Source: an uncultured Candidatus Saccharibacteria bacterium (GTDB lineage Bacteria; Patescibacteriota; Minisyncoccia; Phycocordibacterales; Phycocordibacteraceae). Taken from it: 64,000 bases of DNA. The position numbers were made by a program, and so were the translations under genes. Of this stretch, positions 1 to 64,000 are shown one piece after another. The notes under the pieces were generated by a model. The model did no database searches, had not been told where the DNA came from, and worked only from the letters and a program-made list of their open reading frames with translations. Each line of letters opens with the position of its first letter. Positions within the stretch are counted from its first letter, which is position 1. Location: positions 207 to 64,206 of the forward strand of contig CAYNNZ010000002.1 of NCBI GenBank assembly GCA_964398815.1. Reading direction: 5' to 3'.

Positions 1-3414
<3,414 letters not shown>

Positions 3415-3425
3415 ATGAGTGGATG

Positions 3426-6400
3426 TTACGCGTTAGGGTCGCCCTCGAGGTCCATCGGCTCGATATCAAGCGCAAGACCGCGAATCTGATTAGTAAGAAC
3501 CGAGAAGGATGCCGGAGTACCTGCGTGTGATACCGGCTCGCCCTTCACGATTGCATCGAAGGTCGCAGAGCGTCCCTGGATGTCGTCGGACTTAATAGTG
3601 AGCATTTCCCGCAGCGTATAGGCGGAGCCGTAGCCGAGGAGCGCCCACACTTCCATTTCTCCGAAGCGCTGACCGCCGTTCTGTGCCTTACCTCCGAGCG
3701 GCTGCTGGGTGATAAGGGAGTACGGACCGATGGAGCGCATGTGAATCTTGTCTTCCACCATGTGATGGAGTTTCAGGATGTACATGTAGCCCACCGAGAC
3801 TGGCTGCGCGAAGGCTTCGCCGGAGCGGCCATCGTAGAGCTGCATCTTTCCGGAGCGGTCATATCCTGCCTTCTCGAGTTCGTCGCGGATTTCGTCTGCG
3901 GTAGCACCTGCAAACGGAGGCACGACTGCCTGATAGCCGAGTGCGTTAGCAGCAAGACCGAGGTGAAGCTCGAGAATCTGTCCGAGGTTCATACGGGACG
4001 GGACGCCGAGCGGGGTGAGGATGACGTCGACTGGATTGCCGTCCTTGTCGTACGGCATGTCCTCTACTGGAAGCACGCGGGAGATAACACCCTTGTTACC
4101 GTGACGGCCGGCGAGCTTGTCACCCACCGAGACGTTACGCACCTGCGCGACGGTCACGACGATTTTCTTGATGATGCCCGTCTCGAGCTGATCGCCCTTC
4201 TCACGAGAGAAGACGCGGACTCCGATAACGCGGCCACGCTTACCACCCTCCATGCGGAGCGAGGTGTCTTTCACATCCTTCGCCTTGTCGCCGAAGATGG
4301 AACGGAGGAGGCGCTCTTCCGGAGTCAGCTGGGTCTCGCCCTTCGGCGTTACCTTACCGACGAGAATGTCGCCCGGGCGGACTTCCGCGCCGATGCGTAC
4401 GACGCCTTCCTCATCGAGGTTCTTAAGGCGGAGTTCGCCGACGTTCGGAATGTCGTGGGTCGTGACTTCAGGTCCAAGCTTCGTGTCGCGGACGGCTGCC
4501 TCGAAGTCTTCGATATGAATGGTGGTGAACTTGGAGTTCTCCACGAGGCGCTCGGAGACGATGATGGCGTCCTCGTAGTTAGCGCCGTTCCAAGACATGA
4601 AGGCGACGCGAACGTTCTGACCAAGCGCCATCTGACCCTGGTCGGAAGACGATGCGTCTGCGAGCACTTCGCCCTTCTTGACCTTGTCTCCAGTCGAGAC
4701 GAGCGGGCGCTGGTTGAATGCGGAGTTCTGGTTGGTCTGGGTGAGGCCCTGGAGTTTGTACTCCTTCGGCTTTCCTTCCTTGCCCTGGACGACAATCTTA
4801 CGAGCGTCTGCGTAGGTCACCTCGCCTGCTTCCTGCGAAATGATGAGGCGGCCCGTGTTGCGTGCTGCGTGCTCCTCGATGCCGGTCGCGACAAGCGGTG
4901 CCTCAGGGATGAGGACCGGCGTTGCCTGCTTCTGCATGTTCGAACCCATGAGTGCGCGGTTTGAGTCGTCGTGGTCGACGAACGGAATCATTGCGGTAGC
5001 AGCGGAGAACATCTGATAGGTCGATGCGTCCATGAGGGTGATGTCCTCGCGTGCGACGACTGCCGGCTCGCCTCCCTTACGAACCTCAATCTGGTCCGGA
5101 AGAATGCGACCCTTTTCATCGGTCGGAGTTGCGGCGTGCGCAATGGACTCAGTCTCCTCATCGAGGGCATTCAAGTAGCGGATTTCGTCGGTGACGACGC
5201 CCTTCTTTACGACTGCGTACGGAGTCTCGATGACGCCGAACTCATTCGTGCGCGCATGAAGCGCGAGACGGAGGATAAGACCGATGTTCTGACCTTCCGG
5301 CGTATGGATAGGACAGAGGCGGCCGTAGTGGGACGGGTGCACGTCGCGGACTTCGAAGCCGGCGCGCTCGCGCGTAAGACCGCCCGGACCGAGTGCGGAG
5401 AGCGTACGCATGTTCTCGAGCTCAGCGAGGATGTTCTGCTGGTCCATGAACTGCGAGAGCTGGTTCGCGGTGTAGAACTCGCGGACCGACGCCTGGAACG
5501 GACGCGGGTTCACAAATGCCATCGGAAGAGAGGTCTCCGATTCAATCGTGGACATGCGGTCCTGGATGTTGCGCTTCATGCGCGACATGCCGACGCGCAT
5601 ACGAGCCTGGAGCAATTCACCAACGAAACGGACGCGGCGGTAGCCGAGGTGGTCGATGTCGTCTGCTTCTGCCTCCGGGTTCTGGTTCAGCTTTGCGATT
5701 TCGCCGACGATGCGCACGAGGTCATCGAGCGAGAGCGTACGGACATTAAGCGACTTCGCGTCGGTCGGGAGACCGAAGCGTGCGTTCAGGCGGTGACGTC
5801 CAACCTTCGAGAGGTCGTAGCGCTCCGGTGTGAAGAGTGCGTTCACATAGGACTTCGCGTTGTCCGGAGTTGCGAGGTCGCCGTCGCGCATGCGGCGGTG
5901 AATCTCCACGTACGAATCATCCACCGACACAGCAGTGTCGTGGGAAAGCGTTGCGGTGATTGCGGCCTGCGCGAGGTCGTTACCGATGAACTTCTTGAGG
6001 ATATCCTCACGAGTACCTGCACCAAGGATGGTGAGGAGGTTCGTGACCGGGAACTTGCGCTTGCGGTCGATTTTCACATAAATAGCGCCGTCTGCTTCTG
6101 AATCGATTTCAATCCAGACACCGCGTGACGGAATAATCTTGGCGCCAAAGTGCGGTTTGCCCTTGATTTCCTCTGCGATGAAGAAGGCGCCGAATGAACG
6201 TGCCAGCTGCGGCACAATAGCGCGCTCGACGCCCGACACGATGAACGAGCCGTGCGGCGTCATCATCGGAATATCCGCGAGGAAGATATCCTGCGTCTTC
6301 TCCGTCCCCATCGTCTTATTGAGGAGGGTGACCGTCGCCTTGAGCGGTGCCTCGTAGGTGCGCATGTTCTCACGCGCCTCCTCCTCGGTTCCCTTGGGGT

Positions 6401-6608
6401 CGCCTATCTCGAAGCCTTCGAAACGAAGTTCGAATTTCTTACCGGAATAATCAGGAATCGGTGAGAATTCCTTGAAGAGTTCCATGAGGCCGTCCTTCTG
6501 CAGCCACTGGAACGACTCGCGCTGGTGGCCGACTAGGTCGGGGAAATCCACGCGCGGAGCACGAAAGGCACTGAACGTCTTCTGCACAAGCGTTTTAGCT
6601 TTAGGCAT
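3426..6608 (-). CDS. rpoB: DNA-directed RNA polymerase subunit beta (1060 aa, short form)
   Basis: 1060-aa ORF. N-terminus MPKAKTLVQKTFSA...DFPDLVGHQRESF and motifs throughout match RpoB. Adjacent to rpoC, 11-nt gap. Confidence 0.95.
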   Translation of the reverse strand: MPKAKTLVQKTFSAFRAPRVDFPDLVGHQRESFQWLQKDGLMELFKEFSPIPDYSGKKFELRFEGFEIGDPKGTEEEARENMRTYEAPLKATVTLLNKTMGTEKTQDIFLADIPMMTPHGSFIVSGVERAIVPQLARSFGAFFIAEEIKGKPHFGAKIIPSRGVWIEIDSEADGAIYVKIDRKRKFPVTNLLTILGAGTREDILKKFIGNDLAQAAITATLSHDTAVSVDDSYVEIHRRMRDGDLATPDNAKSYVNALFTPERYDLSKVGRHRLNARFGLPTDAKSLNVRTLSLDDLVRIVGEIAKLNQNPEAEADDIDHLGYRRVRFVGELLQARMRVGMSRMKRNIQDRMSTIESETSLPMAFVNPRPFQASVREFYTANQLSQFMDQQNILAELENMRTLSALGPGGLTRERAGFEVRDVHPSHYGRLCPIHTPEGQNIGLILRLALHARTNEFGVIETPYAVVKKGVVTDEIRYLNALDEETESIAHAATPTDEKGRILPDQIEVRKGGEPAVVAREDITLMDASTYQMFSAATAMIPFVDHDDSNRALMGSNMQKQATPVLIPEAPLVATGIEEHAARNTGRLIISQEAGEVTYADARKIVVQGKEGKPKEYKLQGLTQTNQNSAFNQRPLVSTGDKVKKGEVLADASSSDQGQMALGQNVRVAFMSWNGANYEDAIIVSERLVENSKFTTIHIEDFEAAVRDTKLGPEVTTHDIPNVGELRLKNLDEEGVVRIGAEVRPGDILVGKVTPKGETQLTPEERLLRSIFGDKAKDVKDTSLRMEGGKRGRVIGVRVFSREKGDQLETGIIKKIVVTVAQVRNVSVGDKLAGRHGNKGVISRVLPVEDMPYDKDGNPVDVILTPLGVPSRMNLGQILELHLGLAANALGYQAVVPPFAGATADEIRDELEKAGYDRSGKMQLYDGRSGEAFAQPVSVGYMYILKLHHMVEDKIHMRSIGPYSLITQQPLGGKAQNGGQRFGEMEVWALLGYGSAYTLREMLTIKSDDIQGRSATFDAIVKGEPVSHAGTPASFSVLTNQIRGLALDIEPMDLEGDPNA

Positions 6609-6859
6609 GTCGCGTCATCGTTAGTCGTCTCAAACCGAGGGAATGCGCAGCGTCCCTACTCGCACCTCCATCCCATCCATAGGTGGAAATGCCAATAGGG
6701 CCATATACGCCTGAAGGTCCGTCATAAAGACGGACCAACGTCTCTCGTTCCCGAGACGCTGTTAAATTTGGATGTATTTTCCGGTTTCGCCCCTATCCCC
6801 CGCTACTCAATCTTTGTAAATGCAGTGTATTCCTTGGTTCCCACCCCGTCAAGAAGACC

Positions 6860-6912
6860 CATGGGGAAACGATGAAAATGAAGCGGGCGGGACCGTATGA
6901 GGGTCCCGCCCG
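6860..6912 (-). terminator. Rho-independent terminator after the membrane-protein gene, upstream of the ~280-nt rpoB leader
   Basis: Hairpin gcgggcgggacc-gtatga-ggtcccgcccg at 6884-6912, followed on the minus strand by UUCAUUUUCAUCGUUU. Confidence 0.5.
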
Positions 6913-6932
6913 TGCGCCGAGGCGCGTTCTAG

Positions 6933-7664
6933 TCAGACGATGAGGTCGAGCACCCGGCCTGGCCTCGTATCGTCCATTTTCAGGTGGACATGCGGGGCGA
7001 AGTCGCCGGCGATGGCTGAATGTGCCGCCGCCTGTGCGGCATGCCGACGACGGTCCTCTGCGTAGTTCGGACCCGGCGCGGTCGGCGGAGTCCTGCGGGT
7101 TTCTTCACCGCCGCGGCCGTTTCCGCGCCGAGTGGTCGGGGAGCGCCCAATCCACCAATATGCCGTCGCCCGTCCAGCAAGAATGAGCGCGGCAGCTATG
7201 AAGACCGCCAGCACCATTTGGTGCTGGAACGCCATCATGACCTGTGTGGCCGCATAGACGCCGAGCACCATAGGTGCGAGCGCCAGTTCTTCGGCGAGCC
7301 GGTAGTGCTCCGTGATACGCCAACGGCTGATGGCGAACGCAAGACCCGCAGTCGCCGCCCACAGCAGGCTCGCCGAGAGAAGCCCGAACGCCATGGTGGC
7401 GAGGCTCGCGATCGGCAAGCAGACCAGCAGGCCAAGCCAGGAATTCACCTCTTCGCGCTTCACGGTGCCGGAACGGACGGTCGCGGCGATCAAGATGACC
7501 GCAGCGATGATGGCCGGCATCCCGAAGGACAGAATGCGCAGCGCGAGCCAGCTCATCTGCGTGGCGCGGTCGTCAAGCGGTGACAGCTGCACGAGAGAGC
7601 GCAGCAGCAGGCCCATAACGCCGAAAAACGTTAACGAGTTGATGTAGTCACGCGTCGAAAGCAT
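6933..7664 (-). CDS. hypothetical polytopic membrane protein with Arg/Gly/Pro-rich C-terminal tail
   Basis: ORF-track frame 6933..8006. Likely start at the internal Met (MLSTRDYINSLTFFGVMGLLL) at 7664. It has 5-6 hydrophobic helices, and a terminator hairpin lies downstream. Confidence 0.5.
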   Translation of the reverse strand: MLSTRDYINSLTFFGVMGLLLRSLVQLSPLDDRATQMSWLALRILSFGMPAIIAAVILIAATVRSGTVKREEVNSWLGLLVCLPIASLATMAFGLLSASLLWAATAGLAFAISRWRITEHYRLAEELALAPMVLGVYAATQVMMAFQHQMVLAVFIAAALILAGRATAYWWIGRSPTTRRGNGRGGEETRRTPPTAPGPNYAEDRRRHAAQAAAHSAIAGDFAPHVHLKMDDTRPGRVLDLIV

Positions 7665-7810
7665 GAGATTGACCCTTTCAAACCCCTGAGGGTAACGAGA
7701 TGACTTCCTAGCGGGCGCTAGGCTCAGGAGATTTATACGATAAAAATGCCCTAACGTCAAAGCCCCGCCAGCATTCTGCGGCGGGGCCTCTCTTCTTCCA
7801 GAGACGGGTT

Positions 7811-8383
7811 CTAGAACGGGTTTCTGGTCGCGACGTAATAGTCGGGACGAAGCCTGTGGTACAGGTCGATGAGGCGGTAAGCCACGTGGGCATCGCGGAA
7901 GCCGACGAGACTCACCTGCGTGTCCGGGTCTTTCGCCGGGTCCCGCACGAGCCAGGCGATTGAGTCGGCGACGATGAAATCGATGGCTGGATGCTCGGTC
8001 GAGCACTGGGACGGCGCACTCTTAATGGTGAACGGCCGCCTAAAAAGACTTACTACCGGACCATGGTCGCCGTAGAAGGTCATCAATTTGCGACCCATCA
8101 TCAGGTAGAGCACGCGGTCCGGCATGGTGAGAAACCGTTCCAGCATGTCTGCGACCGAGGCGTGAGCCAGCAGCGGGAACGTGTGACCGTCCTCATCCGT
8201 GTACTTCGTCTGCACGAAGTACACGGAGTGCAAAGCTCCATCAATTATCGATGCCACGGCATTCGCCGCAGACTCGAAGGTATAGAGACGGTGCTGCCCC
8301 GTGCGGAACGCGTTCTGCGCTGCCCGTTCGAGCGATTCGGGCCGGTCATAGATGGACCGGATATTCGATGCGGCTTTCGCCAT
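7811..8383 (-). CDS. hypothetical protein (190 aa)
   Basis: ORF with a strong SD (AAGGGGGAAUA) immediately upstream of the ATG at 8383. No recognised family. Confidence 0.5.
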   Translation of the reverse strand: MAKAASNIRSIYDRPESLERAAQNAFRTGQHRLYTFESAANAVASIIDGALHSVYFVQTKYTDEDGHTFPLLAHASVADMLERFLTMPDRVLYLMMGRKLMTFYGDHGPVVSLFRRPFTIKSAPSQCSTEHPAIDFIVADSIAWLVRDPAKDPDTQVSLVGFRDAHVAYRLIDLYHRLRPDYYVATRNPF

Positions 8384-8420
8384 TGGTATTCCCCCTTGGA
8401 ACAGAAAAGACTGTTCCGGA

Positions 8421-9080
8421 TTATACCTTCTTTTTCTTATTTTTCCAGGCCTCGATGTTTGCGTGGTGGCCGGTCGCTAACACTTTCGGCACTTTGTATT
8501 GCTTCCCTTCCCAGGTAATGGATTCCGGTCGCGTGTATACCGCGGGAGATGCAGTGCGTCGTTCTTCCACTGACTCATCCTTGCCGAGTACTCCGGGAAG
8601 ACGACGCGTGACCGCATCGACGATGGCGAGCGCAGGGACCTCTGCTCCTGTGAGCGTTGCCTCCCCTACTGAATATTTCTTCACGGTGCCGAATGTTTTA
8701 AGTATTGAAAGCGCCCTGTCATCGATACCTTCGTAACGGCCACAGACCAGTACGACGTCATCGAACTTCGCGAGCTTGTCGGCTTCGGTATTGGTAAACG
8801 CTGGCGCAGACGGACTGAACCACACGAGCGCAATCTTTCCTTTCCGGCGCGCGAGAGACTTCTTGATGGCGCGCACGACTGGCAGCGCCGTCATAACCAT
8901 GCCGGGTCCGCCTCCGTACGGACGCTCGTCTACCTTGCCCCATTTGTTATCGACATAGTCGCGTGGAGTTTGGTAGTCGACGGAAATCTTTTTATTCGTG
9001 CGGGCGCGGCCAAGAATAGAGGCAGACAGGTATGCCTCGCATGCTTCCGGAAAAAGCGTAATGAGATGAAAACGAATCAT
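8421..9080 (-). CDS. trmD: tRNA (guanine37-N1)-methyltransferase
   Basis: MIRFHLITLFPE..., RPYGGGPGMVM and CGRYEGIDDR motifs, typical of TrmD. Confidence 0.9.
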   Translation of the reverse strand: MIRFHLITLFPEACEAYLSASILGRARTNKKISVDYQTPRDYVDNKWGKVDERPYGGGPGMVMTALPVVRAIKKSLARRKGKIALVWFSPSAPAFTNTEADKLAKFDDVVLVCGRYEGIDDRALSILKTFGTVKKYSVGEATLTGAEVPALAIVDAVTRRLPGVLGKDESVEERRTASPAVYTRPESITWEGKQYKVPKVLATGHHANIEAWKNKKKKV

Positions 9081-9563
9081 TAGGCTGGGATGTCTACTTT
9101 GACCTTGAAGTTGCCGCGAAACGCAGGAGTCTCAGCGGTTGGCTCCCCGATTTCCCCCACAAGTATTTGGTACCCACCATCTTCGTGCGCAAAGACGCCT
9201 ATCTCATCGCCTGACCCTGCCCAGTAGCACTCCACTGCGGACAACTCGCCTGCGACGAGGCCCTTGCCGTCTATCGAGCCACTAGCGGCAATGTCCTTAC
9301 ACTGGCCTGCGAATGTACCGATAACATATGACTTCCCTTCAACCGTTACTGAGACTTCCGCATGCGGAGTTCCGTATTGGTCGTCTTCTGTTGGGGTAAT
9401 GGTCCACGTGATATCACGTGCGACGAGCTTGCCTGCAGTTGATTCAGTGGTCGTGGCTGTCTGTGATGTGACCGGTGCCTGAAGGGCGCGCGTACCTACC
9501 ATGTACGCAATGAGTGCGACCACGACGAGCACGAGAATGCCAATCGCGATGTTCTTACTCATA
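9080..9563 (-). CDS. hypothetical membrane-anchored or secreted protein
   Basis: Probable start at the internal Met (MSKNIAIGILVLVVVALIAY, N-terminal TM). It occupies the slot normally held by rimM in the rpsP-KH-rimM-trmD operon but has no RimM similarity. Confidence 0.5.
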
Positions 9564-9569
9564 TCGAAA

Positions 9570-9872
9570 TTATAGCTCGCCGATGACGTCCTCGAGCGGA
9601 CGCACTTCGCTCTCGCGCTTGCCACCTGCCGGCTCGTTAATCTTGAGATTCACGCGCGCATTGTGCTTCATGCCGACGACGCGCAGGAGTGTGCGGAGAG
9701 CCTTTGCGATGTTTCCTTCGCGGCCGATGATTTTGCCCATATCGTCCGGAGAGACAGTGAGCTCAAGGAGAACGCCCATCTCATCCACGGAGCGCTTAAT
9801 GATGACGGCGTCCTGGTTATCTACCAGAGCCTTGATGACGTAATCGAGAAATGCGTGATCTTCGTGTTCCAT
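9570..9872 (-). CDS. KH-domain RNA-binding protein (YlqC/UPF0109-like)
   Basis: GKIIGREGNIAKALRTL KH motif. Conserved position after rpsP. Confidence 0.8.
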   Translation of the reverse strand: MEHEDHAFLDYVIKALVDNQDAVIIKRSVDEMGVLLELTVSPDDMGKIIGREGNIAKALRTLLRVVGMKHNARVNLKINEPAGGKRESEVRPLEDVIGEL

Positions 9873-9940
9873 ATCGTTTCAGAGTGACGGTAAATAATAG
9901 GGACGGAACGGCGCACATGCGCGTACGGGCGGGAAGGAAT

Positions 9941-10441
9941 TTAGGCGGCCGGAGCCTCCTCTGCTTCCGGTGCAGCTTCTGCTTCTGCAATCACCTCTGC
10001 AGGTGCTTCAACAGTAACCTCTGCTTCCGGAGCAGCCTCATCTAGCGGTGCTGCTTCTGCTGCGGCTGCCTCCTCAGCGGCCTTTGCGGCTGCTGCAGCT
10101 GCCTCGGCATCTGCCTTCTCCTTTGCTGCGGCTTCCTCTGCAGCCTTCTTAGCGATGTTCTTCTCGAGGTTCACCTTCGAGACAACCTTTGCGGTCTTTG
10201 CGCCTTCAATAACACCCTCCTTCACGAGCAGGTTGTGGAGGGACGGAGATACCTGTGCGCCCTTAGAAATCCAGTCCTTGATAGCGTCTGGCTTCAGGGT
10301 GACTGCCTTGGTCTTCGGGTTATAGGTACCAACGAGGTCGACATAGCTGCCTGCCTTCGGGCCTGCAGCTTTGGGGAGTACGGCAATGCGAAAGGCCGGG
10401 TCGTTTTTGCGGCCAATGCGCTGGAATCGGATCATCAACAT
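9941..10441 (-). CDS. rpsP: 30S ribosomal protein S16 with Ala/Glu-rich C-terminal extension
   Basis: MLMIRFQRIGRKNDPAFRIAVL... (start at the internal Met of the 206-aa track ORF). Low-complexity AEEAAAA tail. Confidence 0.85.
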   Translation of the reverse strand: MLMIRFQRIGRKNDPAFRIAVLPKAAGPKAGSYVDLVGTYNPKTKAVTLKPDAIKDWISKGAQVSPSLHNLLVKEGVIEGAKTAKVVSKVNLEKNIAKKAAEEAAAKEKADAEAAAAAAKAAEEAAAAEAAPLDEAAPEAEVTVEAPAEVIAEAEAAPEAEEAPAA

Positions 10442-10688
10442 AGTGGGGCGAAGCGTAGCAAAATAGGGCGTTTTAGTCCAGTACGGGAAAAGAAGGCGGC
10501 CCGTCTTCAGGCCGCCAGTTGGGCGCTCAAGCCGGGGAGGCGTGCGAGCGCTTACCGTCAAGCATAGCAGAAGCGGCGGCCACTAAGGGACCGCCGCCGA
10601 GCTGCCGTGCAGGCGCTCTCCCAGTTCGAAACCTCCCCGTTCCGAGACTGGGTAGAACTATTGTAGTAGACGCAAGGTAAAGATACGG

Positions 10689-10724
10689 CAAAAGGCGGCA
10701 GGTGTGGGTATCCTGCCGCCTTTC
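10689..10724. terminator. strong terminator-like hairpin inside the divergent rpsP/rnr intergenic region
   Basis: aaaaggcggcagg-tgtgggtatc-ctgccgcctttt with A/U tracts on both sides. Neither flanking gene is oriented to use it as a 3' end. Confidence 0.4.
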
Positions 10725-10856
10725 TTTAGAGCAAACCAAGGACAGGCGTCTCTCGACGCTTGGGACACCGCAACGAGTGCTAATCAACGGTGCCATCGTG
10801 ACCATGACGACCCGATATTCATAGCACATGGACCCTAATCTGCTAGAGTAGTGAAA

Positions 10857-12821
10857 ATGGCAGCAAAAGACACATACGAGGGTCCGATTACCATCACGCG
10901 GACCGGTAAGGGCTTCTTTACCTACGACCCAGACGAAGAAGATGTATTCATTCCGGGAGAGAACCTCGGGGGCGCATTCCCGACCGATATCGTGAAGGTG
11001 GAAATTGTCGGGAAGGAGGCAGACCCACGCACACGCAAGGTGCGGCAGATAGGAAAGGTGGTGGAAATCGTCACGCGCACCCGCGAGACGTTCGTCGGTA
11101 CGCTCTACCAGAACGAGGAGGAAAATCTCACCATGCTCGCACCGGATTGGAAGAAGATGTATGTCCCGTTCGTCGTGAAGGGTGAATCGCTCCCTATCGG
11201 CATGAAGGTGCTCATCCGTTTCCAGGGCTGGGCAGGCAATCAGCCGTACCCATGGGGCACACTCGAGGAAATCATCGGCCCAGCTGGCGAGCATGAGACC
11301 GAGATGCGCGCACTCGCACTCTCGCAAGGATTCAGAAGCGACTTCCCTCCTGGCGTCGTTGCAGAAGCAAAGAAGCTCGAAGTAACCGGCAAGGACCAAA
11401 TCGCGAAAGATGCTGAAGACGGCATCGCGTCAGGCCGTCGCAAGGACTTCCGTGGCACCACCACCTTTACCATCGACCCATACGATGCGAAGGATTTCGA
11501 CGACGCACTCTCGGTGAAGAAACTCGAGAATGGGAACGTCGAGGTGGGTGTGCATATCGCGGACGTTTCATTCTTCGTGCGTCCCGGCACCAATATCGAT
11601 AACGAAGCCCGAAAGCGCGCGACCTCCGTCTATCTCGTCGACCGCACCATCCCGATGCTTCCACACGTGCTCTCGACCAATCTCTGCTCTCTCAACCCGA
11701 ACGAAGACCGTCTCGCCGTCTCCGCGGTGTTCGAGCTCGACCGCGAGGCTGGCATCGTCTCATCCTGGTTTGGCGAGACGGTCATCCACTCGGACCGCCG
11801 CTTCACGTATGAGGACGCACAGGAGGTCATCGACACGCAGTCGGGCGATTTCCTCGATGAACTCAATACACTCAAGACCCTCGCGGATAAAATTCGTGCG
11901 CGCCGGACTAAGGCTGGCGCCATCGCCTTTGATACTCCGGAAGTAAAAGTGAAACTGGATGAGAACGGGAAACCAATCGAGATTTTGCTTAAAGAGCGCC
12001 GCGACACGAACCTCCTCATTGAAGACTTCATGTTGCTCGCGAATGAACACGTCGCGCAGATGCTCTCCGAACAAACGAAGAAGGCCGGAATCCAGAACTC
12101 GGTTATCTACCGTATCCATGATTTGCCTGATGCAGACCGCATCGAGAACCTCTCCCAGTTCCTCAAGGTGATGGGCTACGACCTCGACGCTCCGGGCGGC
12201 CATGTGAAGGGTGCCGACATCAACGCACTTCTCGACCAAGTGAAAGGGAAGCCGGAAGAATATCTCATCAAAACGGCGACGCTGCGCTCCATGGCGAAGG
12301 CGGTCTATACGACGCGTAACGTCGGACACTTCGGGCTCGCGTTTAAGTTCTATACGCACTTCACCTCGCCCATCCGCCGCTACCCTGACCTGCTCATCCA
12401 TCGCCTCGTGAAGCACTACAGCGAGGGCGACACCTTCACCAAGGAAGAAGTCGCTGAACTCGATACGCTCGCCGTTCACTCAAGCGAGCGCGAGGCGGCG
12501 GCAGTGGAAGCCGAGCGTGACTCCATCAAGATGAAGCTGGTGGAATTCATGAGCGACAAGGTCGGCGAGGAGTTCGACGCCGTTATCTCCGGCGTGTCTG
12601 AGCGCGGTCTCTTCGTAGAGTTGAACCTCACTCGCGCAGAGGGCATGATTCGCATCCGCGACCTCGGCGACGATTACTACATATACGACGAAAAGTGCTA
12701 TCGCATCGTCGGCGAACGCACGAAGACCCAGTACGCACTTGGCGACCCGATTCGCGTCCGCCTCTCAGCCGTGCGCCAGGCAGAACGCGAGCTCGATTTT
12801 GAACTCGTGAAGGCAGCATAA
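10857..12821 (+). CDS. rnr: ribonuclease R
   Basis: RNB-domain motifs (DAKDFDDALSV, HFGL...YTHFTSPIRRYPDL) and a C-terminal S1-like region. ATG at 10857; the track starts 2 codons earlier. Confidence 0.9.
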   Translation: MAAKDTYEGPITITRTGKGFFTYDPDEEDVFIPGENLGGAFPTDIVKVEIVGKEADPRTRKVRQIGKVVEIVTRTRETFVGTLYQNEEENLTMLAPDWKKMYVPFVVKGESLPIGMKVLIRFQGWAGNQPYPWGTLEEIIGPAGEHETEMRALALSQGFRSDFPPGVVAEAKKLEVTGKDQIAKDAEDGIASGRRKDFRGTTTFTIDPYDAKDFDDALSVKKLENGNVEVGVHIADVSFFVRPGTNIDNEARKRATSVYLVDRTIPMLPHVLSTNLCSLNPNEDRLAVSAVFELDREAGIVSSWFGETVIHSDRRFTYEDAQEVIDTQSGDFLDELNTLKTLADKIRARRTKAGAIAFDTPEVKVKLDENGKPIEILLKERRDTNLLIEDFMLLANEHVAQMLSEQTKKAGIQNSVIYRIHDLPDADRIENLSQFLKVMGYDLDAPGGHVKGADINALLDQVKGKPEEYLIKTATLRSMAKAVYTTRNVGHFGLAFKFYTHFTSPIRRYPDLLIHRLVKHYSEGDTFTKEEVAELDTLAVHSSEREAAAVEAERDSIKMKLVEFMSDKVGEEFDAVISGVSERGLFVELNLTRAEGMIRIRDLGDDYYIYDEKCYRIVGERTKTQYALGDPIRVRLSAVRQAERELDFELVKAA

Positions 12822-12853
12822 GAAAAAAGCGGCTCCCAGAGCCGCTTTTTCTT
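12822..12853. terminator. bidirectional Rho-independent terminator shared by rnr (+) and gdh (-)
   Basis: AAAAAAGCGGCUC-CCA-GAGCCGCUUUUUCUUUG. Confidence 0.6.
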
Positions 12854-12857
12854 TGCA

Positions 12858-14072
12858 TTACTCTGCGTCGAGAATGCGCGTTATCGCGAGTGCGTACGCC
12901 GCCTCCCGGAGCGTAATGTTGCGCTCAGCTGCGAAGTCAGCGACATCGCGATACGCATCCTCCATCGTCTCCTTAAGGCGGTCGCGCACTTGGTCCTCGG
13001 TCCACGTGACGCCGCTCTTGTTCTGAAGCCATTCGAAATATGAGACGGTCACGCCACCAGCGTTCGCGAGCACGTCAGGAACAACAATAATGCCGTTATC
13101 AAAGAGTTCTTGGTCTGCCTCAGGCGTGGTGGGCCCGTTCGCAATCTCGAGCACGACGCCCGTACGAACGCTCGCGACATTATCCGAGCGAATCTGCTCT
13201 TCGAGCGCGGCAGGGACAAGTACATCGCACGCAGTTCCGATGAGTTCTTCCGCCGACAGCTTTTCTCCTTCTGCGTCATGAACAGAGCCTTTCTCCTCCT
13301 TGACCGTGAGCACGTGCTCGACATCGAGGCCGTGAGGATTCGCTATAGTGCCGTGCGAGTCCGCGATGGCGATAACTTTCGCGCCACCCTCCGCAAGCAG
13401 CCGCGCAGCTTGGGCACCTGCATTCCCTGCTCCCTGCACTGCAGCGGTGAGTCCTTCGAGCGAGCGATGCTGATCGCGCAATAGCGCATCGAGCACGATG
13501 ACTGCACCATCTGCAGTTGCCGTGTCACGTCCGAGGCTTCCACCCTTTTCTATGGGCTTACCCGTAATGAATGCAGGCGACGGCTTCCCTGCAATCTTCT
13601 CGTACTCATCGAGCATGATGCTCATGATTTCAGGATTCGTGTACACATCTGGTGCAGGCACGTCCGTGTCGGGTCCAAGATTATCGGCAAACGCGCGCAC
13701 AAACGCGCGCGACACTTCGTCAATCTCGCGCGGTGAATGCTCTTTTGGATTGAACTTCACGCCGCCCTTGCCGCCGCCAAACGGAATATCAACCACTGCG
13801 CACTTCACCGCCATCATTGCCGCAAGCGCTGACACTTCATCCTCGTCAGCGTCTGGATGGAAGCGTATGCCGCCCTTATACGGGCCACGTGCATTATTGA
13901 ACTGCACACGATAGGCAGGATAGGTCGCACTCGAGCCATCGTCGCGCGTAATGGTAAGGTCCGCCTTGAGCACACGGTCCGGTGTTTCGAGTTTTGCGCG
14001 CTGCTCCTCGGAGAGTCCGAGCAGGTCTGCCGCCCGGTCCATATTTTGTTTGAAGTATTGAAAGGCGGCCAT
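12858..14072 (-). CDS. gdhA: NAD(P)-dependent glutamate dehydrogenase (Glu/Leu/Phe/Val dehydrogenase family)
   Basis: IPFGGGKGGVKFNP glycine-rich motif. 404 aa with GDH-family similarity end to end. Confidence 0.85.
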   Translation of the reverse strand: MAAFQYFKQNMDRAADLLGLSEEQRAKLETPDRVLKADLTITRDDGSSATYPAYRVQFNNARGPYKGGIRFHPDADEDEVSALAAMMAVKCAVVDIPFGGGKGGVKFNPKEHSPREIDEVSRAFVRAFADNLGPDTDVPAPDVYTNPEIMSIMLDEYEKIAGKPSPAFITGKPIEKGGSLGRDTATADGAVIVLDALLRDQHRSLEGLTAAVQGAGNAGAQAARLLAEGGAKVIAIADSHGTIANPHGLDVEHVLTVKEEKGSVHDAEGEKLSAEELIGTACDVLVPAALEEQIRSDNVASVRTGVVLEIANGPTTPEADQELFDNGIIVVPDVLANAGGVTVSYFEWLQNKSGVTWTEDQVRDRLKETMEDAYRDVADFAAERNITLREAAYALAITRILDAE

Positions 14073-14426
14073 GTCGGAATAGTCTACTCCTGTCGAGTAA
14101 GGAGTCTATGGGGATAAAGAAGAAGACCCCGTACGAGACGGGGCCTTCATATGCACCGGCGTGCCTTGGTTCAAGGGACCCCGTGGGGGGCTTACACCAG
14201 AGACAGCAACGCGCTGCCGAGCCATTACCTCACCAACTAACCTAAGCCGATACTCGCGGGCCATGTCTATGGCGACAAGTCTTTCCCCGAATGGGCATAT
14301 TCAGAATTTAACTGAACCAAAGAGCTCCGAACGCGAAGTCTTCCCGAAGGACGATTCCCGCGTCTATGTTCCCGCTGAGAATGAGTTTACACCTACGAGT
14401 GACTTGTGCAACATAGGCTGTGGTTA

Positions 14427-16640
14427 TTACTTCGCCACCGCAGCAGCCTCCTCAAATTTCACCGAAAGGAGCTTCGAGATGCCGTCGGAACCCATCGTGA
14501 CACCGTAAAGAATGCCGGCGCGGCTCATGGTCTCACGATTATGCGTAATGACGATGAGCTGCGAGCGCTTTGCGAGCTCTTCAATCATGTCGCCATAGCG
14601 GCGACTGTTTGCTTCATCGAGCGCCGCATCTGTCTCATCGAGGATAAGGAATGGTGGCGGGTTCACCTGACTCATAGCAAAGATGAGAGCAATAGAGGTG
14701 AGTGCGCGCTCGCCGCCCGAGAGCTGCATCAGAGACTGCACGCGTTTTTTGGGTAGATGTACGGAAATTTCAATGCCTGGTTTCCCCTGCTTTTTCTTTT
14801 TAGTCTCTGCCTCTTCGTATTCGTCCTCGTCTTCTTCCTCTTCTGTATCAAATTCCTCGAGCACGAGCTTCGCACCACCGCCACCGAACATAACGCCGAA
14901 ATATTCACCGAAGGAACGATTCACGTTCGCGAGACCTTCTGCAAAGGTTTTGGTCAGTTCCTCGTCGAGGTCTCCGATGAGTCCCCGCAGACCTTCGGCA
15001 GACTTTGCGAGATCTTCAAGTTCGCGGGTGAGGAACGCCTCGCGTTCCGTGGCGTCCGTGTATTCCTTGCGCACGTCCTCTCCGGTGCCGCCTGCTTCCT
15101 CCACGCGTATCTTCAGGCGTTCGAGGGTGCGCTTGCGCTCCTCCTGTAGACGGCGCTCTTCTGGCGCAAGCTCGCTCTCCATTTCGGAAAACGCGGCGGC
15201 GCCCGCAAGCGCAAGAACCTCCGCCCTATCGCGCTCTAGTTCGTCTGCGAGCATCTGGAGTTCGCGCATGCGCGCGTCCTCGCGCGCGAGTGCACCTTCC
15301 TCGCGCGCCTTGCTTTCAGCAAGACCCAAGATGCGGCGCTTCTCCTCCCTGCCAGTCTCTTCGTGGGCAAGCGCATCCTCGCGTGCCTTCATAAGGGCGC
15401 TTCTCGCTTTCTCTATCGCCCCTTCGAGTTCTGCGTCTTTCGCAAGAAGTGCAGTGCGCTCGTTCTCCAGTTGGTAGACCGCATTCTCCTCCTCGGCGAG
15501 GTAGTCATCATTCGGAGACGCGTAGCGGTCAAAGAATGCAGCGACTGCAGCACGGAGCGCTCCGAGCGCGGCACGTATTGCACCGGGCTCTGCGTCGTCG
15601 TGAATCTTCGCCTGCTTCTCTACCTCCTCGCGCAGCGTGGAGAGGTCTTCGCGCGTCACCTTTACATACGGTTCGCGCGCGACGCTCGCTGCCCGCTTCT
15701 TGGATTCATGGAGACCACCCTCGATGCGTCCTATCTCGCGCGATAGTTGCGCGCGCTCCTGCGAAAGACGGTCCACGTCGCGCTCTGCATGGCGAATGGA
15801 TTCTGCCCGCTTCATGCCCTCGCTGTCGGTAGTAGCGCGCTCATCGAATCGAGCGAGGTCCGCAGACACCGTCGCAAGACGTTCGGTCGCTTCGCTTCTG
15901 CGCGCGCTCGAGGCGCTGCGCTCGCCTGCTATATATGCTTCCTCGCGTGTGAAGTAAGTCCGCGCCAGGTCGGCAAGTTCGCGCATGAGCTCTTCTGCGC
16001 GCTCTACCTTCTCCACCTGCTTCTGGAGAAATCGCAGGTGCGGTGCGATTTCGCGGCGCAGTGCCTCCACCTCACGAACGTTCTCCTCCGTCTTCTCGAG
16101 CTTTCGCTCTGCTTCCTGCTTCTTGAATTCAAATATCTTGAGCCCGAGTGCGTCCTCAAGCATTGCGCGACGCTCGCGCGGGTGCGCGAGCAGGATGCGG
16201 TCTGCCTCGCCCTGGGAAATAATGTGGTGCCCCGTCTCACCCACGTTCGCGGACGCGAGCAGTTCCTGCACGTCGCGCAGGCGGACCTTCGAGCCATTGA
16301 TAAGGTATTCGGACGAGCCGTCACGAAATACCGCGCGCTCAATGGATACCTCCTCGTAGTCGAGCTTCGGGAAAATGCGTTTCTTGTTATCGAAAACGAT
16401 GGCGACTGATGCTCGATTCGAACGAGCAGACTCATTCGAGCCAGACCAGATAAGGTCCTCACTGCGCTTGCCGCGCATTGATTTCATCGACTGTTCCCCA
16501 AGCGCGAAGCGGAACGCTTCCGCAACGTTCGACTTGCCGGAACCGTTTGGCCCCACGATGGCAGTCGTCGCATTGCTGAAGTCCATCAGCGTTTTCTTTG
16601 CGAACGATTTAAAGCCGACTATCTCGAGCCGTTTCAGCAT
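14427..16640 (-). CDS. smc: SMC-like chromosome partition ATPase, short form (737 aa)
   Basis: N-terminal Walker A GPNGSGKSN. Long Glu/Arg-rich coiled coil. C-terminal signature LSGGERALT and Walker B LILDETDAALD. No obvious hinge. Confidence 0.75.
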   Translation of the reverse strand: MLKRLEIVGFKSFAKKTLMDFSNATTAIVGPNGSGKSNVAEAFRFALGEQSMKSMRGKRSEDLIWSGSNESARSNRASVAIVFDNKKRIFPKLDYEEVSIERAVFRDGSSEYLINGSKVRLRDVQELLASANVGETGHHIISQGEADRILLAHPRERRAMLEDALGLKIFEFKKQEAERKLEKTEENVREVEALRREIAPHLRFLQKQVEKVERAEELMRELADLARTYFTREEAYIAGERSASSARRSEATERLATVSADLARFDERATTDSEGMKRAESIRHAERDVDRLSQERAQLSREIGRIEGGLHESKKRAASVAREPYVKVTREDLSTLREEVEKQAKIHDDAEPGAIRAALGALRAAVAAFFDRYASPNDDYLAEEENAVYQLENERTALLAKDAELEGAIEKARSALMKAREDALAHEETGREEKRRILGLAESKAREEGALAREDARMRELQMLADELERDRAEVLALAGAAAFSEMESELAPEERRLQEERKRTLERLKIRVEEAGGTGEDVRKEYTDATEREAFLTRELEDLAKSAEGLRGLIGDLDEELTKTFAEGLANVNRSFGEYFGVMFGGGGAKLVLEEFDTEEEEDEDEYEEAETKKKKQGKPGIEISVHLPKKRVQSLMQLSGGERALTSIALIFAMSQVNPPPFLILDETDAALDEANSRRYGDMIEELAKRSQLIVITHNRETMSRAGILYGVTMGSDGISKLLSVKFEEAAAVAK

Positions 16641-16678
16641 TGCGGAAATTATAACCCACGAAACGCGGGATATCCGCT

Positions 16679-17365
16679 TTACCAGCCGTTTGCGGCAAGC
16701 GCAGTGAGCGCAGCTGCCTGCTCTGCCTCCTGCTTTGACTTCCCTGCACCTCGGGCCATCTCCTCATCGCCGAGAAATACGCCGACCGTGAATACGCGGT
16801 CATGGTCAGGACCATCCTCCGAGAGCGTGCGATAGGTCGGCGTAACGCTGCGCTTTTCCTGCGCCGCTTCTTGGAAGCGAGACTTCGCATCCTGATAGGC
16901 GCGGTTCTCGATAATGGAATCGATTTTCGGATAGAGCGTCTTTGCGACGAATGCTTCCGCTGCGTCGTAGCCCTGGTCGAGATAAATGGCGCCGAGGACT
17001 GCTTCAAATGCGTTCGCCAGAATAATGTCGCGTGCGCGACCCGTATCCTTCGCTTCACCCTTCGAAAGAAGGAGCATGTCATTAAGTCCGAGAAGCTTTG
17101 CGCTTTCTGCGAGCGAGACGGTGTTCACCATCGCGGCACGAAATGCCGTGAGATCACCCTCCGGCTTGGTCGGGAACTTCTTAAAGAGGAAATTCGTCGA
17201 TACGAGCTCGAGCACCGCATCTCCGAGGAACTCGAGACGCTCGTTGTGGGAGCCTGCCGTCTTGTTCTCGTTCAGATAGGAACGATGCGTCAAAGCCTCG
17301 ACCAGGAGGTCGAGATTATTGAAAGTAAGGCCCAGTTGCTGCGCGTGCGCGCGTACGTCTGCCAT
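16679..17365 (-). CDS. rnc: ribonuclease III
   Basis: ERLEFLGDAVLEL RNase III signature plus a C-terminal dsRBD. Confidence 0.9.
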   Translation of the reverse strand: MADVRAHAQQLGLTFNNLDLLVEALTHRSYLNENKTAGSHNERLEFLGDAVLELVSTNFLFKKFPTKPEGDLTAFRAAMVNTVSLAESAKLLGLNDMLLLSKGEAKDTGRARDIILANAFEAVLGAIYLDQGYDAAEAFVAKTLYPKIDSIIENRAYQDAKSRFQEAAQEKRSVTPTYRTLSEDGPDHDRVFTVGVFLGDEEMARGAGKSKQEAEQAAALTALAANGW

Positions 17366-17394
17366 GCCCGTAGACTAGCGCAAAACGATAGAAA

Positions 17395-17440
17395 AACCAG
17401 TCTATATAACGACAGCCCGTACCATATTCTGGTACGGGCT
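17395..17440 (-). terminator. putative terminator downstream of hypothetical gene 17467..17889
   Basis: Hairpin agcccgtacc-atattct-ggtacgggct, followed on the minus strand by a U-rich stretch. Confidence 0.4.
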
Positions 17441-17466
17441 GATCTCCTCCTTCAAGCACTGAGTCG

Positions 17467-17889
17467 TTAAGGCGAAGTGAACGCGACATGCGAGAAGCGC
17501 GGTGCGGTGAACCGCTGATCCCAACGTGCGTCCAGATTGTTGTTACTCCAGCCCCACTTCGATTCGTACTTATTTAAGCATCGAACATGGAGCAGACCCC
17601 CCGGACCACTGTAGATGGTGCCCCAGAAGTAGACCACCCGTCCTTCCCAGGATTTAGGGATGAGGTGTGGGTTCTTCCAAAGATAGTCGAGCACATTCGC
17701 ATTGAGTGGCATCATTTCGGAAAACCGCTCTACGAGCGTATGTCCAGTTAGCGGGAGTTTTGTGCGCGGATGCGGTTTGAGGTGGATTTGCTTAGGATTC
17801 CACTCCCATGCGCCACGCGGACGGTGCTCTTTGACTGTCCACTCGGGAAAGGGGCACCATGGTGCGGCGTCAGTATCAATCAAGGTCAT
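17467..17889 (-). CDS. hypothetical Trp/aromatic-rich protein (141 aa)
   Basis: ORF probably starting at the internal Met MTLIDTDAAPW. Motifs EWNPK, RVVYFWGTIYSGPGG and HVRCL. No family assigned. Confidence 0.45.
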   Translation of the reverse strand: MTLIDTDAAPWCPFPEWTVKEHRPRGAWEWNPKQIHLKPHPRTKLPLTGHTLVERFSEMMPLNANVLDYLWKNPHLIPKSWEGRVVYFWGTIYSGPGGLLHVRCLNKYESKWGWSNNNLDARWDQRFTAPRFSHVAFTSP

Positions 17890-18015
17890 ACTCACAGTAA
17901 ACTCCTTCAAAAATCCTGAAGGAATGTGATGGCACGAAAGGTCTCTAGAGACTGCTCGCGCTATAACATTCAATCAACCGTGCTCAGTTAATCGGAAACC
18001 TTGATACGATGCAAC

Positions 18016-18918
18016 TTATTGCTTAGACGAGCGGTCGAGCAGTTTCTGGACTGCTGCAGTAACTATCGGCAGCATATCGTCGTAGAAATTGAGGTCGAGG
18101 ATGTCAGGAAGACGGAACCACTTCGCGTCATCAAGCCCCCCACTCTTCTTCAGTTCAAGCGGCTCGAACGGAGACGAGACGAGGAAGAACCACACATGCT
18201 TTCGTATCTTTCCTTTCTCAGGATGCGACGCGACATACTCGTTCTCTCCCACCTGGTCCTCAACGTGCACGTTCATAAGGCCAAGTTCCTCGCCCACGAC
18301 GCGCTTCACGCCCTCAGTCGGTGATGGGTCGTTTTCGATATGACCCTTCGAGAGCGTCCAACGTCCGAAGATGTCATGTACTAGCGCGAGGTAGTACTGT
18401 CCGTCATGCTCCGCATAGACGATGCCGCCACCCAATTTCTCGAGCGGAAGGTCCTCGTGCTTCACACGGTCCTTCTTTCCCTTCTCGTCCTTGCCTGGTT
18501 CACCAAGTTCCTTATAGACGGCACCGAGAACGCCGTTCACGAAACGGCCCGAGGAATCCCCACCGAATACTTTTGCGAGTTCGATTGCTTCATTGATGGC
18601 AACCTTTGCCGGGACCTGAGCGCGGTCAGCAAACAGGAGTTCGTAGAGACCGATGCGGAGAATGTTGCGGTCCACTGGTGCAATTTTATCGAGCGGCCAA
18701 TCAGGCGCTGCCTTCTCGATAACGAGGTCGAGGTCGGGTTTCTTTGCGAGCACACCGGCGAGGAGGGCTTCCATGAATGGCTTATCGGTTTCGTCTCCGC
18801 CGAATTCTTCGACGTTACGTTTGAGAATCTCAGTTGCTCCCGCGTCTGTTGAAGCGGTAGTGTCCCACTCGAAGAGCGTTTGGAGAACAACTGAACGTGC
18901 TAGATGCCGATTGGCCAT
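18016..18918 (-). CDS. nusB: transcription antitermination factor NusB fused to a C-terminal NUDIX hydrolase domain
   Basis: N-terminus MANRHLARSVVLQTLFEWD...LRIGLYELLF (NusB). The C-terminal part GGGIVYAEHDGQYYLALVHD...GHIENDPSPTEGVKRVVGEELGL is a Nudix box. Start taken at the ATG at 18918. Confidence 0.8.
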   Translation of the reverse strand: MANRHLARSVVLQTLFEWDTTASTDAGATEILKRNVEEFGGDETDKPFMEALLAGVLAKKPDLDLVIEKAAPDWPLDKIAPVDRNILRIGLYELLFADRAQVPAKVAINEAIELAKVFGGDSSGRFVNGVLGAVYKELGEPGKDEKGKKDRVKHEDLPLEKLGGGIVYAEHDGQYYLALVHDIFGRWTLSKGHIENDPSPTEGVKRVVGEELGLMNVHVEDQVGENEYVASHPEKGKIRKHVWFFLVSSPFEPLELKKSGGLDDAKWFRLPDILDLNFYDDMLPIVTAAVQKLLDRSSKQ

Positions 18919-19047
18919 GATGAAAGAGCTGTATACACACAATACCCTAAACAAATAAGAAGGGTTAATGAAGCAAACGCACCTTGTGTATATCTTGTGT
19001 GCAAAAAAAATAAATTCGTTCCCAGGTAAACCTTCAAAAATGATTTA

Positions 19048-19130
19048 GATGCGAGGCACGGGAGGAAGGGCGATGGAGACGTATAGATGATACGACGACG
19101 GAGCCCTGAGGGCCCCGTAACGACGCAGAT
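19048..19130 (+). repeat. structured intergenic repeat, copy A (REP/MITE-like family)
   Basis: GAUGCGAGGCACGGG...GUAUAGAUGAUACGACGACGGAGCC...GGGCCCCGUAACGACGCAGAUG. It shares the core with copies B to E. Confidence 0.5.
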
Positions 19131-19148
19131 GAATTATCTTTTGGAGGT

Positions 19149-19526
19149 TTAGCTCCCGGCTTGGCCACCCATGCCACTACGTGCCTTTGCGCGACCAGTA
19201 ATCATGCGTCCCAGCATTCCCTGCGACTTCTTGTCACGGCTCTCGGTCTTCTGGTCCTTCTTCATCGGAGTCTGATTCGTGTTCTCCGCGTGGACGTGCT
19301 CCTCAGCCTTTGCCTTCTCCTTTGCCTTGGTCTTCTTGTCCGCCTTCTTTACCTCCTTCTTAGAGACAATCTGCTTACCGCGGTACATGCCCGTGGTCTC
19401 GTCGATGGTGTGCGGAAGACGAAGCGCTCCCGATTCCTTATCGGCAACGACGTTAGTCCCCTTGAGCGCGTGGTGGCTCCGGCGGTTTTTGGTATGCGAA
19501 CTGGTGTGGCGCATTCGTACTGACAT
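19149..19526 (-). CDS. rpmF: 50S ribosomal protein L32 with long Lys/Glu-rich C-terminal extension
   Basis: MSVRMRHTSSHTKNRRSHHALK...LPHTIDETTGMYRGKQ matches the bL32 pattern. Start at the internal Met of the 141-aa track ORF. Confidence 0.75.
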   Translation of the reverse strand: MSVRMRHTSSHTKNRRSHHALKGTNVVADKESGALRLPHTIDETTGMYRGKQIVSKKEVKKADKKTKAKEKAKAEEHVHAENTNQTPMKKDQKTESRDKKSQGMLGRMITGRAKARSGMGGQAGS

Positions 19527-19599
19527 AGGCACAACCCTACCATATGGCCTTATTCCGCGCCACTTATGCCACAAAAACCCTTGCAGAAGGCCGGAAAAG

Positions 19600-19945
19600 G
19601 CGTAAGCATATATCTGGTCGTCCTTGTGCTGCTGAGCGGGACCTCAGCCGGACGGCGTAACCCGGGCATACGCCCACATTAATCGGCCTACATGTGAGGA
19701 AGCCGATGCTCATGACGAAAGACCCGCAACGCGTCAACCGTAAGTCGAAAAGGGGGAACAAGAAGAAGCACGCCGCGAGCCTGAGGGGTAAGCGAAAACG
19801 GTACAAGCCGTACATTCCGGATTCGTAGTCCCGAAAGGACTTTCAGTCCGGTGCACCTTCGGGTGCTCCGAGTCACCATGCGTTGGGTACACGCCCTTAA
19901 GACCATGGGACGGGAGGCCGCCACTGGCGGCCTCTTCCCTTTTTA
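19600..19945 (+). ncRNA. candidate structured ncRNA (~340 nt), unassigned, ending in an intrinsic terminator
   Basis: A 370-bp non-coding gap between two minus-strand genes. Plus-strand terminator GAGGCCGCCACUGGCGGCCUC + UUCCCUUUUUAU at 19903-19945. Several GNRA/CGAA-looped hairpins (GUCCCGAAAGGAC, GCACCUUCGGGUGC). No RNase P, tmRNA or SRP signature could be confirmed by eye. Confidence 0.3.
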
Positions 19946-20527
19946 TGCAGTCGTTTCGAGATGAAGGAACGTCTTGCGATGAATATCACAAGGACCATGT
20001 TCCTTTATAAGTTCGTAGTGCCGCTTGGTGCCGTACCCTTTATGTACCTCGAACTCGTACTGCGGATACTCGAGTGCGAGTTTTTTCATAAGCCTGTCGC
20101 GCGACACCTTCGCAGCGACTGAGGCGAGCATGATGGCGGGAATGAGTGCGTCGCCGCCGATGACTGTTTCCTGTGCGTATTCTGGTGGTGCCTTCAAAGA
20201 GCCGTCGAGATAGACCCTTCCTTCCTCCGGGTTGGGCAATAATTTTCGAACTCCTTTCTGTACTGCGTTACGTACCGCAGGAGCAATCCCGCCTCTGTCT
20301 ATAAGTTCCGCAGAGACGAGCTCAACAACGGCTCGTACATTCCCCTTTTTTATTTCCTCTTGGAGCACGAGGAAAATCGCTTCCCGACGTTTCTCTGAAA
20401 GCTTCTTGGAGTCGTTCAGATTCGTGAACACAGAAAAATCGAATCCCTCGACAACTGCCACGGTTCCTACCGCGACCGGCCCGGCAAGCGGCCCGCGCCC
20501 TGCTTCATCGACACCAAGAATGAACAT
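19943..20527 (-). CDS. rnhB: ribonuclease HII
   Basis: MFILGVDEAGRGPLAGPV..., a canonical RNase HII N-terminus. Start at the internal Met of the track ORF. Confidence 0.9.
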   Translation of the reverse strand: MFILGVDEAGRGPLAGPVAVGTVAVVEGFDFSVFTNLNDSKKLSEKRREAIFLVLQEEIKKGNVRAVVELVSAELIDRGGIAPAVRNAVQKGVRKLLPNPEEGRVYLDGSLKAPPEYAQETVIGGDALIPAIMLASVAAKVSRDRLMKKLALEYPQYEFEVHKGYGTKRHYELIKEHGPCDIHRKTFLHLETTA

Positions 20528-20561
20528 GAGCACAGAATAGCAGTTTTGGTATTGTGTACGT

Positions 20562-23500
20562 ATGTCGGCGAAATTCGTCCATCTCCACACCCATAGCCAC
20601 TACTCCTTCTTGCAGGCGCTTCCAAAGGTTCCGGAACTTATAAAAGCAGCCAAGGCAGCAGAAATGCCGGCACTCGGCATCACTGACGCAGGGAATCTTC
20701 ATGGCGCAGTTGAGTTCTATAAAGGAGCGGAAAAAGCAGGAATCAAAGCAATCATCGGTGTTGATGCCTATGTCGCCGCTCGCTCACGACACGACAAAAA
20801 TCCGGGTGACGAAGGTAAGCGTTCACGCCTTGTGCTGCTCGCCGAGAATAATGATGGCTACAAGAACCTCATGGTGCTTGTCACCAAAGCATTCACCGAG
20901 GGCATGTTCGACAAACCGCGCATGGATAAGGAACTCTTGCGCGAACACCGCAGCGGACTCATCGCCATCATTCCGTCCTTCGCGGGCGAAGTTGCACAGT
21001 ATCTGCGCGCCGGAGATAAGGCAGGAGCTGCAGCATCGCTTGCGGAATACGTTTCCATATTCGGGAAAGACAATGTGTTCCTCGAAATAACGCATCACCC
21101 TCAGGTGGACGGTCACGAGAAGCGCATGGAGGAGCTGGTAGCGCTCTCCAAAGAGTCCGGCATTCCGCTCGTGGCTCAGCACGACGTCTATTACTTAAAG
21201 CCAAGCGACCGCGAAGCAACGGCCGTGATGCGCCGCATAGCACACGGTGGCGAGGGACAGAACGAGGAGGAAGATTTCTCGTTCGTGTCCGAAAAGGAGA
21301 TGCGCAAATGGTTCAAGGACATGGAAGATGCGGTAGACCGTTCAGGCGAAATAGCGGAGCGCTGCAACGTCACGATGGAACTCGGCAGCTGGAACTTTCC
21401 CGCTATCGCAACGGACCCAGGGAAAACCCACGCTGAAATGCTGCGGGAGAAAACATACGCAGGACTCACACTGCGTGCCATGGAGCGAACACCTGAAGTC
21501 GAGGAGCGCATTGAGTACGAACTCGACGTGATTATCGGCAAGGGATTCGCTCCGTACTTCCTCGCCGTATCAGACCTCCTCACATTCGCAAAAAATAACG
21601 GTATCCTCTCGACCACGCGTGGCTCTGCGGCAGGCTCGCTTGTCTCATACCTCGTGGGTATCACGAACGTCGACCCGCTCTACTACAAACTTCCGTTTGA
21701 ACGCTTCCTCAACCCGGAGCGTCCGAAGGCACCTGATATCGACATGGACTTCGCCGACAACAGACGCGACGAGATGATTCAGTACGCCAAGGATAAGTAC
21801 GGGAGTGACCACGTGGCGCAGATAGGCACGTTCGGCACCATGATGGCGCGCGCCGCAGTGCGTGACGTCGCGCGTGCACTCGGCCACGCGTACCGTACCG
21901 GCGACCAGATAGCGAAATTGATTCCCATGGGTAGCCAGGGATTCCCCATGACCATTACCCGCGCGCTCGAACTCGAGCCCGAACTCAAAGCGCTCTATGA
22001 CGAGGACGACGACGCGCGCCAGGTCATCGACCTCGCTAAGCGCATCGAGGGATGTGTACGACATACGGGCGTGCACGCAGCGGGCGTGGTGATTTCTCCG
22101 ACGCCGCTCACCGATTGGACCCCGCTTCAGACGGACCCTAAGACGGGAAAATTGATTACGCAGTTCGACATGCATGCGGTCGAGGATGCCGGTCTTCTGA
22201 AGTTCGACTTCCTCGGCATCAAGAACCTCGCCATTCTCGCTGATGCTATCGAGCGGGTGCGCGAGAGCCGTGGCATCTACATCGATATTGAGAATATTCC
22301 GATGGACGACGCAAAGACGTTTGCCATGCTCGCGCGCGGCGAGACGGAAGGCACGTTCCAGCTGAACGGTTCCGGCATGACGCGCTACCTGAAGGAACTC
22401 CAGCCCACCACAATCCATGACATCAACGCCATGGTGGCGCTCTATCGCCCGGGCCCGATGGAAACCATTCCGCAATACATCGAGCGCAAGAAGAATCCGA
22501 AACTCATCCGCTTCCTCGACCCCCGCATGGAGGAATATCTGGATGCCTCCTATGGCCTTCTGGTGTACCAGGACGACGTGCTCCTCACCGCCATCAAGCT
22601 CGGCGGGTATTCGTGGCTCGAGGCCGACACACTCCGAAAAGCGATGGGTAAGAAGATTCCGGCAGAGATGGAGGCGCAGAAAGAAAAGCTGCTCGCAGGC
22701 TTTGCCGAGTTCGGAAAGCTCTCAAAGGAGAAGGGCGAAGCACTCTGGAAACTCATCGAGCCGTTCGCCGCCTATGGATTCAACAAGGCGCATGCTGCCT
22801 GCTACGGCAAGGTCGCCTACCAGACAGCCTACATGAAGGCTAATTATCCGGTTGAGTACATGGCCTCCGTGCTCACTGCAGACGCGGGCGACACGGAATC
22901 CATTTCTATCTTCGTCGCCGAGTGCGAGCGCATGGGCATTCCGGTGCTCCCGCCTGACGTGAACGAATCCGGCAGCGACTTCACGGTGGCCGGTGAGAAC
23001 AAAGACACCATCCGTTTCGGACTTACCTCAATTAAGAACTTCGGTGACGGTATCGCGGAGGCACTCAAGGTCGAGCGTGCCAAGGGCGGCCCGTTCCGTG
23101 ACCTTTCCGATTTCCTCTCGCGCATCCGCTCGAAGAACTTAAATCGCAAATCGCTCGAGTGTCTCATCGAGGCAGGCGCGCTCGATGCATTCGGGGAGCG
23201 CACGCACCTTCTTTCCCATATTGAAACCTTGCTCACCTTCCACCGCGACGCCACGACCGAAGCGCCGCAGGATTCCCTCTTTGGCGCACTCGACTTCGCC
23301 GCGCCGGCACTCAAGCTCCCTCCGGTCGACCGCCCTACGTCGCTCGCAGATAAGCTCGCGTGGGAGAAGGAACTGCTCGGTATTTATGTCTCGGGCCATC
23401 CGCTCGATGACCACACCGCGACTATCAGCAAGGCAGCGACCACCATCGGCCACATCAAGGCGGACCCAAATCCTGGCCTGCCGGTCATTCTCCCCGTCCT

Positions 23501-23720
23501 CGTGCAGGAGGTGCGCACCATTCTCACGAAGTCAGGCGAGAAGATGGCATTCGTAAAATTCGAGGATAAGTCTTCTTCTATCGAGGGCGTTATATTCCCA
23601 AAGATATTCAAGGAACTCGGCTCACTCGTGGTTCCCGGCAACTGTCTCCTTATTAAGTCGACTGTTTCGAATAGAAATGGCGAGCTGTCTCTGGCTATCG
23701 AGAATTTGAAATCGCTGTGA
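20562..23720 (+). CDS. dnaE: DNA polymerase III subunit alpha
   Basis: N-terminal PHP domain FVHLHTHSHYSFL. 1052 aa with polymerase, HhH and OB regions. Confidence 0.95.
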   Translation: MSAKFVHLHTHSHYSFLQALPKVPELIKAAKAAEMPALGITDAGNLHGAVEFYKGAEKAGIKAIIGVDAYVAARSRHDKNPGDEGKRSRLVLLAENNDGYKNLMVLVTKAFTEGMFDKPRMDKELLREHRSGLIAIIPSFAGEVAQYLRAGDKAGAAASLAEYVSIFGKDNVFLEITHHPQVDGHEKRMEELVALSKESGIPLVAQHDVYYLKPSDREATAVMRRIAHGGEGQNEEEDFSFVSEKEMRKWFKDMEDAVDRSGEIAERCNVTMELGSWNFPAIATDPGKTHAEMLREKTYAGLTLRAMERTPEVEERIEYELDVIIGKGFAPYFLAVSDLLTFAKNNGILSTTRGSAAGSLVSYLVGITNVDPLYYKLPFERFLNPERPKAPDIDMDFADNRRDEMIQYAKDKYGSDHVAQIGTFGTMMARAAVRDVARALGHAYRTGDQIAKLIPMGSQGFPMTITRALELEPELKALYDEDDDARQVIDLAKRIEGCVRHTGVHAAGVVISPTPLTDWTPLQTDPKTGKLITQFDMHAVEDAGLLKFDFLGIKNLAILADAIERVRESRGIYIDIENIPMDDAKTFAMLARGETEGTFQLNGSGMTRYLKELQPTTIHDINAMVALYRPGPMETIPQYIERKKNPKLIRFLDPRMEEYLDASYGLLVYQDDVLLTAIKLGGYSWLEADTLRKAMGKKIPAEMEAQKEKLLAGFAEFGKLSKEKGEALWKLIEPFAAYGFNKAHAACYGKVAYQTAYMKANYPVEYMASVLTADAGDTESISIFVAECERMGIPVLPPDVNESGSDFTVAGENKDTIRFGLTSIKNFGDGIAEALKVERAKGGPFRDLSDFLSRIRSKNLNRKSLECLIEAGALDAFGERTHLLSHIETLLTFHRDATTEAPQDSLFGALDFAAPALKLPPVDRPTSLADKLAWEKELLGIYVSGHPLDDHTATISKAATTIGHIKADPNPGLPVILPVLVQEVRTILTKSGEKMAFVKFEDKSSSIEGVIFPKIFKELGSLVVPGNCLLIKSTVSNRNGELSLAIENLKSL

Positions 23721-23766
23721 TATAAGAACGAGGAACCACCTGTTCCAACCGTAAGGAGAGATCGCC

Positions 23767-24108
23767 ATGAGCGATGCCCCGTATACTCGCGAAAAACTGC
23801 AAAGCCTGCTTGCCGGCGCGCGCAATGAACCGGTGCGGCATCCCGTCTTGCAAATCTCCGGCCACTTGAAGTCGCTCGAGGACATGACGCCGGATGCCCT
23901 CAAACGGCACCCGGAGCTCTGCCAAGTCTTCGCCGACTTCGCCAGCCGTTTCGGCAAACTATCCGAGCTGGTCCACGGTCGTCTCCCGGCCGGCACGATC
24001 GAGCGCCCTTCCGCCATCGACGACCCGATGATCGAAGGCGGCGGCAAACTGGCGCACGTGCAGTACGACCCGGAACGAATGCCGGGACTCGCGCGCATGT
24101 TCCGCTAA
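23767..24108 (+). CDS. hypothetical small protein (113 aa)
   Basis: SD AAGGAG 8 nt upstream of the ATG. Followed by terminator hairpin cggcctccctg-ccacac-agggaggccg (24115-24141). GC about 63%. Confidence 0.5.
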   Translation: MSDAPYTREKLQSLLAGARNEPVRHPVLQISGHLKSLEDMTPDALKRHPELCQVFADFASRFGKLSELVHGRLPAGTIERPSAIDDPMIEGGGKLAHVQYDPERMPGLARMFR

Positions 24109-24196
24109 CCGCCTCGGCCTCCCTGCCACACAGGGAGGCCGTGACATTTAGTACCCGAGTGGTATAACCCTTCCACGGCCCTCAGTCAGAAAGGAG

Positions 24197-24409
24197 ATGG
24201 CCATGCACAACACCACACCCTATCGCTCGCCGGACGAGCCGCTGTATGGCACACCCGGCTTTGCTTCCGCGCAGTCTGTGGAGAACTGGAAACGCCCGCG
24301 CGCTTCTTCGCTCCTGCCGGTCGCCCTCGATTCGCATCCGAATCGTCGTTCGCTCTTGAATTCCTGTTCCACCCTCATCTTGAGCTCTCGACTGCAGAGG
24401 CCGCCATGA
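24197..24409 (+). CDS. hypothetical small protein (70 aa), first gene of a coupled pair
   Basis: Strong SD GAAAGGAG 4-10 nt upstream. Its stop overlaps the next ORF's start (ATGA). Confidence 0.35.
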   Translation: MAMHNTTPYRSPDEPLYGTPGFASAQSVENWKRPRASSLLPVALDSHPNRRSLLNSCSTLILSSRLQRPP

Positions 24410-24612
24410 GCAGGGGAGGAAAACCGGCGCAGGCACACTGCCACAAGGGCGCGGAATTCTTCGGCAAAACCATGACTGTGCTCGGCACCTATCCGCTACC
24501 GCGCACGCTGACGGAAAGCCAAAGCCTCAACCAATTGCTCGACCTGCAGGTGCGAGCGGTCACGTTCCAATACGGTCATGGAATCACGATTGCGACCATT
24601 ACCGAAGACTGA
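24406..24612 (+). CDS. hypothetical small protein (68 aa), translationally coupled to 24197..24409
   Basis: ATGA overlap with the upstream ORF. Followed by a Rho-independent terminator at 24618-24659 (ccggcggcgtccc-ttcca-gggcgtcgccgg + UCUCUUUUAU). Confidence 0.35.
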   Translation: MSRGGKPAQAHCHKGAEFFGKTMTVLGTYPLPRTLTESQSLNQLLDLQVRAVTFQYGHGITIATITED

Positions 24613-24674
24613 ACTATCCGGCGGCGTCCCTTCCAGGGCGTCGCCGGTCTCTTTTATGCTATTCTCATCCCTAC

Positions 24675-26420
24675 ATGGCCTCCCTCGAGGAAAAACGGCA
24701 CACCCTCGCCCACCTGCTCGCTGCAGCGGTCGCGGAACGCTACCCCCACGCGAAAGCCACGATTGGCCCGGCAATAGATACGGGCTTTTACTACGATTTC
24801 GACTTCACCGGCGGCGACGCCCCGAAGGAAGCAGACCTCGCCGCCCTCGAGGAAGCGATGCGCGACCTTCTGCCTTCTTGGAATCAAATGTCAGGAACGG
24901 AGGTATCTGAAGCGGACGCTCGAGACCGGTTCTCCGGCAATGCCTACAAGCTCGAACTCATCGATGGAATCACGGAAAGTAAGGAGCCGATAACACTCTA
25001 CACGGCCGGCAATTTCACCGACCTCTGCCGCGGTGGCCACTGCGAGAATCCGGCACACGACATAAAGCCCGACTCATTCAAACTTGAACGCATTGCCGGT
25101 GCCTACTGGCGCGGGGACGAGACGAAGCCAATGCTCACGCGCCTCTATGGCCTTGCCTTCGAAACGAAGGATGACCTTGATGCCTACCTCGCAAACCGAG
25201 AAGAAATGGAGAAGCGCGACCATCGCCGCATTGGGAAGGACATGGGTCTATGGACTTTCTCGGACCTTGTCGGAGCAGGTCTTCCGCTCTTCACCCCGAA
25301 GGGTACCGTCATCCGCAATGCCCTTTTCAATACCCTGCTCGAAATCAGCGCCCGCTACGATATGGAGCCGGTCACCATTCCGCATATGGCAAAGCGCCGC
25401 CTGTATGAAATCTCCGGCCACGCAGATAAGTTCGGTGACGAACTCCTGACCGTCACGAGCCACTACGACCAATTCGTCTTGAAGCCGGTTAACTGCCCAC
25501 ATCACACACAGATTTACGCTGCAGAGCCGCGCAGCTACCGTGACCTCCCACTTCGCCTCATGGAGAGCACGATGCAGTACCGCGACGAGCGCCCGGGAGA
25601 AATCGGCGGTCTCACCCGCGTGCGCGCCATTACGGTCGACGATGGCCATATCTTCTGCCGTATCGACCAGGTGGAGGAAGAGGCTAAGAACATTGCTGAA
25701 ATCATTAAGGAGTTCTACTCAGGACTCGGCATGTGGGGCAATCACTGGGTATCACTTTCCGTACGCGACCCAGAGCACCTCGAAAAATACATCGGCGACG
25801 AGGAGGGATGGACGCAAGCAGAAGCGATGCTCAAGAACGTCTCGGATGCTATGAGCCTCGACGCCAAGCGCATGGAGGGTGAGGCTGCGCTCTACGGACC
25901 GAAGCTCGACTTTATGTTCACGGACGCCCTCGGCCGCGAACGCCAGCTGGCGACCATCCAGATAGACTTCGCAATGCCAAAGCGCTTTGAGCTCGAATAC
26001 ACCGACCAGGAGGGTAAGAAGTCGACCCCGGTAATGATTCATCGCGCCATCCTTGGCTCCTACGAGCGCTTCATGGCTATCCTCATCGAGCATTACGCAG
26101 GCGCCTTCCCTGCCTGGCTCGCGCCCGTACAGGTACGCGTGCTTCCGGTATCCGACAAGCATACCGACTATGCACGCGAGGTCCGTAAGCAGCTGAAGAC
26201 TGCAGGACTGCGCGCTGATATCGACGATGCAAACGAATCCTTGGGCAAGAAAATCAGGAACGCAAAGGGTGAGAAACTTCCCTACCTGCTCGTCGTCGGC
26301 GACAAGGAAATCGAGGACGGTACGGTCACCGTTGAGGTACGGACCGGAGAGAAATTGGGCGCGATGCCGACAAACGATTTCATAGAGAAGCTCAAAGAAG
26401 AAGTGCGCGACCGGAAATAG
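24675..26420 (+). CDS. thrS: threonyl-tRNA synthetase (short form lacking the N-terminal TGS domain)
   Basis: HRAILGSYERFMAILIEHYAGAFPAWLAPVQV and class II aaRS motifs. 581 aa. Confidence 0.9.
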   Translation: MASLEEKRHTLAHLLAAAVAERYPHAKATIGPAIDTGFYYDFDFTGGDAPKEADLAALEEAMRDLLPSWNQMSGTEVSEADARDRFSGNAYKLELIDGITESKEPITLYTAGNFTDLCRGGHCENPAHDIKPDSFKLERIAGAYWRGDETKPMLTRLYGLAFETKDDLDAYLANREEMEKRDHRRIGKDMGLWTFSDLVGAGLPLFTPKGTVIRNALFNTLLEISARYDMEPVTIPHMAKRRLYEISGHADKFGDELLTVTSHYDQFVLKPVNCPHHTQIYAAEPRSYRDLPLRLMESTMQYRDERPGEIGGLTRVRAITVDDGHIFCRIDQVEEEAKNIAEIIKEFYSGLGMWGNHWVSLSVRDPEHLEKYIGDEEGWTQAEAMLKNVSDAMSLDAKRMEGEAALYGPKLDFMFTDALGRERQLATIQIDFAMPKRFELEYTDQEGKKSTPVMIHRAILGSYERFMAILIEHYAGAFPAWLAPVQVRVLPVSDKHTDYAREVRKQLKTAGLRADIDDANESLGKKIRNAKGEKLPYLLVVGDKEIEDGTVTVEVRTGEKLGAMPTNDFIEKLKEEVRDRK

Positions 26421-26424
26421 GTCA

Positions 26425-26455
26425 CGGCCCGCGGAAGTCGCGGGCCGTTTCCGTC
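26425..26455. terminator. bidirectional terminator after thrS and after the small peptide gene
   Basis: cggcccgcg-gaagt-cgcgggccg + UUUCCGUCU. Confidence 0.55.
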
Positions 26456-26575
26456 TCATCTGCCCATGTGGTAGTACGCCCACCACATGGAGAGACCGGA
26501 GCCGATGATGACCACTACGCAGACGATGAGAATCCAGCCGTAGGTGCCAGGAGCGGCAAGGAGTCGTCGCAGCAT
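26456..26575 (-). CDS. putative 39-aa hydrophobic membrane peptide
   Basis: MLRRLLAAPGTYGWILIVCVVVIIGSGLSMWWAYYHMGR. Perfect SD GGAGG 5 nt before the ATG. Bracketed by two terminators. Not in the ORF track (below its size cut-off). Confidence 0.4.
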   Translation of the reverse strand: MLRRLLAAPGTYGWILIVCVVVIIGSGLSMWWAYYHMGR

Positions 26576-26630
26576 ATGAGCCTCCGACAAAGAGGTGTCC
26601 CAGAGAAAGTATGCGCCTGCCATACATAAA

Positions 26631-26663
26631 GCAAAAGCCCCGCTGTGCGGGGCTTTTGCTTTT
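26631..26663 (-). terminator. Rho-independent terminator after the giant Ig-repeat gene
   Basis: aaaagccccgc-tgtg-cgggggcttttgctttt-type hairpin (gcaaaagccccgctgtgcggggcttttgc) immediately downstream of the stop at 26677. Confidence 0.55.
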
Positions 26664-26676
26664 AGCGAGTGGCTAA

Positions 26677-29600
26677 TTAGCCATCAATCGCAGAGAGTGC
26701 GCGAGTAACCGCCAGCTTCACGCCGGTCGTTCCTGCCGTGTAGGTGGAATCAACTGCGGTCGAGAGCGAAGAGATGACGCGCTCGAGGAAACTTGGGTGG
26801 CAATTCTCGCAGACCTTTGCGATTTCCGGATGTACCGGAGCACCCTCGGTCTTTGCGCGGAACGCATCATCAAGCGCCATAGTCACGTGGGTGATGAACT
26901 CCTCCACGTTGCCGCCGGCCTTGTTGATGTCGCGAATCATGCCGAAGACCGCTTCCTTCTCACCTGCGAGAAGCGCAGTGATGAAGGATGGGACGTCGGT
27001 TGCAACAGGTGCTGCATGCGCGACTGGTGCTGCGTGCGCGATAGGCGCCGGTGCAACTTCCGCAACCGGTGCATGTACCGGAAGCGCAGGGACGAATCCG
27101 TGGTCTGCCTCGCGAGAGAGACCCTTCACGATGTCGTCGATGGTAAGCGCGCCGTTCTGTGCGAGAGACTTAAAGCCCTCGTAGCTTGCGTGTGTGCGTG
27201 CCGGAGCAGCGGCCGGAGCTGCACTATGCGCCACGTGGCGAGGTGCGGGCTCTGAAGCCGGTGCGTGGGTCACATGCGCACCTGCTGGTGCGTGCGAAGC
27301 CGGGATGGCTGCCGCATTGCGCTCTGCTCCATAGCCATGCGTATCGTCAGCATGGACCGGTGCGAGGCCGAGGCGCGCGAGCGCGAACGGTACGACACCA
27401 GCAATGATGAGGTATGCGGCTGCAAGCGATACGAGCGCGAGCATGAGCCAGTAGACTGCCGTACCGACAGGACCGAGGTCGAGACCGGTGTACGGGAGGT
27501 CAGAGAGGTAGACGTAGGTGAGCGGCTCGTCATGCACTATCGGGAGCGAATCAAGAACGATGCGCTGCTCAGTCTCGCGAACGCGGAGCGTTGCGGAACA
27601 GGTGATGACGTCACCGTTGTCGCCGTAGAAGGTTCCTTCATACGTGTACTTGCCCGGACCATTCGGCGAGACGCGGCGAGAACCGCCATCGGAGACGCTA
27701 CCGACTCCCTGATTGATGCGGACATGGTCCACATTGTCACTGTCCCAACGGAGGGTCGCATCTTCCCCATCATCGATGGTAGAAGGCGAAACGCTCATGG
27801 TGCAGGACGGACCAGGACGATGCGTATTCACCGTAACGGTGGTTGCGCAGGTCACGGTTCCGCCAGGACCCGTTGCCGTACCGGTGTAGGTGCGAGAACC
27901 GCCCGGAGTGACCGTGGTCGAACCGCTTGCTACCGGGCTCATAGAGCCGACACCCTGATCGATAACGAAGGAGGTCGCGTTCGAGGTATTCCACGTAAGC
28001 GTTGCCTGACCACCGTTAGAGATTGAGGACGGATTTGCGGAGAGCGAACAGGTCGGGCTCGGAGTCACGACGGTGACCGTTGCCTGACAATCAACGCTGC
28101 CGCCTGCACCTACTGCGTGAAGCGTGTAGGTCATGGTCGAGAGCGGCTGGACCGTACCCGAGCCGTTAAGCACGACGTTCGAGATGGTGATGCCGTTACT
28201 GACCGTTGCAGACGTTGCATTAGTCGTCGTCCACGTAAGGGTCGATGTGCCGCCGTAGTTCACTGACGTCGGTGACGCAGTGAGCGTACAGGTCGGTGCC
28301 GGAGGAGGCGGCTGTACGGTGACTGTGACAACCGTCGGGCACGAGACCGAACCGCCAGGACCTGTCGCCGTGAGCGTGTAGGTCGTAGTCTGCGTCGGTG
28401 TTACCACCTGCGTTCCTGCGGTTGCGACGCCGGTGCCGTTAAGAGCGACAGAGGTGGCATTCGTGGTCGACCACGAGAGGGTCGAAGACGAGCCCTGCTG
28501 CACAATCTGCGGATTCGCCGTGAGCGTACAGGTTGGTGCCGGAGGATTCACGACCGTAATGGTCTTCGTACAGTCGACCGATGCGCCGTTCGCGCCTACT
28601 GCGTGAAGCGTGTAGGTAGTGGTGACGGTCGGTGCGACTGCGAACGAACCTGACGTTGCGACGCTACCCACAGAGCTGATGGTGACGGTCGTAGCGTACT
28701 GAGTCGTCCACGAGAGCGTAGCTGCAGCGCCCTGCGTAATCGTCGACGGAGTTGCCTCAAGCGTACACTGCGGATTGGTCGGCGGGTTCACATAGATGAC
28801 TGCCGTACAATTCGCGCTGCCGCCAGGACCAGAGACCGTGAGCGTGTAGGTCGCGCTCTGGGTCGGTGCGACCTGCACTGAGCCGCCTGCGACCGGCGTG
28901 ACCGGGCCAACGCCAGAGAGGCTGCCCGAGGTTGCATTCACGCTCGTCCATACGAGGGTCGAAGTACCGCCCTGCGTAATAGAGGTCGGGCTTGCCGTGA
29001 GCGTACATGACGGAGGCGGAGGTGCGACCGTAACGACGACCGTTGCGGAACACGGGACGGACTGGCCGCCAGGGCCGTATGCGACGCCCGTGTAGGTAGT
29101 CGTCTGCTGCGGAGTCACCGTGCGTGAACCGCCAGAGACCGGCTGCACAGAACCGACACCCTGATCAATGGTGAACGACGTAGCGTACTGCGTAGACCAC
29201 GAGAGCGTTGCAGATGCTCCCTGCTGGATATTGTTCGGCGAGATGGTGAGCGTACAGACCGGAGGATTCGGCTGAACAACCTGAATGTCGGCCGTACAGG
29301 TCACCTGCTGTCCATCAGCGGAGGTCGCGACGAGCACGTAATGCGTATTTCCGTTCGGAGCTACGACACGTGAGCCGGAAGCCTGCACCTGACCAATGCC
29401 CTGATCAATCGTGATTGTGTTCGCGTTCTGGGTGTTCCAGACGAGCGTAGACGAGTTACCCGAGAGAATCGAGGTTGGGTTCGCGTTGAGCGAACAGGTC
29501 GGTGGCGGTGGTGGCTGATTCACGTTGACCGTTGCGTAGCAGTGCACCGTCTGACCAGTCGCGGACGTTGCGGTGAGGTCATACGTGGTCGTCCAATTCG

Positions 29601-31443
29601 GCGAGACCTGCATGGATGCGCTCGGAGAAACCTGACCAATGCCCTGATTAAGCGTTACGGTCTGCGCATTCTGGGTGGTCCAAGAAAGCGTTGCGGAACC
29701 GCCTGTCGTAATCGAGGTTGGATTTGCCATGAGCGTACACTGCGGCGGCGGCGGCGGCTGATTCACCGTTACGGATGCGTAGCAGTGGATGGTCTGGCCG
29801 TTATTACCTGTAACCGTGAGGTCATAGGTCGTCGACTGCGTCGGAGCGACGATACGAGAGCCGGAGGTCTGCACTCCACCAAAGCTGGTGAGAGAGACCG
29901 AAGATGCATTCTGCGTACCCCACGTGAGAGTCGAAGTGCCGCCCGTAGTAATAGAGGTCGGGCTCGCGGTGAGCGAACAGGTCGGAGGCGGCGGAGGCGT
30001 CGTCACCGTAACGGTCTTGTAGCAGTGCACCGTCTGGCCGGATGCGGACGTAGCCGCAAGGTCATAGGTGGTGGTCTGCGTCGGCGATGCCTGAACGGAG
30101 CCAGAGAGCGATACCGGACCGAATGCTGAGAGATTCACCGTAGCTGCATTCTGGGTGGTCCAAGAAAGCGTGGTGGAGCCACCTGCCTGAATAGTGACCG
30201 GGTTCGCGTTAAGCGTACACGCAGGCGGAGGCGGTGCCTGATTCACGTTGACCGTTGCGTAGCAGTGAATGGTCTGACCATTCGTACCCACGACGGAAAG
30301 GTCATAGGTAGTCGACTGCGTTGGACTAACGATGCGGGAACCCGCGGTCTGCACTGCACCAAAGCTGGTGAGTGTCGCAGAGGAAGCATTCGTCGTTCCC
30401 CACGTGAGAGTCGAGTTACCACCAGAGGTGATGGAAGTCGGGTTCGCCGTCATGGTACACGTCGGAGGATTCGAAGTGACCGTAACCGTTGCGTAACAAT
30501 GGACAACCTGACCATTCGTGCCCGTGACCGAAAGGTCATAGGTAGTCGATGTGTTCGGGTTCACGACACGTGAACCTGAGAGCTGCACTGCACCTACGGT
30601 CGAAAGCGATGCGGAGGATGCGTTCTGAGAGGTCCACGAGAGAGTCGAGGAACCGCCAGACGTGATAGCCGTCGGGCTCGCGGTAAGCGTACAGCTTGGC
30701 GGATTCTGGGAGACCGTAACAGTCGCCGTACAGTGAATGGTCTGACCGTTCGTTCCTGTGACCGAGAGGTCATAGGTGGTCGAGGTGTTCGGATTCACAA
30801 CGCGAGAACCCGAGAGCTGCACTGCGCCTACGGTCGAGAGCGATGCGGACGATGCATTCTGCGTGGTCCAGGAAAGCGTCGAAGTGCCGCCCGCAGTAAT
30901 AGCGGTCGGGTTAGCGGTGAGCGTACATGCCGGCTGCGGAGTGTTCACTGTCACAGTCGCGTGACAATGGACCGTGCCGGTCTCATTCGTCGCGGTGAGT
31001 TCGTACGTAGTGGTATGAGTCGGATAGACGAGGCGAGAGCCGTCGTCAGAAACGCCGCCGATGCCGTTATCGATGCTGACGGTATCAGCGTCAGTCGTGT
31101 TCCAGGTAAGGGTAGCGTTGCCACCGGTCAGGATGGAACCCGGAGTGATGTCGAGATCACAGACAGGAGCAGGCGGAGGGGTCGGCAGGGGCGTAGTGTC
31201 CACCGGAGGTGCAGCCGGAGGTGCCGGCGGCGGAGGAGGAGGCGGGGGCGGAGGTGGGGGTGGCGGAGGAGGAGGCGGGGGCGCGCAGCACGGAGGGCCG
31301 ACCTGGGCCATAACCTGGGAAGGCGTGACGAGACCAGCAGCAAACGCGATACCCATGCCGAGCGTGAAGACCGTAACCACGGTCAAAACGCCGACTAGAA
31401 TCGGCTTCTCCTTGGCGAACGTCACCTGTGTGTTGATGCTCAT
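26677..31443 (-). CDS. giant cell-surface protein (1588 aa) with Ig-like repeats and an internal LPYTG sorting motif
   Basis: From N to C: TM/signal; poly-Pro linker (about 19 Pro); 15 tandem Cys-bracketed Ig-like repeats of about 95 aa (consensus CTLTA.PTSIT.GG.STLSW...TTYDL...G....C.A.V.V); LPYTG at 27484-27498 followed by a TM segment and a ~270-aa Ala/Pro/His-rich plus folded cytoplasmic tail. Confidence 0.8.
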   Translation of the reverse strand: MSINTQVTFAKEKPILVGVLTVVTVFTLGMGIAFAAGLVTPSQVMAQVGPPCCAPPPPPPPPPPPPPPPPPPPAPPAAPPVDTTPLPTPPPAPVCDLDITPGSILTGGNATLTWNTTDADTVSIDNGIGGVSDDGSRLVYPTHTTTYELTATNETGTVHCHATVTVNTPQPACTLTANPTAITAGGTSTLSWTTQNASSASLSTVGAVQLSGSRVVNPNTSTTYDLSVTGTNGQTIHCTATVTVSQNPPSCTLTASPTAITSGGSSTLSWTSQNASSASLSTVGAVQLSGSRVVNPNTSTTYDLSVTGTNGQVVHCYATVTVTSNPPTCTMTANPTSITSGGNSTLTWGTTNASSATLTSFGAVQTAGSRIVSPTQSTTYDLSVVGTNGQTIHCYATVNVNQAPPPPACTLNANPVTIQAGGSTTLSWTTQNAATVNLSAFGPVSLSGSVQASPTQTTTYDLAATSASGQTVHCYKTVTVTTPPPPPTCSLTASPTSITTGGTSTLTWGTQNASSVSLTSFGGVQTSGSRIVAPTQSTTYDLTVTGNNGQTIHCYASVTVNQPPPPPQCTLMANPTSITTGGSATLSWTTQNAQTVTLNQGIGQVSPSASMQVSPNWTTTYDLTATSATGQTVHCYATVNVNQPPPPPTCSLNANPTSILSGNSSTLVWNTQNANTITIDQGIGQVQASGSRVVAPNGNTHYVLVATSADGQQVTCTADIQVVQPNPPVCTLTISPNNIQQGASATLSWSTQYATSFTIDQGVGSVQPVSGGSRTVTPQQTTTYTGVAYGPGGQSVPCSATVVVTVAPPPPSCTLTASPTSITQGGTSTLVWTSVNATSGSLSGVGPVTPVAGGSVQVAPTQSATYTLTVSGPGGSANCTAVIYVNPPTNPQCTLEATPSTITQGAAATLSWTTQYATTVTISSVGSVATSGSFAVAPTVTTTYTLHAVGANGASVDCTKTITVVNPPAPTCTLTANPQIVQQGSSSTLSWSTTNATSVALNGTGVATAGTQVVTPTQTTTYTLTATGPGGSVSCPTVVTVTVQPPPPAPTCTLTASPTSVNYGGTSTLTWTTTNATSATVSNGITISNVVLNGSGTVQPLSTMTYTLHAVGAGGSVDCQATVTVVTPSPTCSLSANPSSISNGGQATLTWNTSNATSFVIDQGVGSMSPVASGSTTVTPGGSRTYTGTATGPGGTVTCATTVTVNTHRPGPSCTMSVSPSTIDDGEDATLRWDSDNVDHVRINQGVGSVSDGGSRRVSPNGPGKYTYEGTFYGDNGDVITCSATLRVRETEQRIVLDSLPIVHDEPLTYVYLSDLPYTGLDLGPVGTAVYWLMLALVSLAAAYLIIAGVVPFALARLGLAPVHADDTHGYGAERNAAAIPASHAPAGAHVTHAPASEPAPRHVAHSAAPAAAPARTHASYEGFKSLAQNGALTIDDIVKGLSREADHGFVPALPVHAPVAEVAPAPIAHAAPVAHAAPVATDVPSFITALLAGEKEAVFGMIRDINKAGGNVEEFITHVTMALDDAFRAKTEGAPVHPEIAKVCENCHPSFLERVISSLSTAVDSTYTAGTTGVKLAVTRALSAIDG

Positions 31444-31514
31444 AGGATTGAGTTGAAGTTGTTGAATAAGGAATCAATAAATAAGGCCCCTGCCGCGCTC
31501 GTTATGAGGTTGGC

Positions 31515-31562
31515 GTACAAAAAAGAGGAGGTGGTGTCGGGGAGCAGCTGTGCCGCTCCCCT
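31515..31562 (-). terminator. Rho-independent terminator after the Cys-rich secreted protein gene
   Basis: ggggagcagctgtgccgctcccc hairpin, followed on the minus strand by CCUCCUCUUUUUUG. Confidence 0.5.
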
Positions 31563-31569
31563 ATCCCAT

Positions 31570-32583
31570 TTACCAGCCGTACTGCCAGCGGAAGTACTGC
31601 TGTTCGCTGCGGTAGGCTTCCGGCACATCGGACTCGTTGTACCAGACGACCGCGACCGCCGACCGATCCGGCTGAGGCCGGTAGGTCGCAGGTTCGGCAC
31701 CTTGACTCAGCGACCCTTCGCCGCCTTCCGGCGTGAAGCAGTTGAAGAGCCGGAGCCCTCCATCAGTCGCATGGCGGATGTGCACCCGCACCGCGTACCA
31801 GCCGGGCTGGACTTCGACGCACGCGGACCGTGAGATCCGCATGTTGAAGTACTCGGCCGTATCTGCGAAGTCGCAGGGCTGGGCCGTTTGGCCGACGATG
31901 TTCCGGTAAGAGCCGGCGGCAAACGAGCCGCCCGCGACCGGACCCGCGATAGCGAGCGGACACTGCGCCTCTTCCTCCTGGGTCAGCTGATGACCTTCGG
32001 AGTACATGTCGGCGGTTGAGAGCCGACCCGGAGTCATCACGTGGATGAGCACGAAGCCGCAAGGCGCAGGCGCGAGCGGGCTGACGCCCGGGTTCGCGCA
32101 CCGCAGGATCAAGACGTACCGGCCGCTGCGCTTGTCGCGCAGAACACGAACGCCCCGCAGCCCTTCCGGCTGACAGCGCATCAGGACATCGCTGGCGTCC
32201 GCGGTGATGCCGCGAACGCAGGAGCTGATGAACCGCGCATCGGTCTCGACGACGACGACCTCGGTCTCCTCGCGGAGATACCGGATGCCGTCTTCCATCG
32301 TCACGAGCCGGTCCGCCGCTTCCGGCGAACCCTGCCGAAGTCCCGCGAGGAACTTCACCCCGTTGGCGTTGCACGCGCGCAAGACGCGCGAGCCGGCCGG
32401 CAGGTTGTGAGCGATTTCGTACTGACGCGCCTCTTCCCAGCGATTAGCGAGGTCGAGATTGTCCGCGACGCCATTTTGGCAGAAGCGGTGGCCCAAAGGC
32501 CGAGCGTCCGCGAGCGTCGGCAGTCCCACAGTGGGGATTGCCATCGCCACGGAGGCGAGAAGTGCGGTAATTTTCCGCAGCAT
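31570..32583 (-). CDS. secreted Cys-rich hypothetical protein (337 aa)
   Basis: Signal peptide MLRKITALLASVAMAIPTVGLPTLADA. At least 10 Cys. Very high GC, about 66%. Sits between the sortase and giant surface genes. Confidence 0.6.
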   Translation of the reverse strand: MLRKITALLASVAMAIPTVGLPTLADARPLGHRFCQNGVADNLDLANRWEEARQYEIAHNLPAGSRVLRACNANGVKFLAGLRQGSPEAADRLVTMEDGIRYLREETEVVVVETDARFISSCVRGITADASDVLMRCQPEGLRGVRVLRDKRSGRYVLILRCANPGVSPLAPAPCGFVLIHVMTPGRLSTADMYSEGHQLTQEEEAQCPLAIAGPVAGGSFAAGSYRNIVGQTAQPCDFADTAEYFNMRISRSACVEVQPGWYAVRVHIRHATDGGLRLFNCFTPEGGEGSLSQGAEPATYRPQPDRSAVAVVWYNESDVPEAYRSEQQYFRWQYGW

Positions 32584-32698
32584 GGTGGGATACCTCCCCT
32601 AGTGGTGAAAGGAACAAAAATCTTTGCCCCCTCTGCTCGCGCAGAAAGAAGGAAGGAATCTTCCCTCTCTCTTTCTGCGCTCGCAGAGAGTTATCCGA

Positions 32699-33361
32699 CT
32701 ACGAGCCTTGGCTCGCGGCAGGATAACTCTCTACCAGATGGGCAATGACCACGAAGCGGTCAGACTTGGTCTTGAATGAATCGCAGGTAACAAGGGTGAG
32801 CTTGTTGCCTTCGACCGTAAGCGGAACGCCGTCGCCAGTGTTCGCACTCGCAACCGTTTCAACCTCATATACATAGGTCTTCCCGGCCCCGGTGACCAAG
32901 ATGCGGTCACCATGCGCCAAATTCTGTATTCCGTCAAAGGCCTTAAACGCCTGATTATGAACGACCGGCAAGTAGCTGGAATGGCCGAAAATAAGCACGT
33001 TTCCGCCCTGCTGACCGAGGGTTCCAGAAGACGGATAGCGGACTGCCCCGTGGAGCAAATCGTTATCGAGCACCTCCGGATCTGCAGTCGTCGGATTGGC
33101 GACCGTGGCAGAGAGATTGATTTTCGGAATCTCGATTTTCTCCGGAAGAATCGCCACGCCCGCTGCCTCCAGCTGCTGCTGTTCCGTCGTGAGGACGGGA
33201 GCCGGAGCGGTTGTCTTACTTTCTGGAAGCAAATCAAAGGCCGAAAGCATCATCGTGAGTGACGCGAATACGACGATAGCTAGAGCCAAAAAGCTCCATT
33301 TCTGCGCCATAATCTTGCCGGCACCCTTCTTGGGTGCCTTGTTCGTTGCGTGTGATGCCAT
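32699..33361 (-). CDS. srt: sortase family transpeptidase
   Basis: N-terminal TM anchor. His in LIFGHSSY. TLVTCDSF Cys motif and a downstream Arg. Fold-level similarity to sortases. Confidence 0.8.
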   Translation of the reverse strand: MASHATNKAPKKGAGKIMAQKWSFLALAIVVFASLTMMLSAFDLLPESKTTAPAPVLTTEQQQLEAAGVAILPEKIEIPKINLSATVANPTTADPEVLDNDLLHGAVRYPSSGTLGQQGGNVLIFGHSSYLPVVHNQAFKAFDGIQNLAHGDRILVTGAGKTYVYEVETVASANTGDGVPLTVEGNKLTLVTCDSFKTKSDRFVVIAHLVESYPAASQGS

Positions 33362-33497
33362 GCGGTCTTGGTTATAACTACACTATAAAGCACATATTGT
33401 CAAGTCCCTGCCCGCCCCTCCCGATTGACCCCTCCCCACTTTGGGCATAGTGTCGGGTAACCCTAGAGGTGGCTTTTTTCCGGAAGAGGCGCAGGGT

Positions 33498-33526
33498 TTG
33501 ACAAAAAATAATCAGTGTGGTAATAC
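33498..33526 (+). promoter_or_regulatory. sigma70-type promoter (TTGACA-N17-TAATAC with an extended -10 TG), giving a leaderless or near-leaderless mRNA
   Basis: TTGACA at 33498-33503, 17-nt spacer, TAATAC at 33521-33526. ATG at 33535, about 8 nt after the -10. Confidence 0.5.
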
Positions 33527-33534
33527 GTCACCAT

Positions 33535-34728
33535 ATGGAATCGAATCACGACTCGTCCCAGACCAAGAAAGCTGCCGTTGGCGGCCTTGCCGTCGTGGGC
33601 TTTATTGCACTCATCCTTATCGGCATCGCGACCGCTATCTACGCCGCATCCTTCCTTCCGAAGGCTATCGGCAAGCTCTCGTCCGCTAACGTGTACCTCT
33701 CTGGTCTCGTGCAGCCGAACGACAACAACAATACGCTTCAGGCAGTCCAGCCGACGACTCCGTTTGTCGACTCTCCTGCGCCGACCTCGATTCCCCTCTC
33801 GCCTGCAACCTCGACGTCCCCACTCCTGCCGACCGAACAGCCGACCACAGTCCCGACCTACACCCCGCCGGCAACTCAGCCGACCAAGCCGGTCTACACG
33901 GCACCAGCCACTCCGACCTACACCCGTGTACAGGTTCCTTCGACGCCGAACTACTACGGCCTCGCTGACCTTGTGACCACGATTACTGGCGTCGGCTACC
34001 TCCGCACGAACGGCGATACGAACTCCTTCATCGCGGCAAGCACGGTCCCGTCCGGCTACCAGGGCGCAGTACGATTCGTTATCGCTAATCGTGGTACGAA
34101 TGTCTCCCCGTCTTGGGATTTCCGCGCCTCCCTTCCGGGAGCCGGTAACTCGAGCGACTACCGCTCTGACTCCCAGCGTTCCCTTAAGCCTGGCGACAGC
34201 ATCGTCTTCACGATGGGCTTCGATTCCACCACCCGTGGAAGCGACACCGTGCGCATCGAGGCTGATTCCTCTGACCGCATCAATGAGTCGAACGAGAGCA
34301 ACAACGTCGCGTCCCAGACCATTTATCTGAACGGCAACTCGAACAACAACTCGAACAGCAATCGGGACTACGACAGTAATGGTACCTACTGCCGCTACGG
34401 CACCTACTACCAGAACAGTCGCTACTACTGCGAGACGTCGAACTCAAATCGCAACAATGATGACTACGACAGTAATGGTAACTACTGCCGCTACGGCACC
34501 TACTACCAGAACAGTCGCTACTACTGCGAGACGTCGAACTCAAATCGCAACAATGATGACTACGACAGTAATGGTAACTACTGCCGCTACGGCACCTACT
34601 ACCAGAACAGTCGCTACTACTGCGAGTCTTCGAGCTCCAACAACGATCGCGATTACGATAGCAATGGCAACTTCTGCCCAGATGGCGCGTACTACAGCTA
34701 CTCGAACAACCGCTATTACTGCTACTAA
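33535..34728 (+). CDS. membrane-anchored CARDB-domain protein with C-terminal Cys/Tyr-rich 31-aa tandem repeats
   Basis: N-terminal TM. Pro/Thr linker. CARDB-like core ...VRFVIANRGTNVSP...SDRINESNESNNV. Repeats DYDSNGNYCRYGTYYQNSRYYCETSNSNRNN x3.5. Confidence 0.7.
   Translation: MESNHDSSQTKKAAVGGLAVVGFIALILIGIATAIYAASFLPKAIGKLSSANVYLSGLVQPNDNNNTLQAVQPTTPFVDSPAPTSIPLSPATSTSPLLPTEQPTTVPTYTPPATQPTKPVYTAPATPTYTRVQVPSTPNYYGLADLVTTITGVGYLRTNGDTNSFIAASTVPSGYQGAVRFVIANRGTNVSPSWDFRASLPGAGNSSDYRSDSQRSLKPGDSIVFTMGFDSTTRGSDTVRIEADSSDRINESNESNNVASQTIYLNGNSNNNSNSNRDYDSNGTYCRYGTYYQNSRYYCETSNSNRNNDDYDSNGNYCRYGTYYQNSRYYCETSNSNRNNDDYDSNGNYCRYGTYYQNSRYYCESSSSNNDRDYDSNGNFCPDGAYYSYSNNRYYCY
34363..34690 (+). repeat. 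near-perfect 93-bp tandem DNA repeat (~3.5 copies) inside the CARDB gene
   Basis: cgactacgacagtaatggtaactactgccgctacggcacctactaccagaacagtcgctactactgcgagacgtcgaactcaaatcgcaacaatgatga repeated in tandem. Confidence 0.85.
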
Positions 34729-34787
34729 TTAGAAACGAGCTTCTCCCTGTACTGATTCATACGCGGTACACCCTGAAGGCTTCATGA

Positions 34788-34917
34788 AATCACCCCGCTC
34801 GCGCGGGGTGATTTCTTTTCACTTTTTCTCCAAACGAGGGGTACACGTTCGCCGAGGATAAGCTTGGCCTAGCGGCCCCGAGCGCACTCGGCGAACGTGT
34901 ACCCCGAGCGACCCTTT
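34788..34917. terminator. convergent terminator region between the CARDB gene (+) and gyrB (-)
   Basis: Hairpin aaatcaccccgc-tcgc-gcggggtgattt + U-tract (34788-34830). Then a 19-bp perfect inverted repeat gaggggtacacgttcgccg / cggcgaacgtgtacccc (34838-34905) + U-tract. Confidence 0.55.
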
Positions 34918-36993
34918 TTATACGTCGATATTCGCCAACTTCGCGTTCGACTGGATGAACGACTTGCGGCTCGCCACATCCGTACCCATGAGCACATCGA
35001 AGATACGGTCAGCCTCTGCAGCGTCGTCTACCGTCACGCGCTTCAGAATGCGGCGGGCAGGGTCCATGGTGGTCTCCCAGAGTTCGGATGGATTCATCTC
35101 TCCGAGACCCTTGTAACGCTGTATGCGGTACTTGGTAGCAGCCTTCTTGGACACTACCTCCTCATCCTCGGCCTCTGCGCCTTCTTCAGGCTCCTCCCCT
35201 GCCTCGACTACTTCTTCCTTGCCGACGATGGCGTACTTCTCCTCGTCCGTGTATGCGTAATGGACTTCCTTGCCGCGCTGAATCTTATACAGAGGTGGCT
35301 GTGCGATGTAGATGTATCCACCATCGATAATTGCCTTGAAATGACGGAATAGGAGCGTGAGGATGAGCGTACGAATATGGGCGCCGTCCACGTCGGCGTC
35401 GGTCGCAATGATGACTTTGTGGTAGCGCAGCTTGGTGATATCGAACACGTCGCCAATGGCGGTACCGAGCGCAATCACAAGGTTCTTAATCTGCTCTGAG
35501 GCGAGCATCTTATCGAGACGCGCACGTTCGATATTGAGAATTTTTCCGCGAAGCGGAAGGATGGCCTGCATACGACGATCGCGACCAGTCTTGGCTGAGC
35601 CACCTGCGGAGTCTCCCTCCACAATGAAGAGCTCGCTCTCCTCTGCTGACTTACTCTGGCAGTCAGCAAGCTTGCCTGGGAGGGTCATGCCCTCGAGCGC
35701 GCCCTTACGCAGCACCGAGTCCTTTGCGGCCTTTGCGGCCTTACGCGCCTTAAGGGCGAGAAGTACCTTGTTTATGATTGCCTTAGCGTCATCTGGATTC
35801 TCCTCGAGGAACGACGCGAATGCGGTACCGAACACGGTAGCAGTCGCACCCTGCGCTTCAACAGAGCCGAGCTTGCCCTTGGTCTGACCTTCGAACTGAA
35901 TCTCCGGCATCTTTATCGAAATAACGGCCGTGATGCCCTCGAGCGCGTCGTCTCCCGTGAAGTTCTCCTCACTCTCTTTGAGAATGCCTGCCGAGCGGCC
36001 ATAGGAGTTGAGCGTACGCGTGAGCGCCGTCTTGAATCCGGTCACATGCGTACCGTGCTCAGGGTTATAAATATTGTTTGCAAATGCCATGAGGCGCGGC
36101 GTAAGGTCGTCCGTGTACTGGAGCGCAATTTCCACGGCAACATCCCCTTCTGCCTGGTCCACGTAGAAAATGTTCTTGTGCACCACCGTCTGATGCTTGT
36201 TGTAGAAACCGATGAGCGAACGCAGACCTCCCTCAAAGAAGAAGGTCATGGATGGGACCTCGAGCCCAATGTCGCGCAGGTAGAAGGCCTCCTCTGCTTC
36301 CATACCAGCGCGTGTGTCCTCGCGCGCATCAATAACGGTGATGCGCGTACCCTTCACGAGATACGCCTGCTGGCGCAGGTGCGAGACAATCTTGTCCCAA
36401 TTCCATTCAATACCGCCCGTGAAGATGGATTCGTCCGGACGGAACATCACGATGGAGCCGGTCTTCGTGGTCTTACCCACCTGCTTCACCTTCGCGACCG
36501 GCTTACCGATTTTGTATTCCTGCGTATGGACGGCTCCCTCCTTATGCACGAGCACGCGTGCGTTCGTTGAAAGCGCGTTCACCACGGAGGCGCCCACGCC
36601 ATGAAGACCGCCCGAGACTTTATAGCCGGAACCCTCACCGCCGAACTTACCACCAGCGTGAAGCGTGGTCATGATGGTCTCAAGCGCAGAGACTTTCGTC
36701 TTCGGGTGGATACCCACCGGGATACCGCGGCCGTTATCTACGACACGCACATAGCCCCCCGGAAGGAGTGCGACCTCGATATCGTCCGCAAAGCCACCCA
36801 TGGCTTCGTCGCGAGAGTTGTCGAAGATTTCCCAGATGAGGTGGTGGAGACCATCGGGACCTGTGGTACCGATATACATGCCCGGGCGCTTACGGACCGG
36901 CTCAAGCCCCTCAAGGACGGTGATGCTTGAGGCATCGTAATCGCCGCCTTTTTGGGCGGCCTTTTTAGGGGTTGTGGCCTTCTTTTCTGCCAT
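34918..36993 (-). CDS. gyrB: DNA gyrase subunit B
   Basis: VLEGLEPVRKRPGMYIGTTG, GHKL ATPase and TOPRIM motifs. 691 aa. Confidence 0.95.
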   Translation of the reverse strand: MAEKKATTPKKAAQKGGDYDASSITVLEGLEPVRKRPGMYIGTTGPDGLHHLIWEIFDNSRDEAMGGFADDIEVALLPGGYVRVVDNGRGIPVGIHPKTKVSALETIMTTLHAGGKFGGEGSGYKVSGGLHGVGASVVNALSTNARVLVHKEGAVHTQEYKIGKPVAKVKQVGKTTKTGSIVMFRPDESIFTGGIEWNWDKIVSHLRQQAYLVKGTRITVIDAREDTRAGMEAEEAFYLRDIGLEVPSMTFFFEGGLRSLIGFYNKHQTVVHKNIFYVDQAEGDVAVEIALQYTDDLTPRLMAFANNIYNPEHGTHVTGFKTALTRTLNSYGRSAGILKESEENFTGDDALEGITAVISIKMPEIQFEGQTKGKLGSVEAQGATATVFGTAFASFLEENPDDAKAIINKVLLALKARKAAKAAKDSVLRKGALEGMTLPGKLADCQSKSAEESELFIVEGDSAGGSAKTGRDRRMQAILPLRGKILNIERARLDKMLASEQIKNLVIALGTAIGDVFDITKLRYHKVIIATDADVDGAHIRTLILTLLFRHFKAIIDGGYIYIAQPPLYKIQRGKEVHYAYTDEEKYAIVGKEEVVEAGEEPEEGAEAEDEEVVSKKAATKYRIQRYKGLGEMNPSELWETTMDPARRILKRVTVDDAAEADRIFDVLMGTDVASRKSFIQSNAKLANIDV

Positions 36994-37060
36994 ATTTTCG
37001 TACTTTCAGTATAGCACGGAATCACCCGCAAATCGCATTATGAATGGACCAAAACCGCCC

Positions 37061-37426
37061 TTAGGCTTTGCGCGTAATGGTGACGCCAGGAACGCCGCTC
37101 TCCCATACCGCAGGCTTCTGAATTGAAATGGTGACCGTGAGCGCACGTGTCTCGCGCAGGATTCGCTCTGCGATTGTTTCTGCGAGTGACTCGATGAGGT
37201 GGCGGCTCTCGCGTGCAAAGGTATCGCGGACGATGTTCTTCAAGACGTCGTAATCGATGGTGTCGGAAATGGCATCCGACTGCCCTGCACGCAGAAGATG
37301 CGTGCCAACGTTGAGCGAGACGATGAAGTTCTGCTCCTTGCTTCGCTCTACCTCGTAATACCCGTGAGCGCCCGCGACTGAAAGCCCTTCGATAGTGAGG
37401 AAATCCATACGGTGGGAGGGTACCAC
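37061..37426 (-). CDS. folB: dihydroneopterin aldolase
   Basis: MDFLTIEGLSVAGAHGYYEVERSKEQNFIV... is a FolB-family pattern. 121 aa. Confidence 0.75.
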   Translation of the reverse strand: MVPSHRMDFLTIEGLSVAGAHGYYEVERSKEQNFIVSLNVGTHLLRAGQSDAISDTIDYDVLKNIVRDTFARESRHLIESLAETIAERILRETRALTVTISIQKPAVWESGVPGVTITRKA

Positions 37427-37536
37427 ACCCCAAGGGTATTACTGAATCCCTAACTCGCTTCGCTCCTAACGGATTCAGGGCATATCCTCTCACCGCCCTG
37501 CTTGAATAAGAAGCCTCTATTCCATACACTGCCCTA

Positions 37537-38691
37537 ATGGACATCAAAATCGACCGAAGCGATGAAATGCGACTGCGCGAGGAACTAGCAGCCCGCACCG
37601 ACGCCGAAGCGGCACGCATCAATCGCTATCTGGGCATGGCGGACCTCTCGCGTACTCCTGGCTCCCCGCTTTACGAAATCACCGAGCGCGTGAAGCAGGT
37701 CTCGGGACTCGCCAATTTCGATATTATCGAGATTCCTGAAATCGTCCCGGCCGACATTTCATTCGACCTGTTCGACTTCCCTGCCGACCATCCAGCACGG
37801 AGCACCTCGGACACCTACTACGTGGACGACAAGAACATCCTGCGCACGCACGATACGGTCTTCTGGTACTACTACCTCCAGCATCCGGAAATTAAGGCGC
37901 GCATCGAACGCGGCGAGTCCATGGGCGCGCTCTGCTACGGCAAGGTCTACCGCAAGGACGAGATTGATAGCCGCCACATGAACATCTTCCATCAGCTTGG
38001 TGGCTGGTATATCGCTCCGGAGAGCGAGAAGGTAGAGCCGGAGGACCTGAAGAATGTGCTCGGCGACATCGTGCATGCGGTATTCGGCCCTGACATGAAG
38101 CACCGGGTGAATGACGACACCTTCCCGTACACGGACCCATCCTTCGAAGTAGAGGTGAACGTGGCTGGTACGGCCGCAGAGGGTCCTGCGCGCGGCGAGT
38201 GGCTCGAAGTCCTGGGCAGCGGCATGCCGAAGGCAAGCGTGCTCAAGAAGATGGGTGTCGAGGGCTATCACGGCTGGGCCTTTGGATTCGGCATTGAGCG
38301 TCTCGCCATCATCTCGATGGCACTCCCGGACATCCGTCTCCTCTGGAGCACCGATGAGCGCATCAAGAAGCAGCTGGTGCTCGGGAATGCATTCAAGGAA
38401 GTCAGCAAGTATCCGCCCGTCGTCCGCGACATTTCCTTCATCGTGACCTCGGATTTCACGCCGAATAACTACTTCGACCTCGTGCGCGATGTCGCAGGCG
38501 ACCTCGTTGAGGAAGTAGCACTCTTGGACCGCTACGAAAACGAGGAGAAGTTCGGCGTCGGCAAGCTTTCCTACGCCTACCGCATCACGTACCGGTCCAT
38601 TGATCGCACCCTCACCTCAGAGGAAGTAGATGCGGTCCACAAGAAGCTGGAGGAGGCTACCACAGCCACATACGGCGCCCAGGTACGCTAA
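37537..38691 (+). CDS. pheS: phenylalanyl-tRNA synthetase alpha-like catalytic protein fused to a PheT-type FDX-ACB anticodon-binding domain (single-chain PheRS candidate)
   Basis: Class II core with FPYTDPSFEV and AFGFGIERLAII. A ~105-aa C-terminal extension KYPPVVRDISFIVTSD...LDRYEN...GKLSYAYRITYRSIDRTLTSEEV matches the FDX-ACB domain of PheT / mitochondrial PheRS. Confidence 0.85.
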   Translation: MDIKIDRSDEMRLREELAARTDAEAARINRYLGMADLSRTPGSPLYEITERVKQVSGLANFDIIEIPEIVPADISFDLFDFPADHPARSTSDTYYVDDKNILRTHDTVFWYYYLQHPEIKARIERGESMGALCYGKVYRKDEIDSRHMNIFHQLGGWYIAPESEKVEPEDLKNVLGDIVHAVFGPDMKHRVNDDTFPYTDPSFEVEVNVAGTAAEGPARGEWLEVLGSGMPKASVLKKMGVEGYHGWAFGFGIERLAIISMALPDIRLLWSTDERIKKQLVLGNAFKEVSKYPPVVRDISFIVTSDFTPNNYFDLVRDVAGDLVEEVALLDRYENEEKFGVGKLSYAYRITYRSIDRTLTSEEVDAVHKKLEEATTATYGAQVR

Positions 38692-38761
38692 GTCCTCAGG
38701 GGTAGAAAAAATCCCTGTATTTGCTACTGTTTTAGCATCGGGCTCGGGGAAAAGTGCCGCA

Positions 38762-38840
38762 GGCAAGGCATGGGCAGACAGTAAGCGCAGGCGTATTCCG
38801 TATACGACGGAGCGAGCTGGCGGGGCCCATAACGCAGACT
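38762..38840 (+). repeat. structured intergenic repeat, copy B
   Basis: ...AAGGCAUGGG...GCGUAUUCCGUAUACGACGGAGCGAG...GGGCCCAUAACGCAGAC. Track ORF 38754 reads through it. Confidence 0.5.
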
Positions 38841-38867
38841 GAGACGCTTTTAGCGGGCCCGCACTAT

Positions 38868-40109
38868 ATGCACCTAGAGTTTTTCGCCTATCCCTTTATT
38901 TTCCTCGGACTCTATTTCGAGGTTTTCATGATGCTCACCTTCCTATCGGCTCCTGCCAAGGAACGCCGTGCACGCCCCGCAGTCACTGCCAACACTCCTA
39001 AGGTCGCGATTATCGTCCCTTGCTGGAACGAGGAGAGCACCATCGGCGGCACCGTGAAGTCGCTCCTTGCACTCGACTACCCTGCCGACAAGCTACGTAT
39101 CATCCTCGTGAATGACGGCTCAACCGACAACACACGCTCCGTCATGGACTCCTATGTGGGTAATCCGCAGATTACCGTGGTGCATAAGGAGAACGGCGGC
39201 AAGCACACCGCAATCAATGCAGGAATTGATATCACTACCGACTGCGAATTCATTGGCTGTCTGGACGCTGATTCGTTTGTCGCACCGGATGCACTCCGCG
39301 AAATGATGAGCGCATTCGACGACCCCAAGGTGGGCGCATCGACCCCGGCCATGAGTGTGTTTGAGCCGAAAAATCTCCTCGAGCGCATGCAGAATGCGGA
39401 ATACATTTTTGGCATCGCGCTTCGCCACGCACTCTCAGCGGTGAATGGCATTTACGTAACTCCCGGACCTTTCTCGCTCTATCGCCGCTCAGTTATCGAG
39501 CAGGTAGGCGGCTTCCGTCATGCACACCAGGCAGAAGACATGGAAATGGCACTTCGGCTTCAGAAGGCTGGCTACGAAATTGAGAACGCGCCGCGAGCCC
39601 GCGTCTTCACCAAGGTTCCTCGCCAGGTCGGCAAACTCATCAAGCAGCGCACCCGCTGGACCACCGGATTCCTTAGGAACGTCATGGGTGATTACCGCGA
39701 GATGGTTGGTAACCCTAAGTACGGCATTCTCGGCCTCATGGTGCTGCCGCTCGGGTTCGTGGCGGTACTCGGGGGCGTAGGGCTCTTCCTGCTCGCCATC
39801 CTCATGCTCGGGTCTGACCTCATCCACACCGCAATCGTGACCTCAGGAGTGCCATTCCTCTTCATCATTACCCCACGCTTCTCGGTCGAATGGTTCTATG
39901 CCCCGATGACCTTCATTACGGTCATCAGCTTTGTCGTGATGATTATTTCTACGTCGTTCATCATCATGGGACAATACGTATCACGCACGCGCACCGACCT
40001 CACGATGAGCATATTGGGCTATGCACTTCTCTACGGATTCATTGCGCCGTTCTGGCTCGTGCGTGCACTTACGGATGTGGCGACTAATACCAAACGCGCT
40101 TGGCGCTAA
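38868..40109 (+). CDS. family 2 glycosyltransferase, membrane-integrated (processive synthase-like)
   Basis: DGSTDNT, DAD and QRTRW motifs. N- and C-terminal TM helices. Start taken at MHLEFFAYPF; the track ORF begins earlier inside repeat B. Confidence 0.8.
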   Translation: MHLEFFAYPFIFLGLYFEVFMMLTFLSAPAKERRARPAVTANTPKVAIIVPCWNEESTIGGTVKSLLALDYPADKLRIILVNDGSTDNTRSVMDSYVGNPQITVVHKENGGKHTAINAGIDITTDCEFIGCLDADSFVAPDALREMMSAFDDPKVGASTPAMSVFEPKNLLERMQNAEYIFGIALRHALSAVNGIYVTPGPFSLYRRSVIEQVGGFRHAHQAEDMEMALRLQKAGYEIENAPRARVFTKVPRQVGKLIKQRTRWTTGFLRNVMGDYREMVGNPKYGILGLMVLPLGFVAVLGGVGLFLLAILMLGSDLIHTAIVTSGVPFLFIITPRFSVEWFYAPMTFITVISFVVMIISTSFIIMGQYVSRTRTDLTMSILGYALLYGFIAPFWLVRALTDVATNTKRAWR

Positions 40110-40120
40110 AATAACTACCT

Positions 40121-40816
40121 ATGTTTGAACACATGCCGCTCGCCCTCCGCAACGCGCTCATCGCTTTTGGAATTACCGTTGTCATTATCGGTTCCGTTGT
40201 CTATGCGACCAGTTATCTCGACCGTCAGCGACTCGCAGAACTGACTGCGATACAGAATCAGCTGGCGACCGATACGCTCTCGCTCGAGACCCAGTTCTCG
40301 CTGCTGGAGAACGCTCCCTGCGAGGACATTGTTGCGGGTAACGAGCTCTCTCAGGAGGTATCTGCGCTCGGAGATAGGCTTGCTGGCGCTGAGGAACGCC
40401 TCGGGAACACCAACAAGCAGGTAATCGACCTGAAGAAGCAGTACACTCTCCTTCAGATTCGCGACTACCTCCTCACCCAGCAATTGGCAAAGACCTGCCA
40501 TATCACCCCGACCGTCGCGCTCTATTTCTACTCAAACGTTCCGGGCTCCTGCGAAAATTGCGATCGCGCCAGCTATGCACTCTCCTACCTACGTCAGACC
40601 TACCCCTCGCTGCGCGTCTACTCCTTCGACTACGACCTCGACCTGGGCGCACTCCGCACACTTATTGCGGTTGAAAAGGTGAAGTCCGAATTCCCTGCCT
40701 TTGTGATTAACGGCAAGCGCACCTACGGATTCACGACACTCGAGGACTTCCAGAAGCAGTTCCCGAAGGCTCTGTTTGCCACTTCGACTGCCACCACGAC
40801 AGCGACGAAGAAGTAG
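40121..40816 (+). CDS. hypothetical membrane-anchored protein with CxxC motif (possible thiol-disulfide oxidoreductase-like)
   Basis: N-terminal TM. Coiled-coil segment. PGSCENCDRA CxxC motif. Ends with a Thr/Ala-rich tail. Confidence 0.55.
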   Translation: MFEHMPLALRNALIAFGITVVIIGSVVYATSYLDRQRLAELTAIQNQLATDTLSLETQFSLLENAPCEDIVAGNELSQEVSALGDRLAGAEERLGNTNKQVIDLKKQYTLLQIRDYLLTQQLAKTCHITPTVALYFYSNVPGSCENCDRASYALSYLRQTYPSLRVYSFDYDLDLGALRTLIAVEKVKSEFPAFVINGKRTYGFTTLEDFQKQFPKALFATSTATTTATKK

Positions 40817-40832
40817 GTTATAAAACATAGAC

Positions 40833-40908
40833 GCCGAGATAGCTCAGTTGGTAGAGCAACGCACTTGTAATGCGTAGGTCGCGAGTTCAAATCTCGCTCT
40901 CGGCTCCA
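40833..40908 (+). tRNA. tRNA-Thr (anticodon TGT)
   Basis: GCCGAGAUAGCUCAGUUGGUAGAGCAACGCACUUGUAAUGCGUAGGUCGCGAGUUCAAAUCUCGCUCUCGGCUCCA. Cloverleaf with a 7-bp acceptor stem, GG in the D-loop, anticodon loop CU-UGU-AA, and a TΨC-loop UUCAAAU; CCA is encoded. Confidence 0.85.
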
Positions 40909-40956
40909 CAACAAAAGGTATACCTACTCTGGGCATAGAGACGCTATACTCATACT

Positions 40957-41355
40957 ATGGAGGTACTTCACTGCCTGCAGTGCAGGAATGAGTTACTAAA
41001 ACGTCACCAAAAGAAGTACTGCTCCAATAAATGTCAGGCTGATTTCCAGTATTCCCTTTTTAAGAAAGAGTGGTTGAGTGGCACCCGCACTGTCGTTACA
41101 AAAAATATCTCCGCACACATCAAGCGCTATTTAATCGAAACACATGGGGAGAAATGCATGCAATGTGGTTGGGCCACTAGGCATAGTTTAACTAAAAGAG
41201 TGCCTTTGGAGGCAGACCATATTGACGGAAACTCCGACAACAATTCGAGAAAGAACCTGCGTCTTCTTTGTCCAAACTGCCACTCCCTCACCACCTCATT
41301 CCGTAACCTTAACAGAGGTCGTGGTAGGAATTGGAGAAACAAGCAAGGTGATTAG
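40957..41355 (+). CDS. HNH endonuclease (free-standing) in a low-GC islet next to tRNA-Thr
   Basis: Paired CxxC zinc knuckles (CLQC...CSNKC; CMQCGW...CPNCH) and an HNH core EADHIDGNSDNNSRKNLRLLCPNCH. Local GC about 45% versus about 58% in the flanks. Confidence 0.75.
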   Translation: MEVLHCLQCRNELLKRHQKKYCSNKCQADFQYSLFKKEWLSGTRTVVTKNISAHIKRYLIETHGEKCMQCGWATRHSLTKRVPLEADHIDGNSDNNSRKNLRLLCPNCHSLTTSFRNLNRGRGRNWRNKQGD

Positions 41356-41744
41356 TCCTTCTTACGAAGGTTCTTACGGAAACGCACAATCGTCGCAATG
41401 AGTTGCGACCCCTCAACTGGCTCGCCTGAAGGCTCGTGGCGCGCCACACGCTCGCGCAGAGTGCGGATAAGGCGCGTAAGCGTGCGCTCAGTGGCACGGA
41501 CCACGAGTAGGGTCGTATGCACGAGGTCGTGGGCCACGCGCTCCGCGTTCGACTTCGCGAGGTGATGGAAGAACCCCGCCCAGTCTATGTGGGTAGCCAC
41601 ATAGGAAGCGCGAGTGACCTGACGGTCGAGCTTGCGGCGCATGCCACCCAAGAACCGCACCCCCGTCTTGGTTTCGACGTAGGAGAAGCCTACGAAGGCG
41701 ATAAGGAGGAGGAGCGACGCACCAACTGCGAAGAGGTACGTCAT
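41352..41744 (-). CDS. hypothetical small membrane protein (130 aa)
   Basis: N-terminal TM MTYLFAVGASLLLLIAFVGF, then a basic helical region. Confidence 0.45.
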   Translation of the reverse strand: MTYLFAVGASLLLLIAFVGFSYVETKTGVRFLGGMRRKLDRQVTRASYVATHIDWAGFFHHLAKSNAERVAHDLVHTTLLVVRATERTLTRLIRTLRERVARHEPSGEPVEGSQLIATIVRFRKNLRKKD

Positions 41745-41746
41745 GC

Positions 41747-42331
41747 TTATCCGCGAGCGGAGAAGCGAGCGAATTTAGAAATCTCAACGCGCTCGCCGAA
41801 CTTCTGCGATGCCTCGTCAATGAGCTGCTTGATAGTCTTCCCCTCGTCCTTAATGTAGGACTGATTGAGAAGAACAGAATCGCGGAAATAGCTCTCCATT
41901 TTGCCAGCGAGGATTTTCTCCTGCATCTCTGCCGGCTTATCCTTCACTTCTTCCTGAAATACCGCCATAGCTGCGTCCTTGGCAGCCTGGTCGATTTCGT
42001 CCGACGTGAGGTACTGCGGGTTGGTTGCAGCAACCTGCATCGCGAGCTCGCGTGCGAGCGCCTCGAACTCAGGATTCTTGGAAACAAAGTCAGTCTCAGA
42101 AGAAAGCAGCACCATCGCGCCGATGGCCTTGTCGTGGAGGTACATGCCTACTGCACCTGCACCTATTTCGCGGTCGCTTTTCTTATCCGCTGCCTCAGAG
42201 GAGCGCTTGCGGAGGATAACCTCTGCCTTATCGACGTCACCGCCAGCCTCTTCAAGAGCCTTGCGGCACTGCATGACGGAAAGACCCGTCTTCTCGCGCA
42301 GTTCTTTGACAATATCGATTGAGATTTCCAT
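41747..42331 (-). CDS. tsf: elongation factor Ts (short form)
   Basis: N-terminal UBA-like VKELREKTGLSVMQCRKALEEAGGDVDKA. 194 aa. Confidence 0.85.
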   Translation of the reverse strand: MEISIDIVKELREKTGLSVMQCRKALEEAGGDVDKAEVILRKRSSEAADKKSDREIGAGAVGMYLHDKAIGAMVLLSSETDFVSKNPEFEALARELAMQVAATNPQYLTSDEIDQAAKDAAMAVFQEEVKDKPAEMQEKILAGKMESYFRDSVLLNQSYIKDEGKTIKQLIDEASQKFGERVEISKFARFSARG

Positions 42332-42390
42332 AGGTACTTAGTCTAATGTGTTTTTAAAATTTCTCACTAGGAGACTGTTGAGGGTTTCGG

Positions 42391-42473
42391 GGACGAGGCA
42401 CGGGCGGTTCAGTGAGTAAAACGTATGAGTGATACGGCGCACGAACTGAACGGGACCCGTAACGAAGTGTCCG
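42391..42473 (+). repeat. structured intergenic repeat, copy C (in the rpsB-tsf spacer)
   Basis: GGACGAGGCACGGG...GUAUGAGUGAUACGGCGCACGAAC...GGGACCCGUAACGAAGUGUCC. Confidence 0.5.
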
Positions 42474-42489
42474 GAAGCCTCAACGGCTC

Positions 42490-43200
42490 CTAGCCCTTGT
42501 AGCCGGACTCGAAGGCATCTGCGAGCTCTCCGAGAACGAGGGAGATGGCCGCACGAGATGCATCGTTCGTAACAATCGGGTACGCAGAATCCTTGAGGTC
42601 ACAATCAGAGCTGATGATGCCAATGACTGGGATACCAGCCTGACGTGCCTCCTTCGTTGCATGCGCCTCGTGCTTGGTGTCGACAATGACAAGAGCGTCA
42701 GGACGCTTTGCAAGATTGCGAATACCCTCAAGACGCTCCTCGAGGCGGTCAATTTCGCGATCAATCATGATGCGCTCAAGCTTAGTGTAGATTTTGCCAA
42801 GTTCACCGGACTCGCGCTTTGCGGAGAGGTCAGCAAGACGATCGATGCGCTTCTTGATCTCCGTGAAGTTGGAGATGGTACCACCGAGCCAGCGGCCTGC
42901 GACATACGGCTGGGCGAGGCGCTTTGCAACCTCGCGGACCTGGTCAGATGCCTCGCGCTTGCCGCCTACGAAGAGGACGGTCTTGCCGTCGCGTGCGAGC
43001 GCAGCGATTGCGGTCTTTGCCTCGGCAAGCTGGTCATCGGTCTTCTGCAGATCGAAGATTTCCATACCACCCTTGGCTCCAAGCACGAACGAGCGCATAG
43101 ACGGATGGCGGCGGCTCTTCACCTGAGCAAAATGAGCACCCGCGCCAAATAGACGCTCGATTCCAGCACCGCTCTGGGCGGTAGTCGTTGTTTCTGCCAT
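42490..43200 (-). CDS. rpsB: 30S ribosomal protein S2
   Basis: MAETTT...LFGAGAHFAQ...VLFVGGKREA... matches the uS2 pattern. Start at the internal Met of the track ORF. Confidence 0.9.
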   Translation of the reverse strand: MAETTTTAQSGAGIERLFGAGAHFAQVKSRRHPSMRSFVLGAKGGMEIFDLQKTDDQLAEAKTAIAALARDGKTVLFVGGKREASDQVREVAKRLAQPYVAGRWLGGTISNFTEIKKRIDRLADLSAKRESGELGKIYTKLERIMIDREIDRLEERLEGIRNLAKRPDALVIVDTKHEAHATKEARQAGIPVIGIISSDCDLKDSAYPIVTNDASRAAISLVLGELADAFESGYKG

Positions 43201-43265
43201 AGATAGGAACAGCCTACCACAAGCCTTTTTGGCGTACAATGGCCTCCCTGCCGCCCGCTAGGACG

Positions 43266-44219
43266 TTATTCAGTCTCCTCTGCCGGGCCAACTCCCCCTG
43301 CCTCTGCCGCCGCTTGGAGGGATTCGATGATTGGGTCTATATTCCCGAGCATTATTTTCGGCAGATTATGCCAGGACTCCTTGAGACGATGGTCCGTGAT
43401 GCGGTCCTGAAGGAAGTTATAGGTACGGATTTTCTCTGAACGGTCTCCGGTACCAATCTGGCCCGAGCGCAGATCCGAGTGCTTCTTGGCCTCCTCTTCT
43501 ATGGCGAGTGCCTCGAGCTTAGCAGCGAGGATTTCCATCGCCTTAAGGCGGTTTGCGAGCTGGGAACGCTCGCTTGAGGAACGGACATCGATGCCGCTCG
43601 GCCTATGCACGAGGCGCACTGCCGTCTCCACCTTGTTCACGTTCTGACCGCCCGCACCGCCTGAACGAGTGAATTCCATATCAATATCCGCTGGATTGAT
43701 TTCAACGACTGGCTTCGCGCGAATGGGAAGCACCGCCACCGACGCAGTCGAGGTATGAATACGTCCTGACTTTTCCGTTACGGGGACGCGCTGCACGCGA
43801 TGCACGCCGGTCTCATAGCGAAGTGCGTCATAGGCCTTCGGGGTATCAAATTCGATGGTCATGTCGTCTATTCGGCGAGCCTTCCAGTTCTTACCCTCCC
43901 CATATTTGAGGTACATATCCCGGAGTTCTGTCGCAAATAGTGAGGCCTCATCGCCCCCTGCGGCCGCACGAAACTCGAGTACCACCGCTTTCGGCTTACT
44001 TTCTTCCTCCTTCTCGCGATTCATAATGCGCTCGATATCGGCAAGAATTTCCTCCTGCCGCGCCCTGATGCGCGTCTCGTCTTCTGCTGCCATTTCAAGC
44101 AGGAGTGCGTCCTCTCCGGCGGCCTCACGGCTCGCTGCAAGTTCTTCTTCTAGGCGCTCGAACTCCTCCGCCAGATAGCGGGTCGCATGGTTGTTCTTAA
44201 ATTCGGAGGAGTATTCCAT
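43266..44219 (-). CDS. prfA: peptide chain release factor 1
   Basis: [17 protein letters not shown] (the RF1 PxT motif) and [11 protein letters not shown] (GGQ). Confidence 0.9.
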
Positions 44220-44233
44220 AGGTTGATGATAAC

Positions 44234-44267
44234 AAACGCGCACCCCGCAGAAGCGGGGTGCGCGTTT
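44234..44267. terminator. terminator/attenuator hairpin between rpmE and prfA
   Basis: aaacgcgcaccccgc-agaa-gcggggtgcgcgttt, a perfect 15-bp stem. Confidence 0.5.
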
Positions 44268-44276
44268 GTAGATGCC

Positions 44277-44528
44277 TTATTTCTTTGCCTTAGCGGCGCG
44301 CTGCTTGAAGCGCTCCACGCGACCCGTCTTGTCGAGGGTACGGTCTTCGCCCGTGTAGAACGGGTGCGATGCGCTCGAGATTTCTACGACGTACTTGTCG
44401 TACTCCTTACCCTCAAAAGTCGCCTTTTCAGTGGTGCGGATGGTGGAGCCGATAAGGTAACGCTCCCCCGAGGACATGTCCTCGAAGAGTACGGTGCGAT
44501 AGTCGGCCGGGTGCGTGTCCTTTTTCAT
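44277..44528 (-). CDS. rpmE: 50S ribosomal protein L31 (type B, non-zinc)
   Basis: MKKDTHPADYRTVLF...SSASHPFYTG matches bL31. Confidence 0.85.
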   Translation of the reverse strand: MKKDTHPADYRTVLFEDMSSGERYLIGSTIRTTEKATFEGKEYDKYVVEISSASHPFYTGEDRTLDKTGRVERFKQRAAKAKK

Positions 44529-44593
44529 GTCGCCTGACTATACCCCACCACCCCCAGCAATGCAACGCATAAGCCTCTCAAAATGGCCTAAAG

Positions 44594-44668
44594 ACAAGGC
44601 GCGGGAGGGAGATTTTCGTAGACGTATGGGGTATACGGCGGAGAAAATCGACGGGCCCCGCAACGCAG
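44594..44668 (+). repeat. structured intergenic repeat, copy D
   Basis: ...AAGGCGCGGG...GUAUGGGGUAUACGGCGGAGAAAAUC...GGGCCCCGCAACGCAG. Confidence 0.45.
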
Positions 44669-44689
44669 TATTTTTGACATTTTGCAGGC

Positions 44690-46036
44690 TTATCCGCCCA
44701 AGGTGTCGATATCTGACTGATACTGAGCCGCAAAATCCATCACGCTATTGGCATAGGCCTGACCGGCCGTAGCCCAATTCCCTCCTGCATAGTATTTCGC
44801 AGCTGCGGTGTGTTCCGCGTTATAGGAGCCACCGGCACCCCCTACGGCCGAGAGGTAGAGACCCGTCGCGGTAATGGCATGGAGCGGATTCCATGGGTCG
44901 GCCGCTGAAATACCCAACGCCTTCTCTATTTGCGGCTTAAGTCCAATCCACGTGGATGGGATGAACTGAGTCGGACCCATGGCGCCACCATATCCATTCC
45001 CCTGAGGACAGGAGACGGCCGTTGTTTTCCAGTCGCGCCCGAGGTCATCCATGATGGTCTTGAACGGGACGGTGTCGCGCGGCGACTTCATGACCCCTGT
45101 CGCTGCGTTTGAGTTTCCTGTTCCAAAGCCGGTCGCGAGGTCGGTCACATAGCACCTGCCCACGTTCGAACCGAGATTCGACTCCTGTCGCAAAATGGCA
45201 AGAATGAATGCCGCCCGCACTCCGGTAATACGTGATGAGGTCTTTGCGTATTCAATAGCGGTTGGGAGCGGTATCTGACCGCCACCACCTGCAAGTGCGA
45301 ACAATTCCGAACGAATCTGCGCGGCAGTCTTCTGCTTCGTCGCAACAATCTGCTGATACAGATTCTCCTGTCCCTTGGTAGCAGTGAGTAGCTGCTGCTT
45401 AGCATTCTGTTGATCCTGAACTTTCTTCTTTGCCTCCAGCTGCAGCTGCGCCACCTGCTGCTGCTGCTTACGCTGCTCTTCCAGCTCATCCTTTTCCGCC
45501 TCAGCCTGCAACTTCGTGCCAGTAATGACTTCATAGGAATCCCCAAGCGACTGCTTCACGAATGCGTACGAGTCGAGGTCCCCGAACAACTTGCTGATGT
45601 CGTCTGCAGAAAACGCGAGCTCGACGAGAGACATATTGTCGATTTCTTCGGTACGGCGAAGTATCTGCGCAAGCGACTCTTTCTCGTTCGAGAGCTTGGT
45701 TGAGAGCGACGTGATGGTCCTCTGATGTACGGAAATATTCGAATCAATCTGCTTGATGGCGACCTGAGTGGCCTGCACCTGCAGCTGCGCCTTCTTGATC
45801 TGTGCATTCAGTGTCGCAACCTCGGTCGAAAGCGACTTACCCTGCGAAGCAAGCTTGTCGACCATCGCCTGGTTCTCAGCGATTTCAGACTCGAGCTGGT
45901 TCAACTGGCTCTGCAGCTGCGCGCGCCGGTCGTCGGTCGACTGCGCGAACAGCACATGCGGCAGGACTGCACCTGCGGTAAGCGCAATGATGAGAATGCC
46001 TACGAATAGGGCTGGTAGAGAGAACCTGAGGCGCAT
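44690..46036 (-). CDS. secreted coiled-coil protein with C-terminal lytic transglycosylase (MltB/SLT_2-like) domain, paralog 1
   Basis: Signal/TM. About 230 aa of Gln/Glu-rich coiled coil. C-terminal LRQESNLG...GGAMGPTQFIPSTW...YYAGG. About 75-80% identical to 56549..57907. Confidence 0.7.
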   Translation of the reverse strand: MRLRFSLPALFVGILIIALTAGAVLPHVLFAQSTDDRRAQLQSQLNQLESEIAENQAMVDKLASQGKSLSTEVATLNAQIKKAQLQVQATQVAIKQIDSNISVHQRTITSLSTKLSNEKESLAQILRRTEEIDNMSLVELAFSADDISKLFGDLDSYAFVKQSLGDSYEVITGTKLQAEAEKDELEEQRKQQQQVAQLQLEAKKKVQDQQNAKQQLLTATKGQENLYQQIVATKQKTAAQIRSELFALAGGGGQIPLPTAIEYAKTSSRITGVRAAFILAILRQESNLGSNVGRCYVTDLATGFGTGNSNAATGVMKSPRDTVPFKTIMDDLGRDWKTTAVSCPQGNGYGGAMGPTQFIPSTWIGLKPQIEKALGISAADPWNPLHAITATGLYLSAVGGAGGSYNAEHTAAAKYYAGGNWATAGQAYANSVMDFAAQYQSDIDTLGG

Positions 46037-46059
46037 ATCTTGTATATTCTAGCAGACGT

Positions 46060-46096
46060 AAAAAGAGCCGATTCCTTGCAGAATCGGCTCTTTTTA
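46060..46096 (-). terminator. Rho-independent terminator downstream of rplY copy 1
   Basis: aaaaagagccgattc-cttgcag-aatcggctcttttt. Confidence 0.5.
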
Positions 46097-46130
46097 TCTA
46101 CCTGGGCGCCTGAAGACGCAGAAATATTTT

Positions 46131-46220
46131 GGATGCGAGGCGCGGGAAATTTCTGAGCGCAGGCGTATTCCGTATACGACGGAGCGAGGAAATGGGTCCC
46201 GCAACAACGCAGACAGGATG
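46131..46220 (+). repeat. structured intergenic repeat, copy E (absent from the paralogous locus at 57908-57986)
   Basis: GAUGCGAGGCGCGGG...GCGUAUUCCGUAUACGACGGAGCGAG...GGGUCCCGCAACAACGCAGAC. Track ORF 46129 reads through it. Confidence 0.55.
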
Positions 46221-46221
46221 T

Positions 46222-46866
46222 TTATGCGTCTTCCGTAGACTCTTCAGTCTCCTTGCCCTTACCTTCGACTTCGATACTATCCATATCCGGAGCAGCAGAA
46301 TCCTCCTCCTTCTCTTCCTCAATAGCCTGAGCAAGTGCGACTACCTCCTCGCCATCCACCTTCACAGTGACGCCTGCAGGAATCTTGAGGTCTGACACGC
46401 GGATTTGGTCACCCTCAGCAGCAAGTGCCGACATGTCGACTTCAATCTCGTGCGGAAGGTTAGCGGGGTCTGCCTCGATTTCGAGTTCATGCATAACCTT
46501 CACAATATTCATGCCGAGCTTAACGGCCGGAGCCTCACCGATGAATGAGAGCGGCACCGCGACCTCGACTTTCGCGCCCTTCTCGATTGCGTAGAGGTCC
46601 GCATGACGCGGGAGATTCGTGACTGGGTCAAAATCAACGTCATGAATGAGCACCTGCATGTCAGCACCGAGTCCGGTGAGCGAAATGACGGAAGACTCAC
46701 CTGCGTCGCGGAGAATCTTCTTAAATTCTCCTGCCTCGAGCGAAATGGAGGTTGCGTCCTGCTTCGGTCCATAAACAACCGCAGGAATACGGCCTACTGC
46801 GGCAAGTGCGCGTCCAGCTTCCTTACCGGTCGCCTCGCGCGTCTGTGCGTTCAAAGTAATAGTCAT
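46222..46866 (-). CDS. rplY: 50S ribosomal protein L25 / general stress protein Ctc, copy 1
   Basis: MTITLNAQTREATGKEAGRALAAVGRIPAVVYG... plus an acidic tail. Paralog at 57987..58631. Confidence 0.85.
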   Translation of the reverse strand: MTITLNAQTREATGKEAGRALAAVGRIPAVVYGPKQDATSISLEAGEFKKILRDAGESSVISLTGLGADMQVLIHDVDFDPVTNLPRHADLYAIEKGAKVEVAVPLSFIGEAPAVKLGMNIVKVMHELEIEADPANLPHEIEVDMSALAAEGDQIRVSDLKIPAGVTVKVDGEEVVALAQAIEEEKEEDSAAPDMDSIEVEGKGKETEESTEDA

Positions 46867-46920
46867 ATAGAGGTATGTAGTACCTGCCGAGTATGCCGGA
46901 AATAGGCCGTTCTGGCAATA

Positions 46921-47919
46921 TTAGCCCACCAGTGCCTCCGAAACGGTCTTTAGCCGAGCCAGGAATGCCTCCCGAGCCTTCCCCACGTTCTCCTTCTTCC
47001 CCTTCCATATAAGGAGAGCTTCTTCTTGGAGGGCACGAGCGAAACTGAAGGTAAGCGGCCATGGCGCATTTCGCTCCTTCGCGAGTTTTGCTATTGCGCG
47101 CAGGTTTTCGGTCGCCTGGTCGGGCGTCTGACCACCTGATAGGAAGACGATGCCTGCAAGTCCGCGCGGCACGATATCCATGAGAACTGAAACCGTGTCT
47201 TCCGCCACCTCCTCAGGGGTATCGGTCCGGCCGCTCTCATGACCAGAAAGCACCATGGCGGTCTTGAGAATGACGCCTGACGGGTCCACTGCATTATCGG
47301 CAAGTGCCTCGAATACGGTCTTGAGCGTTGCCTCGAGTACGGCCTTGGCGCGGACACGACTATGCGTTCCTGCGTACATGACCTCCGGCTCGATGATGGG
47401 AACCATGCCGACTTCCTGCACATCGCGCGCGTAAATAGCGAGGCGGCGTGCATTCTCCACAAGCGCCTGTGCTGTCGGCAGCGTATCTCCTTCGATGGTC
47501 ACGACCGCGCGCCATTTCGTGAAGCCAGTTTCGTATTCCTTCCGGAATCCTATAAGTCGGTCACAGAGACCTATGACCCCCTTGGTTATAAGTTCGTTCG
47601 GGCTTTCCGGAAACGGTTCCGTTCCCTCATCCACCTTAATGCCTGGAGTGATGCCACGGGCCGCAAGTGATTTTGAAAATAACTTCTTATCGCTTCCCTT
47701 CTGGTTCAACTGTTCGGAGAACAGAATGACGCCGGAGAGATACTGCTCGACACCCGGTGCCGTGAGGTAGAGGTCGTGGAATTGCCTGCGCATCTCCTCG
47801 CCCTGCTCGATGCCATGGTCGGCGAGCCGTTTGTCGGCAGTGTGCGTGCTTTCGTCGGCAGCCAGAATGCCTTTCCCGGGAGCAAACAACGATTCAGCGA
47901 TAGTGGAGAGGTCAGTCAT
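46921..47919 (-). CDS. fba: fructose-bisphosphate aldolase class I, copy 1
   Basis: GKGILAADESTHT Schiff-base-region motif and IVFLSGGQ. Paralog at 58686..59684. Confidence 0.85.
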   Translation of the reverse strand: MTDLSTIAESLFAPGKGILAADESTHTADKRLADHGIEQGEEMRRQFHDLYLTAPGVEQYLSGVILFSEQLNQKGSDKKLFSKSLAARGITPGIKVDEGTEPFPESPNELITKGVIGLCDRLIGFRKEYETGFTKWRAVVTIEGDTLPTAQALVENARRLAIYARDVQEVGMVPIIEPEVMYAGTHSRVRAKAVLEATLKTVFEALADNAVDPSGVILKTAMVLSGHESGRTDTPEEVAEDTVSVLMDIVPRGLAGIVFLSGGQTPDQATENLRAIAKLAKERNAPWPLTFSFARALQEEALLIWKGKKENVGKAREAFLARLKTVSEALVG

Positions 47920-47938
47920 ACACTCGAGTATAGCGCGC

Positions 47939-50900
47939 CTAGAACTCGACGATGTTCGGGAGCACGTTCACCACGACCTTCTTCTTCGTGCCGCCACAAT
48001 CGATTTCATACGTGCGCTGCGTCGTGATGTTCGTGATGGTGACGGTATTTGATGCAGAGCTCGTGATTTGACACTGCGCGTCCGAGACGGTCGTGGTGCG
48101 TGTGTTTACGCTCGTACCGCCTACATCCACTCCGTTTACCGTACAGGTCTGCCCTGCCGTCTCGCCTGTAACACTCCACGCTACCGTTACGCTTCCGCCT
48201 GAGGTGACGTGCGTCGGAGTCGCGGTAATGGTCTGCGTAAGTGGGTCGGAGCAGGTGTTTGCCTCGCCTGCGATAGTGACTGGCGAACAGGTGAATGGTC
48301 CTGCCGATTGCGTCCCGTTGGTTGCTGATACGGTTGGTGCGTAGTTACCCGGAGCCGCAAACTGCGACGTGAACGCGCTGCTTGCACCCGATCCTGATGC
48401 AGGTGTGCCGCCCGTAACATTCCAAGTGTATGAGGCCGGGGACGGTGAGAAGCCGGTTACTGTTGCTGTCCAGGTCACATCCACATTTGGAGCAGCAGCT
48501 GAAGGAGATGGTGTACACGAGCTGATAGTAGGTACCGCAGGAGCTGATACAGCAATCGCCGTCCATGCACCACAGTTATCATTCTCATCAGACTCTGTGA
48601 TGATTCCTAGATTCGATCCACTACTCTTATCCGCACACACACGCAGATACTTAGTGGTGCCTCCATCACCGGCTGGGAAGGTGTACGAGATGCTGGTCGG
48701 TGCAGTGCCTCCTGAAAGCATTACGCCAAGTGCGCTCACTCCAACATCGGATGCCCCACCTCCTGAAGCATCATTCGCCTTCTGGAGAAGTGTCGCGAAG
48801 CCAGCGCCGGTCGAAGCAGCGCCATTATTGGTTACGGTTGCCGAATATGAAGCTGAGGAGCCGGTGGTTGCTGATGTTGGAGAAACACTTCCCGTAGTGA
48901 GGTTAGGCTGTGCGGTAGCTACGGTTACAGCCGTCCAAGCACCACAGTTGTTTGCCTCGTCGCTCTCGGTGATAGCTCCTACGAATGAGGTGTTGTTATC
49001 AGCACAGATGCGCGTGTACCAGGTGCCCGCCGTTCCCATGGTGTACGTGTAGTAGGCCGTTCGACTCGATCCATTTGCTATTGCGGCGGTCGTGGTAGCA
49101 AACGATGCGGTGACACTCGTGTGATCAACATCATTATCGAACTGGAAGAGAGTGTTGAAGGTAGCTCCGGTTGGTGCTGTTCCCCCGTTTGTGACGGTGC
49201 CCGAGAAGACGGTACTTACCGACGTTGAGACCGTGGTCGGTACGACGGTGCCTGCAGTGAGATCTGGCTGTGCAGCAGAGCCAACGGTGACCGCAGTCCA
49301 AGCACCACAGTTGTTTGCCTCGTCGCTTTCTGTAATAACGCCCGTACCTGCCGTTGACTGCTTGTCAGCACAGACACGAACATATTTTGTAGTACCTCCA
49401 TCACCTGCTGGGAAGGTGTAGCTCAATTGAGCATTGGTAGTATTGCTGCCTCCCGTATTACTGAGTGTTGCGTTTGCATAGGTACCAATATCAGTCGCTC
49501 CGGTACCAGAAGCATCGTTTGCCTTCTGGAAGAGGTCAGTAAACGCTGCTCCTGTGGAAGCCGTACCTCCGTTCGTAACGGTAGCCTGAAGGGTTACGGC
49601 ACTACCCGCTGTCGCGGCTGTTGGGGTTACCGCTCCCGTGGTGAGATCAGGTAGTGGTGTAGTCACCGTAACGGTTCCTCCGTCGGACGTTCCGCCATTG
49701 CCGTCAGCATTGAGCGAACAAGCAATTGCGCCCGTATTCTGCGCACCACTCGTTACCGTCACCGTAGCAGTCTTTGCACCTGAGGAGACGTAGCTCTTCA
49801 CGACTGACACTGTTGAGCCAGTAAGACTATCTGTTCCGCTCCAACTATAGGTGTAGCTACCCGTACCTCCAGACGGATATGCCGTCCAGGTAACGTTCTG
49901 ACCGGTGTTTATGCTGGTCGGAAGTGCAGAACACGTAACTGCGAGTACGTTGTATACCGTAACCGCTGTCCATGGGGCACAGTTATCTCCCTCATTACTT
50001 TCAGTAATAGTGCCGACAAATGACGAGTTGTTATCCGCACAAGCACGCACATACCACGTACCCGCAGATGGGAACGCGTAACTCACACTTGCTGCATTGT
50101 TAGCGCCTGCTGCAAGGGTGGCATTACTGTGTGTACCGATAACGGTTGCACCCGTACCCGAGGAATCGGTTGCGCGCTGGAAGACGTTCGTGAAGCCGGC
50201 ACCGGTAGTTGCACCTCCTGTGTTTGTGACCGTGGCGCCAATGGTTGCCGCTACTCCTGCGACCGGATTAGTTGGGGTGGCGGTCATTGAACCGGCGGTG
50301 AGGTTTGGCTGAGGTGCGGCAGTCACCGTAACTGTTTGCCAAGCGCTACAGTTGTTCGCTTCATTCGATTCCGTAATACTTCCGACACTACTCGTGTTGA
50401 GATCGGCACAGGCACGCACCTGATAGCTACCCGTTGAGGTGAAGGTGTAATTCGCAGAGATTGCTGCGTTACCACTCGCGACAAGAGCCGTAATGGTGTT
50501 AGCGGCCACGTTGGTGACACCCGAGATCTGAATGGTGTTTGAGAAGGTTCCGCCGGCTGTCGCTGCTCCAGGGTTAGAAACGGTCGCAGTGAGATTGAGC
50601 GCTACATTCTGTGTTGCGGACGTCTGACCTATGAGGCTCGCGGTAAGGTCCGGCTGCGGAAGTGCATCAAGGGTAACAGCAGTCCAGGCACCACAGTTGT
50701 TCGCTTCGTTACTCTCTGTGATAGCGCTTGTAGAGTCAGCACACACTCGAAGGTACTTCGTGGTGCCAGCATCACCTGCTGGGAAGGTGTACGAGATATT
50801 GGTATTTGAGGAGGCACCGTTTGCGAGCGTTCCCATAGCCGCTGTCGCAATATCCGTTGCACCCGTACCAGACGCATCTGTTGCCTTCTGAGCTTTGTTA

Positions 50901-52525
50901 GTAAAGCCAGCACCCGTTGAAGCTGTTCCCCCGTTAGTGACTGAAGCAACAATACTTACCGCGACACCTGTTGCGGTTGAAGCGGGTGACGTAACACTTC
51001 CGGTAGAGAGATCTGGCTGTGGAGGAGCAGCTACCGTAACGGTGGTCCAGGCACCACAGTTGTTCGCTTCGTTACTCTCGGTGACGGCAGAAGCACCATC
51101 GGCACAGAGGCGAACCTGGTAGGTTCCGGCACTTGGATACGTAACGTTTGCTGAGGTTGAGTTAGATCCGGACGCCGCAACCGTAATGGAGTTGGTGGTA
51201 TAACTCGAACCACCCTGCACCTCTATCGTAGAAGTGAAGTTGCTGGCCGCCGTACCACCACCGTTTGAGACGGTTCCAGACGTTGATACTGCCTGCCCCG
51301 CTGTTGCTGTGGTTGGCGAGATAGTACCTGCAGTGAGATCAGCAGGAGCTGCAGCAATCGTTACCGAGTAGGTAGTCCAACCTGAACTTGAACTATTCGA
51401 ATCTTGCGCGAGCGCACGGAAGGTCTTCGTGCCGACCGTTGCCCAACTGTAGTCTTGCGTACGGCTTGTTCCGCTACTTACGTATCCTGAGGCAGGGAGC
51501 CATTGATCAACGGCACCATCGAAGTCCCAGTCGATACCGTAACGGAGCTGATCATTATCTGGGTCAGTACTTACAAAGGAGTAGGTATACGAAGTACTTG
51601 GAAGACCAGTAGTAGGTCCACCAATAGTAGGTGCGGTTGGTGGATTATTCGGGACCACCGCAGTAAGCGGATAGTTAACCGTGAATGCTGGAATGTTCAC
51701 CTGCTTACCTGGGCGTATTTGAACTGCGTGCTGTGAGGGATGATAACTATCTTCTTGCGGTCCATTGGCAAGCGGGTAGTTGTTTCCAACACAGGTGCCG
51801 CCGCTCGGAGCTCCACCGTATCGGTAGTAGAAATAGCCGTACGACGTGCCGAAATTAAAGTTAGGAGCGAGAGCACCGGTTGATGTAACCGTACAGGTTG
51901 CTATCAATGAACCGTCTCCCTGCGCAGTAAGCGCACCACAGGAAAGACCGGATAGGTTAGAGAGGGCTCGTGTTGGCGGTGTAAGACTGAGAGGGACGAA
52001 CTGATCGAAGTATCGCTCGCCACCAGAGTCGCTCTCATGTGCGCTCGAAGTGTAGTCCTTGTAATCACAAGTTGCTGCCTGCGGTGGCGCACCACCAGCG
52101 ATCCAGTCTCCGTAAGGTGAGTCCACCACACCACCGGTTCCAAACCAGAAGATGTTTTGATAGACATACGGGTTGAACTTGAGATCGATCGTCTGACCTA
52201 CAGACACCGTACCGTTCTGCGCGATAGAGGAGCCTGAATTATGGTCAAGGACGAATACGTCATACCCCACCGTGATGTTGGGGTTCGAAAGGGCGTTTTC
52301 ATATCCAGCTACATATGGTCCTCCCCAGTCCCATGCGTAATAGAAGTCTCCAGTGATCTGAACAGACTGCGTGTAGTGACCGGTTACGGGCAAGTTTGTG
52401 GGAGCAGTCGCGGTGATGTAGATAATCGAGACCGGTGGGATGTCACCGCCAGCAAGAACCCCAAAAGGGATAGTAAGCACCAGGAGGGCAAGAATGCGGG
52501 CGAGATCTAGAAGGTAAGGACGCAT
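47939..52525 (-). CDS. giant secreted protein (~1528 aa) with PKD-like and more than 10 CARDB-like tandem domains
   Basis: Signal peptide MRPYLLDLARILALLVLTIPFGVLA (start at the internal Met 4 nt after the upstream gene's stop). Repeats end in the (I)TESNEANNCGAWTAVTV CARDB signature. IDWDFDGAVD is a PKD-like motif. Confidence 0.8.
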   Translation of the reverse strand: MRPYLLDLARILALLVLTIPFGVLAGGDIPPVSIIYITATAPTNLPVTGHYTQSVQITGDFYYAWDWGGPYVAGYENALSNPNITVGYDVFVLDHNSGSSIAQNGTVSVGQTIDLKFNPYVYQNIFWFGTGGVVDSPYGDWIAGGAPPQAATCDYKDYTSSAHESDSGGERYFDQFVPLSLTPPTRALSNLSGLSCGALTAQGDGSLIATCTVTSTGALAPNFNFGTSYGYFYYRYGGAPSGGTCVGNNYPLANGPQEDSYHPSQHAVQIRPGKQVNIPAFTVNYPLTAVVPNNPPTAPTIGGPTTGLPSTSYTYSFVSTDPDNDQLRYGIDWDFDGAVDQWLPASGYVSSGTSRTQDYSWATVGTKTFRALAQDSNSSSSGWTTYSVTIAAAPADLTAGTISPTTATAGQAVSTSGTVSNGGGTAASNFTSTIEVQGGSSYTTNSITVAASGSNSTSANVTYPSAGTYQVRLCADGASAVTESNEANNCGAWTTVTVAAPPQPDLSTGSVTSPASTATGVAVSIVASVTNGGTASTGAGFTNKAQKATDASGTGATDIATAAMGTLANGASSNTNISYTFPAGDAGTTKYLRVCADSTSAITESNEANNCGAWTAVTLDALPQPDLTASLIGQTSATQNVALNLTATVSNPGAATAGGTFSNTIQISGVTNVAANTITALVASGNAAISANYTFTSTGSYQVRACADLNTSSVGSITESNEANNCSAWQTVTVTAAPQPNLTAGSMTATPTNPVAGVAATIGATVTNTGGATTGAGFTNVFQRATDSSGTGATVIGTHSNATLAAGANNAASVSYAFPSAGTWYVRACADNNSSFVGTITESNEGDNCAPWTAVTVYNVLAVTCSALPTSINTGQNVTWTAYPSGGTGSYTYSWSGTDSLTGSTVSVVKSYVSSGAKTATVTVTSGAQNTGAIACSLNADGNGGTSDGGTVTVTTPLPDLTTGAVTPTAATAGSAVTLQATVTNGGTASTGAAFTDLFQKANDASGTGATDIGTYANATLSNTGGSNTTNAQLSYTFPAGDGGTTKYVRVCADKQSTAGTGVITESDEANNCGAWTAVTVGSAAQPDLTAGTVVPTTVSTSVSTVFSGTVTNGGTAPTGATFNTLFQFDNDVDHTSVTASFATTTAAIANGSSRTAYYTYTMGTAGTWYTRICADNNTSFVGAITESDEANNCGAWTAVTVATAQPNLTTGSVSPTSATTGSSASYSATVTNNGAASTGAGFATLLQKANDASGGGASDVGVSALGVMLSGGTAPTSISYTFPAGDGGTTKYLRVCADKSSGSNLGIITESDENDNCGAWTAIAVSAPAVPTISSCTPSPSAAAPNVDVTWTATVTGFSPSPASYTWNVTGGTPASGSGASSAFTSQFAAPGNYAPTVSATNGTQSAGPFTCSPVTIAGEANTCSDPLTQTITATPTHVTSGGSVTVAWSVTGETAGQTCTVNGVDVGGTSVNTRTTTVSDAQCQITSSASNTVTITNITTQRTYEIDCGGTKKKVVVNVLPNIVEF

Positions 52526-52529
52526 ACGG

Positions 52530-53954
52530 TTATAGCGATGAAGGTGGTACGAGTGGCGTTGGCACATGCGGTTTAGGGCGCGTGCGCAGATACACGAGCA
52601 CAACAATTCCAATGAGCAGTAAGGCCGTCACTCCATATATACCAATCGCCATGAGTGATGGTGCCTGGCAGGCTCCACCGAGCTGACTGCAACGATATGG
52701 GATCGTTATCTTATCAATGGTCTTTCCATTCTGGGAGACCTTAGCCACCAAGTCGAAAGAAGTGAGTCCTGCCTTAGCAACGGGCATGGTAAGCGCCACA
52801 ATTTGGGACGGTGCGACTCCTTCATATACTTGATGTGAAAGCGGAATACCAATCAATCCGAAGAAGAGCGGTTCCTTCATCCACACATCGACGCGGGTAC
52901 CGGCAGCTTCTCCGAGACCTGCGTCATGGAAGCAGGCGAATGCTTTCGACTCAGCGGTGGTGGGATACTCAGTAACATTCAGTGAGTTGATGCGGGGAGT
53001 ATCGATTCCACGTCGTGCAAATCGAATGCCCACTATTGATTTCGATCCTGCGGGTGTCTTGAGTTCCCCAACGAGGTAGTACACCGAGTGACTTGTATCA
53101 GTAAGCGCATAAGAGACAGATGCTTTTGTTCCGGCTCCCACTTCAACACGTTCTGTTTTCTGATCAATGAGGTGGTCCTCACGAATACCATCCCAGTAAT
53201 AGAGTTTCCAGTGGACCTCTCCTGAATAATTCTGAACACCTGTGTTCTCTACATCTATCTTTATCGCTGTCTCCTTAAGATCAGGTGGCAAGGTCTGGGG
53301 AAATGCTGCGAAGTAGTAAGGGTGGTCGTTTATGGTCGCAGTTCCTTTGTCGAATCGAGTTGGGCCTGCACTGTCACCTATCACCTTGAACTGATAGAAG
53401 CCGCCAGTGACGTCGTCTGTGAATGAGAGGCCGAGGAAATTAAAGCGATCCTTTTGAGTAACGTACGCTGCCATTCGATACTGTCCGGGTGCCGCATCTG
53501 CAGGAACATTCCATGTAAACTGAAGTGGCAGTGTTTCCCCTGCTTTGAGATTCACGTGCTCGAGCACGGGGAAGAAGTCAACAATGTCTGGACCGTTCAC
53601 GTCCTTTTCTACGCTGCGCTGACGCATCACCTTTACATACACCGTCGCATCGACGATCGGATACTTGTTCTGATTCGTTACGCTTCCCGAGACTGCAAAC
53701 GGGACACCAATAGAGACAGAAGCAAGTTCTGCAGTGAGCACCACCGGTGTTGAACCGAATGTGTAATAGAGGAAGCAGCTATCGAGGTTGGTATCGGTGC
53801 GCACTACTGCATTTTGCGCAGTTGGTGCCTTGGTTTTATCAAAGGTTTCAAATCCTGCTTGAGCAGATACGGTCGTTGGACCGAGAAGAAGCGCGAGTAC
53901 GAGCGGAATAATGAACGAGGTACGAACAAAGGTAGACGCAGTTGGACGACTCAT
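52530..53954 (-). CDS. hypothetical cell-surface protein (474 aa) with signal peptide and C-terminal TM anchor
   Basis: N-terminal signal VLALLLGPTTVSAQA. C-terminal TM LMAIGIYGVTALLLIGIVVLVYLRTRPKP. Immediately upstream of, and co-oriented with, the CARDB giant gene. Confidence 0.6.
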   Translation of the reverse strand: MSRPTASTFVRTSFIIPLVLALLLGPTTVSAQAGFETFDKTKAPTAQNAVVRTDTNLDSCFLYYTFGSTPVVLTAELASVSIGVPFAVSGSVTNQNKYPIVDATVYVKVMRQRSVEKDVNGPDIVDFFPVLEHVNLKAGETLPLQFTWNVPADAAPGQYRMAAYVTQKDRFNFLGLSFTDDVTGGFYQFKVIGDSAGPTRFDKGTATINDHPYYFAAFPQTLPPDLKETAIKIDVENTGVQNYSGEVHWKLYYWDGIREDHLIDQKTERVEVGAGTKASVSYALTDTSHSVYYLVGELKTPAGSKSIVGIRFARRGIDTPRINSLNVTEYPTTAESKAFACFHDAGLGEAAGTRVDVWMKEPLFFGLIGIPLSHQVYEGVAPSQIVALTMPVAKAGLTSFDLVAKVSQNGKTIDKITIPYRCSQLGGACQAPSLMAIGIYGVTALLLIGIVVLVYLRTRPKPHVPTPLVPPSSL

Positions 53955-54036
53955 AGATGAAGTATAGCAGTCGTGCGCTTCGAGCTAGGTACCTGTTCAC
54001 AGCACCAGAACCTCGAATGCTACACTGCCAGAAGGT

Positions 54037-55500
54037 ATGAAAGTAGCCCATATTCTTCTCCTACTTGCGTCCCTAGCGACTGCCATCGGGATGGTGTTCC
54101 CGATATGCTGGACTCTTTCCATTCTCGGACTGGCCGTCTTTTTCTACCTCATACTCGACCGAATACCTTCCGTCCTCCAAGCGGGATGGTATGGACTCTT
54201 CTTTGGGGTGGTGACCGGTGGTGCAGGCATCCTATGGTTCTGGGACGCATATCCCCTCACCTTCCTCGGTATTACGAACTCCACCATTGGTCTCGTTATG
54301 GTTGGACTTACCTGGCTCTACGTCTCGGTGAGTCTTGGTGTTGCCGTCGCATTCTTCTCGATCGGTGTGTGGTATCTGCGCACGTGGATGTGGACACCTC
54401 TTTTAATTCCGGTGCTGTGGATGATTACTGAGGAAGCACGTATGTGGGGATACACCTTTTTTACATACGGCCCAGGCTCACTCATAGGTGCACATTTCTC
54501 TCCCTCTTCGATCGGATATCTTCTTAGTGAAAATTCGTACCTTCTCCAGCTTGCGTTTCCGTTTGGGCTTCTCGCACTCAACACCGCTGCAGCACTCATC
54601 GCAGTTGCGCTCATGGTTCTGTATCGATCAACGACTCGCGTCGTGCGCTCGGTAATTTTTGCCGCACTACTGGTGGTACTGTTGCTTCCGCTCGCTACGA
54701 CGTATCGAGACACCGGTGAAGCGCAAACGCTCATTCGCGTTGCAGTGGTAGGAACTGATGGACCTGCAGACAATCCAACACTCGGGTCCGCTCAGGCACG
54801 AGAATTGTTGAAAGCTAGTGCTGAAGATCACGCCATCGAACTTATTGTGCTTCCTGAAGTGTTGGGGTTCACTCGTATGTTTGGTAACTACGAAACAGGA
54901 TTAGAAACCATTCGCTCCTGGTTCGGTACTCGAGACGTACTTGTCGCTTCGAGTGAAAAAGTTCCGGCGGGTGATGGGTTTGTTGAGCAGCTGGTATACA
55001 CGAGTACGCAGTCAGGACGAGTAAGTGAGTACACTAAAATGCTACTGATACCGCTCGGTGAATATACTCCCTCCTTCTCTACCGTTCTGTACGCTCTCAT
55101 CACGGACGAGGGCGTGCGTGCGTATTTCAATAACTTGCATTCGTATGGATTGTCGGCGGGTACCGAAGTTACACCGGTGACGTACAACCATGTCACCATT
55201 GGAGGACTCTTGTGCTCTGATCTGTTGTCGCCGCAGCTCTACCACACCCTGGTGAAGCGTGATCATTCGAAACTGCTCATCAGTCTTTCCAATCAGTACT
55301 GGTTCCATGGATCGCATATCTTGTTTGATAAGACCCTTCAAATGGCCCGCGTCCGAGCTGTACAGGATCATGTACCGTTAGTTCTCGCCAATAACGCCGC
55401 GCCCTCTTTTATCCTCGACCCTACAGGTAGGGTTATGCGGCAGTCACACTGGCATACGCCTGAGGTCTTAGTGCACGAAGTACCTATTACTCTTCCGTAG
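54037..55500 (+). CDS. lnt: apolipoprotein N-acyltransferase-like protein (polytopic membrane domain + C-terminal CN-hydrolase/nitrilase domain)
   Basis: At least 6 N-terminal TM helices, then a nitrilase-type domain (IRVAVVGTDG...ELIVLPE...LLCSDLL). Confidence 0.6.
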   Translation: MKVAHILLLLASLATAIGMVFPICWTLSILGLAVFFYLILDRIPSVLQAGWYGLFFGVVTGGAGILWFWDAYPLTFLGITNSTIGLVMVGLTWLYVSVSLGVAVAFFSIGVWYLRTWMWTPLLIPVLWMITEEARMWGYTFFTYGPGSLIGAHFSPSSIGYLLSENSYLLQLAFPFGLLALNTAAALIAVALMVLYRSTTRVVRSVIFAALLVVLLLPLATTYRDTGEAQTLIRVAVVGTDGPADNPTLGSAQARELLKASAEDHAIELIVLPEVLGFTRMFGNYETGLETIRSWFGTRDVLVASSEKVPAGDGFVEQLVYTSTQSGRVSEYTKMLLIPLGEYTPSFSTVLYALITDEGVRAYFNNLHSYGLSAGTEVTPVTYNHVTIGGLLCSDLLSPQLYHTLVKRDHSKLLISLSNQYWFHGSHILFDKTLQMARVRAVQDHVPLVLANNAAPSFILDPTGRVMRQSHWHTPEVLVHEVPITLP

Positions 55501-55502
55501 AT

Positions 55503-56552
55503 ATGGACCGGCCTCCCTTCTTCCGTATTGCATTCATTCTGCTTATCTTGGGAGGTGTGTTGCTGGCCGTGCCGTACCTATTTCCTCATGACCGTCCACT
55601 TGAAGTAACCATCTCCACCAAACCCTTAGCGGTTCTTCCTGAGCATTCACATGATTTAGGTGAAGCAGAGGGTGATGATGGTCACGGAGTCTACGCATAC
55701 TCAGAAAGTGTCGTGGTGCCAGAAGATATGTGGGTCACCACCATCGAGGCGCATATGAAAAATGCTCCCGACTCTACCATTCACCATTTCATTTTGAAGG
55801 AAATGGGTGCGACCGATCCTGCATGTCCAAACTCTAGTGGCCGCACGCTATTCCTATTTGGACGCGACACCCGTTCACCGCAGCATTTCGGTGCCGCTCC
55901 CTACGGCATTTTTATTCCAAAAGGAACACCACTCGCGCTTGTGGCAATGATTCATAATCCGCACCCTCCCGAAGGCGTCGGTGGGACATACAAAGACGTG
56001 TCTGCAGTCATGACCGTGCGCGGCGTTGCTTCTGGTGGTTCGCGCACAAAGCCTTTGTCCATACGATTCCTAGTACTTTCTGACACGTCCTACTGCAATG
56101 ATTCGCCAGAAGCAAACACGTTTAGTATCCCTGCACTACGTAAGGAATACGTACAACAAAGTACTACGCTACAAGGAATTAATCGCGGGTCCCTTACCTT
56201 TGATGGAGATGCGACCCTGCTTGGCTTTGGCGGACATATTCATGCGTGGGAGGGCGGCAATGCGCTTGCGGTATATCTCAATAATAATTTGCTCCAGCTC
56301 ATCACGCCCCATCAAGCAGGAGCGGAACCCTGGTCATGGAAAACAGCTCCCGTAGATCGAGCGGTGCCGATGAAGAAAGGTGACACTATTTCACTTACGG
56401 CTACGTACGAAAATCCGAATGTAGTACCCACTCGCGGAGCCATGGGAATTGTGGGCTTAATATTCTGGCAACCTTCAAAGGAAGCGGAGTTGCTTGCGCC
56501 GTACAAGCAGACTACTGCCACCACCACTCTGGATCGGTACGGAACGTTCTAA
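55503..56552 (+). CDS. hypothetical membrane-anchored protein (349 aa)
   Basis: N-terminal TM FRIAFILLILGGVLLAV. No family assigned. Its 3' end overlaps the convergent LT paralog by 4 nt. Confidence 0.5.
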   Translation: MDRPPFFRIAFILLILGGVLLAVPYLFPHDRPLEVTISTKPLAVLPEHSHDLGEAEGDDGHGVYAYSESVVVPEDMWVTTIEAHMKNAPDSTIHHFILKEMGATDPACPNSSGRTLFLFGRDTRSPQHFGAAPYGIFIPKGTPLALVAMIHNPHPPEGVGGTYKDVSAVMTVRGVASGGSRTKPLSIRFLVLSDTSYCNDSPEANTFSIPALRKEYVQQSTTLQGINRGSLTFDGDATLLGFGGHIHAWEGGNALAVYLNNNLLQLITPHQAGAEPWSWKTAPVDRAVPMKKGDTISLTATYENPNVVPTRGAMGIVGLIFWQPSKEAELLAPYKQTTATTTLDRYGTF

Positions 56553-57907
56553 CCGCCCGCTAGTGTATCGATATCGTTCTGGAAGGTAGAGGCCTTATCC
56601 ATCACACTGTTTGCATATGCTTGGCCTGAAGATGCCCATGCACCGCCAGCGTAGTACTTAGCAGCTGCCGTATGCTCTGCGGCGTAGTTTCCACCTCCCC
56701 CACCTACAGCTCCAAGATAGAGGCCTGTTGCAACAATGGCGTGGAGTGGATTCCATGGGTCCGTTGCGGCGACCCCAAGTGCACTCTTAATGCGTGATTC
56801 GAAGGAGAGCCAAGTTGAAGGAATGAACTGGGTTGGACCCATTGCGCCGCCGTAGCCGCCGGGCTGCGGACAGGAGACTGGCGTAGTGGACCAGTCGCGA
56901 CCAAGTGCATCCATGATTGCTTTAAACGGAACGGTGTCGCGTGGCACCTTCATGATTCCTGAGAATGGTGTTCCGGTGTTCTTTCCCTTTCCGTCTCCCG
57001 TCGTAAGGTCGGTAACCAAACACTGGCCAACGTTTGCACCGAGATCTGTTTCCTGCGAAAGAATGGCGAGAATGAACGCTGCGCGTACGCCCGTGATGCG
57101 TGAAGCGGTCTTTGCGTACTCAATAGCAGTTGGAAGCGGAATCTTTCCAGCACCTCCGGCGAGTCCGAAGAGCTCTGCACGAATCTGACCCGCAGTCTTT
57201 TGTTTCGTCGCAACAATCTGCTGATACTTACTCTCCTCTCCCTTGGTAACCCTTAGGAGATCCTGCTTCGCTTGCTGTTGCTGTTGTACCTTCGCCTTAG
57301 CAGCCAGTTGTAGTTGCGCTACGTCCTGCTGTTGTTTGCGCTGTGCTTCGAGTGCAGACTTTTCACTTTCCGTTTGTAGTTTAGTACCCGTGATCTCTTC
57401 GTATGAATCCCCGAGTGCTTGCTTCACGAACACGTATGAGTCGAGATCACCGAGTAGTGTTGAAATATCTTCTGCGGAGAATGCAAGTTCAACGAGTGAC
57501 ATGGTGTCAATCTCATTGGTACGTCTTAAAATTTGTGCAAGAGACTCTTTCTCATTTTGTAGCTTCTCCGAAAGCGTACTGATGGTGCGCTGATGCACGG
57601 TGATATTGGAATCGAGTTGTTTGATAGCTACCTGCGTCGCCTGCACCTGGAGCTGCGCTTTTTTAATTTGCGCATTGAGCGTCGTCACTTCACTAGAAAG
57701 AGATTTACCCTGTGCGGAAAGTTTTTCGACCACTGCCTGGTTTTCTGCAATCTCTTTCTCGAGCTGATTCAGCTCATTCTGAAGTTGAGTGCGCCGCTCG
57801 TCAGAGATGCTCTGAGCGAAAATGAGGTGAGGAACTACCGCTCCCGCCAGCAAAACGAGAGACGTGAGGAGTACTGCGAGCGCACCGAGAGAAAACCGCA
57901 AACGCAT
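56549..57907 (-). CDS. secreted coiled-coil lytic transglycosylase-like protein, paralog 2
   Basis: Collinear paralog of 44690..46036 (MRLRFSL... N-terminus, same ES / GAMGPTQFIPSTW / YYAGG motifs). Confidence 0.7.
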   Translation of the reverse strand: MRLRFSLGALAVLLTSLVLLAGAVVPHLIFAQSISDERRTQLQNELNQLEKEIAENQAVVEKLSAQGKSLSSEVTTLNAQIKKAQLQVQATQVAIKQLDSNITVHQRTISTLSEKLQNEKESLAQILRRTNEIDTMSLVELAFSAEDISTLLGDLDSYVFVKQALGDSYEEITGTKLQTESEKSALEAQRKQQQDVAQLQLAAKAKVQQQQQAKQDLLRVTKGEESKYQQIVATKQKTAGQIRAELFGLAGGAGKIPLPTAIEYAKTASRITGVRAAFILAILSQETDLGANVGQCLVTDLTTGDGKGKNTGTPFSGIMKVPRDTVPFKAIMDALGRDWSTTPVSCPQPGGYGGAMGPTQFIPSTWLSFESRIKSALGVAATDPWNPLHAIVATGLYLGAVGGGGGNYAAEHTAAAKYYAGGAWASSGQAYANSVMDKASTFQNDIDTLAGG

Positions 57908-57934
57908 ACTATTGTTTCAAGTATATCAGACGGA

Positions 57935-57969
57935 CAAAGCGCCGATCTCTTTCGAAATCGGCGCTTTGT
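57935..57969 (-). terminator. Rho-independent terminator downstream of rplY copy 2
   Basis: caaagcgccgat-ctctttcgaa-atcggcgctttg. Confidence 0.5.
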
Positions 57970-57986
57970 GACGCACAAAAGGGGTT

Positions 57987-58631
57987 TTATTCAGCTTCTG
58001 CTGCGCCCTCTTCCTCACTCTTACCCTTACCTTCGACTTCAATAGCGTCCATATCTGGAGCTGCTGAGTCTTCTTCCTTCTCTTCCTCAATAGCCTGCGT
58101 GAGGGCAACGACTTCTTCGCCATCTGCCTTAACGGTAACCCCAGCTGGGATCTTAAGGTCAGATACGTGGATCTGGTCACCAAGCTCTGCGAGACCGGAA
58201 ATATCAACCTCGATGTGCTGTGGAAGATTTGCTGCGTCAGCTTCGATATCGAGCTCATGCATAACCTTAACAAGGTTTGCGCCCGCCTTAACCGCTGGTG
58301 ACTCACCGGTAAACTCAAGAGGTACGGCAATTTCAACCTTTGCACCCTTCTCGATAGCGTAGAGGTCGGCATGACGAGGGATGCTGGTTACGGGATCGTA
58401 GTCAACATCATGGATAAGAACCTGGAGGTCCTTACCAATACCCGCGAGGGCGAGCACAGACGACTCACCCGCATCACGGAGAATCTTTTTGAACTCAGCG
58501 AGCTCAAGGGAAATGGTGGTCGACTCCTGCTTTGGTCCGTAGACCACCGCTGGAATACGGCCTTCTGCGGAAAGAGAGCGGCCGGCGTGCTTGCCGGTCT
58601 CGGTTCGGGTTTGTGCGTTTAGCGTAAACAT
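57987..58631 (-). CDS. rplY: 50S ribosomal protein L25 / Ctc, copy 2
   Basis: MFTLNAQTRTETGKHAGRSLSAEGRIPAVVYG... Start at the internal Met of the track ORF, aligned to copy 1. Confidence 0.8.
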   Translation of the reverse strand: MFTLNAQTRTETGKHAGRSLSAEGRIPAVVYGPKQESTTISLELAEFKKILRDAGESSVLALAGIGKDLQVLIHDVDYDPVTSIPRHADLYAIEKGAKVEIAVPLEFTGESPAVKAGANLVKVMHELDIEADAANLPQHIEVDISGLAELGDQIHVSDLKIPAGVTVKADGEEVVALTQAIEEEKEEDSAAPDMDAIEVEGKGKSEEEGAAEAE

Positions 58632-58685
58632 ATATAGGTAGTGATACCTGGCGAGTATGCCTGAAAAGCCCCTGAATGGCAAGAA

Positions 58686-59684
58686 CTAGGCCGTAAGTGC
58701 CTCAGATACCTTCTGTAAACGCTCGAGAAAGACTGCGCGGGCTGCCTCTACGTTCTTAGGCTGTCCCTTCCAGGTGTTGAGAGCTTCTTCTTGTACCGCG
58801 CGGGCGAAGGAGAAAGTGATGGGCCAAGGGGCTCCTTTGGACTTTGCCACCTTTGCAATTGCCCGGAGATTCTCAGTTGCCTGGTCCGGCCCCTGTCCTC
58901 CCGATAGAAATACGATACCGGCAAGACTGGCGGGGACCGTCTCCATGAGCGCGGCAACCGTATCCTCGGCCACTTCTTCTGGAGTATCCATACGTCCACT
59001 CTCACGTCCTGAGAGTGCCATCGCAGTTTTAAGAACGGTACCCGAGAGGTCTACCGCATGATCGTTCATCGCTGCAAAGACACTCTGCATGGTTGCTTCG
59101 ATAACCGTCCTGGCACGTACACGACTATGTGTGCCTGAATACATAACTTCAGGTTCGATAATAGGCACCATTGATACTTCCTGAGCATCACGCGCATAGA
59201 CGGCAAGACGACGCGAGTTTTCGACAAGGGCTTGCGCTGTTGGAAGTCTATCGCCTTCAATCGTTACCACCGCACGCCACTTTGTGAAGCCGGTATTGTA
59301 GTCCTGATTGTATCCACTCAATCGATCACATAGTCCGAGCACTCCTTTGGTAATGAGCTCATCGGGGCTCTCTGGAAAGGGCTCAGTTCCTTCATCTACT
59401 TTGACGCCAGGAATGATACCTCTCTCCGAGAGAGAGACGGAGAACAGCTTCTTGTCACTTCCCTTCTGTGGAAGCTGTTCAGTATTGAGAATCGCTCCAG
59501 AAAGATATTGTTCAACGCCTGGAGCCGTTAAGTAGAGGTCATGGAACTTACGACGCATCTCTTCGGATGTCTCGATGCCATGATCGATAAGACGTTTATC
59601 TGCGGTGTGGGAACTTTCGTCAGCGGCCAATAACCCTTTTCCCGGGGCAAAGAGGCGCGCTGCTACTGCTGAAAGATCGGTCAT
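58686..59684 (-). CDS. fba: fructose-bisphosphate aldolase class I, copy 2
   Basis: MTDLSAVAARLFAPGKGLLAADESSHT... Start at the internal Met aligned to copy 1. Confidence 0.85.
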   Translation of the reverse strand: MTDLSAVAARLFAPGKGLLAADESSHTADKRLIDHGIETSEEMRRKFHDLYLTAPGVEQYLSGAILNTEQLPQKGSDKKLFSVSLSERGIIPGVKVDEGTEPFPESPDELITKGVLGLCDRLSGYNQDYNTGFTKWRAVVTIEGDRLPTAQALVENSRRLAVYARDAQEVSMVPIIEPEVMYSGTHSRVRARTVIEATMQSVFAAMNDHAVDLSGTVLKTAMALSGRESGRMDTPEEVAEDTVAALMETVPASLAGIVFLSGGQGPDQATENLRAIAKVAKSKGAPWPITFSFARAVQEEALNTWKGQPKNVEAARAVFLERLQKVSEALTA

Positions 59685-59708
59685 ACCCGTATGGTAGCAT
59701 GGCCGCAT

Positions 59709-60704
59709 ATGGCTCAATTGGATTTTCTCGCTGTTGGCGACATCGTTACGGAACCCTTTATCAAACTAAAGGATGCGCAGCTACACTGCACCATTAATAC
59801 GGACACCTGTGAGATTTGTATGCGTTTTGGAGACAAGATCCCCTACGAAAGCGCGACGGTATGCGTTGCCGTAGGTAACGCTGCAAATGCTGCGGTCTCT
59901 GCTGCTCGTCTAGGACTCTCATCGGCACTTCGTGCGTATGTCGGGGATGACGAATACGGTCCTCCCTGTATTGCACAGCTAGAAAAAGAGGGTGTGTCAA
60001 CGGAATTTATGGTTACTGAACCAGGTAAACATTCCAACTATCACTATGTGCTGTGGTACGAAAACGACCGCACCATTCTCGTGAAGCACGAAGACTTTAC
60101 GTACACGGTTCCCGAGATTACTGAAGCACCCAAGTGGCTCTACCTCTCGTCCCTTGCTGACAAGTCCCTCCCGTATCATCAAGCGTGGCTCACCTGGTTG
60201 AATGAACATCCAGAAACAAAGCTTGTATTCCAGCCCGGTACGTTCCAGATGAAGCTTGGTGTTGAAGCACTCAAGGGTCTCTACGAGCGAAGCGAAGTAT
60301 ATGTGGTTAACCGTGACGAAGCTGCTCGTATTCTTGGTACTGATCGAGATGATGTTAAAGGACTACTCGATGGTCTTCATGCACTTGGTCCAAAGATAGT
60401 GATTGTCACTGATAACACTAATGGCGCGTACGCGTCGGACGGCACCCAACAGGTACATGTTCCTATGTATCCCGACCAACCAGCAGCGTTCGAGCGCACA
60501 GGTGCAGGTGACGCCTTTGCATCCACCTTTGCGAGTGCACTAGCTCTCGGAAAGACCTTCGAAGAAGCGCTTCTGTGGTCGCCTATTAACTCCATGTCAG
60601 TAGTGCAGCAGGTAGGAGCACAACAGGGTCTTCTCTCGCGTGAAGCGCTCGAAGCATTTCTTGCCAAAGCACCGCCCCACTACCGCATCGAGCCAATATC
60701 GTAG
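59709..60704 (+). CDS. PfkB-family carbohydrate kinase (ribokinase/fructokinase-like)
   Basis: N-terminal FLAVGDIV...; C-terminal TGAGDAFASTFASAL (PfkB signature 2). An alternative start at 59691 is possible. Confidence 0.75.
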   Translation: MAQLDFLAVGDIVTEPFIKLKDAQLHCTINTDTCEICMRFGDKIPYESATVCVAVGNAANAAVSAARLGLSSALRAYVGDDEYGPPCIAQLEKEGVSTEFMVTEPGKHSNYHYVLWYENDRTILVKHEDFTYTVPEITEAPKWLYLSSLADKSLPYHQAWLTWLNEHPETKLVFQPGTFQMKLGVEALKGLYERSEVYVVNRDEAARILGTDRDDVKGLLDGLHALGPKIVIVTDNTNGAYASDGTQQVHVPMYPDQPAAFERTGAGDAFASTFASALALGKTFEEALLWSPINSMSVVQQVGAQQGLLSREALEAFLAKAPPHYRIEPIS

Positions 60705-60846
60705 GCGCTCGCGCTTGCAAACGTTGCAAACGGAACTTCTATAGCAATGTGCAATATGAAAAGAGCGGCAAGACTGCTCACAATAGTCACAATCAACATC
60801 CCAACATAGGTGTTTACCTCAATGTTTCGTGATCGAATGTTTGGCT

Positions 60847-61830
60847 TCATGGAATGAACTTGCGCACGGTGTCTGCAATAGCAGGAGCTGAGAGACCATA
60901 GTGCTGAATGAGTTCGTCTGGCTCACCTGACTGACCGAACTCATCGTTCATACCAATGCGTTTAATTGGCACTGGATAGCGCTCAGAGAGAAGCTCGGCT
61001 ACCGCACTACCCATACCACCAGCAATTTGATGTTCTTCAACAGTTACAACACGTCCACAGGCTTTAGCTGCCGCAATGAGAGGTTCCGTATCAAGCGGCT
61101 TAATGGTGTGCAGGTTAATGACGATTGAACCGATACCATCACTTTCAAGTGCACGAGCAGCGACGAGTGCGTTATATACCAAACTGCCAGTCGCAATAAT
61201 CGCGACCTTTGGCTTATCTGATGTCCAGAGAGTAATTGCTTTTCCGATTTCAAAAGGAGTCTCTGATGTTGTGAAAAGGGGTGTACCTGCCCTACCGAAC
61301 CTAATATAGGTAGGATCATTTGTTTTAGCTGCGGCAACAACCGCCTTACGACCCTCTTCAGCGTCAGCGGGGTTTATGACGACCATATTTGGAAGCATGC
61401 GCATAAGCCCAATGTCTTCGAGCATTTGATGTGTTGCACCGTCAGGACCCACGGAAACGCCTGCATGCATTCCACCAATCTTTACAGGTGTCTCATTAAG
61501 AGCAACGGTGGTACGAATTTGTTCGTAGTTACGACCGGGTGAGAAAGCCGCATAGGACGCGATGAATGGAATCTTTCCTATGGCTGCAAATCCAGCGGCT
61601 GTTGCTGCCATGTTCTGCTCAGCGACTCCCATTTCAATAAATCGGTCAGGGAATTCTTTCTGGAACCACTCAGCGCGGGTACTTTCCGCAAGGTCAGCAC
61701 AAAGCACCACAATGTTTGGATTCGCCTTCCCTGCTTCTACGGTACCGAGACCGAACCCATCTCGAGTTGGTTTCTTTTCAATGTCTTTATCAAAGAGATT
61801 GTCTTTGAGTTTTATGTCGGGATTAATCAT
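60847..61830 (-). CDS. tktB: transketolase, C-terminal (pyrimidine-binding) subunit
   Basis: Split-transketolase organisation. ATGA overlap with the N-terminal subunit gene. Motifs ...GPDGATHQ... Confidence 0.85.
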   Translation of the reverse strand: MINPDIKLKDNLFDKDIEKKPTRDGFGLGTVEAGKANPNIVVLCADLAESTRAEWFQKEFPDRFIEMGVAEQNMAATAAGFAAIGKIPFIASYAAFSPGRNYEQIRTTVALNETPVKIGGMHAGVSVGPDGATHQMLEDIGLMRMLPNMVVINPADAEEGRKAVVAAAKTNDPTYIRFGRAGTPLFTTSETPFEIGKAITLWTSDKPKVAIIATGSLVYNALVAARALESDGIGSIVINLHTIKPLDTEPLIAAAKACGRVVTVEEHQIAGGMGSAVAELLSERYPVPIKRIGMNDEFGQSGEPDELIQHYGLSAPAIADTVRKFIP

Positions 61831-62690
61831 GAATATTCGTGCGGTACTTTTCCTCCCATCGTGCGGATCTCCTTCAAGAACTTCTTAGCCTCTTCCTTGG
61901 TGGGTGGTTTCCCGTGCCAGTGATAATCAAACTCAATCTCAGGAACTCCCTTACCTGGGATGGTGTGCGCAATGATTACCGTGGGTTTCTCGTAGATTGC
62001 TTTTGCTTCTTCAATTGCATCCACAAACTGACGGATGTTATGTCCGTCCACTTCAAGTACATGCCAATTAAACGCTTCGTATTTTTCCTTGAGGGAATCG
62101 AGCGGCATGATGTCTTCTGTCATTCCGTCGATCTGAATATTATTACGATCAATTACTGCAGTTAGGTTCGAAAGCTTATTCTTTCCGATCCACATCACTG
62201 CCTCCCAGATAATGCCTTCATCCTGTTCCCCATCCCCCATGAGGCAGTAGATCTGGTTGCGCTTCCCGTCCATGCGCAGTGCATACGCCATTCCTCCTGC
62301 TTGGGGCAAACCCTCCCCAAGAGGTCCCGACGTTGTTTCGATACCTGGCAGGCGTGTACGTTCTGGATGTCCCTGTAGACGTGTACCGAACTTGCGAAGC
62401 GTTAACGTTTCTTCCACGGGAAAGTACCCAGCGTGTGCCATGGCTGCGTAGCGAACAGGCGTGATATGACCGTTGCTCAGGATAAGTCGATCCCGATCTT
62501 CCCAGTCCGGTTTCTTTGGATTGTGATTGAGAATATGGAAATAGAAGGCAGCAAAGATATCAGCCATCCCAAGAGGACCGGCAGTGTGACCTGAACCTGC
62601 TGAAACGAGCATAGTGATGATCGTCTCGCGTATTGCAAGTCCCTTCCTTTCTATTTCCTGTACCTGCTCGTCGGTGAGCGACATGCACAC
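61827..62690 (-). CDS. tktA: transketolase, N-terminal (TPP-binding) subunit
   Basis: GHITPVRYAAMA...CLMGDGEQDEGIIWEA TPP-binding motifs. Confidence 0.85.
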   Translation of the reverse strand: MCMSLTDEQVQEIERKGLAIRETIITMLVSAGSGHTAGPLGMADIFAAFYFHILNHNPKKPDWEDRDRLILSNGHITPVRYAAMAHAGYFPVEETLTLRKFGTRLQGHPERTRLPGIETTSGPLGEGLPQAGGMAYALRMDGKRNQIYCLMGDGEQDEGIIWEAVMWIGKNKLSNLTAVIDRNNIQIDGMTEDIMPLDSLKEKYEAFNWHVLEVDGHNIRQFVDAIEEAKAIYEKPTVIIAHTIPGKGVPEIEFDYHWHGKPPTKEEAKKFLKEIRTMGGKVPHEYS

Positions 62691-62703
62691 AGAATATCAC
62701 GCG

Positions 62704-63411
62704 CTACTCGTACAATCCGTGTGTTTCAGTGAGAGCCACTAGTCTTTCGTATTCTTCCTTCACGTTGGCTGAATTCCAAATACTGGACCCTACAATAAGT
62801 CGGGACACGCCTGCTTTAAGGAGTAGTTCTGCAGATTCGTGGTGTATGCCCCCATCAACTTGAATGGGGATGTCGCGGTGCCTCTTACGAAATACCGCTA
62901 TCTTATTTAAAACCTCTGTAGCAAACGGCTGGCCTTGTACGCCGATGTGCTTAATTCCCATGAACTGGACGAAGTCGACGTCGTTCAAATACGGCTCTAT
63001 CAACTCCAAATTCGTGTCTATCTGCACTGATATACCGAAAGCCAAAAGCTCCGTAGCAAATCCTTTCTCGTGTCCGTACTTCACTTTGAGATCCGTAACG
63101 AGCTGAGGTAGGTAGGTAGTACTTTCAAAGTGAGCGATGATCCGACTCGCTCCTGCGGCAATCCACGTACCCGTTACCTGTTCTGGGTCACGCACCATAA
63201 GATCCATTTCAAAACGGAAGTCTCCCAGAAACGGGAGCATCGCTTCAGCTACGAACGATGCACTATCTACGTACGGCCATGAGGCAGGAGCTGCAAACTT
63301 ACCATCGACAATATCAATCTGTACCTCGGTTGCGATTCCTTTGAGACGTGCAAGTTTCTCCTCGAGATCGCGCTTCGAGGTGGGAATGATGGCAGGCACG
63401 ATGATGCCCAT
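62704..63411 (-). CDS. rpe: ribulose-phosphate 3-epimerase-like (beta/alpha)8 barrel enzyme
   Basis: IDIVDGKFA... and the C-terminal IQVDGGI...AGVSRLIVGSSIW pattern typical of Rpe. Family assignment is moderately certain. Confidence 0.65.
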   Translation of the reverse strand: MGIIVPAIIPTSKRDLEEKLARLKGIATEVQIDIVDGKFAAPASWPYVDSASFVAEAMLPFLGDFRFEMDLMVRDPEQVTGTWIAAGASRIIAHFESTTYLPQLVTDLKVKYGHEKGFATELLAFGISVQIDTNLELIEPYLNDVDFVQFMGIKHIGVQGQPFATEVLNKIAVFRKRHRDIPIQVDGGIHHESAELLLKAGVSRLIVGSSIWNSANVKEEYERLVALTETHGLYE

Positions 63412-63465
63412 ATATATAAAGGATACACCCCTACCTGTGGCTAGGTAGCAACCCCGGGGATAGTT

Positions 63466-63951
63466 CTAAAACTTTGCGAGCCTTCGGGCGTGCCGTTCGT
63501 TCTCCGTATCAAAAGGTGTGGAAAGGAAGATACGTACCGCCTCATCGGCATCAGTGGGAGATACGAAGCGCGCACCAATAGAAAGAACGTTTGCATGATT
63601 GTGCTTGCGAGCGAGACGAATGATATCGAAGCCATCTTCAGAATGTCCCCCTTCGGCATCGAGTGTCTCCAGTGCGGGTTCTTTACCGTAGAACACTGCA
63701 GCGCGTACTCCCTTTACTCGATTAGCGCACATTGCTTCTCCCTGACCGCTTCCGGCAAGAATAATTCCGACCGAGTCAGGATTTGCAGCAACCCTCTCTG
63801 CAAGTTGGGTCACGAAGTCTGGGTAATCATCATTGGGATCCAGTTCGTGTGGACCGAGGTCCTCTATGTCATGTCCGAGCATAGGAAGATGCTCAATAAG
63901 TGCTGATTTTAAACGAAACCCTGCGTGGTCACCGGCGAGATAGATTTTCAT
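63466..63951 (-). CDS. rpiB: ribose-5-phosphate isomerase B
   Basis: MKIYLAGDHAGFRLK...ILAGSGQGEAMCANRVKGVRAA, the RpiB/LacAB family pattern. Confidence 0.85.
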   Translation of the reverse strand: MKIYLAGDHAGFRLKSALIEHLPMLGHDIEDLGPHELDPNDDYPDFVTQLAERVAANPDSVGIILAGSGQGEAMCANRVKGVRAAVFYGKEPALETLDAEGGHSEDGFDIIRLARKHNHANVLSIGARFVSPTDADEAVRIFLSTPFDTENERHARRLAKF

Positions 63952-64000
63952 GCAGGCAGTATCGACCGTTACGTCTGTATCTAGGATGAAGCCTGTCCAG

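Follow-up and report, generated by a model that had tools for sequence, protein, structure and literature searches.

Results

Two paralogous blocks, one of which carries an additional element

The window, by which we mean the whole 64-kb stretch of DNA analyzed here, contains two paralogous blocks in which genes for a class-I aldolase, for ribosomal protein L25 (rplY), and for a lytic transglycosylase (LT) recur, with amino acid identities between the blocks of 80% for L25, 75% for LT, and 78% for the aldolase. The features are collected in Table 1. An earlier reading, made from the sequence alone, had taken these blocks to be paralogous, placed a terminator hairpin between rplY and LT in both of them, and located an additional element, labeled copy E, at the block 1 junction only. 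All three statements agree with what was found here: the identities are those given above, both hairpins were read directly, and a pairwise alignment of the two junctions leaves block 2 without any counterpart of the element. The block 1 hairpin is matched by the terminator part of the Thr_leader model in an Rfam search, and it is conserved, being identical in the empty allele of three close relatives described below (L029, L030, and L031; loci from other assemblies are given L numbers throughout).

Table 1. Features of the two rplY-LT junctions and copies of the element in the window
Feature	Position	Strand	Description
Block 1 rplY-LT junction	46037-46221		185 nt; terminator hairpin and ~95-nt element (direct reading)
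Block 2 rplY-2/LT-2 junction	57908-57986		79 nt; terminator-like hairpin at 57935-57969 only (reading, alignment, covariance models)
Terminator-like hairpin AAAAAGAGCCGATTC...GAATCGGCTCTTTTT	46060-46096	-	A-tract and T-tract on both sides; lies between the element and the LT-1 start
rplY-1	46222-46866	-	L25/Ctc, 214 aa; Pfam match; stop codon 46222-46224
LT-1	44690-46036	-	SLT_2-like lytic transglycosylase, 448 aa; an element copy on each side, the two in direct orientation
rplY-2	57987-58631	-	214 aa; 80% identical to rplY-1
LT-2	56549-57907	-	452 aa; 75% identical to LT-1
Copy E, core	46126-46222	+	rplY-1/LT-1; 95 and 85.7 bits in the two models, E ~1e-20
Copy E, parts	46126-46222	+	5' box GGATGCGAGGC; P1 GCGGGA/TCCCGC; P2; internal loop GCAGG/ACGGA; apical hairpin CGTAT-TCCGT-ATACG; 3' box AACAACGCAGAC
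Copy E, extended hairpin	46112-46233	+	Core and copy-specific arms; GAAGACGCA pairs with TGCGTCTTC
Copy	44585-44678	+	LT-1/rpmE; outer arms CAAAATG/CATTTTG and ATAAGCCT/AGGCTTAT, covering the LT stop codon 44690-44692
Copy	42384-42477	+	rpsB/tsf; 18- to 20-bp outer stem to the rpsB stop codon 42490-42492; 0/500 shuffles
Copy	38754-38847	+	PheRS-like gene/GT2 glycosyltransferase; only copy sense to its neighbors
Copy	19042-19138	+	rpmF (L32)/nusB; outer stem CCTTCAAAA/TTTTGGAGG runs through the rpmF stop codon 19149-19151; 0/500 shuffles
Segment differing from the empty allele	46099-46249		151 nt versus 42 nt in L029/L030/L031; flanks identical or nearly so
Second polymorphic site, empty form	40110-40120		11-nt spacer from the GT2 stop to the start of a 231-aa ORF

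That the two-block pattern stems from a chimeric assembly, or from a block 2 element that has diverged past recognition, is scarcely credible. The GC content of the window steps from ~0.57 to ~0.50 near 52 kb, which a chimera would explain. At least five independent assemblies, made by different projects, nevertheless have both blocks on a single contig, and the duplication is consequently real and not an artifact of assembly. Divergence, for its part, is opposed by the size of the block 2 junction, in which 35 of the 79 nt are hairpin and where an element of ~95 nt cannot fit. In addition, two covariance models, applied unfiltered to the entire 64 kb, gave no match to the element in block 2 or its vicinity, so that the element is absent there and has not merely become unrecognizable. 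Divergence was the outcome that the sequence-only reading had named as its own refutation; the model searches rule it out, and the alignment that this reading proposed likewise shows no counterpart in block 2.

Five copies of the element at gene junctions

Three copies of the element in the window came to light first, through repeat finding and pattern searches. A first covariance model, built from those three and one copy from another genome, was run on the window without filters and gave five copies, and a second model, built from 21 hits, returned the same five at 77 to 88 bits with nothing else above noise. The earlier label of copy E is therefore apt, as the window has five copies and no more, each of them on the + strand. 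The nearest match to copy E is the copy at 38754, with which it has an identical 33-nt core; outside this shared core, even the most similar pair of copies in the window is only ~75% identical, and there is consequently no sign of a recent burst. The copy at 38754 comes after a terminator-like hairpin at an apparent operon boundary.

The copies occupy short junctions between housekeeping genes, several of which encode ribosomal proteins, and the neighbors of different copies are functionally unrelated. Twelve loci were informative with respect to orientation, namely, the five window copies, an extra copy in L001, two copies in L019, one copy each in L027, L043, and L020, and one of the two in L024. 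At ~11 of these 12, the strand reading GATGCGAGGC...GCAGA is antisense to both neighboring genes. In such antisense copies, the T-run end of the hairpin always reaches the stop codon of the upstream gene, with the base of the hairpin within 0 to 5 nt of it. In the four antisense copies of the window and in those of L027, L019 (first copy), and L043, the outer stem includes this stop codon; in the second copy of L019, the stop codon comes 4 nt past the stem.

Architecture and conservation of the element

The core of the element measures ~95 nt, or ~120 to 145 nt when the outer stem is included. Read along the + strand, the element has an A-rich run (AAAAT or AAAAG), followed by a spacer of ~8 nt, the box GATGCGAGGC, stem P1 (RYGGG/CCCRY), and stem P2 of 8 to 10 bp, in which tandem G-A mismatches are frequent. 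An internal loop, with G-N-A-G-R on its 5' side and R-C-G-G-A on its 3' side, then encloses an apical hairpin of the form CGTAY-N5-RTACG. After the apical hairpin, the 3' part contains a conserved GGG, the box AACG(NNN)GCAGA, a second spacer of ~8 nt, and a T-run. The apical domain as a whole (G.AGR-CGTAY-N5-RTACG-RCGGA) is nearly invariant. From copy to copy, the reading frame in which the core falls varies; the core is thus not coding, and a coding element was rejected on this ground.

Compensatory changes maintain the secondary structure. Across 15 distinct sequences, standard pairs fill 86% of cells, and both sides have changed in 15 of 21 pairs; the observed pairing values were reached by none of 500 shuffles, and sliding the register by 1 to 3 columns lowers pairing to 27 to 52%. 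The hairpin of copy E folds on both strands, whether as RNA or as single-stranded DNA, with the + strand folding better. This top strand is the more stable one in all 13 copies compared (summed energies of -710 versus -568 kcal/mol) and is favored in 8 of 11 outer stems, with 33 versus 22 G-U pairs. The internal loops are purine rich on this strand, where G-A or A-G mismatches occupy 25 cells. For copy E, the core fold has a z-score of -4.6 on the + strand, and the extended hairpin folded as DNA has z-scores of -3.7 (+) and -2.2 (-). Every copy has a run of three to five T residues behind the hairpin on the + strand, with an AT-rich adjacent stem; a scan for the intrinsic terminator consensus flagged none of the copies.

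The outer arms behave differently from the core, as they are complementary within a copy and unrelated between copies. Their complementarity is at or below the 5% level against shuffled flanks in 10 of 11 copies and was matched by 0 of 500 shuffles in four. In copy E, the 3' arm spans the rplY stop codon and the final codons of the gene, and weaker pairing is possible out to ~46099-46241. This arrangement bears on a 9-bp inverted pair that had been described as flanking the element. The pair exists, with GAAGACGCA at 46112-46120 as given and TGCGTCTTC at 46225-46233, one base to the left of the 46226-46234 originally listed. It belongs, however, to the longer outer stem (5 of 500 shuffled flanks did as well), and its right arm is part of the exchanged segment described below and not an untouched target. 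Between the LT-rpmE copies of the window and L029, the core is identical at 82 of 82 nt and the far arm is identical, while the near arms differ, each being an imperfect complement of the shared far arm. The outer arms turn over fast yet stay complementary, and this could reflect either selection for the hairpin or hairpin-templated repair.

Filled and empty alleles

Loci L029, L030, and L031 come from close relatives whose L25 is 96% identical to that of the window, and L029 has the same two-block duplication. Their block 1 rplY-LT junction is 76 nt long and lacks the element. On the LT side, the window and this empty allele are identical from GATAAAAAGAGCC onward for more than 100 nt, and on the rplY side they are nearly identical up to AAGGA. 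The segment exchanged between these limits corresponds almost exactly to the extended hairpin and takes in the last nine codons of rplY-1. In other words, the extended hairpin in its entirety has taken the place of these codons and of the spacer, and it gives L25 a new acidic tail and a stop codon: the C terminus reads ETEESTEDA in the window, within the hairpin arm, and DEEAADAEG in L029. Filled alleles are found in L001 to L010, and filled and empty alleles occur together in samples ERZ27309396 and ERZ28656156.

A second site is polymorphic between strains. At the junction of GT2 and the 231-aa ORF, L001 and L002 carry a copy of the element of ~135 nt with its own outer stem, and the window, L003, and L005 are empty. 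The suggestion that other strains be inspected for presence or absence of the element was thus rewarded. A look for target site duplications, also suggested, revealed none in either of the two filled/empty comparisons (rplY-LT and GT2/231-aa ORF); instead, the spacer is replaced. Nor does either comparison reveal a conserved terminal inverted repeat. Filled and empty alleles have unrelated spacers, and this is as compatible with a diverged allele having been imported as it is with transposition.

Further loci extend the comparison. In the single-copy relatives L025, L028, and L043, the rplY-LT junction is empty and spans 66 to 74 nt, each time with the terminator hairpin; both blocks of L029 are empty at rplY-LT; and the block 2 rplY-LT junction is also empty in L011 to L018. 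In L027, a copy does lie at rplY-LT, standing in place of the terminator hairpin, and a contig designated P0009 has an rplY-LT gap of 239 nt, a size which suggests that the site may be filled. Other junctions within this conserved gene cluster are used elsewhere. L043 has a copy at rpmE-prfA, and the final L31 codon there reads CGC, where empty relatives have AAG or AAA; L019 has copies at atpD-atpC and one other junction.

Taken at face value, the simplest history for the rplY-LT junction would start from an ancestral form of ~70 nt with the terminator only. As relatives lack the element at block 1, sites are polymorphic, and other species use other junctions, the sequence comparisons support well that block 1 acquired its copy later than both the aldolase-rplY-LT duplication and the divergence from the L029 lineage. 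A single ancient insertion at rplY-LT is argued against by the finding that the L027 copy is no nearer to copy E than other copies are. The copy at 44585, between LT and rpmE, is common to the window and L029 and is therefore older than copy E. An insertion or deletion after the duplication, through mobility or recombinational loss, was what the sequence-only reading had deduced; the empty alleles of L029 to L031, the empty single-copy relatives, the second polymorphic site, and the differing junctions across species all speak for such an event, although it was not a clean insertion, since 151 nt replace 42 nt.

Occurrence in other genomes and in databases

L25 homologues place the lineage of the window in Parcubacteria/Paceibacteria. 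A single exact-pattern scan of genome contigs gave four loci, L022 among them, and one of metagenome contigs gave two. L019 is a Paceibacteria metagenome-assembled genome (MAG) with copies of the element. L020 and L021 are Deltaproteobacteria MAG contigs that have the core and the end boxes CAGATGCGAGGC and GAAGCAGATGGA, together with a 17-bp outer stem, and L024 is a soil contig with two inverted copies around a small open reading frame. Judged from these matches, the family crosses phylum boundaries, with few loci recovered by exact-pattern scans. The match in the archaeal locus L022 is confined to the 24-nt pattern and was taken as chance; six viral contig loci found with a relaxed core pattern have neither the boxes nor the long hairpin and were treated in the same way.

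Searches against Rfam 15 with the element and four loci placed no family over any copy, either at the gathering threshold or at E values up to 10; the matches obtained were limited to terminator-like ones on the neighboring hairpin. BLAST with the 136-nt region found no similar DNA in plasmids and phages. Neither the scanned open reading frames of the 64-kb window nor the gene tables of the ~20-kb loci contain a Y1_Tnp or other transposase domain. Full-text literature searches returned no account of such repeats in CPR/Patescibacteria, and a 2024 review of prokaryotic MITEs does not mention this group (PMC10969869).

Discussion

When the copies, their pairing, and their polymorphism are considered together, 46126-46222 is probably one copy of a noncoding hairpin repeat family that is either mobile in a nonautonomous manner or exchanged by recombination, of the REP/REPIN, MITE, or RPE kind. 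The best reading is that this is a new family of structured intergenic repeats in Paceibacteria, absent from the libraries searched and represented by related copies in Deltaproteobacteria contigs. A trans-acting enzyme whose gene lies elsewhere in the genome may recognize the apical hairpin, which is conserved together with its G.AGR/RCGGA loop; a single-strand-specific transposase of the HUH/Y1 type, as for REPs, would be our leading guess. It is conceivable that filled and empty alleles are, at least in part, swapped between coexisting strains by homologous recombination, and such an exchange of alleles would account for the sharp boundaries and the unrelated spacers. Surviving copies might then be only those that abut a stop codon and spare the start signals of the next gene, mostly in the orientation that gives the operon mRNA the weaker-folding strand. 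The orientation bias may reflect selection against a stronger hairpin and U-run within operon mRNAs. Where it is cotranscribed, the hairpin would be expected to serve as a 3' stabilizer or an RNase III target and not as a terminator: such transcripts would form a stem of ~40 to 50 bp broken by internal loops, which RNase III could cut. RNase III is encoded in the window (gene table of L035), and cleavage by this enzyme has been reported for Correia elements (PMC10969869).

Several observations count against a repeat of this kind. The lack of target site duplications and of conserved terminal inverted repeats at the two filled/empty comparisons, the unrelated spacers, the lack of a transposase gene in the 64-kb window, and the missing sign of a recent burst all do so. 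In addition, the strong purifying selection on the core, together with the compensatory changes in the stems, would suit a functional RNA better than junk DNA, and the better-folding strand is antisense to the neighboring genes in all 13 copies, which a purely mRNA-level role does not predict. The last two points would be accommodated by a family of small structured RNA genes, read from the + strand and antisense to the 3' ends of the neighbors, with copy E as a gene copy gained by block 1 after the duplication. The A-rich AAAAT or AAAAG would then be a weak -10 element, and the long hairpin followed by TTTT would be a terminator. We hold this to be a serious alternative, although one that falls well short of being probable. 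Besides the stability of the + strand in the cores and in most outer stems, it draws on the purine-rich, nearly invariant loops with G-A and A-G mismatches that are typical of RNA motifs, on the strong covariation, on the conservation of the core across phyla, and on the T-run that closes every copy. However, sigma-70-like promoters number 0 against 4 expected in the interval 38.6 to 46.4 kb, and the flanks of the copies contain no conserved -35 box. The 13 copies, moreover, share their core by descent, so that the energy asymmetry does not amount to 13 independent observations, and copies that come and go between close strains, at junctions that vary by species, would be unusual for an RNA that is needed. 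A more speculative proposal, which we regard as possible and tentative, is that the element represents an undescribed class of structured nucleic acid in CPR and Deltaproteobacteria. Its apical G.AGR-CGUAY-N5-RUACG-RCGGA module with the GAUGCGAGGC/AACG..GCAGA boxes could be a functional RNA or single-stranded DNA module, for instance, a small antisense RNA or the part of a transposition or nuclease system that provides recognition or guidance. Such a module would spread between gene ends and place its hairpin over the stop codon by retemplating the outer arms.

Roles confined to the mRNA are harder to reconcile with the distribution of the copies. A vertically inherited hairpin of operon mRNAs, acting as an intercistronic stabilizer, processing site, or attenuator, could have been present at rplY-LT before the duplication and have been deleted later from block 2 and the L029 lineage. 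The nearly uniform orientation relative to transcription (~11 of 12 informative loci), the short distance (0 to 5 nt) of the hairpin base from the upstream stop codon in every antisense copy, the L027 copy that replaces the terminator hairpin at the very same junction, and the RNase III gene in the window would all be in keeping with this. We nonetheless think it unlikely, because the empty junctions of the outgroups L025, L028, and L043, of block 2, and of both blocks of L029 would require several independent and precise losses. The nearest relative of copy E is, moreover, the copy at 38754 and not the one in L027, the mRNA would carry the weaker-folding strand, and one copy is oriented oppositely. 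A riboswitch or leader for LT, with an aptamer at 46220-46131 on the - strand and the terminator at 46096-46060 as its expression platform, has even less to recommend it, and we consider it very improbable. The - strand order of rplY stop codon, structured element, terminator, and LT start does resemble that of a terminator-type riboswitch, and the stems covary. The element, however, is found beside or between unrelated genes (rpmF, rpsB, LT, atpD, rpmE, and GT2) and once in reverse; the terminator is identical in the empty allele and also present in block 2; LT-2 and all orthologues do without the element; and no Rfam family matches. A cis-regulatory leader of LT was accordingly rejected on the distribution and orientation of the copies (~11 of 12 antisense, with unrelated neighbors).

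Several more specific identities were tried and set aside. The ends ...CCCGCAAC and GATGCGAGG do not fit the R'' (RYYYAAC) and R' (GTTRRRY) motifs of an integron attC site, and the copies are dispersed among housekeeping genes and not collected in cassette arrays. Likenesses to E. coli 4.5S RNA (through the words CCCGCAACGC/GCCGGGAUG), to the loop E strand of 5S rRNA (AUGCGAGAG), and to domain 5 of group II introns were each rejected, as the strands were swapped or the stems too short and Rfam returned no match.

The preferred reading, that of a hairpin repeat family, can be compared with known systems. As a small, noncoding, multicopy sequence (five copies in 64 kb) that varies between strains at two sites, the element resembles MITEs. 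It departs from them in that it has no conserved terminal inverted repeats, the boxes GATGCGAGGC and AACG..GCAGA not being inverted copies of each other, and no direct target site duplication at the two filled/empty comparisons. Intergenic repeats of the ERIC type are of similar size, likewise intergenic and strain variable, and also found at the 3' ends of genes, where cotranscription yields long RNA hairpins that are targets for RNase III or RNase E. In contrast to the element, whose arms differ from copy to copy, they have conserved terminal inverted repeats and usually a duplication of TA or another target, and in the element it is instead the apical domain and two internal boxes where most of the conservation is found.

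Rickettsia palindromic elements (RPEs) offer another parallel, being palindromic, ~100 to 150 bp long, and resident in a reduced genome (PMC10969869). Their overlap with coding sequence adds residues to host proteins, much as the element contributes the last nine codons and the stop of L25 and, in L043, the last L31 codon. RPEs, however, interrupt genes in frame and code for a conserved peptide, whereas here the overlap with the last codons is confined to the variable outer arm, the core always staying untranslated; the two are unrelated in sequence.

These features give the family some wider interest. The genomes of CPR/Patescibacteria are very small and tightly packed, yet they host a persistent structured repeat, one that differs between coexisting strains, rewrites the last codons of ribosomal proteins, and shares its core with distant phyla. 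It could serve as a marker for strain typing, it opens the compensatory evolution of outer stems to direct study, and it points to a trans-acting enzyme or an RNA function. The two paralogous blocks, likewise, have diverged partly through the gain of a repeat and not through point mutation alone.

The subterminal hairpins of IS200/IS605 elements and their short derivatives presumably come close as well. No TnpA or TnpB gene lies nearby, and neither defined left and right ends nor a conserved target tetranucleotide was identified for the element. What we take to be common to both is a small conserved hairpin with conserved flanking bases that could be read on one DNA strand, as well as, we presume, insertion without target duplication and a strong orientation bias.

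REP and REPIN elements, which are mobilized by RAYT, the REP-associated tyrosine transposase (Bertels and Rainey, PMC3116915, PMC3337134), are similar in being short, noncoding, and extragenic and in forming hairpins in single-stranded DNA or RNA. Long persistence, compensatory evolution of stems, and the absence of target site duplication are further points in common. The differences are that the sequences show no similarity, that no RAYT gene was seen in the 64-kb window, and that the host belongs to the CPR and is not a proteobacterium. A REPIN, moreover, consists of two inverted REP units and a spacer, whereas the element is one long asymmetric hairpin with a single apical, recognition-like hairpin, and no one unit recurs in inverted form in its 5' and 3' halves. 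One detail of the apical domain deserves mention in this context. The purine-rich G-N-A-G at the 5' foot of its hairpin recalls the GTAG of REPs, elements that RAYT transposases read. Most copies of the element have G-N-A-G at this position, which is GTAG in 3 of ~13 (the copy at 44585 and those in L027 and L043), and others have TAAA or TGAA.

Element copies in related and distant contigs

The copy of the folded repeat element between the lytic transglycosylase (LT) gene and rpmE, common to the window and its close relative L029, was compared at its outer arms (window 44679-44693 versus L029 12060-12080). The core is identical (82 of 82 nt), and so is the far arm of the outer stem, whereas the near arm, which reaches the LT stop codon (TAA in the window, TAG in L029), differs strongly. 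Both near arms still pair with the far arm, in different register.

A version of the element in two contigs of Deltaproteobacteria metagenome-assembled genomes (MAGs; L020 and L021) shares the end boxes and core, but with a perfect outer stem of 17 bp (CAGGCTGCTCAAAAAGC...). The presence of this version in these contigs suggests horizontal spread or else mis-binning. On a 1.5-kb soil contig (L024), two copies in inverted orientation bracket a 79-aa open reading frame (ORF); in contrast, those bracketing the first LT gene of the window are in direct orientation.

Features of the window

Aldolase, ribosomal protein L25, and LT are each encoded twice in this reduced Paceibacteria genome, the copies having diverged to 75-80% amino acid identity, with Lnt-like and CARDB-repeat genes lying between the two sets. 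Three relatives (L025, L028, and L043) carry a single set. Across positions 1-64000, GC content is about 0.55-0.60 up to about 52 kb and drops to about 0.50 near 52000; the low-GC part holds the second set and pentose-phosphate genes, and all five element copies are located in the high-GC part.

An HNH endonuclease-domain ORF adjoining tRNA-Thr may be a further strain-variable insertion, as judged from the spacer in which it lies, which is about 300 nt shorter in the close strains L001 and L002. Among the very large surface-type proteins, one is built from tandem units of about 240 nt each and another from CARDB units of about 363 nt each; one CARDB ORF contains three near-identical 96-nt units. 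The gap separating a sortase gene from a neighboring unannotated ORF contains two adjacent, partly overlapping long palindromes, with 28-nt arms of 79-82% complementarity, which bear no sequence relation to the element.

Coordinates of the features discussed
Feature	Sequence	Positions	Strand
Aldolase-L25-LT sets	Window	44690-47919; 56549-59684	
Element version, Deltaproteobacteria MAGs	L020	4615-4765	
	L021	1165-1310	
Element copies, soil contig	L024	335-418	-
		897-985	+
Long palindromes	Window	32631-32737	
tRNA-Thr	Window	40833-40908	
Free-standing HNH ORF, 132 aa	Window	40957-41355	+
Tandem-unit surface-type proteins/CARDB ORF	Window	26677-31443	-
		47939-52612	-
		34356-34643

Follow-up and report, generated by a model that had tools for sequence, protein, structure and literature searches.

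A secreted repeat protein of 1528 residues, encoded directly behind a membrane protein in a patescibacterial genome, raises the question of whether such a locus specifies another repeat adhesin or a surface structure of a different kind. To our knowledge, it is largely unknown how members of the Patescibacteria outside the Saccharibacteria attach to host cells and make use of them, and few of these members have been cultivated. For the Paceibacteria, highly expressed secreted proteins with Ig-like, PKD and peptidoglycan-binding domains have been pointed to generically (PMC10936435). Here, we analyzed the gene pair in a stretch of 64,000 nucleotides (the window) by domain and structure searches combined with comparative genomics. 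Since its products form a fixed pair across the ultra-small Patescibacteria, often as one fused gene, the locus probably encodes an undescribed two-part cell-surface fibre rather than another repeat adhesin.

The gene pair and its products

The cassette consists of two genes, referred to below as the partner and the giant:

52530..53954, minus strand: partner gene, an ORF of 474 aa
47939..52525, minus strand: giant gene, 1528 aa from its ATG, encoding a secreted multi-domain protein

Both ORFs are present, and the giant ATG lies 4 nt past the partner stop codon (spacer CCGT), the separation given in the preliminary description; the longest possible giant ORF, of 1557 aa from an upstream TTG start, overlaps the partner gene. 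The 4-nt spacing, together with ATGA overlaps seen in relatives of the pair, makes translational coupling plausible. The promoter/terminator scan gave no excess of sites over shuffled sequence, the interval from the giant to the aldolase gene downstream of it contained no terminator, and the gene-position collection holds no record of the exact 1528-aa product.

The partner is a type-I membrane protein with a signal peptide, three beta-sandwich domains, a C-terminal TM helix and a short basic/proline-rich tail. Its AF2 model is all-beta, with a mean pLDDT of 85.8.

53862..53954, minus strand: partner signal peptide, aa 1-31, putative cleavage between ..TVSA and QA; model helix at aa 9-23, then a low-confidence linker
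52695..53786, minus strand: partner ectodomain, beta-sandwiches at aa 57-195, 199-315 and 320-420
52581..52658, minus strand: partner C-terminal TM helix, aa 433-458, followed by RTRPKPH

Cleavage of the signal peptide is predicted from an A-x-A-type end that is aligned among partner homologues, and the position of the TM helix is kept in 25 of them; this helix and the N-terminal signal-like helix agree with the membrane anchoring proposed earlier. The ectodomain carries the family-invariant motifs NxNxYP and GLSFTDD and four conserved Cys. Scans assigned the partner to no Pfam or NCBIfam family, a Pfam scan of the partner and 25 homologues gave nothing beyond sporadic sub-threshold Ig/CBM-like matches, and the partner profile has no significant match among all PDB sequences.

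The giant comprises about 13 beta-sandwich modules, namely two in an N-terminal module (N-dom), three PKD or PKD-like, seven CARDB and one C-terminal:

52445..52525, minus strand: giant signal peptide, aa 1-27, putative cleavage between ..VLAGG and D; the sole hydrophobic segment of the protein
51656..52378, minus strand: N-dom, aa ~50-290, a pair of beta-sandwiches carrying the invariant loop WFGTGxxxDSPYGxW
51356..51649, minus strand: PKD domain 1, aa 293-390, containing IDWDFDGAVD
49946..51340, minus strand: CARDB repeats 1-4, aa 396-860, by HMM and motif
49655..49945, minus strand: PKD-like domain 2, aa 861-957, within the CARDB array
48536..49654, minus strand: CARDB repeats 5-7, aa 958-1330, by HMM and motif
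48254..48535, minus strand: PKD domain 3, aa 1331-1424, PF00801
47942..48253, minus strand: C-terminal Ig-like domain, aa 1425-1528, ending in ..VNVLPNIVEF-COOH

The N-terminal position of the single hydrophobic segment upholds the signal peptide previously noted, and canonical AxA sites at the equivalent place in homologues suggest that it is cleaved. The N-dom is matched by a purpose-built HMM with E = 3.7e-87, and the AF2 model of the giant N-terminal region is all-beta (pLDDT 86.5). The N-dom has no Pfam, NCBIfam or PDB sequence match; the C-terminal domain matches no Pfam model, and NCBIfam scans of the partner, the giant and the N-dom homologues returned no relevant family. Fold matches for the AF2 models of the partner and the giant N-terminal region were limited to Ig-like, PKD, CARDB and adhesin-stalk structures.

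The CARDB family (PF07705) is matched strongly by the giant, above the Pfam gathering score, with E = 1.8e-60 and 201.9 bits (cut-off 22.7) over seven stretches, and the motif [IV]TES[ND]E..N occurs exactly seven times, at aa 481, 602, 717, 840, 1064, 1185 and 1309. The preliminary description had counted more than 10 tandem domains of ~95 aa, each with a terminal signature; instead, there are seven copies of 108-129 aa with pairwise amino acid identities of 37-68%, and they do not form one tandem run, as PKD-like domain 2 splits the fourth from the fifth. These domains resemble other CARDB proteins (PF07705; PDB 3idu) in their HMM matches and the canonical C-terminal ..ITES(N/D)E.NN.. motif, but each copy has a Cys pair (C-A-D ... 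N-N-C) and all sit in a Patescibacteria-specific architecture. A further CARDB protein reported elsewhere in the window (33535-34728, plus strand) does contain one such domain (E = 3.7e-08).

PKD modules are supported for two domains, and the match of a third is weak. PKD domain 1 is 36-38% identical to the PKD domain of an archaeal M14-like peptidase (PDB 4xed) and superposes on it at 1.6-2.1 A; Pfam PKD HMMs gave no hit on aa 293-390. Unlike its counterpart, it follows the N-dom module and not a peptidase. PKD domain 3 (aa 1338-1407) scores 27.6 bits against PF00801 when searched alone (cut-off 23.5) and 20 bits within the full-length protein. For PKD-like domain 2 (aa 869-931), the match to PKD_4 (PF18911) reaches 19.9 bits (E = 7.5e-4), under the cut-off of 27.

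The giant resembles the fibrillar adhesins, or multi-Ig stalk surface proteins (PMC9210967), in being large and secreted, in its rod of diverged Ig-like stalk domains (CARDB and PKD) arranged in tandem, in a composition rich in T/S/A/G and in its variable ends; its 1528 aa and ~11 tandem Ig-like domains after the N-dom give it the size and stalk of that class. In contrast to them, it has no recognised adhesive domain and no cis anchor: it has no C-terminal hydrophobic segment, no TM helix or LPXTG there, and no lipobox, and we propose that it is anchored in trans, via a dedicated co-encoded or fused membrane protein. No catalytic domain was found in the partner or the giant, and the N-dom and the C-terminal domain match no adhesive family in Pfam, NCBIfam or PDB; generic Ig-like folds are their sole matches. 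Because no adhesive domain is recognisable, adhesion by the giant is suggested by analogy, and the earlier term “adhesin-like” stands on that footing. Sortase anchoring was rejected, as the sole LPxTG-like string (LPVTG) is located at aa 45, is unconserved in homologues and has no TM segment after it. A polymorphic toxin was also rejected: the PT-HINT domain of the relatives P0037 and P0041 ends the protein, with no toxin beyond, and Hint is absent from the window giant.

Assembly and strain variation of the giant gene

The preliminary description considered the repeats diverged at the DNA level and probably genuinely assembled, and the divergence was confirmed. Motif-centred copies of the CARDB repeats are 60-86% identical in DNA, the longest exact shared stretch seen being 35 nt, and Tandem Repeats Finder reported no array. 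Contig L001, from an ENA assembly, and contig L003, from a JGI assembly, both contain the same 4587-nt giant gene, differing at 2 and 5 positions respectively, and a 97%-identical strain (L006) encodes a giant of 1530 aa with an unchanged layout. Repeat collapse is unlikely, given the limited likeness of the copies and the gene of equal length in two other assemblies. The risk of misassembly sits not in the repeat array but at gene nt ~4100, since a step in GC3 and a break in strain-level identity coincide there:

48332..48481, within the giant gene: mosaic junction, gene nt ~4045-4194, aa ~1350-1398
44690..47919, minus strand: aldolase-L25-SLT-like block, second copy, starting 19 nt downstream of the giant
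56549..59717, minus strand: aldolase-L25-SLT-like block, first copy, upstream of the cassette

At the junction, GC3 within the giant steps from 0.49 to 0.65 and identity to L006 drops from 98-100% to ~60%. This is a window-wide compositional divide: all 30 ORF segments tallied on the left have GC3 values of 0.56-0.80 and all 12 on the right 0.40-0.53. The giant of L006 is 96-100% identical up to gene nt ~4044 and ~60% identical thereafter, and past it lies an apparent L31 gene (by eye, MKKDTHPADY..) with no aldolase there. Such observations would fit a contig in which two related genomes that occur together have been joined within the giant gene; the ORF would then be partly an artefact, its last ~163 aa, with everything left of about 48,425, coming from another organism. 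The two copies of the aldolase, ribosomal protein L25 and SLT-like genes (70% nucleotide and 76-79% amino acid identity), odd for a reduced genome, point the same way. However, contigs from two or more ENA assemblies and from a JGI assembly (L001, L096 and L003) also contain the junction, each with its own SNPs, and no long exact repeat was seen at the junction inside the gene. We consider an artefact a sizeable minority possibility; the last ~163 aa may owe their origin to natural recombination or to a chimeric assembly. The domain architecture is independent of the junction in any case, because the gene of L006 is contiguous and has the same domain order. The closest partner homologues (P0002 and P0003) belong to third organisms and are equidistant from both duplicated blocks, so that no donor is identified, and a scan of metagenome contigs for the high-GC3 3' end of the giant, by exact DNA and by protein, found nothing.

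Variation between strains is distributed unevenly over the cassette. Compared with L006, the partner has 17 synonymous and no nonsynonymous codon differences, and the giant has 0.6-1.3 replacements per 100 aa in the CARDB stalk, 4.9 in the N-dom, 18 in PKD domain 3 and 42 in the C-terminal domain. Diversifying selection need not be the cause of the extreme divergence of the last ~163 aa, which recombination or a chimeric assembly may explain instead. Compared with L001, L002 and L003, all 2-5 differences in the giant fall in the N-dom (aa 73, 76, 163, 164 and 169), and those of L001 and L003 are each amino-acid changing.

Linkage of the partner and the N-dom across Patescibacteria

To follow the cassette across lineages, we surveyed 81 partner genes from 80 GTDB species genomes, retrieved via partner homology. 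The source genomes of partner homologues are essentially all Patescibacteria, and the literature searched on CARDB or Ig-like surface proteins in CPR/Patescibacteria contains no description of the partner/N-dom family; the pair is lineage-specific and uncharacterised, as had been proposed. An exhaustive profile search recovered 1343 partner relatives among 50%-identity representatives, and of the top 150, ~60% exceed 850 aa in length, as fused forms do.

The partner is fused in frame to an N-dom in one ORF in 31 of the 81 cases, that is, in about 40% of related species. An N-dom gene lies immediately downstream in 27 (gap typically -4 to +22 nt) and immediately upstream in 10; five partner genes are cut by a contig end, and eight have no N-dom adjacent. 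Fusion or adjacency, in three arrangements, thus accounts for 68 of the 76 evaluable partner genes. The survey bears out the operon-like association of a TM-anchored surface protein with a giant secreted CARDB/PKD protein, to which the ORFs, the 4-nt gap, the TM helix and the domain matches of the window also testify. The same data strongly disfavour the view that the two are unrelated surface proteins sharing an operon; the generic beta-sandwich nature of both, with no known interaction motif, would fit that view, which we rate as very improbable.

The order is the same in all 31 fusions: the partner ectodomain and its TM helix come first, then a short loop, which is basic in 30 of them, and finally a second hydrophobic segment and the N-dom. 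In 27 of them the second segment is followed by an AxA-type signal-peptidase motif (e.g. ..AEA/KS, putative cut at the slash). This arrangement implies that both halves lie outside the membrane, side by side and 1:1. The part of the giant common to partner-linked proteins of other lineages is aa ~47-410 only; beyond the N-dom, their tails differ, with one to five CARDB domains in some and PKD, Ig-like domains in tandem or a Hint domain in others, and several genomes have two or three paralogous cassettes each. In these sequences, the partner and the N-dom form an obligate genetic pair, and this pair rather than the CARDB array is the informative part of the locus.

A proposed two-part surface structure

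We propose that the partner and the giant form one cell-surface structure typical of Paceibacteria-type Patescibacteria, a membrane pedestal with a modular fibre, and regard this proposal as evenly poised. The analysis establishes the domain architecture, the genetic linkage with its fusions and the pattern of conservation; docking, an orientation with the N-terminus at the membrane, and an adhesive or contact role are inferred. The partner would be exported and held by its C-terminal helix, with three beta-sandwiches just outside the membrane; the giant, exported via its own signal peptide, would dock on the partner ectodomain through its N-terminal module (N-dom and PKD domain). The remaining seven CARDB, two PKD-like and one terminal Ig-like domains would make a stalk pointing away from the cell, several tens of nm long at an assumed ~4 nm per domain. 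Between strains and between lineages, change is fastest in the outer portions of the fibre, which are therefore the likely contact surface toward a host or substrate.

The opposite polarity was also considered: the C-terminal domain might just as well be the end that anchors the giant to the wall or envelope, with the N-dom distal and exposed, meeting the partner transiently (e.g. during export or folding) or never. In related genomes, many secreted proteins that have no N-dom share this domain and its ending, P-x-[FWYIV]-x-E-[FI], as they would a generic sorting or anchoring module. The amino acid variation within the population is located in the N-dom, as is more readily expected of an exposed surface under selection than of a docking module that is buried. 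However, the fused forms put the N-dom out of the membrane directly beside the partner, and no part of the giant varies more between strains than the C-terminal domain. Its type also occurs as internal tandem copies (4 in L022 and ~15 in the window ORF 26677-31443), so it is not exclusively a terminal signal. Overall, the reversed orientation seems improbable.

A further reading takes the cassette as an S-layer-like two-component envelope, a core envelope component and not an adhesin. In Sulfolobales, the S-layer protein SlaB (~475 aa) has three beta-sandwiches and, at its C-terminus, a TM helix, and its mate SlaA is more variable, beta-rich and about 1400-1500 aa long (PMC10903991). The partner, with its modelled three beta-sandwiches and TM helix in 474 aa, would correspond to the SlaB membrane stalk, and the larger, beta-rich, variable giant to the SlaA canopy or lattice. 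The spread of the cassette in the lineage (1343 cluster representatives) and its conserved housekeeping neighbourhood (aldolase-L25-SLT ... L31-RF1-S2) agree with this. Yet the partner has ~10 residues and no long helix between its third domain and the TM helix, where SlaB has a trimeric coiled-coil stalk with a 132-aa helix, and no sequence homology was detected to SlaA/SlaB or to any solved chain. The cassette is bacterial and also exists as single fused ORFs that contain an internal signal peptide; tails of 402-1654 aa with zero to seven CARDB domains are hard to square with a regular lattice, and the paralogous cassettes also speak against this reading. We think an S-layer-like role unlikely.

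The pedestal-and-fibre proposal can be extended, tentatively and as possible rather than probable, to a previously undescribed, lineage-wide surface apparatus of Paceibacteria-type Patescibacteria, encoded by two coupled genes or by a single gene whose precursor is cleaved at its internal signal peptide, in which a pedestal with interchangeable fibres would be a main host-contact device or a principal envelope structure of these ultra-small episymbionts. The cassette offers a concrete candidate, in which a conserved membrane protein is tied genetically to a modular fibre, from a family of more than 1300 sequence clusters without a model in Pfam or NCBIfam. The existence of split and fused forms predicts a 1:1 complex as well as internal signal-peptidase cleavage. 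Two new domain families, the partner and the N-dom, could be defined, along with a third, of Ig-like repeats that no Pfam model covers, and these could annotate thousands of “hypothetical” CPR proteins.

Organization of the gene pair and domain content of its products

The gene for a membrane-anchored protein (hereafter the partner) lies just upstream of the gene for a secreted multi-domain protein (the giant), and the gap between the partner stop codon and the giant ATG is 4 nt, which agrees with the two-gene operon proposed in the preliminary description. The cassette and its neighbors are as follows:

52530-53954, minus strand, partner gene, 474 aa
47939-52525, minus strand, giant gene, 1528 aa counted from the ATG
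54037-55500, plus strand, Lnt-like gene
55503-56552, plus strand, unannotated gene of ~350 aa

A longer giant ORF of 1557 aa, opening at an upstream TTG, runs into the partner gene; homologues begin at the equivalent of the ATG. The 4-nt spacing, together with ATGA overlaps in most gene pairs of relatives, makes translational coupling of the two genes plausible. The organism belongs to the Paceibacteria/Minisyncoccota type of Patescibacteria: the homologues that carry names are all labelled in this way, and the cassette neighborhood is typical for small CPR genomes. The Lnt-like gene (LNT_N/CN_hydrolase, apolipoprotein N-acyltransferase-like), an odd neighbor in single-membrane bacteria, also stands beside the cassette in the relatives' loci L007, L013 and L105, and the ~350-aa gene is again found in L105. 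No lipobox was found in the partner or the giant.

The domains of the two proteins are the following:

partner aa 57-195, 199-315 and 320-420, three beta-sandwich domains (AF2)
partner aa 433-458, transmembrane (TM) helix (AF2)
giant aa ~50-290, conserved N-terminal domain of ~240 aa, named N-dom in this analysis
giant aa 861-957, PKD-like domain splitting the CARDB array (PKD_4, 19.9 bits, sub-threshold)
giant aa 1331-1424, PKD domain after the CARDB array
giant aa 1425-1528 (window 47942-48253), C-terminal Ig-like domain

The Pfam CARDB model matched the giant with E = 1.8e-60 in seven stretches, and the motif [IV]TES[ND]E..N occurs exactly seven times (aa 481, 602, 717, 840, 1064, 1185 and 1309). 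The units are 108-129 aa long, share 37-68% pairwise identity and all keep a Cys pair (C-A-D ... N-N-C). The family assignment made earlier is thus correct, but there are seven longer units instead of more than 10 of ~95 aa each. As for PKD, aa 1331-1424 reached 27.6 bits (cut-off, 23.5) in a scan of this region by itself and 20 bits within the full-length protein, and aa 861-957 stayed below threshold. The terminal Ig-like domain, ~100 aa ending in ..VNVLPNIVEF, matched no Pfam model. The giant has a single hydrophobic segment, at its N-terminus, and neither a C-terminal TM helix nor a functional LPXTG signal. In a Giovannonibacteria genome (locus L011, 11429-12112), a DsbA/thioredoxin-like gene lies directly 3' of the gene for a CARDB partner-linked protein; it may have a bearing on the Cys pairs that are conserved in the CARDB repeats and the partner.

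The partner matched no Pfam or NCBIfam family. Its AF2 model (25 homologues, pLDDT 85.8) comprises a signal helix, the three ectodomain sandwiches, a linker of ~10 residues, the TM helix and a short, basic, proline-rich tail, in line with its description as a TM-anchored surface protein. N-dom, for which searches of Pfam, NCBIfam and PDB sequences gave no match, was modeled as two beta-sandwiches (23 homologues, pLDDT 86.5), and fold searches with this model returned just generic Ig-like, FN3 and adhesin-stalk domains.

Linkage of the partner and N-dom across genomes

An exhaustive profile search yielded 1343 representatives of the partner family at 50% identity, 884 of them with E <= 1e-30; among the best 150 relatives, ~60% exceed 850 aa. 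The partner was present in 128 scanned GTDB species genomes. For 80 of these loci, ORFs were called and searched with our own HMMs for the partner, N-dom, CARDB repeat and C-terminal domain. These loci are essentially all from Patescibacteria, as the proposed lineage specificity implies; the titles "Bdellovibrionales", "archaeon" and "Bacillota", seen in a few cases, stem from automated MAG labelling.

Arrangement of 81 partner genes in 80 loci
In-frame fusion with N-dom: 31
Next gene downstream encodes N-dom: 27
Next gene upstream encodes N-dom: 10
Truncated by contig end: 5
No adjoining N-dom: 8

The comparative search therefore recovered a recurrent association, with the partner fused to or adjoining N-dom in 68 of 81 genes. 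All 31 fusions are built alike: the partner ectodomain and TM helix come first, then a short loop (basic in 30), a second hydrophobic segment and N-dom. In 27 of the 31, a signal-peptidase motif of the AxA type (typically ..AEA|KS) comes after the second segment. This segment is predicted to be an internal signal peptide, so that both parts of the fused precursor would come to lie next to each other on the outer side of the membrane, and the precursor would probably be cleaved into two. On this classical gene-fusion evidence and on adjacency, the partner and giant of the window very probably form one functional unit, and the fusion data effectively exclude that they are unrelated proteins merely sharing an operon.

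Only aa ~47-410 of the giant (N-dom and PKD) are common to the partner-linked proteins of other lineages, whose tails are absent or consist of one to five CARDB domains, of Ig-like domains in tandem or of a Hint domain at the C-terminus. In two N-dom-bearing relatives' proteins, P0037 (L013 6001-7362, encoded directly after a partner homologue) and P0041, N-dom is followed by Hint/PT-HINT as the protein end, a layout suggestive of autoprocessing or of covalent N-dom transfer.

Repeat number, strain variation and a mosaic junction

The repeats are diverged at the DNA level, as had been stated: copies of a motif-centred 59-nt family are 60-86% identical, 74-nt and 106-nt families are 64-75% identical, and the longest exact stretch seen, of 35 nt, is shared by the motifs of CARDB1 and CARDB2. 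Tandem Repeats Finder reported no array in the giant gene. The 4587-nt gene is also present in the near-identical contigs L001 (ENA, 2 mismatches) and L003 (JGI, 5 mismatches), and L006, a strain with 97% identity, encodes a giant of 1530 aa with unchanged layout; collapse or expansion of the CARDB array by assembly is unlikely. Seven Logan contigs, each from a separate run, end at aa 492 (window ~51050), by CARDB1 and adjoining the 35-nt stretch; these ends may be due to this repeat and short-k assembly.

Amino acid replacements per 100 aa relative to L006 (97% nucleotide identity), from codon differences
Partner: 0 (all 17 differences synonymous)
CARDB stalk: 0.6-1.3
N-dom: 4.9
PKD3 (third PKD domain along the giant): 18
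C-terminal domain: 42

Between close strains, the anchor shows no replacements and the stalk few, and variation is concentrated at the ends. The near-identical contigs L001, L002 and L003 show 3-5 nucleotide differences across 13-21 kb; those inside the giant all fall in N-dom (aa 73, 76, 163, 164 and 169; window 52021-52308), and in L001 and L003 each alters an amino acid. This clustering could reflect diversifying selection. A DGR is not indicated, since the changes are not adenine-specific.

Identity to L006 drops abruptly within the giant, from 98-100% up to gene nt ~4044 to 75% and then ~60%. In L006, as in other relatives, the giant is followed by an apparent L31 gene (by eye, MKKDTHPADY..); in the window, the second copy of a three-gene block begins 19 nt after it.

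44690-47919 and 56549-59717, two copies of a block encoding class I aldolase, ribosomal protein L25 and a coiled-coil SLT-like transglycosylase, flanking the cassette

The copies share 70% DNA and 76-79% protein identity. GC3 is 0.56-0.80 in all 30 ORF segments tallied left of ~48,425 and 0.40-0.53 in all 12 to its right, and inside the giant it is 0.49 in the first 4098 nt and 0.65 in the last 486 nt. From this step, the window looks like a mosaic in which two related genomes meet within the giant gene, either by natural recombination or as an assembly chimera. A recombinant is favored by the recurrence of this junction in contigs that come from one JGI assembly and at least two ENA assemblies and that each carry SNPs of their own; a chimera is favored by the extent of the GC3 step over the whole window and by the duplicated ribosomal protein gene, odd for a reduced genome. 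The architecture of the giant is unaffected, because the L006 gene is contiguous with identical domain order; caution is needed with the "hypervariable tip" and with the exact sequence of the final ~163 residues.

Proposed arrangement at the cell surface

We propose that the partner serves as a membrane pedestal gripping the N-terminal module of the giant, a secreted modular fibre whose CARDB/PKD stalk would extend outward from the cell and bear the variable part at its far end; as a whole, this model has about an even chance of being right. From the topology of the fused forms, it is somewhat more likely than not that the two proteins bind each other at the membrane, with N-dom as the proximal end. 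In a rival reading the polarity is reversed, and the shared C-terminal domain is the anchor. Many secreted proteins of related genomes (loci L016-L095), with or without N-dom, terminate in V-x-V-x-P-x-[FWY]-x-E-[FI]-COOH or ..NW[KR]EV.P, an ending that no curated model covers and that may be a lineage-specific signal or anchoring strand. The window also holds a second giant ORF:

26677-31443, minus strand, 1588 aa, ~15 tandem ~80-aa copies of the giant's terminal Ig-like domain (own HMM)

This ORF, without a Pfam match, has an N-terminal hydrophobic segment and a run of ~20 prolines, and its C-terminal region differs in composition and is not repeat-like.

Another rival is a two-component envelope resembling an S-layer, with SlaA/SlaB as the analogue. 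SlaB (475 aa, three beta-sandwiches, TM helix; PMC10903991) resembles the partner in its length of 474 aa, three sandwiches and TM helix, but its coiled coil is missing from the partner, and the giant tails of relatives are too heterogeneous for such an envelope.

A CARDB/PKD giant by itself is nothing unusual within a known kind of protein. The module of partner and N-dom appears to be undescribed; it is lineage-wide, lies outside any curated family model and exists in split and fused forms, with an internal signal peptide and predicted anchoring in trans. By analogy with fibrillar adhesins (PMC9210967), and given the high expression of secreted Ig-like/PKD proteins by Paceibacteria in parasitism (PMC10936435), it may, tentatively, have a role in contact with or adhesion to a host or substrate.
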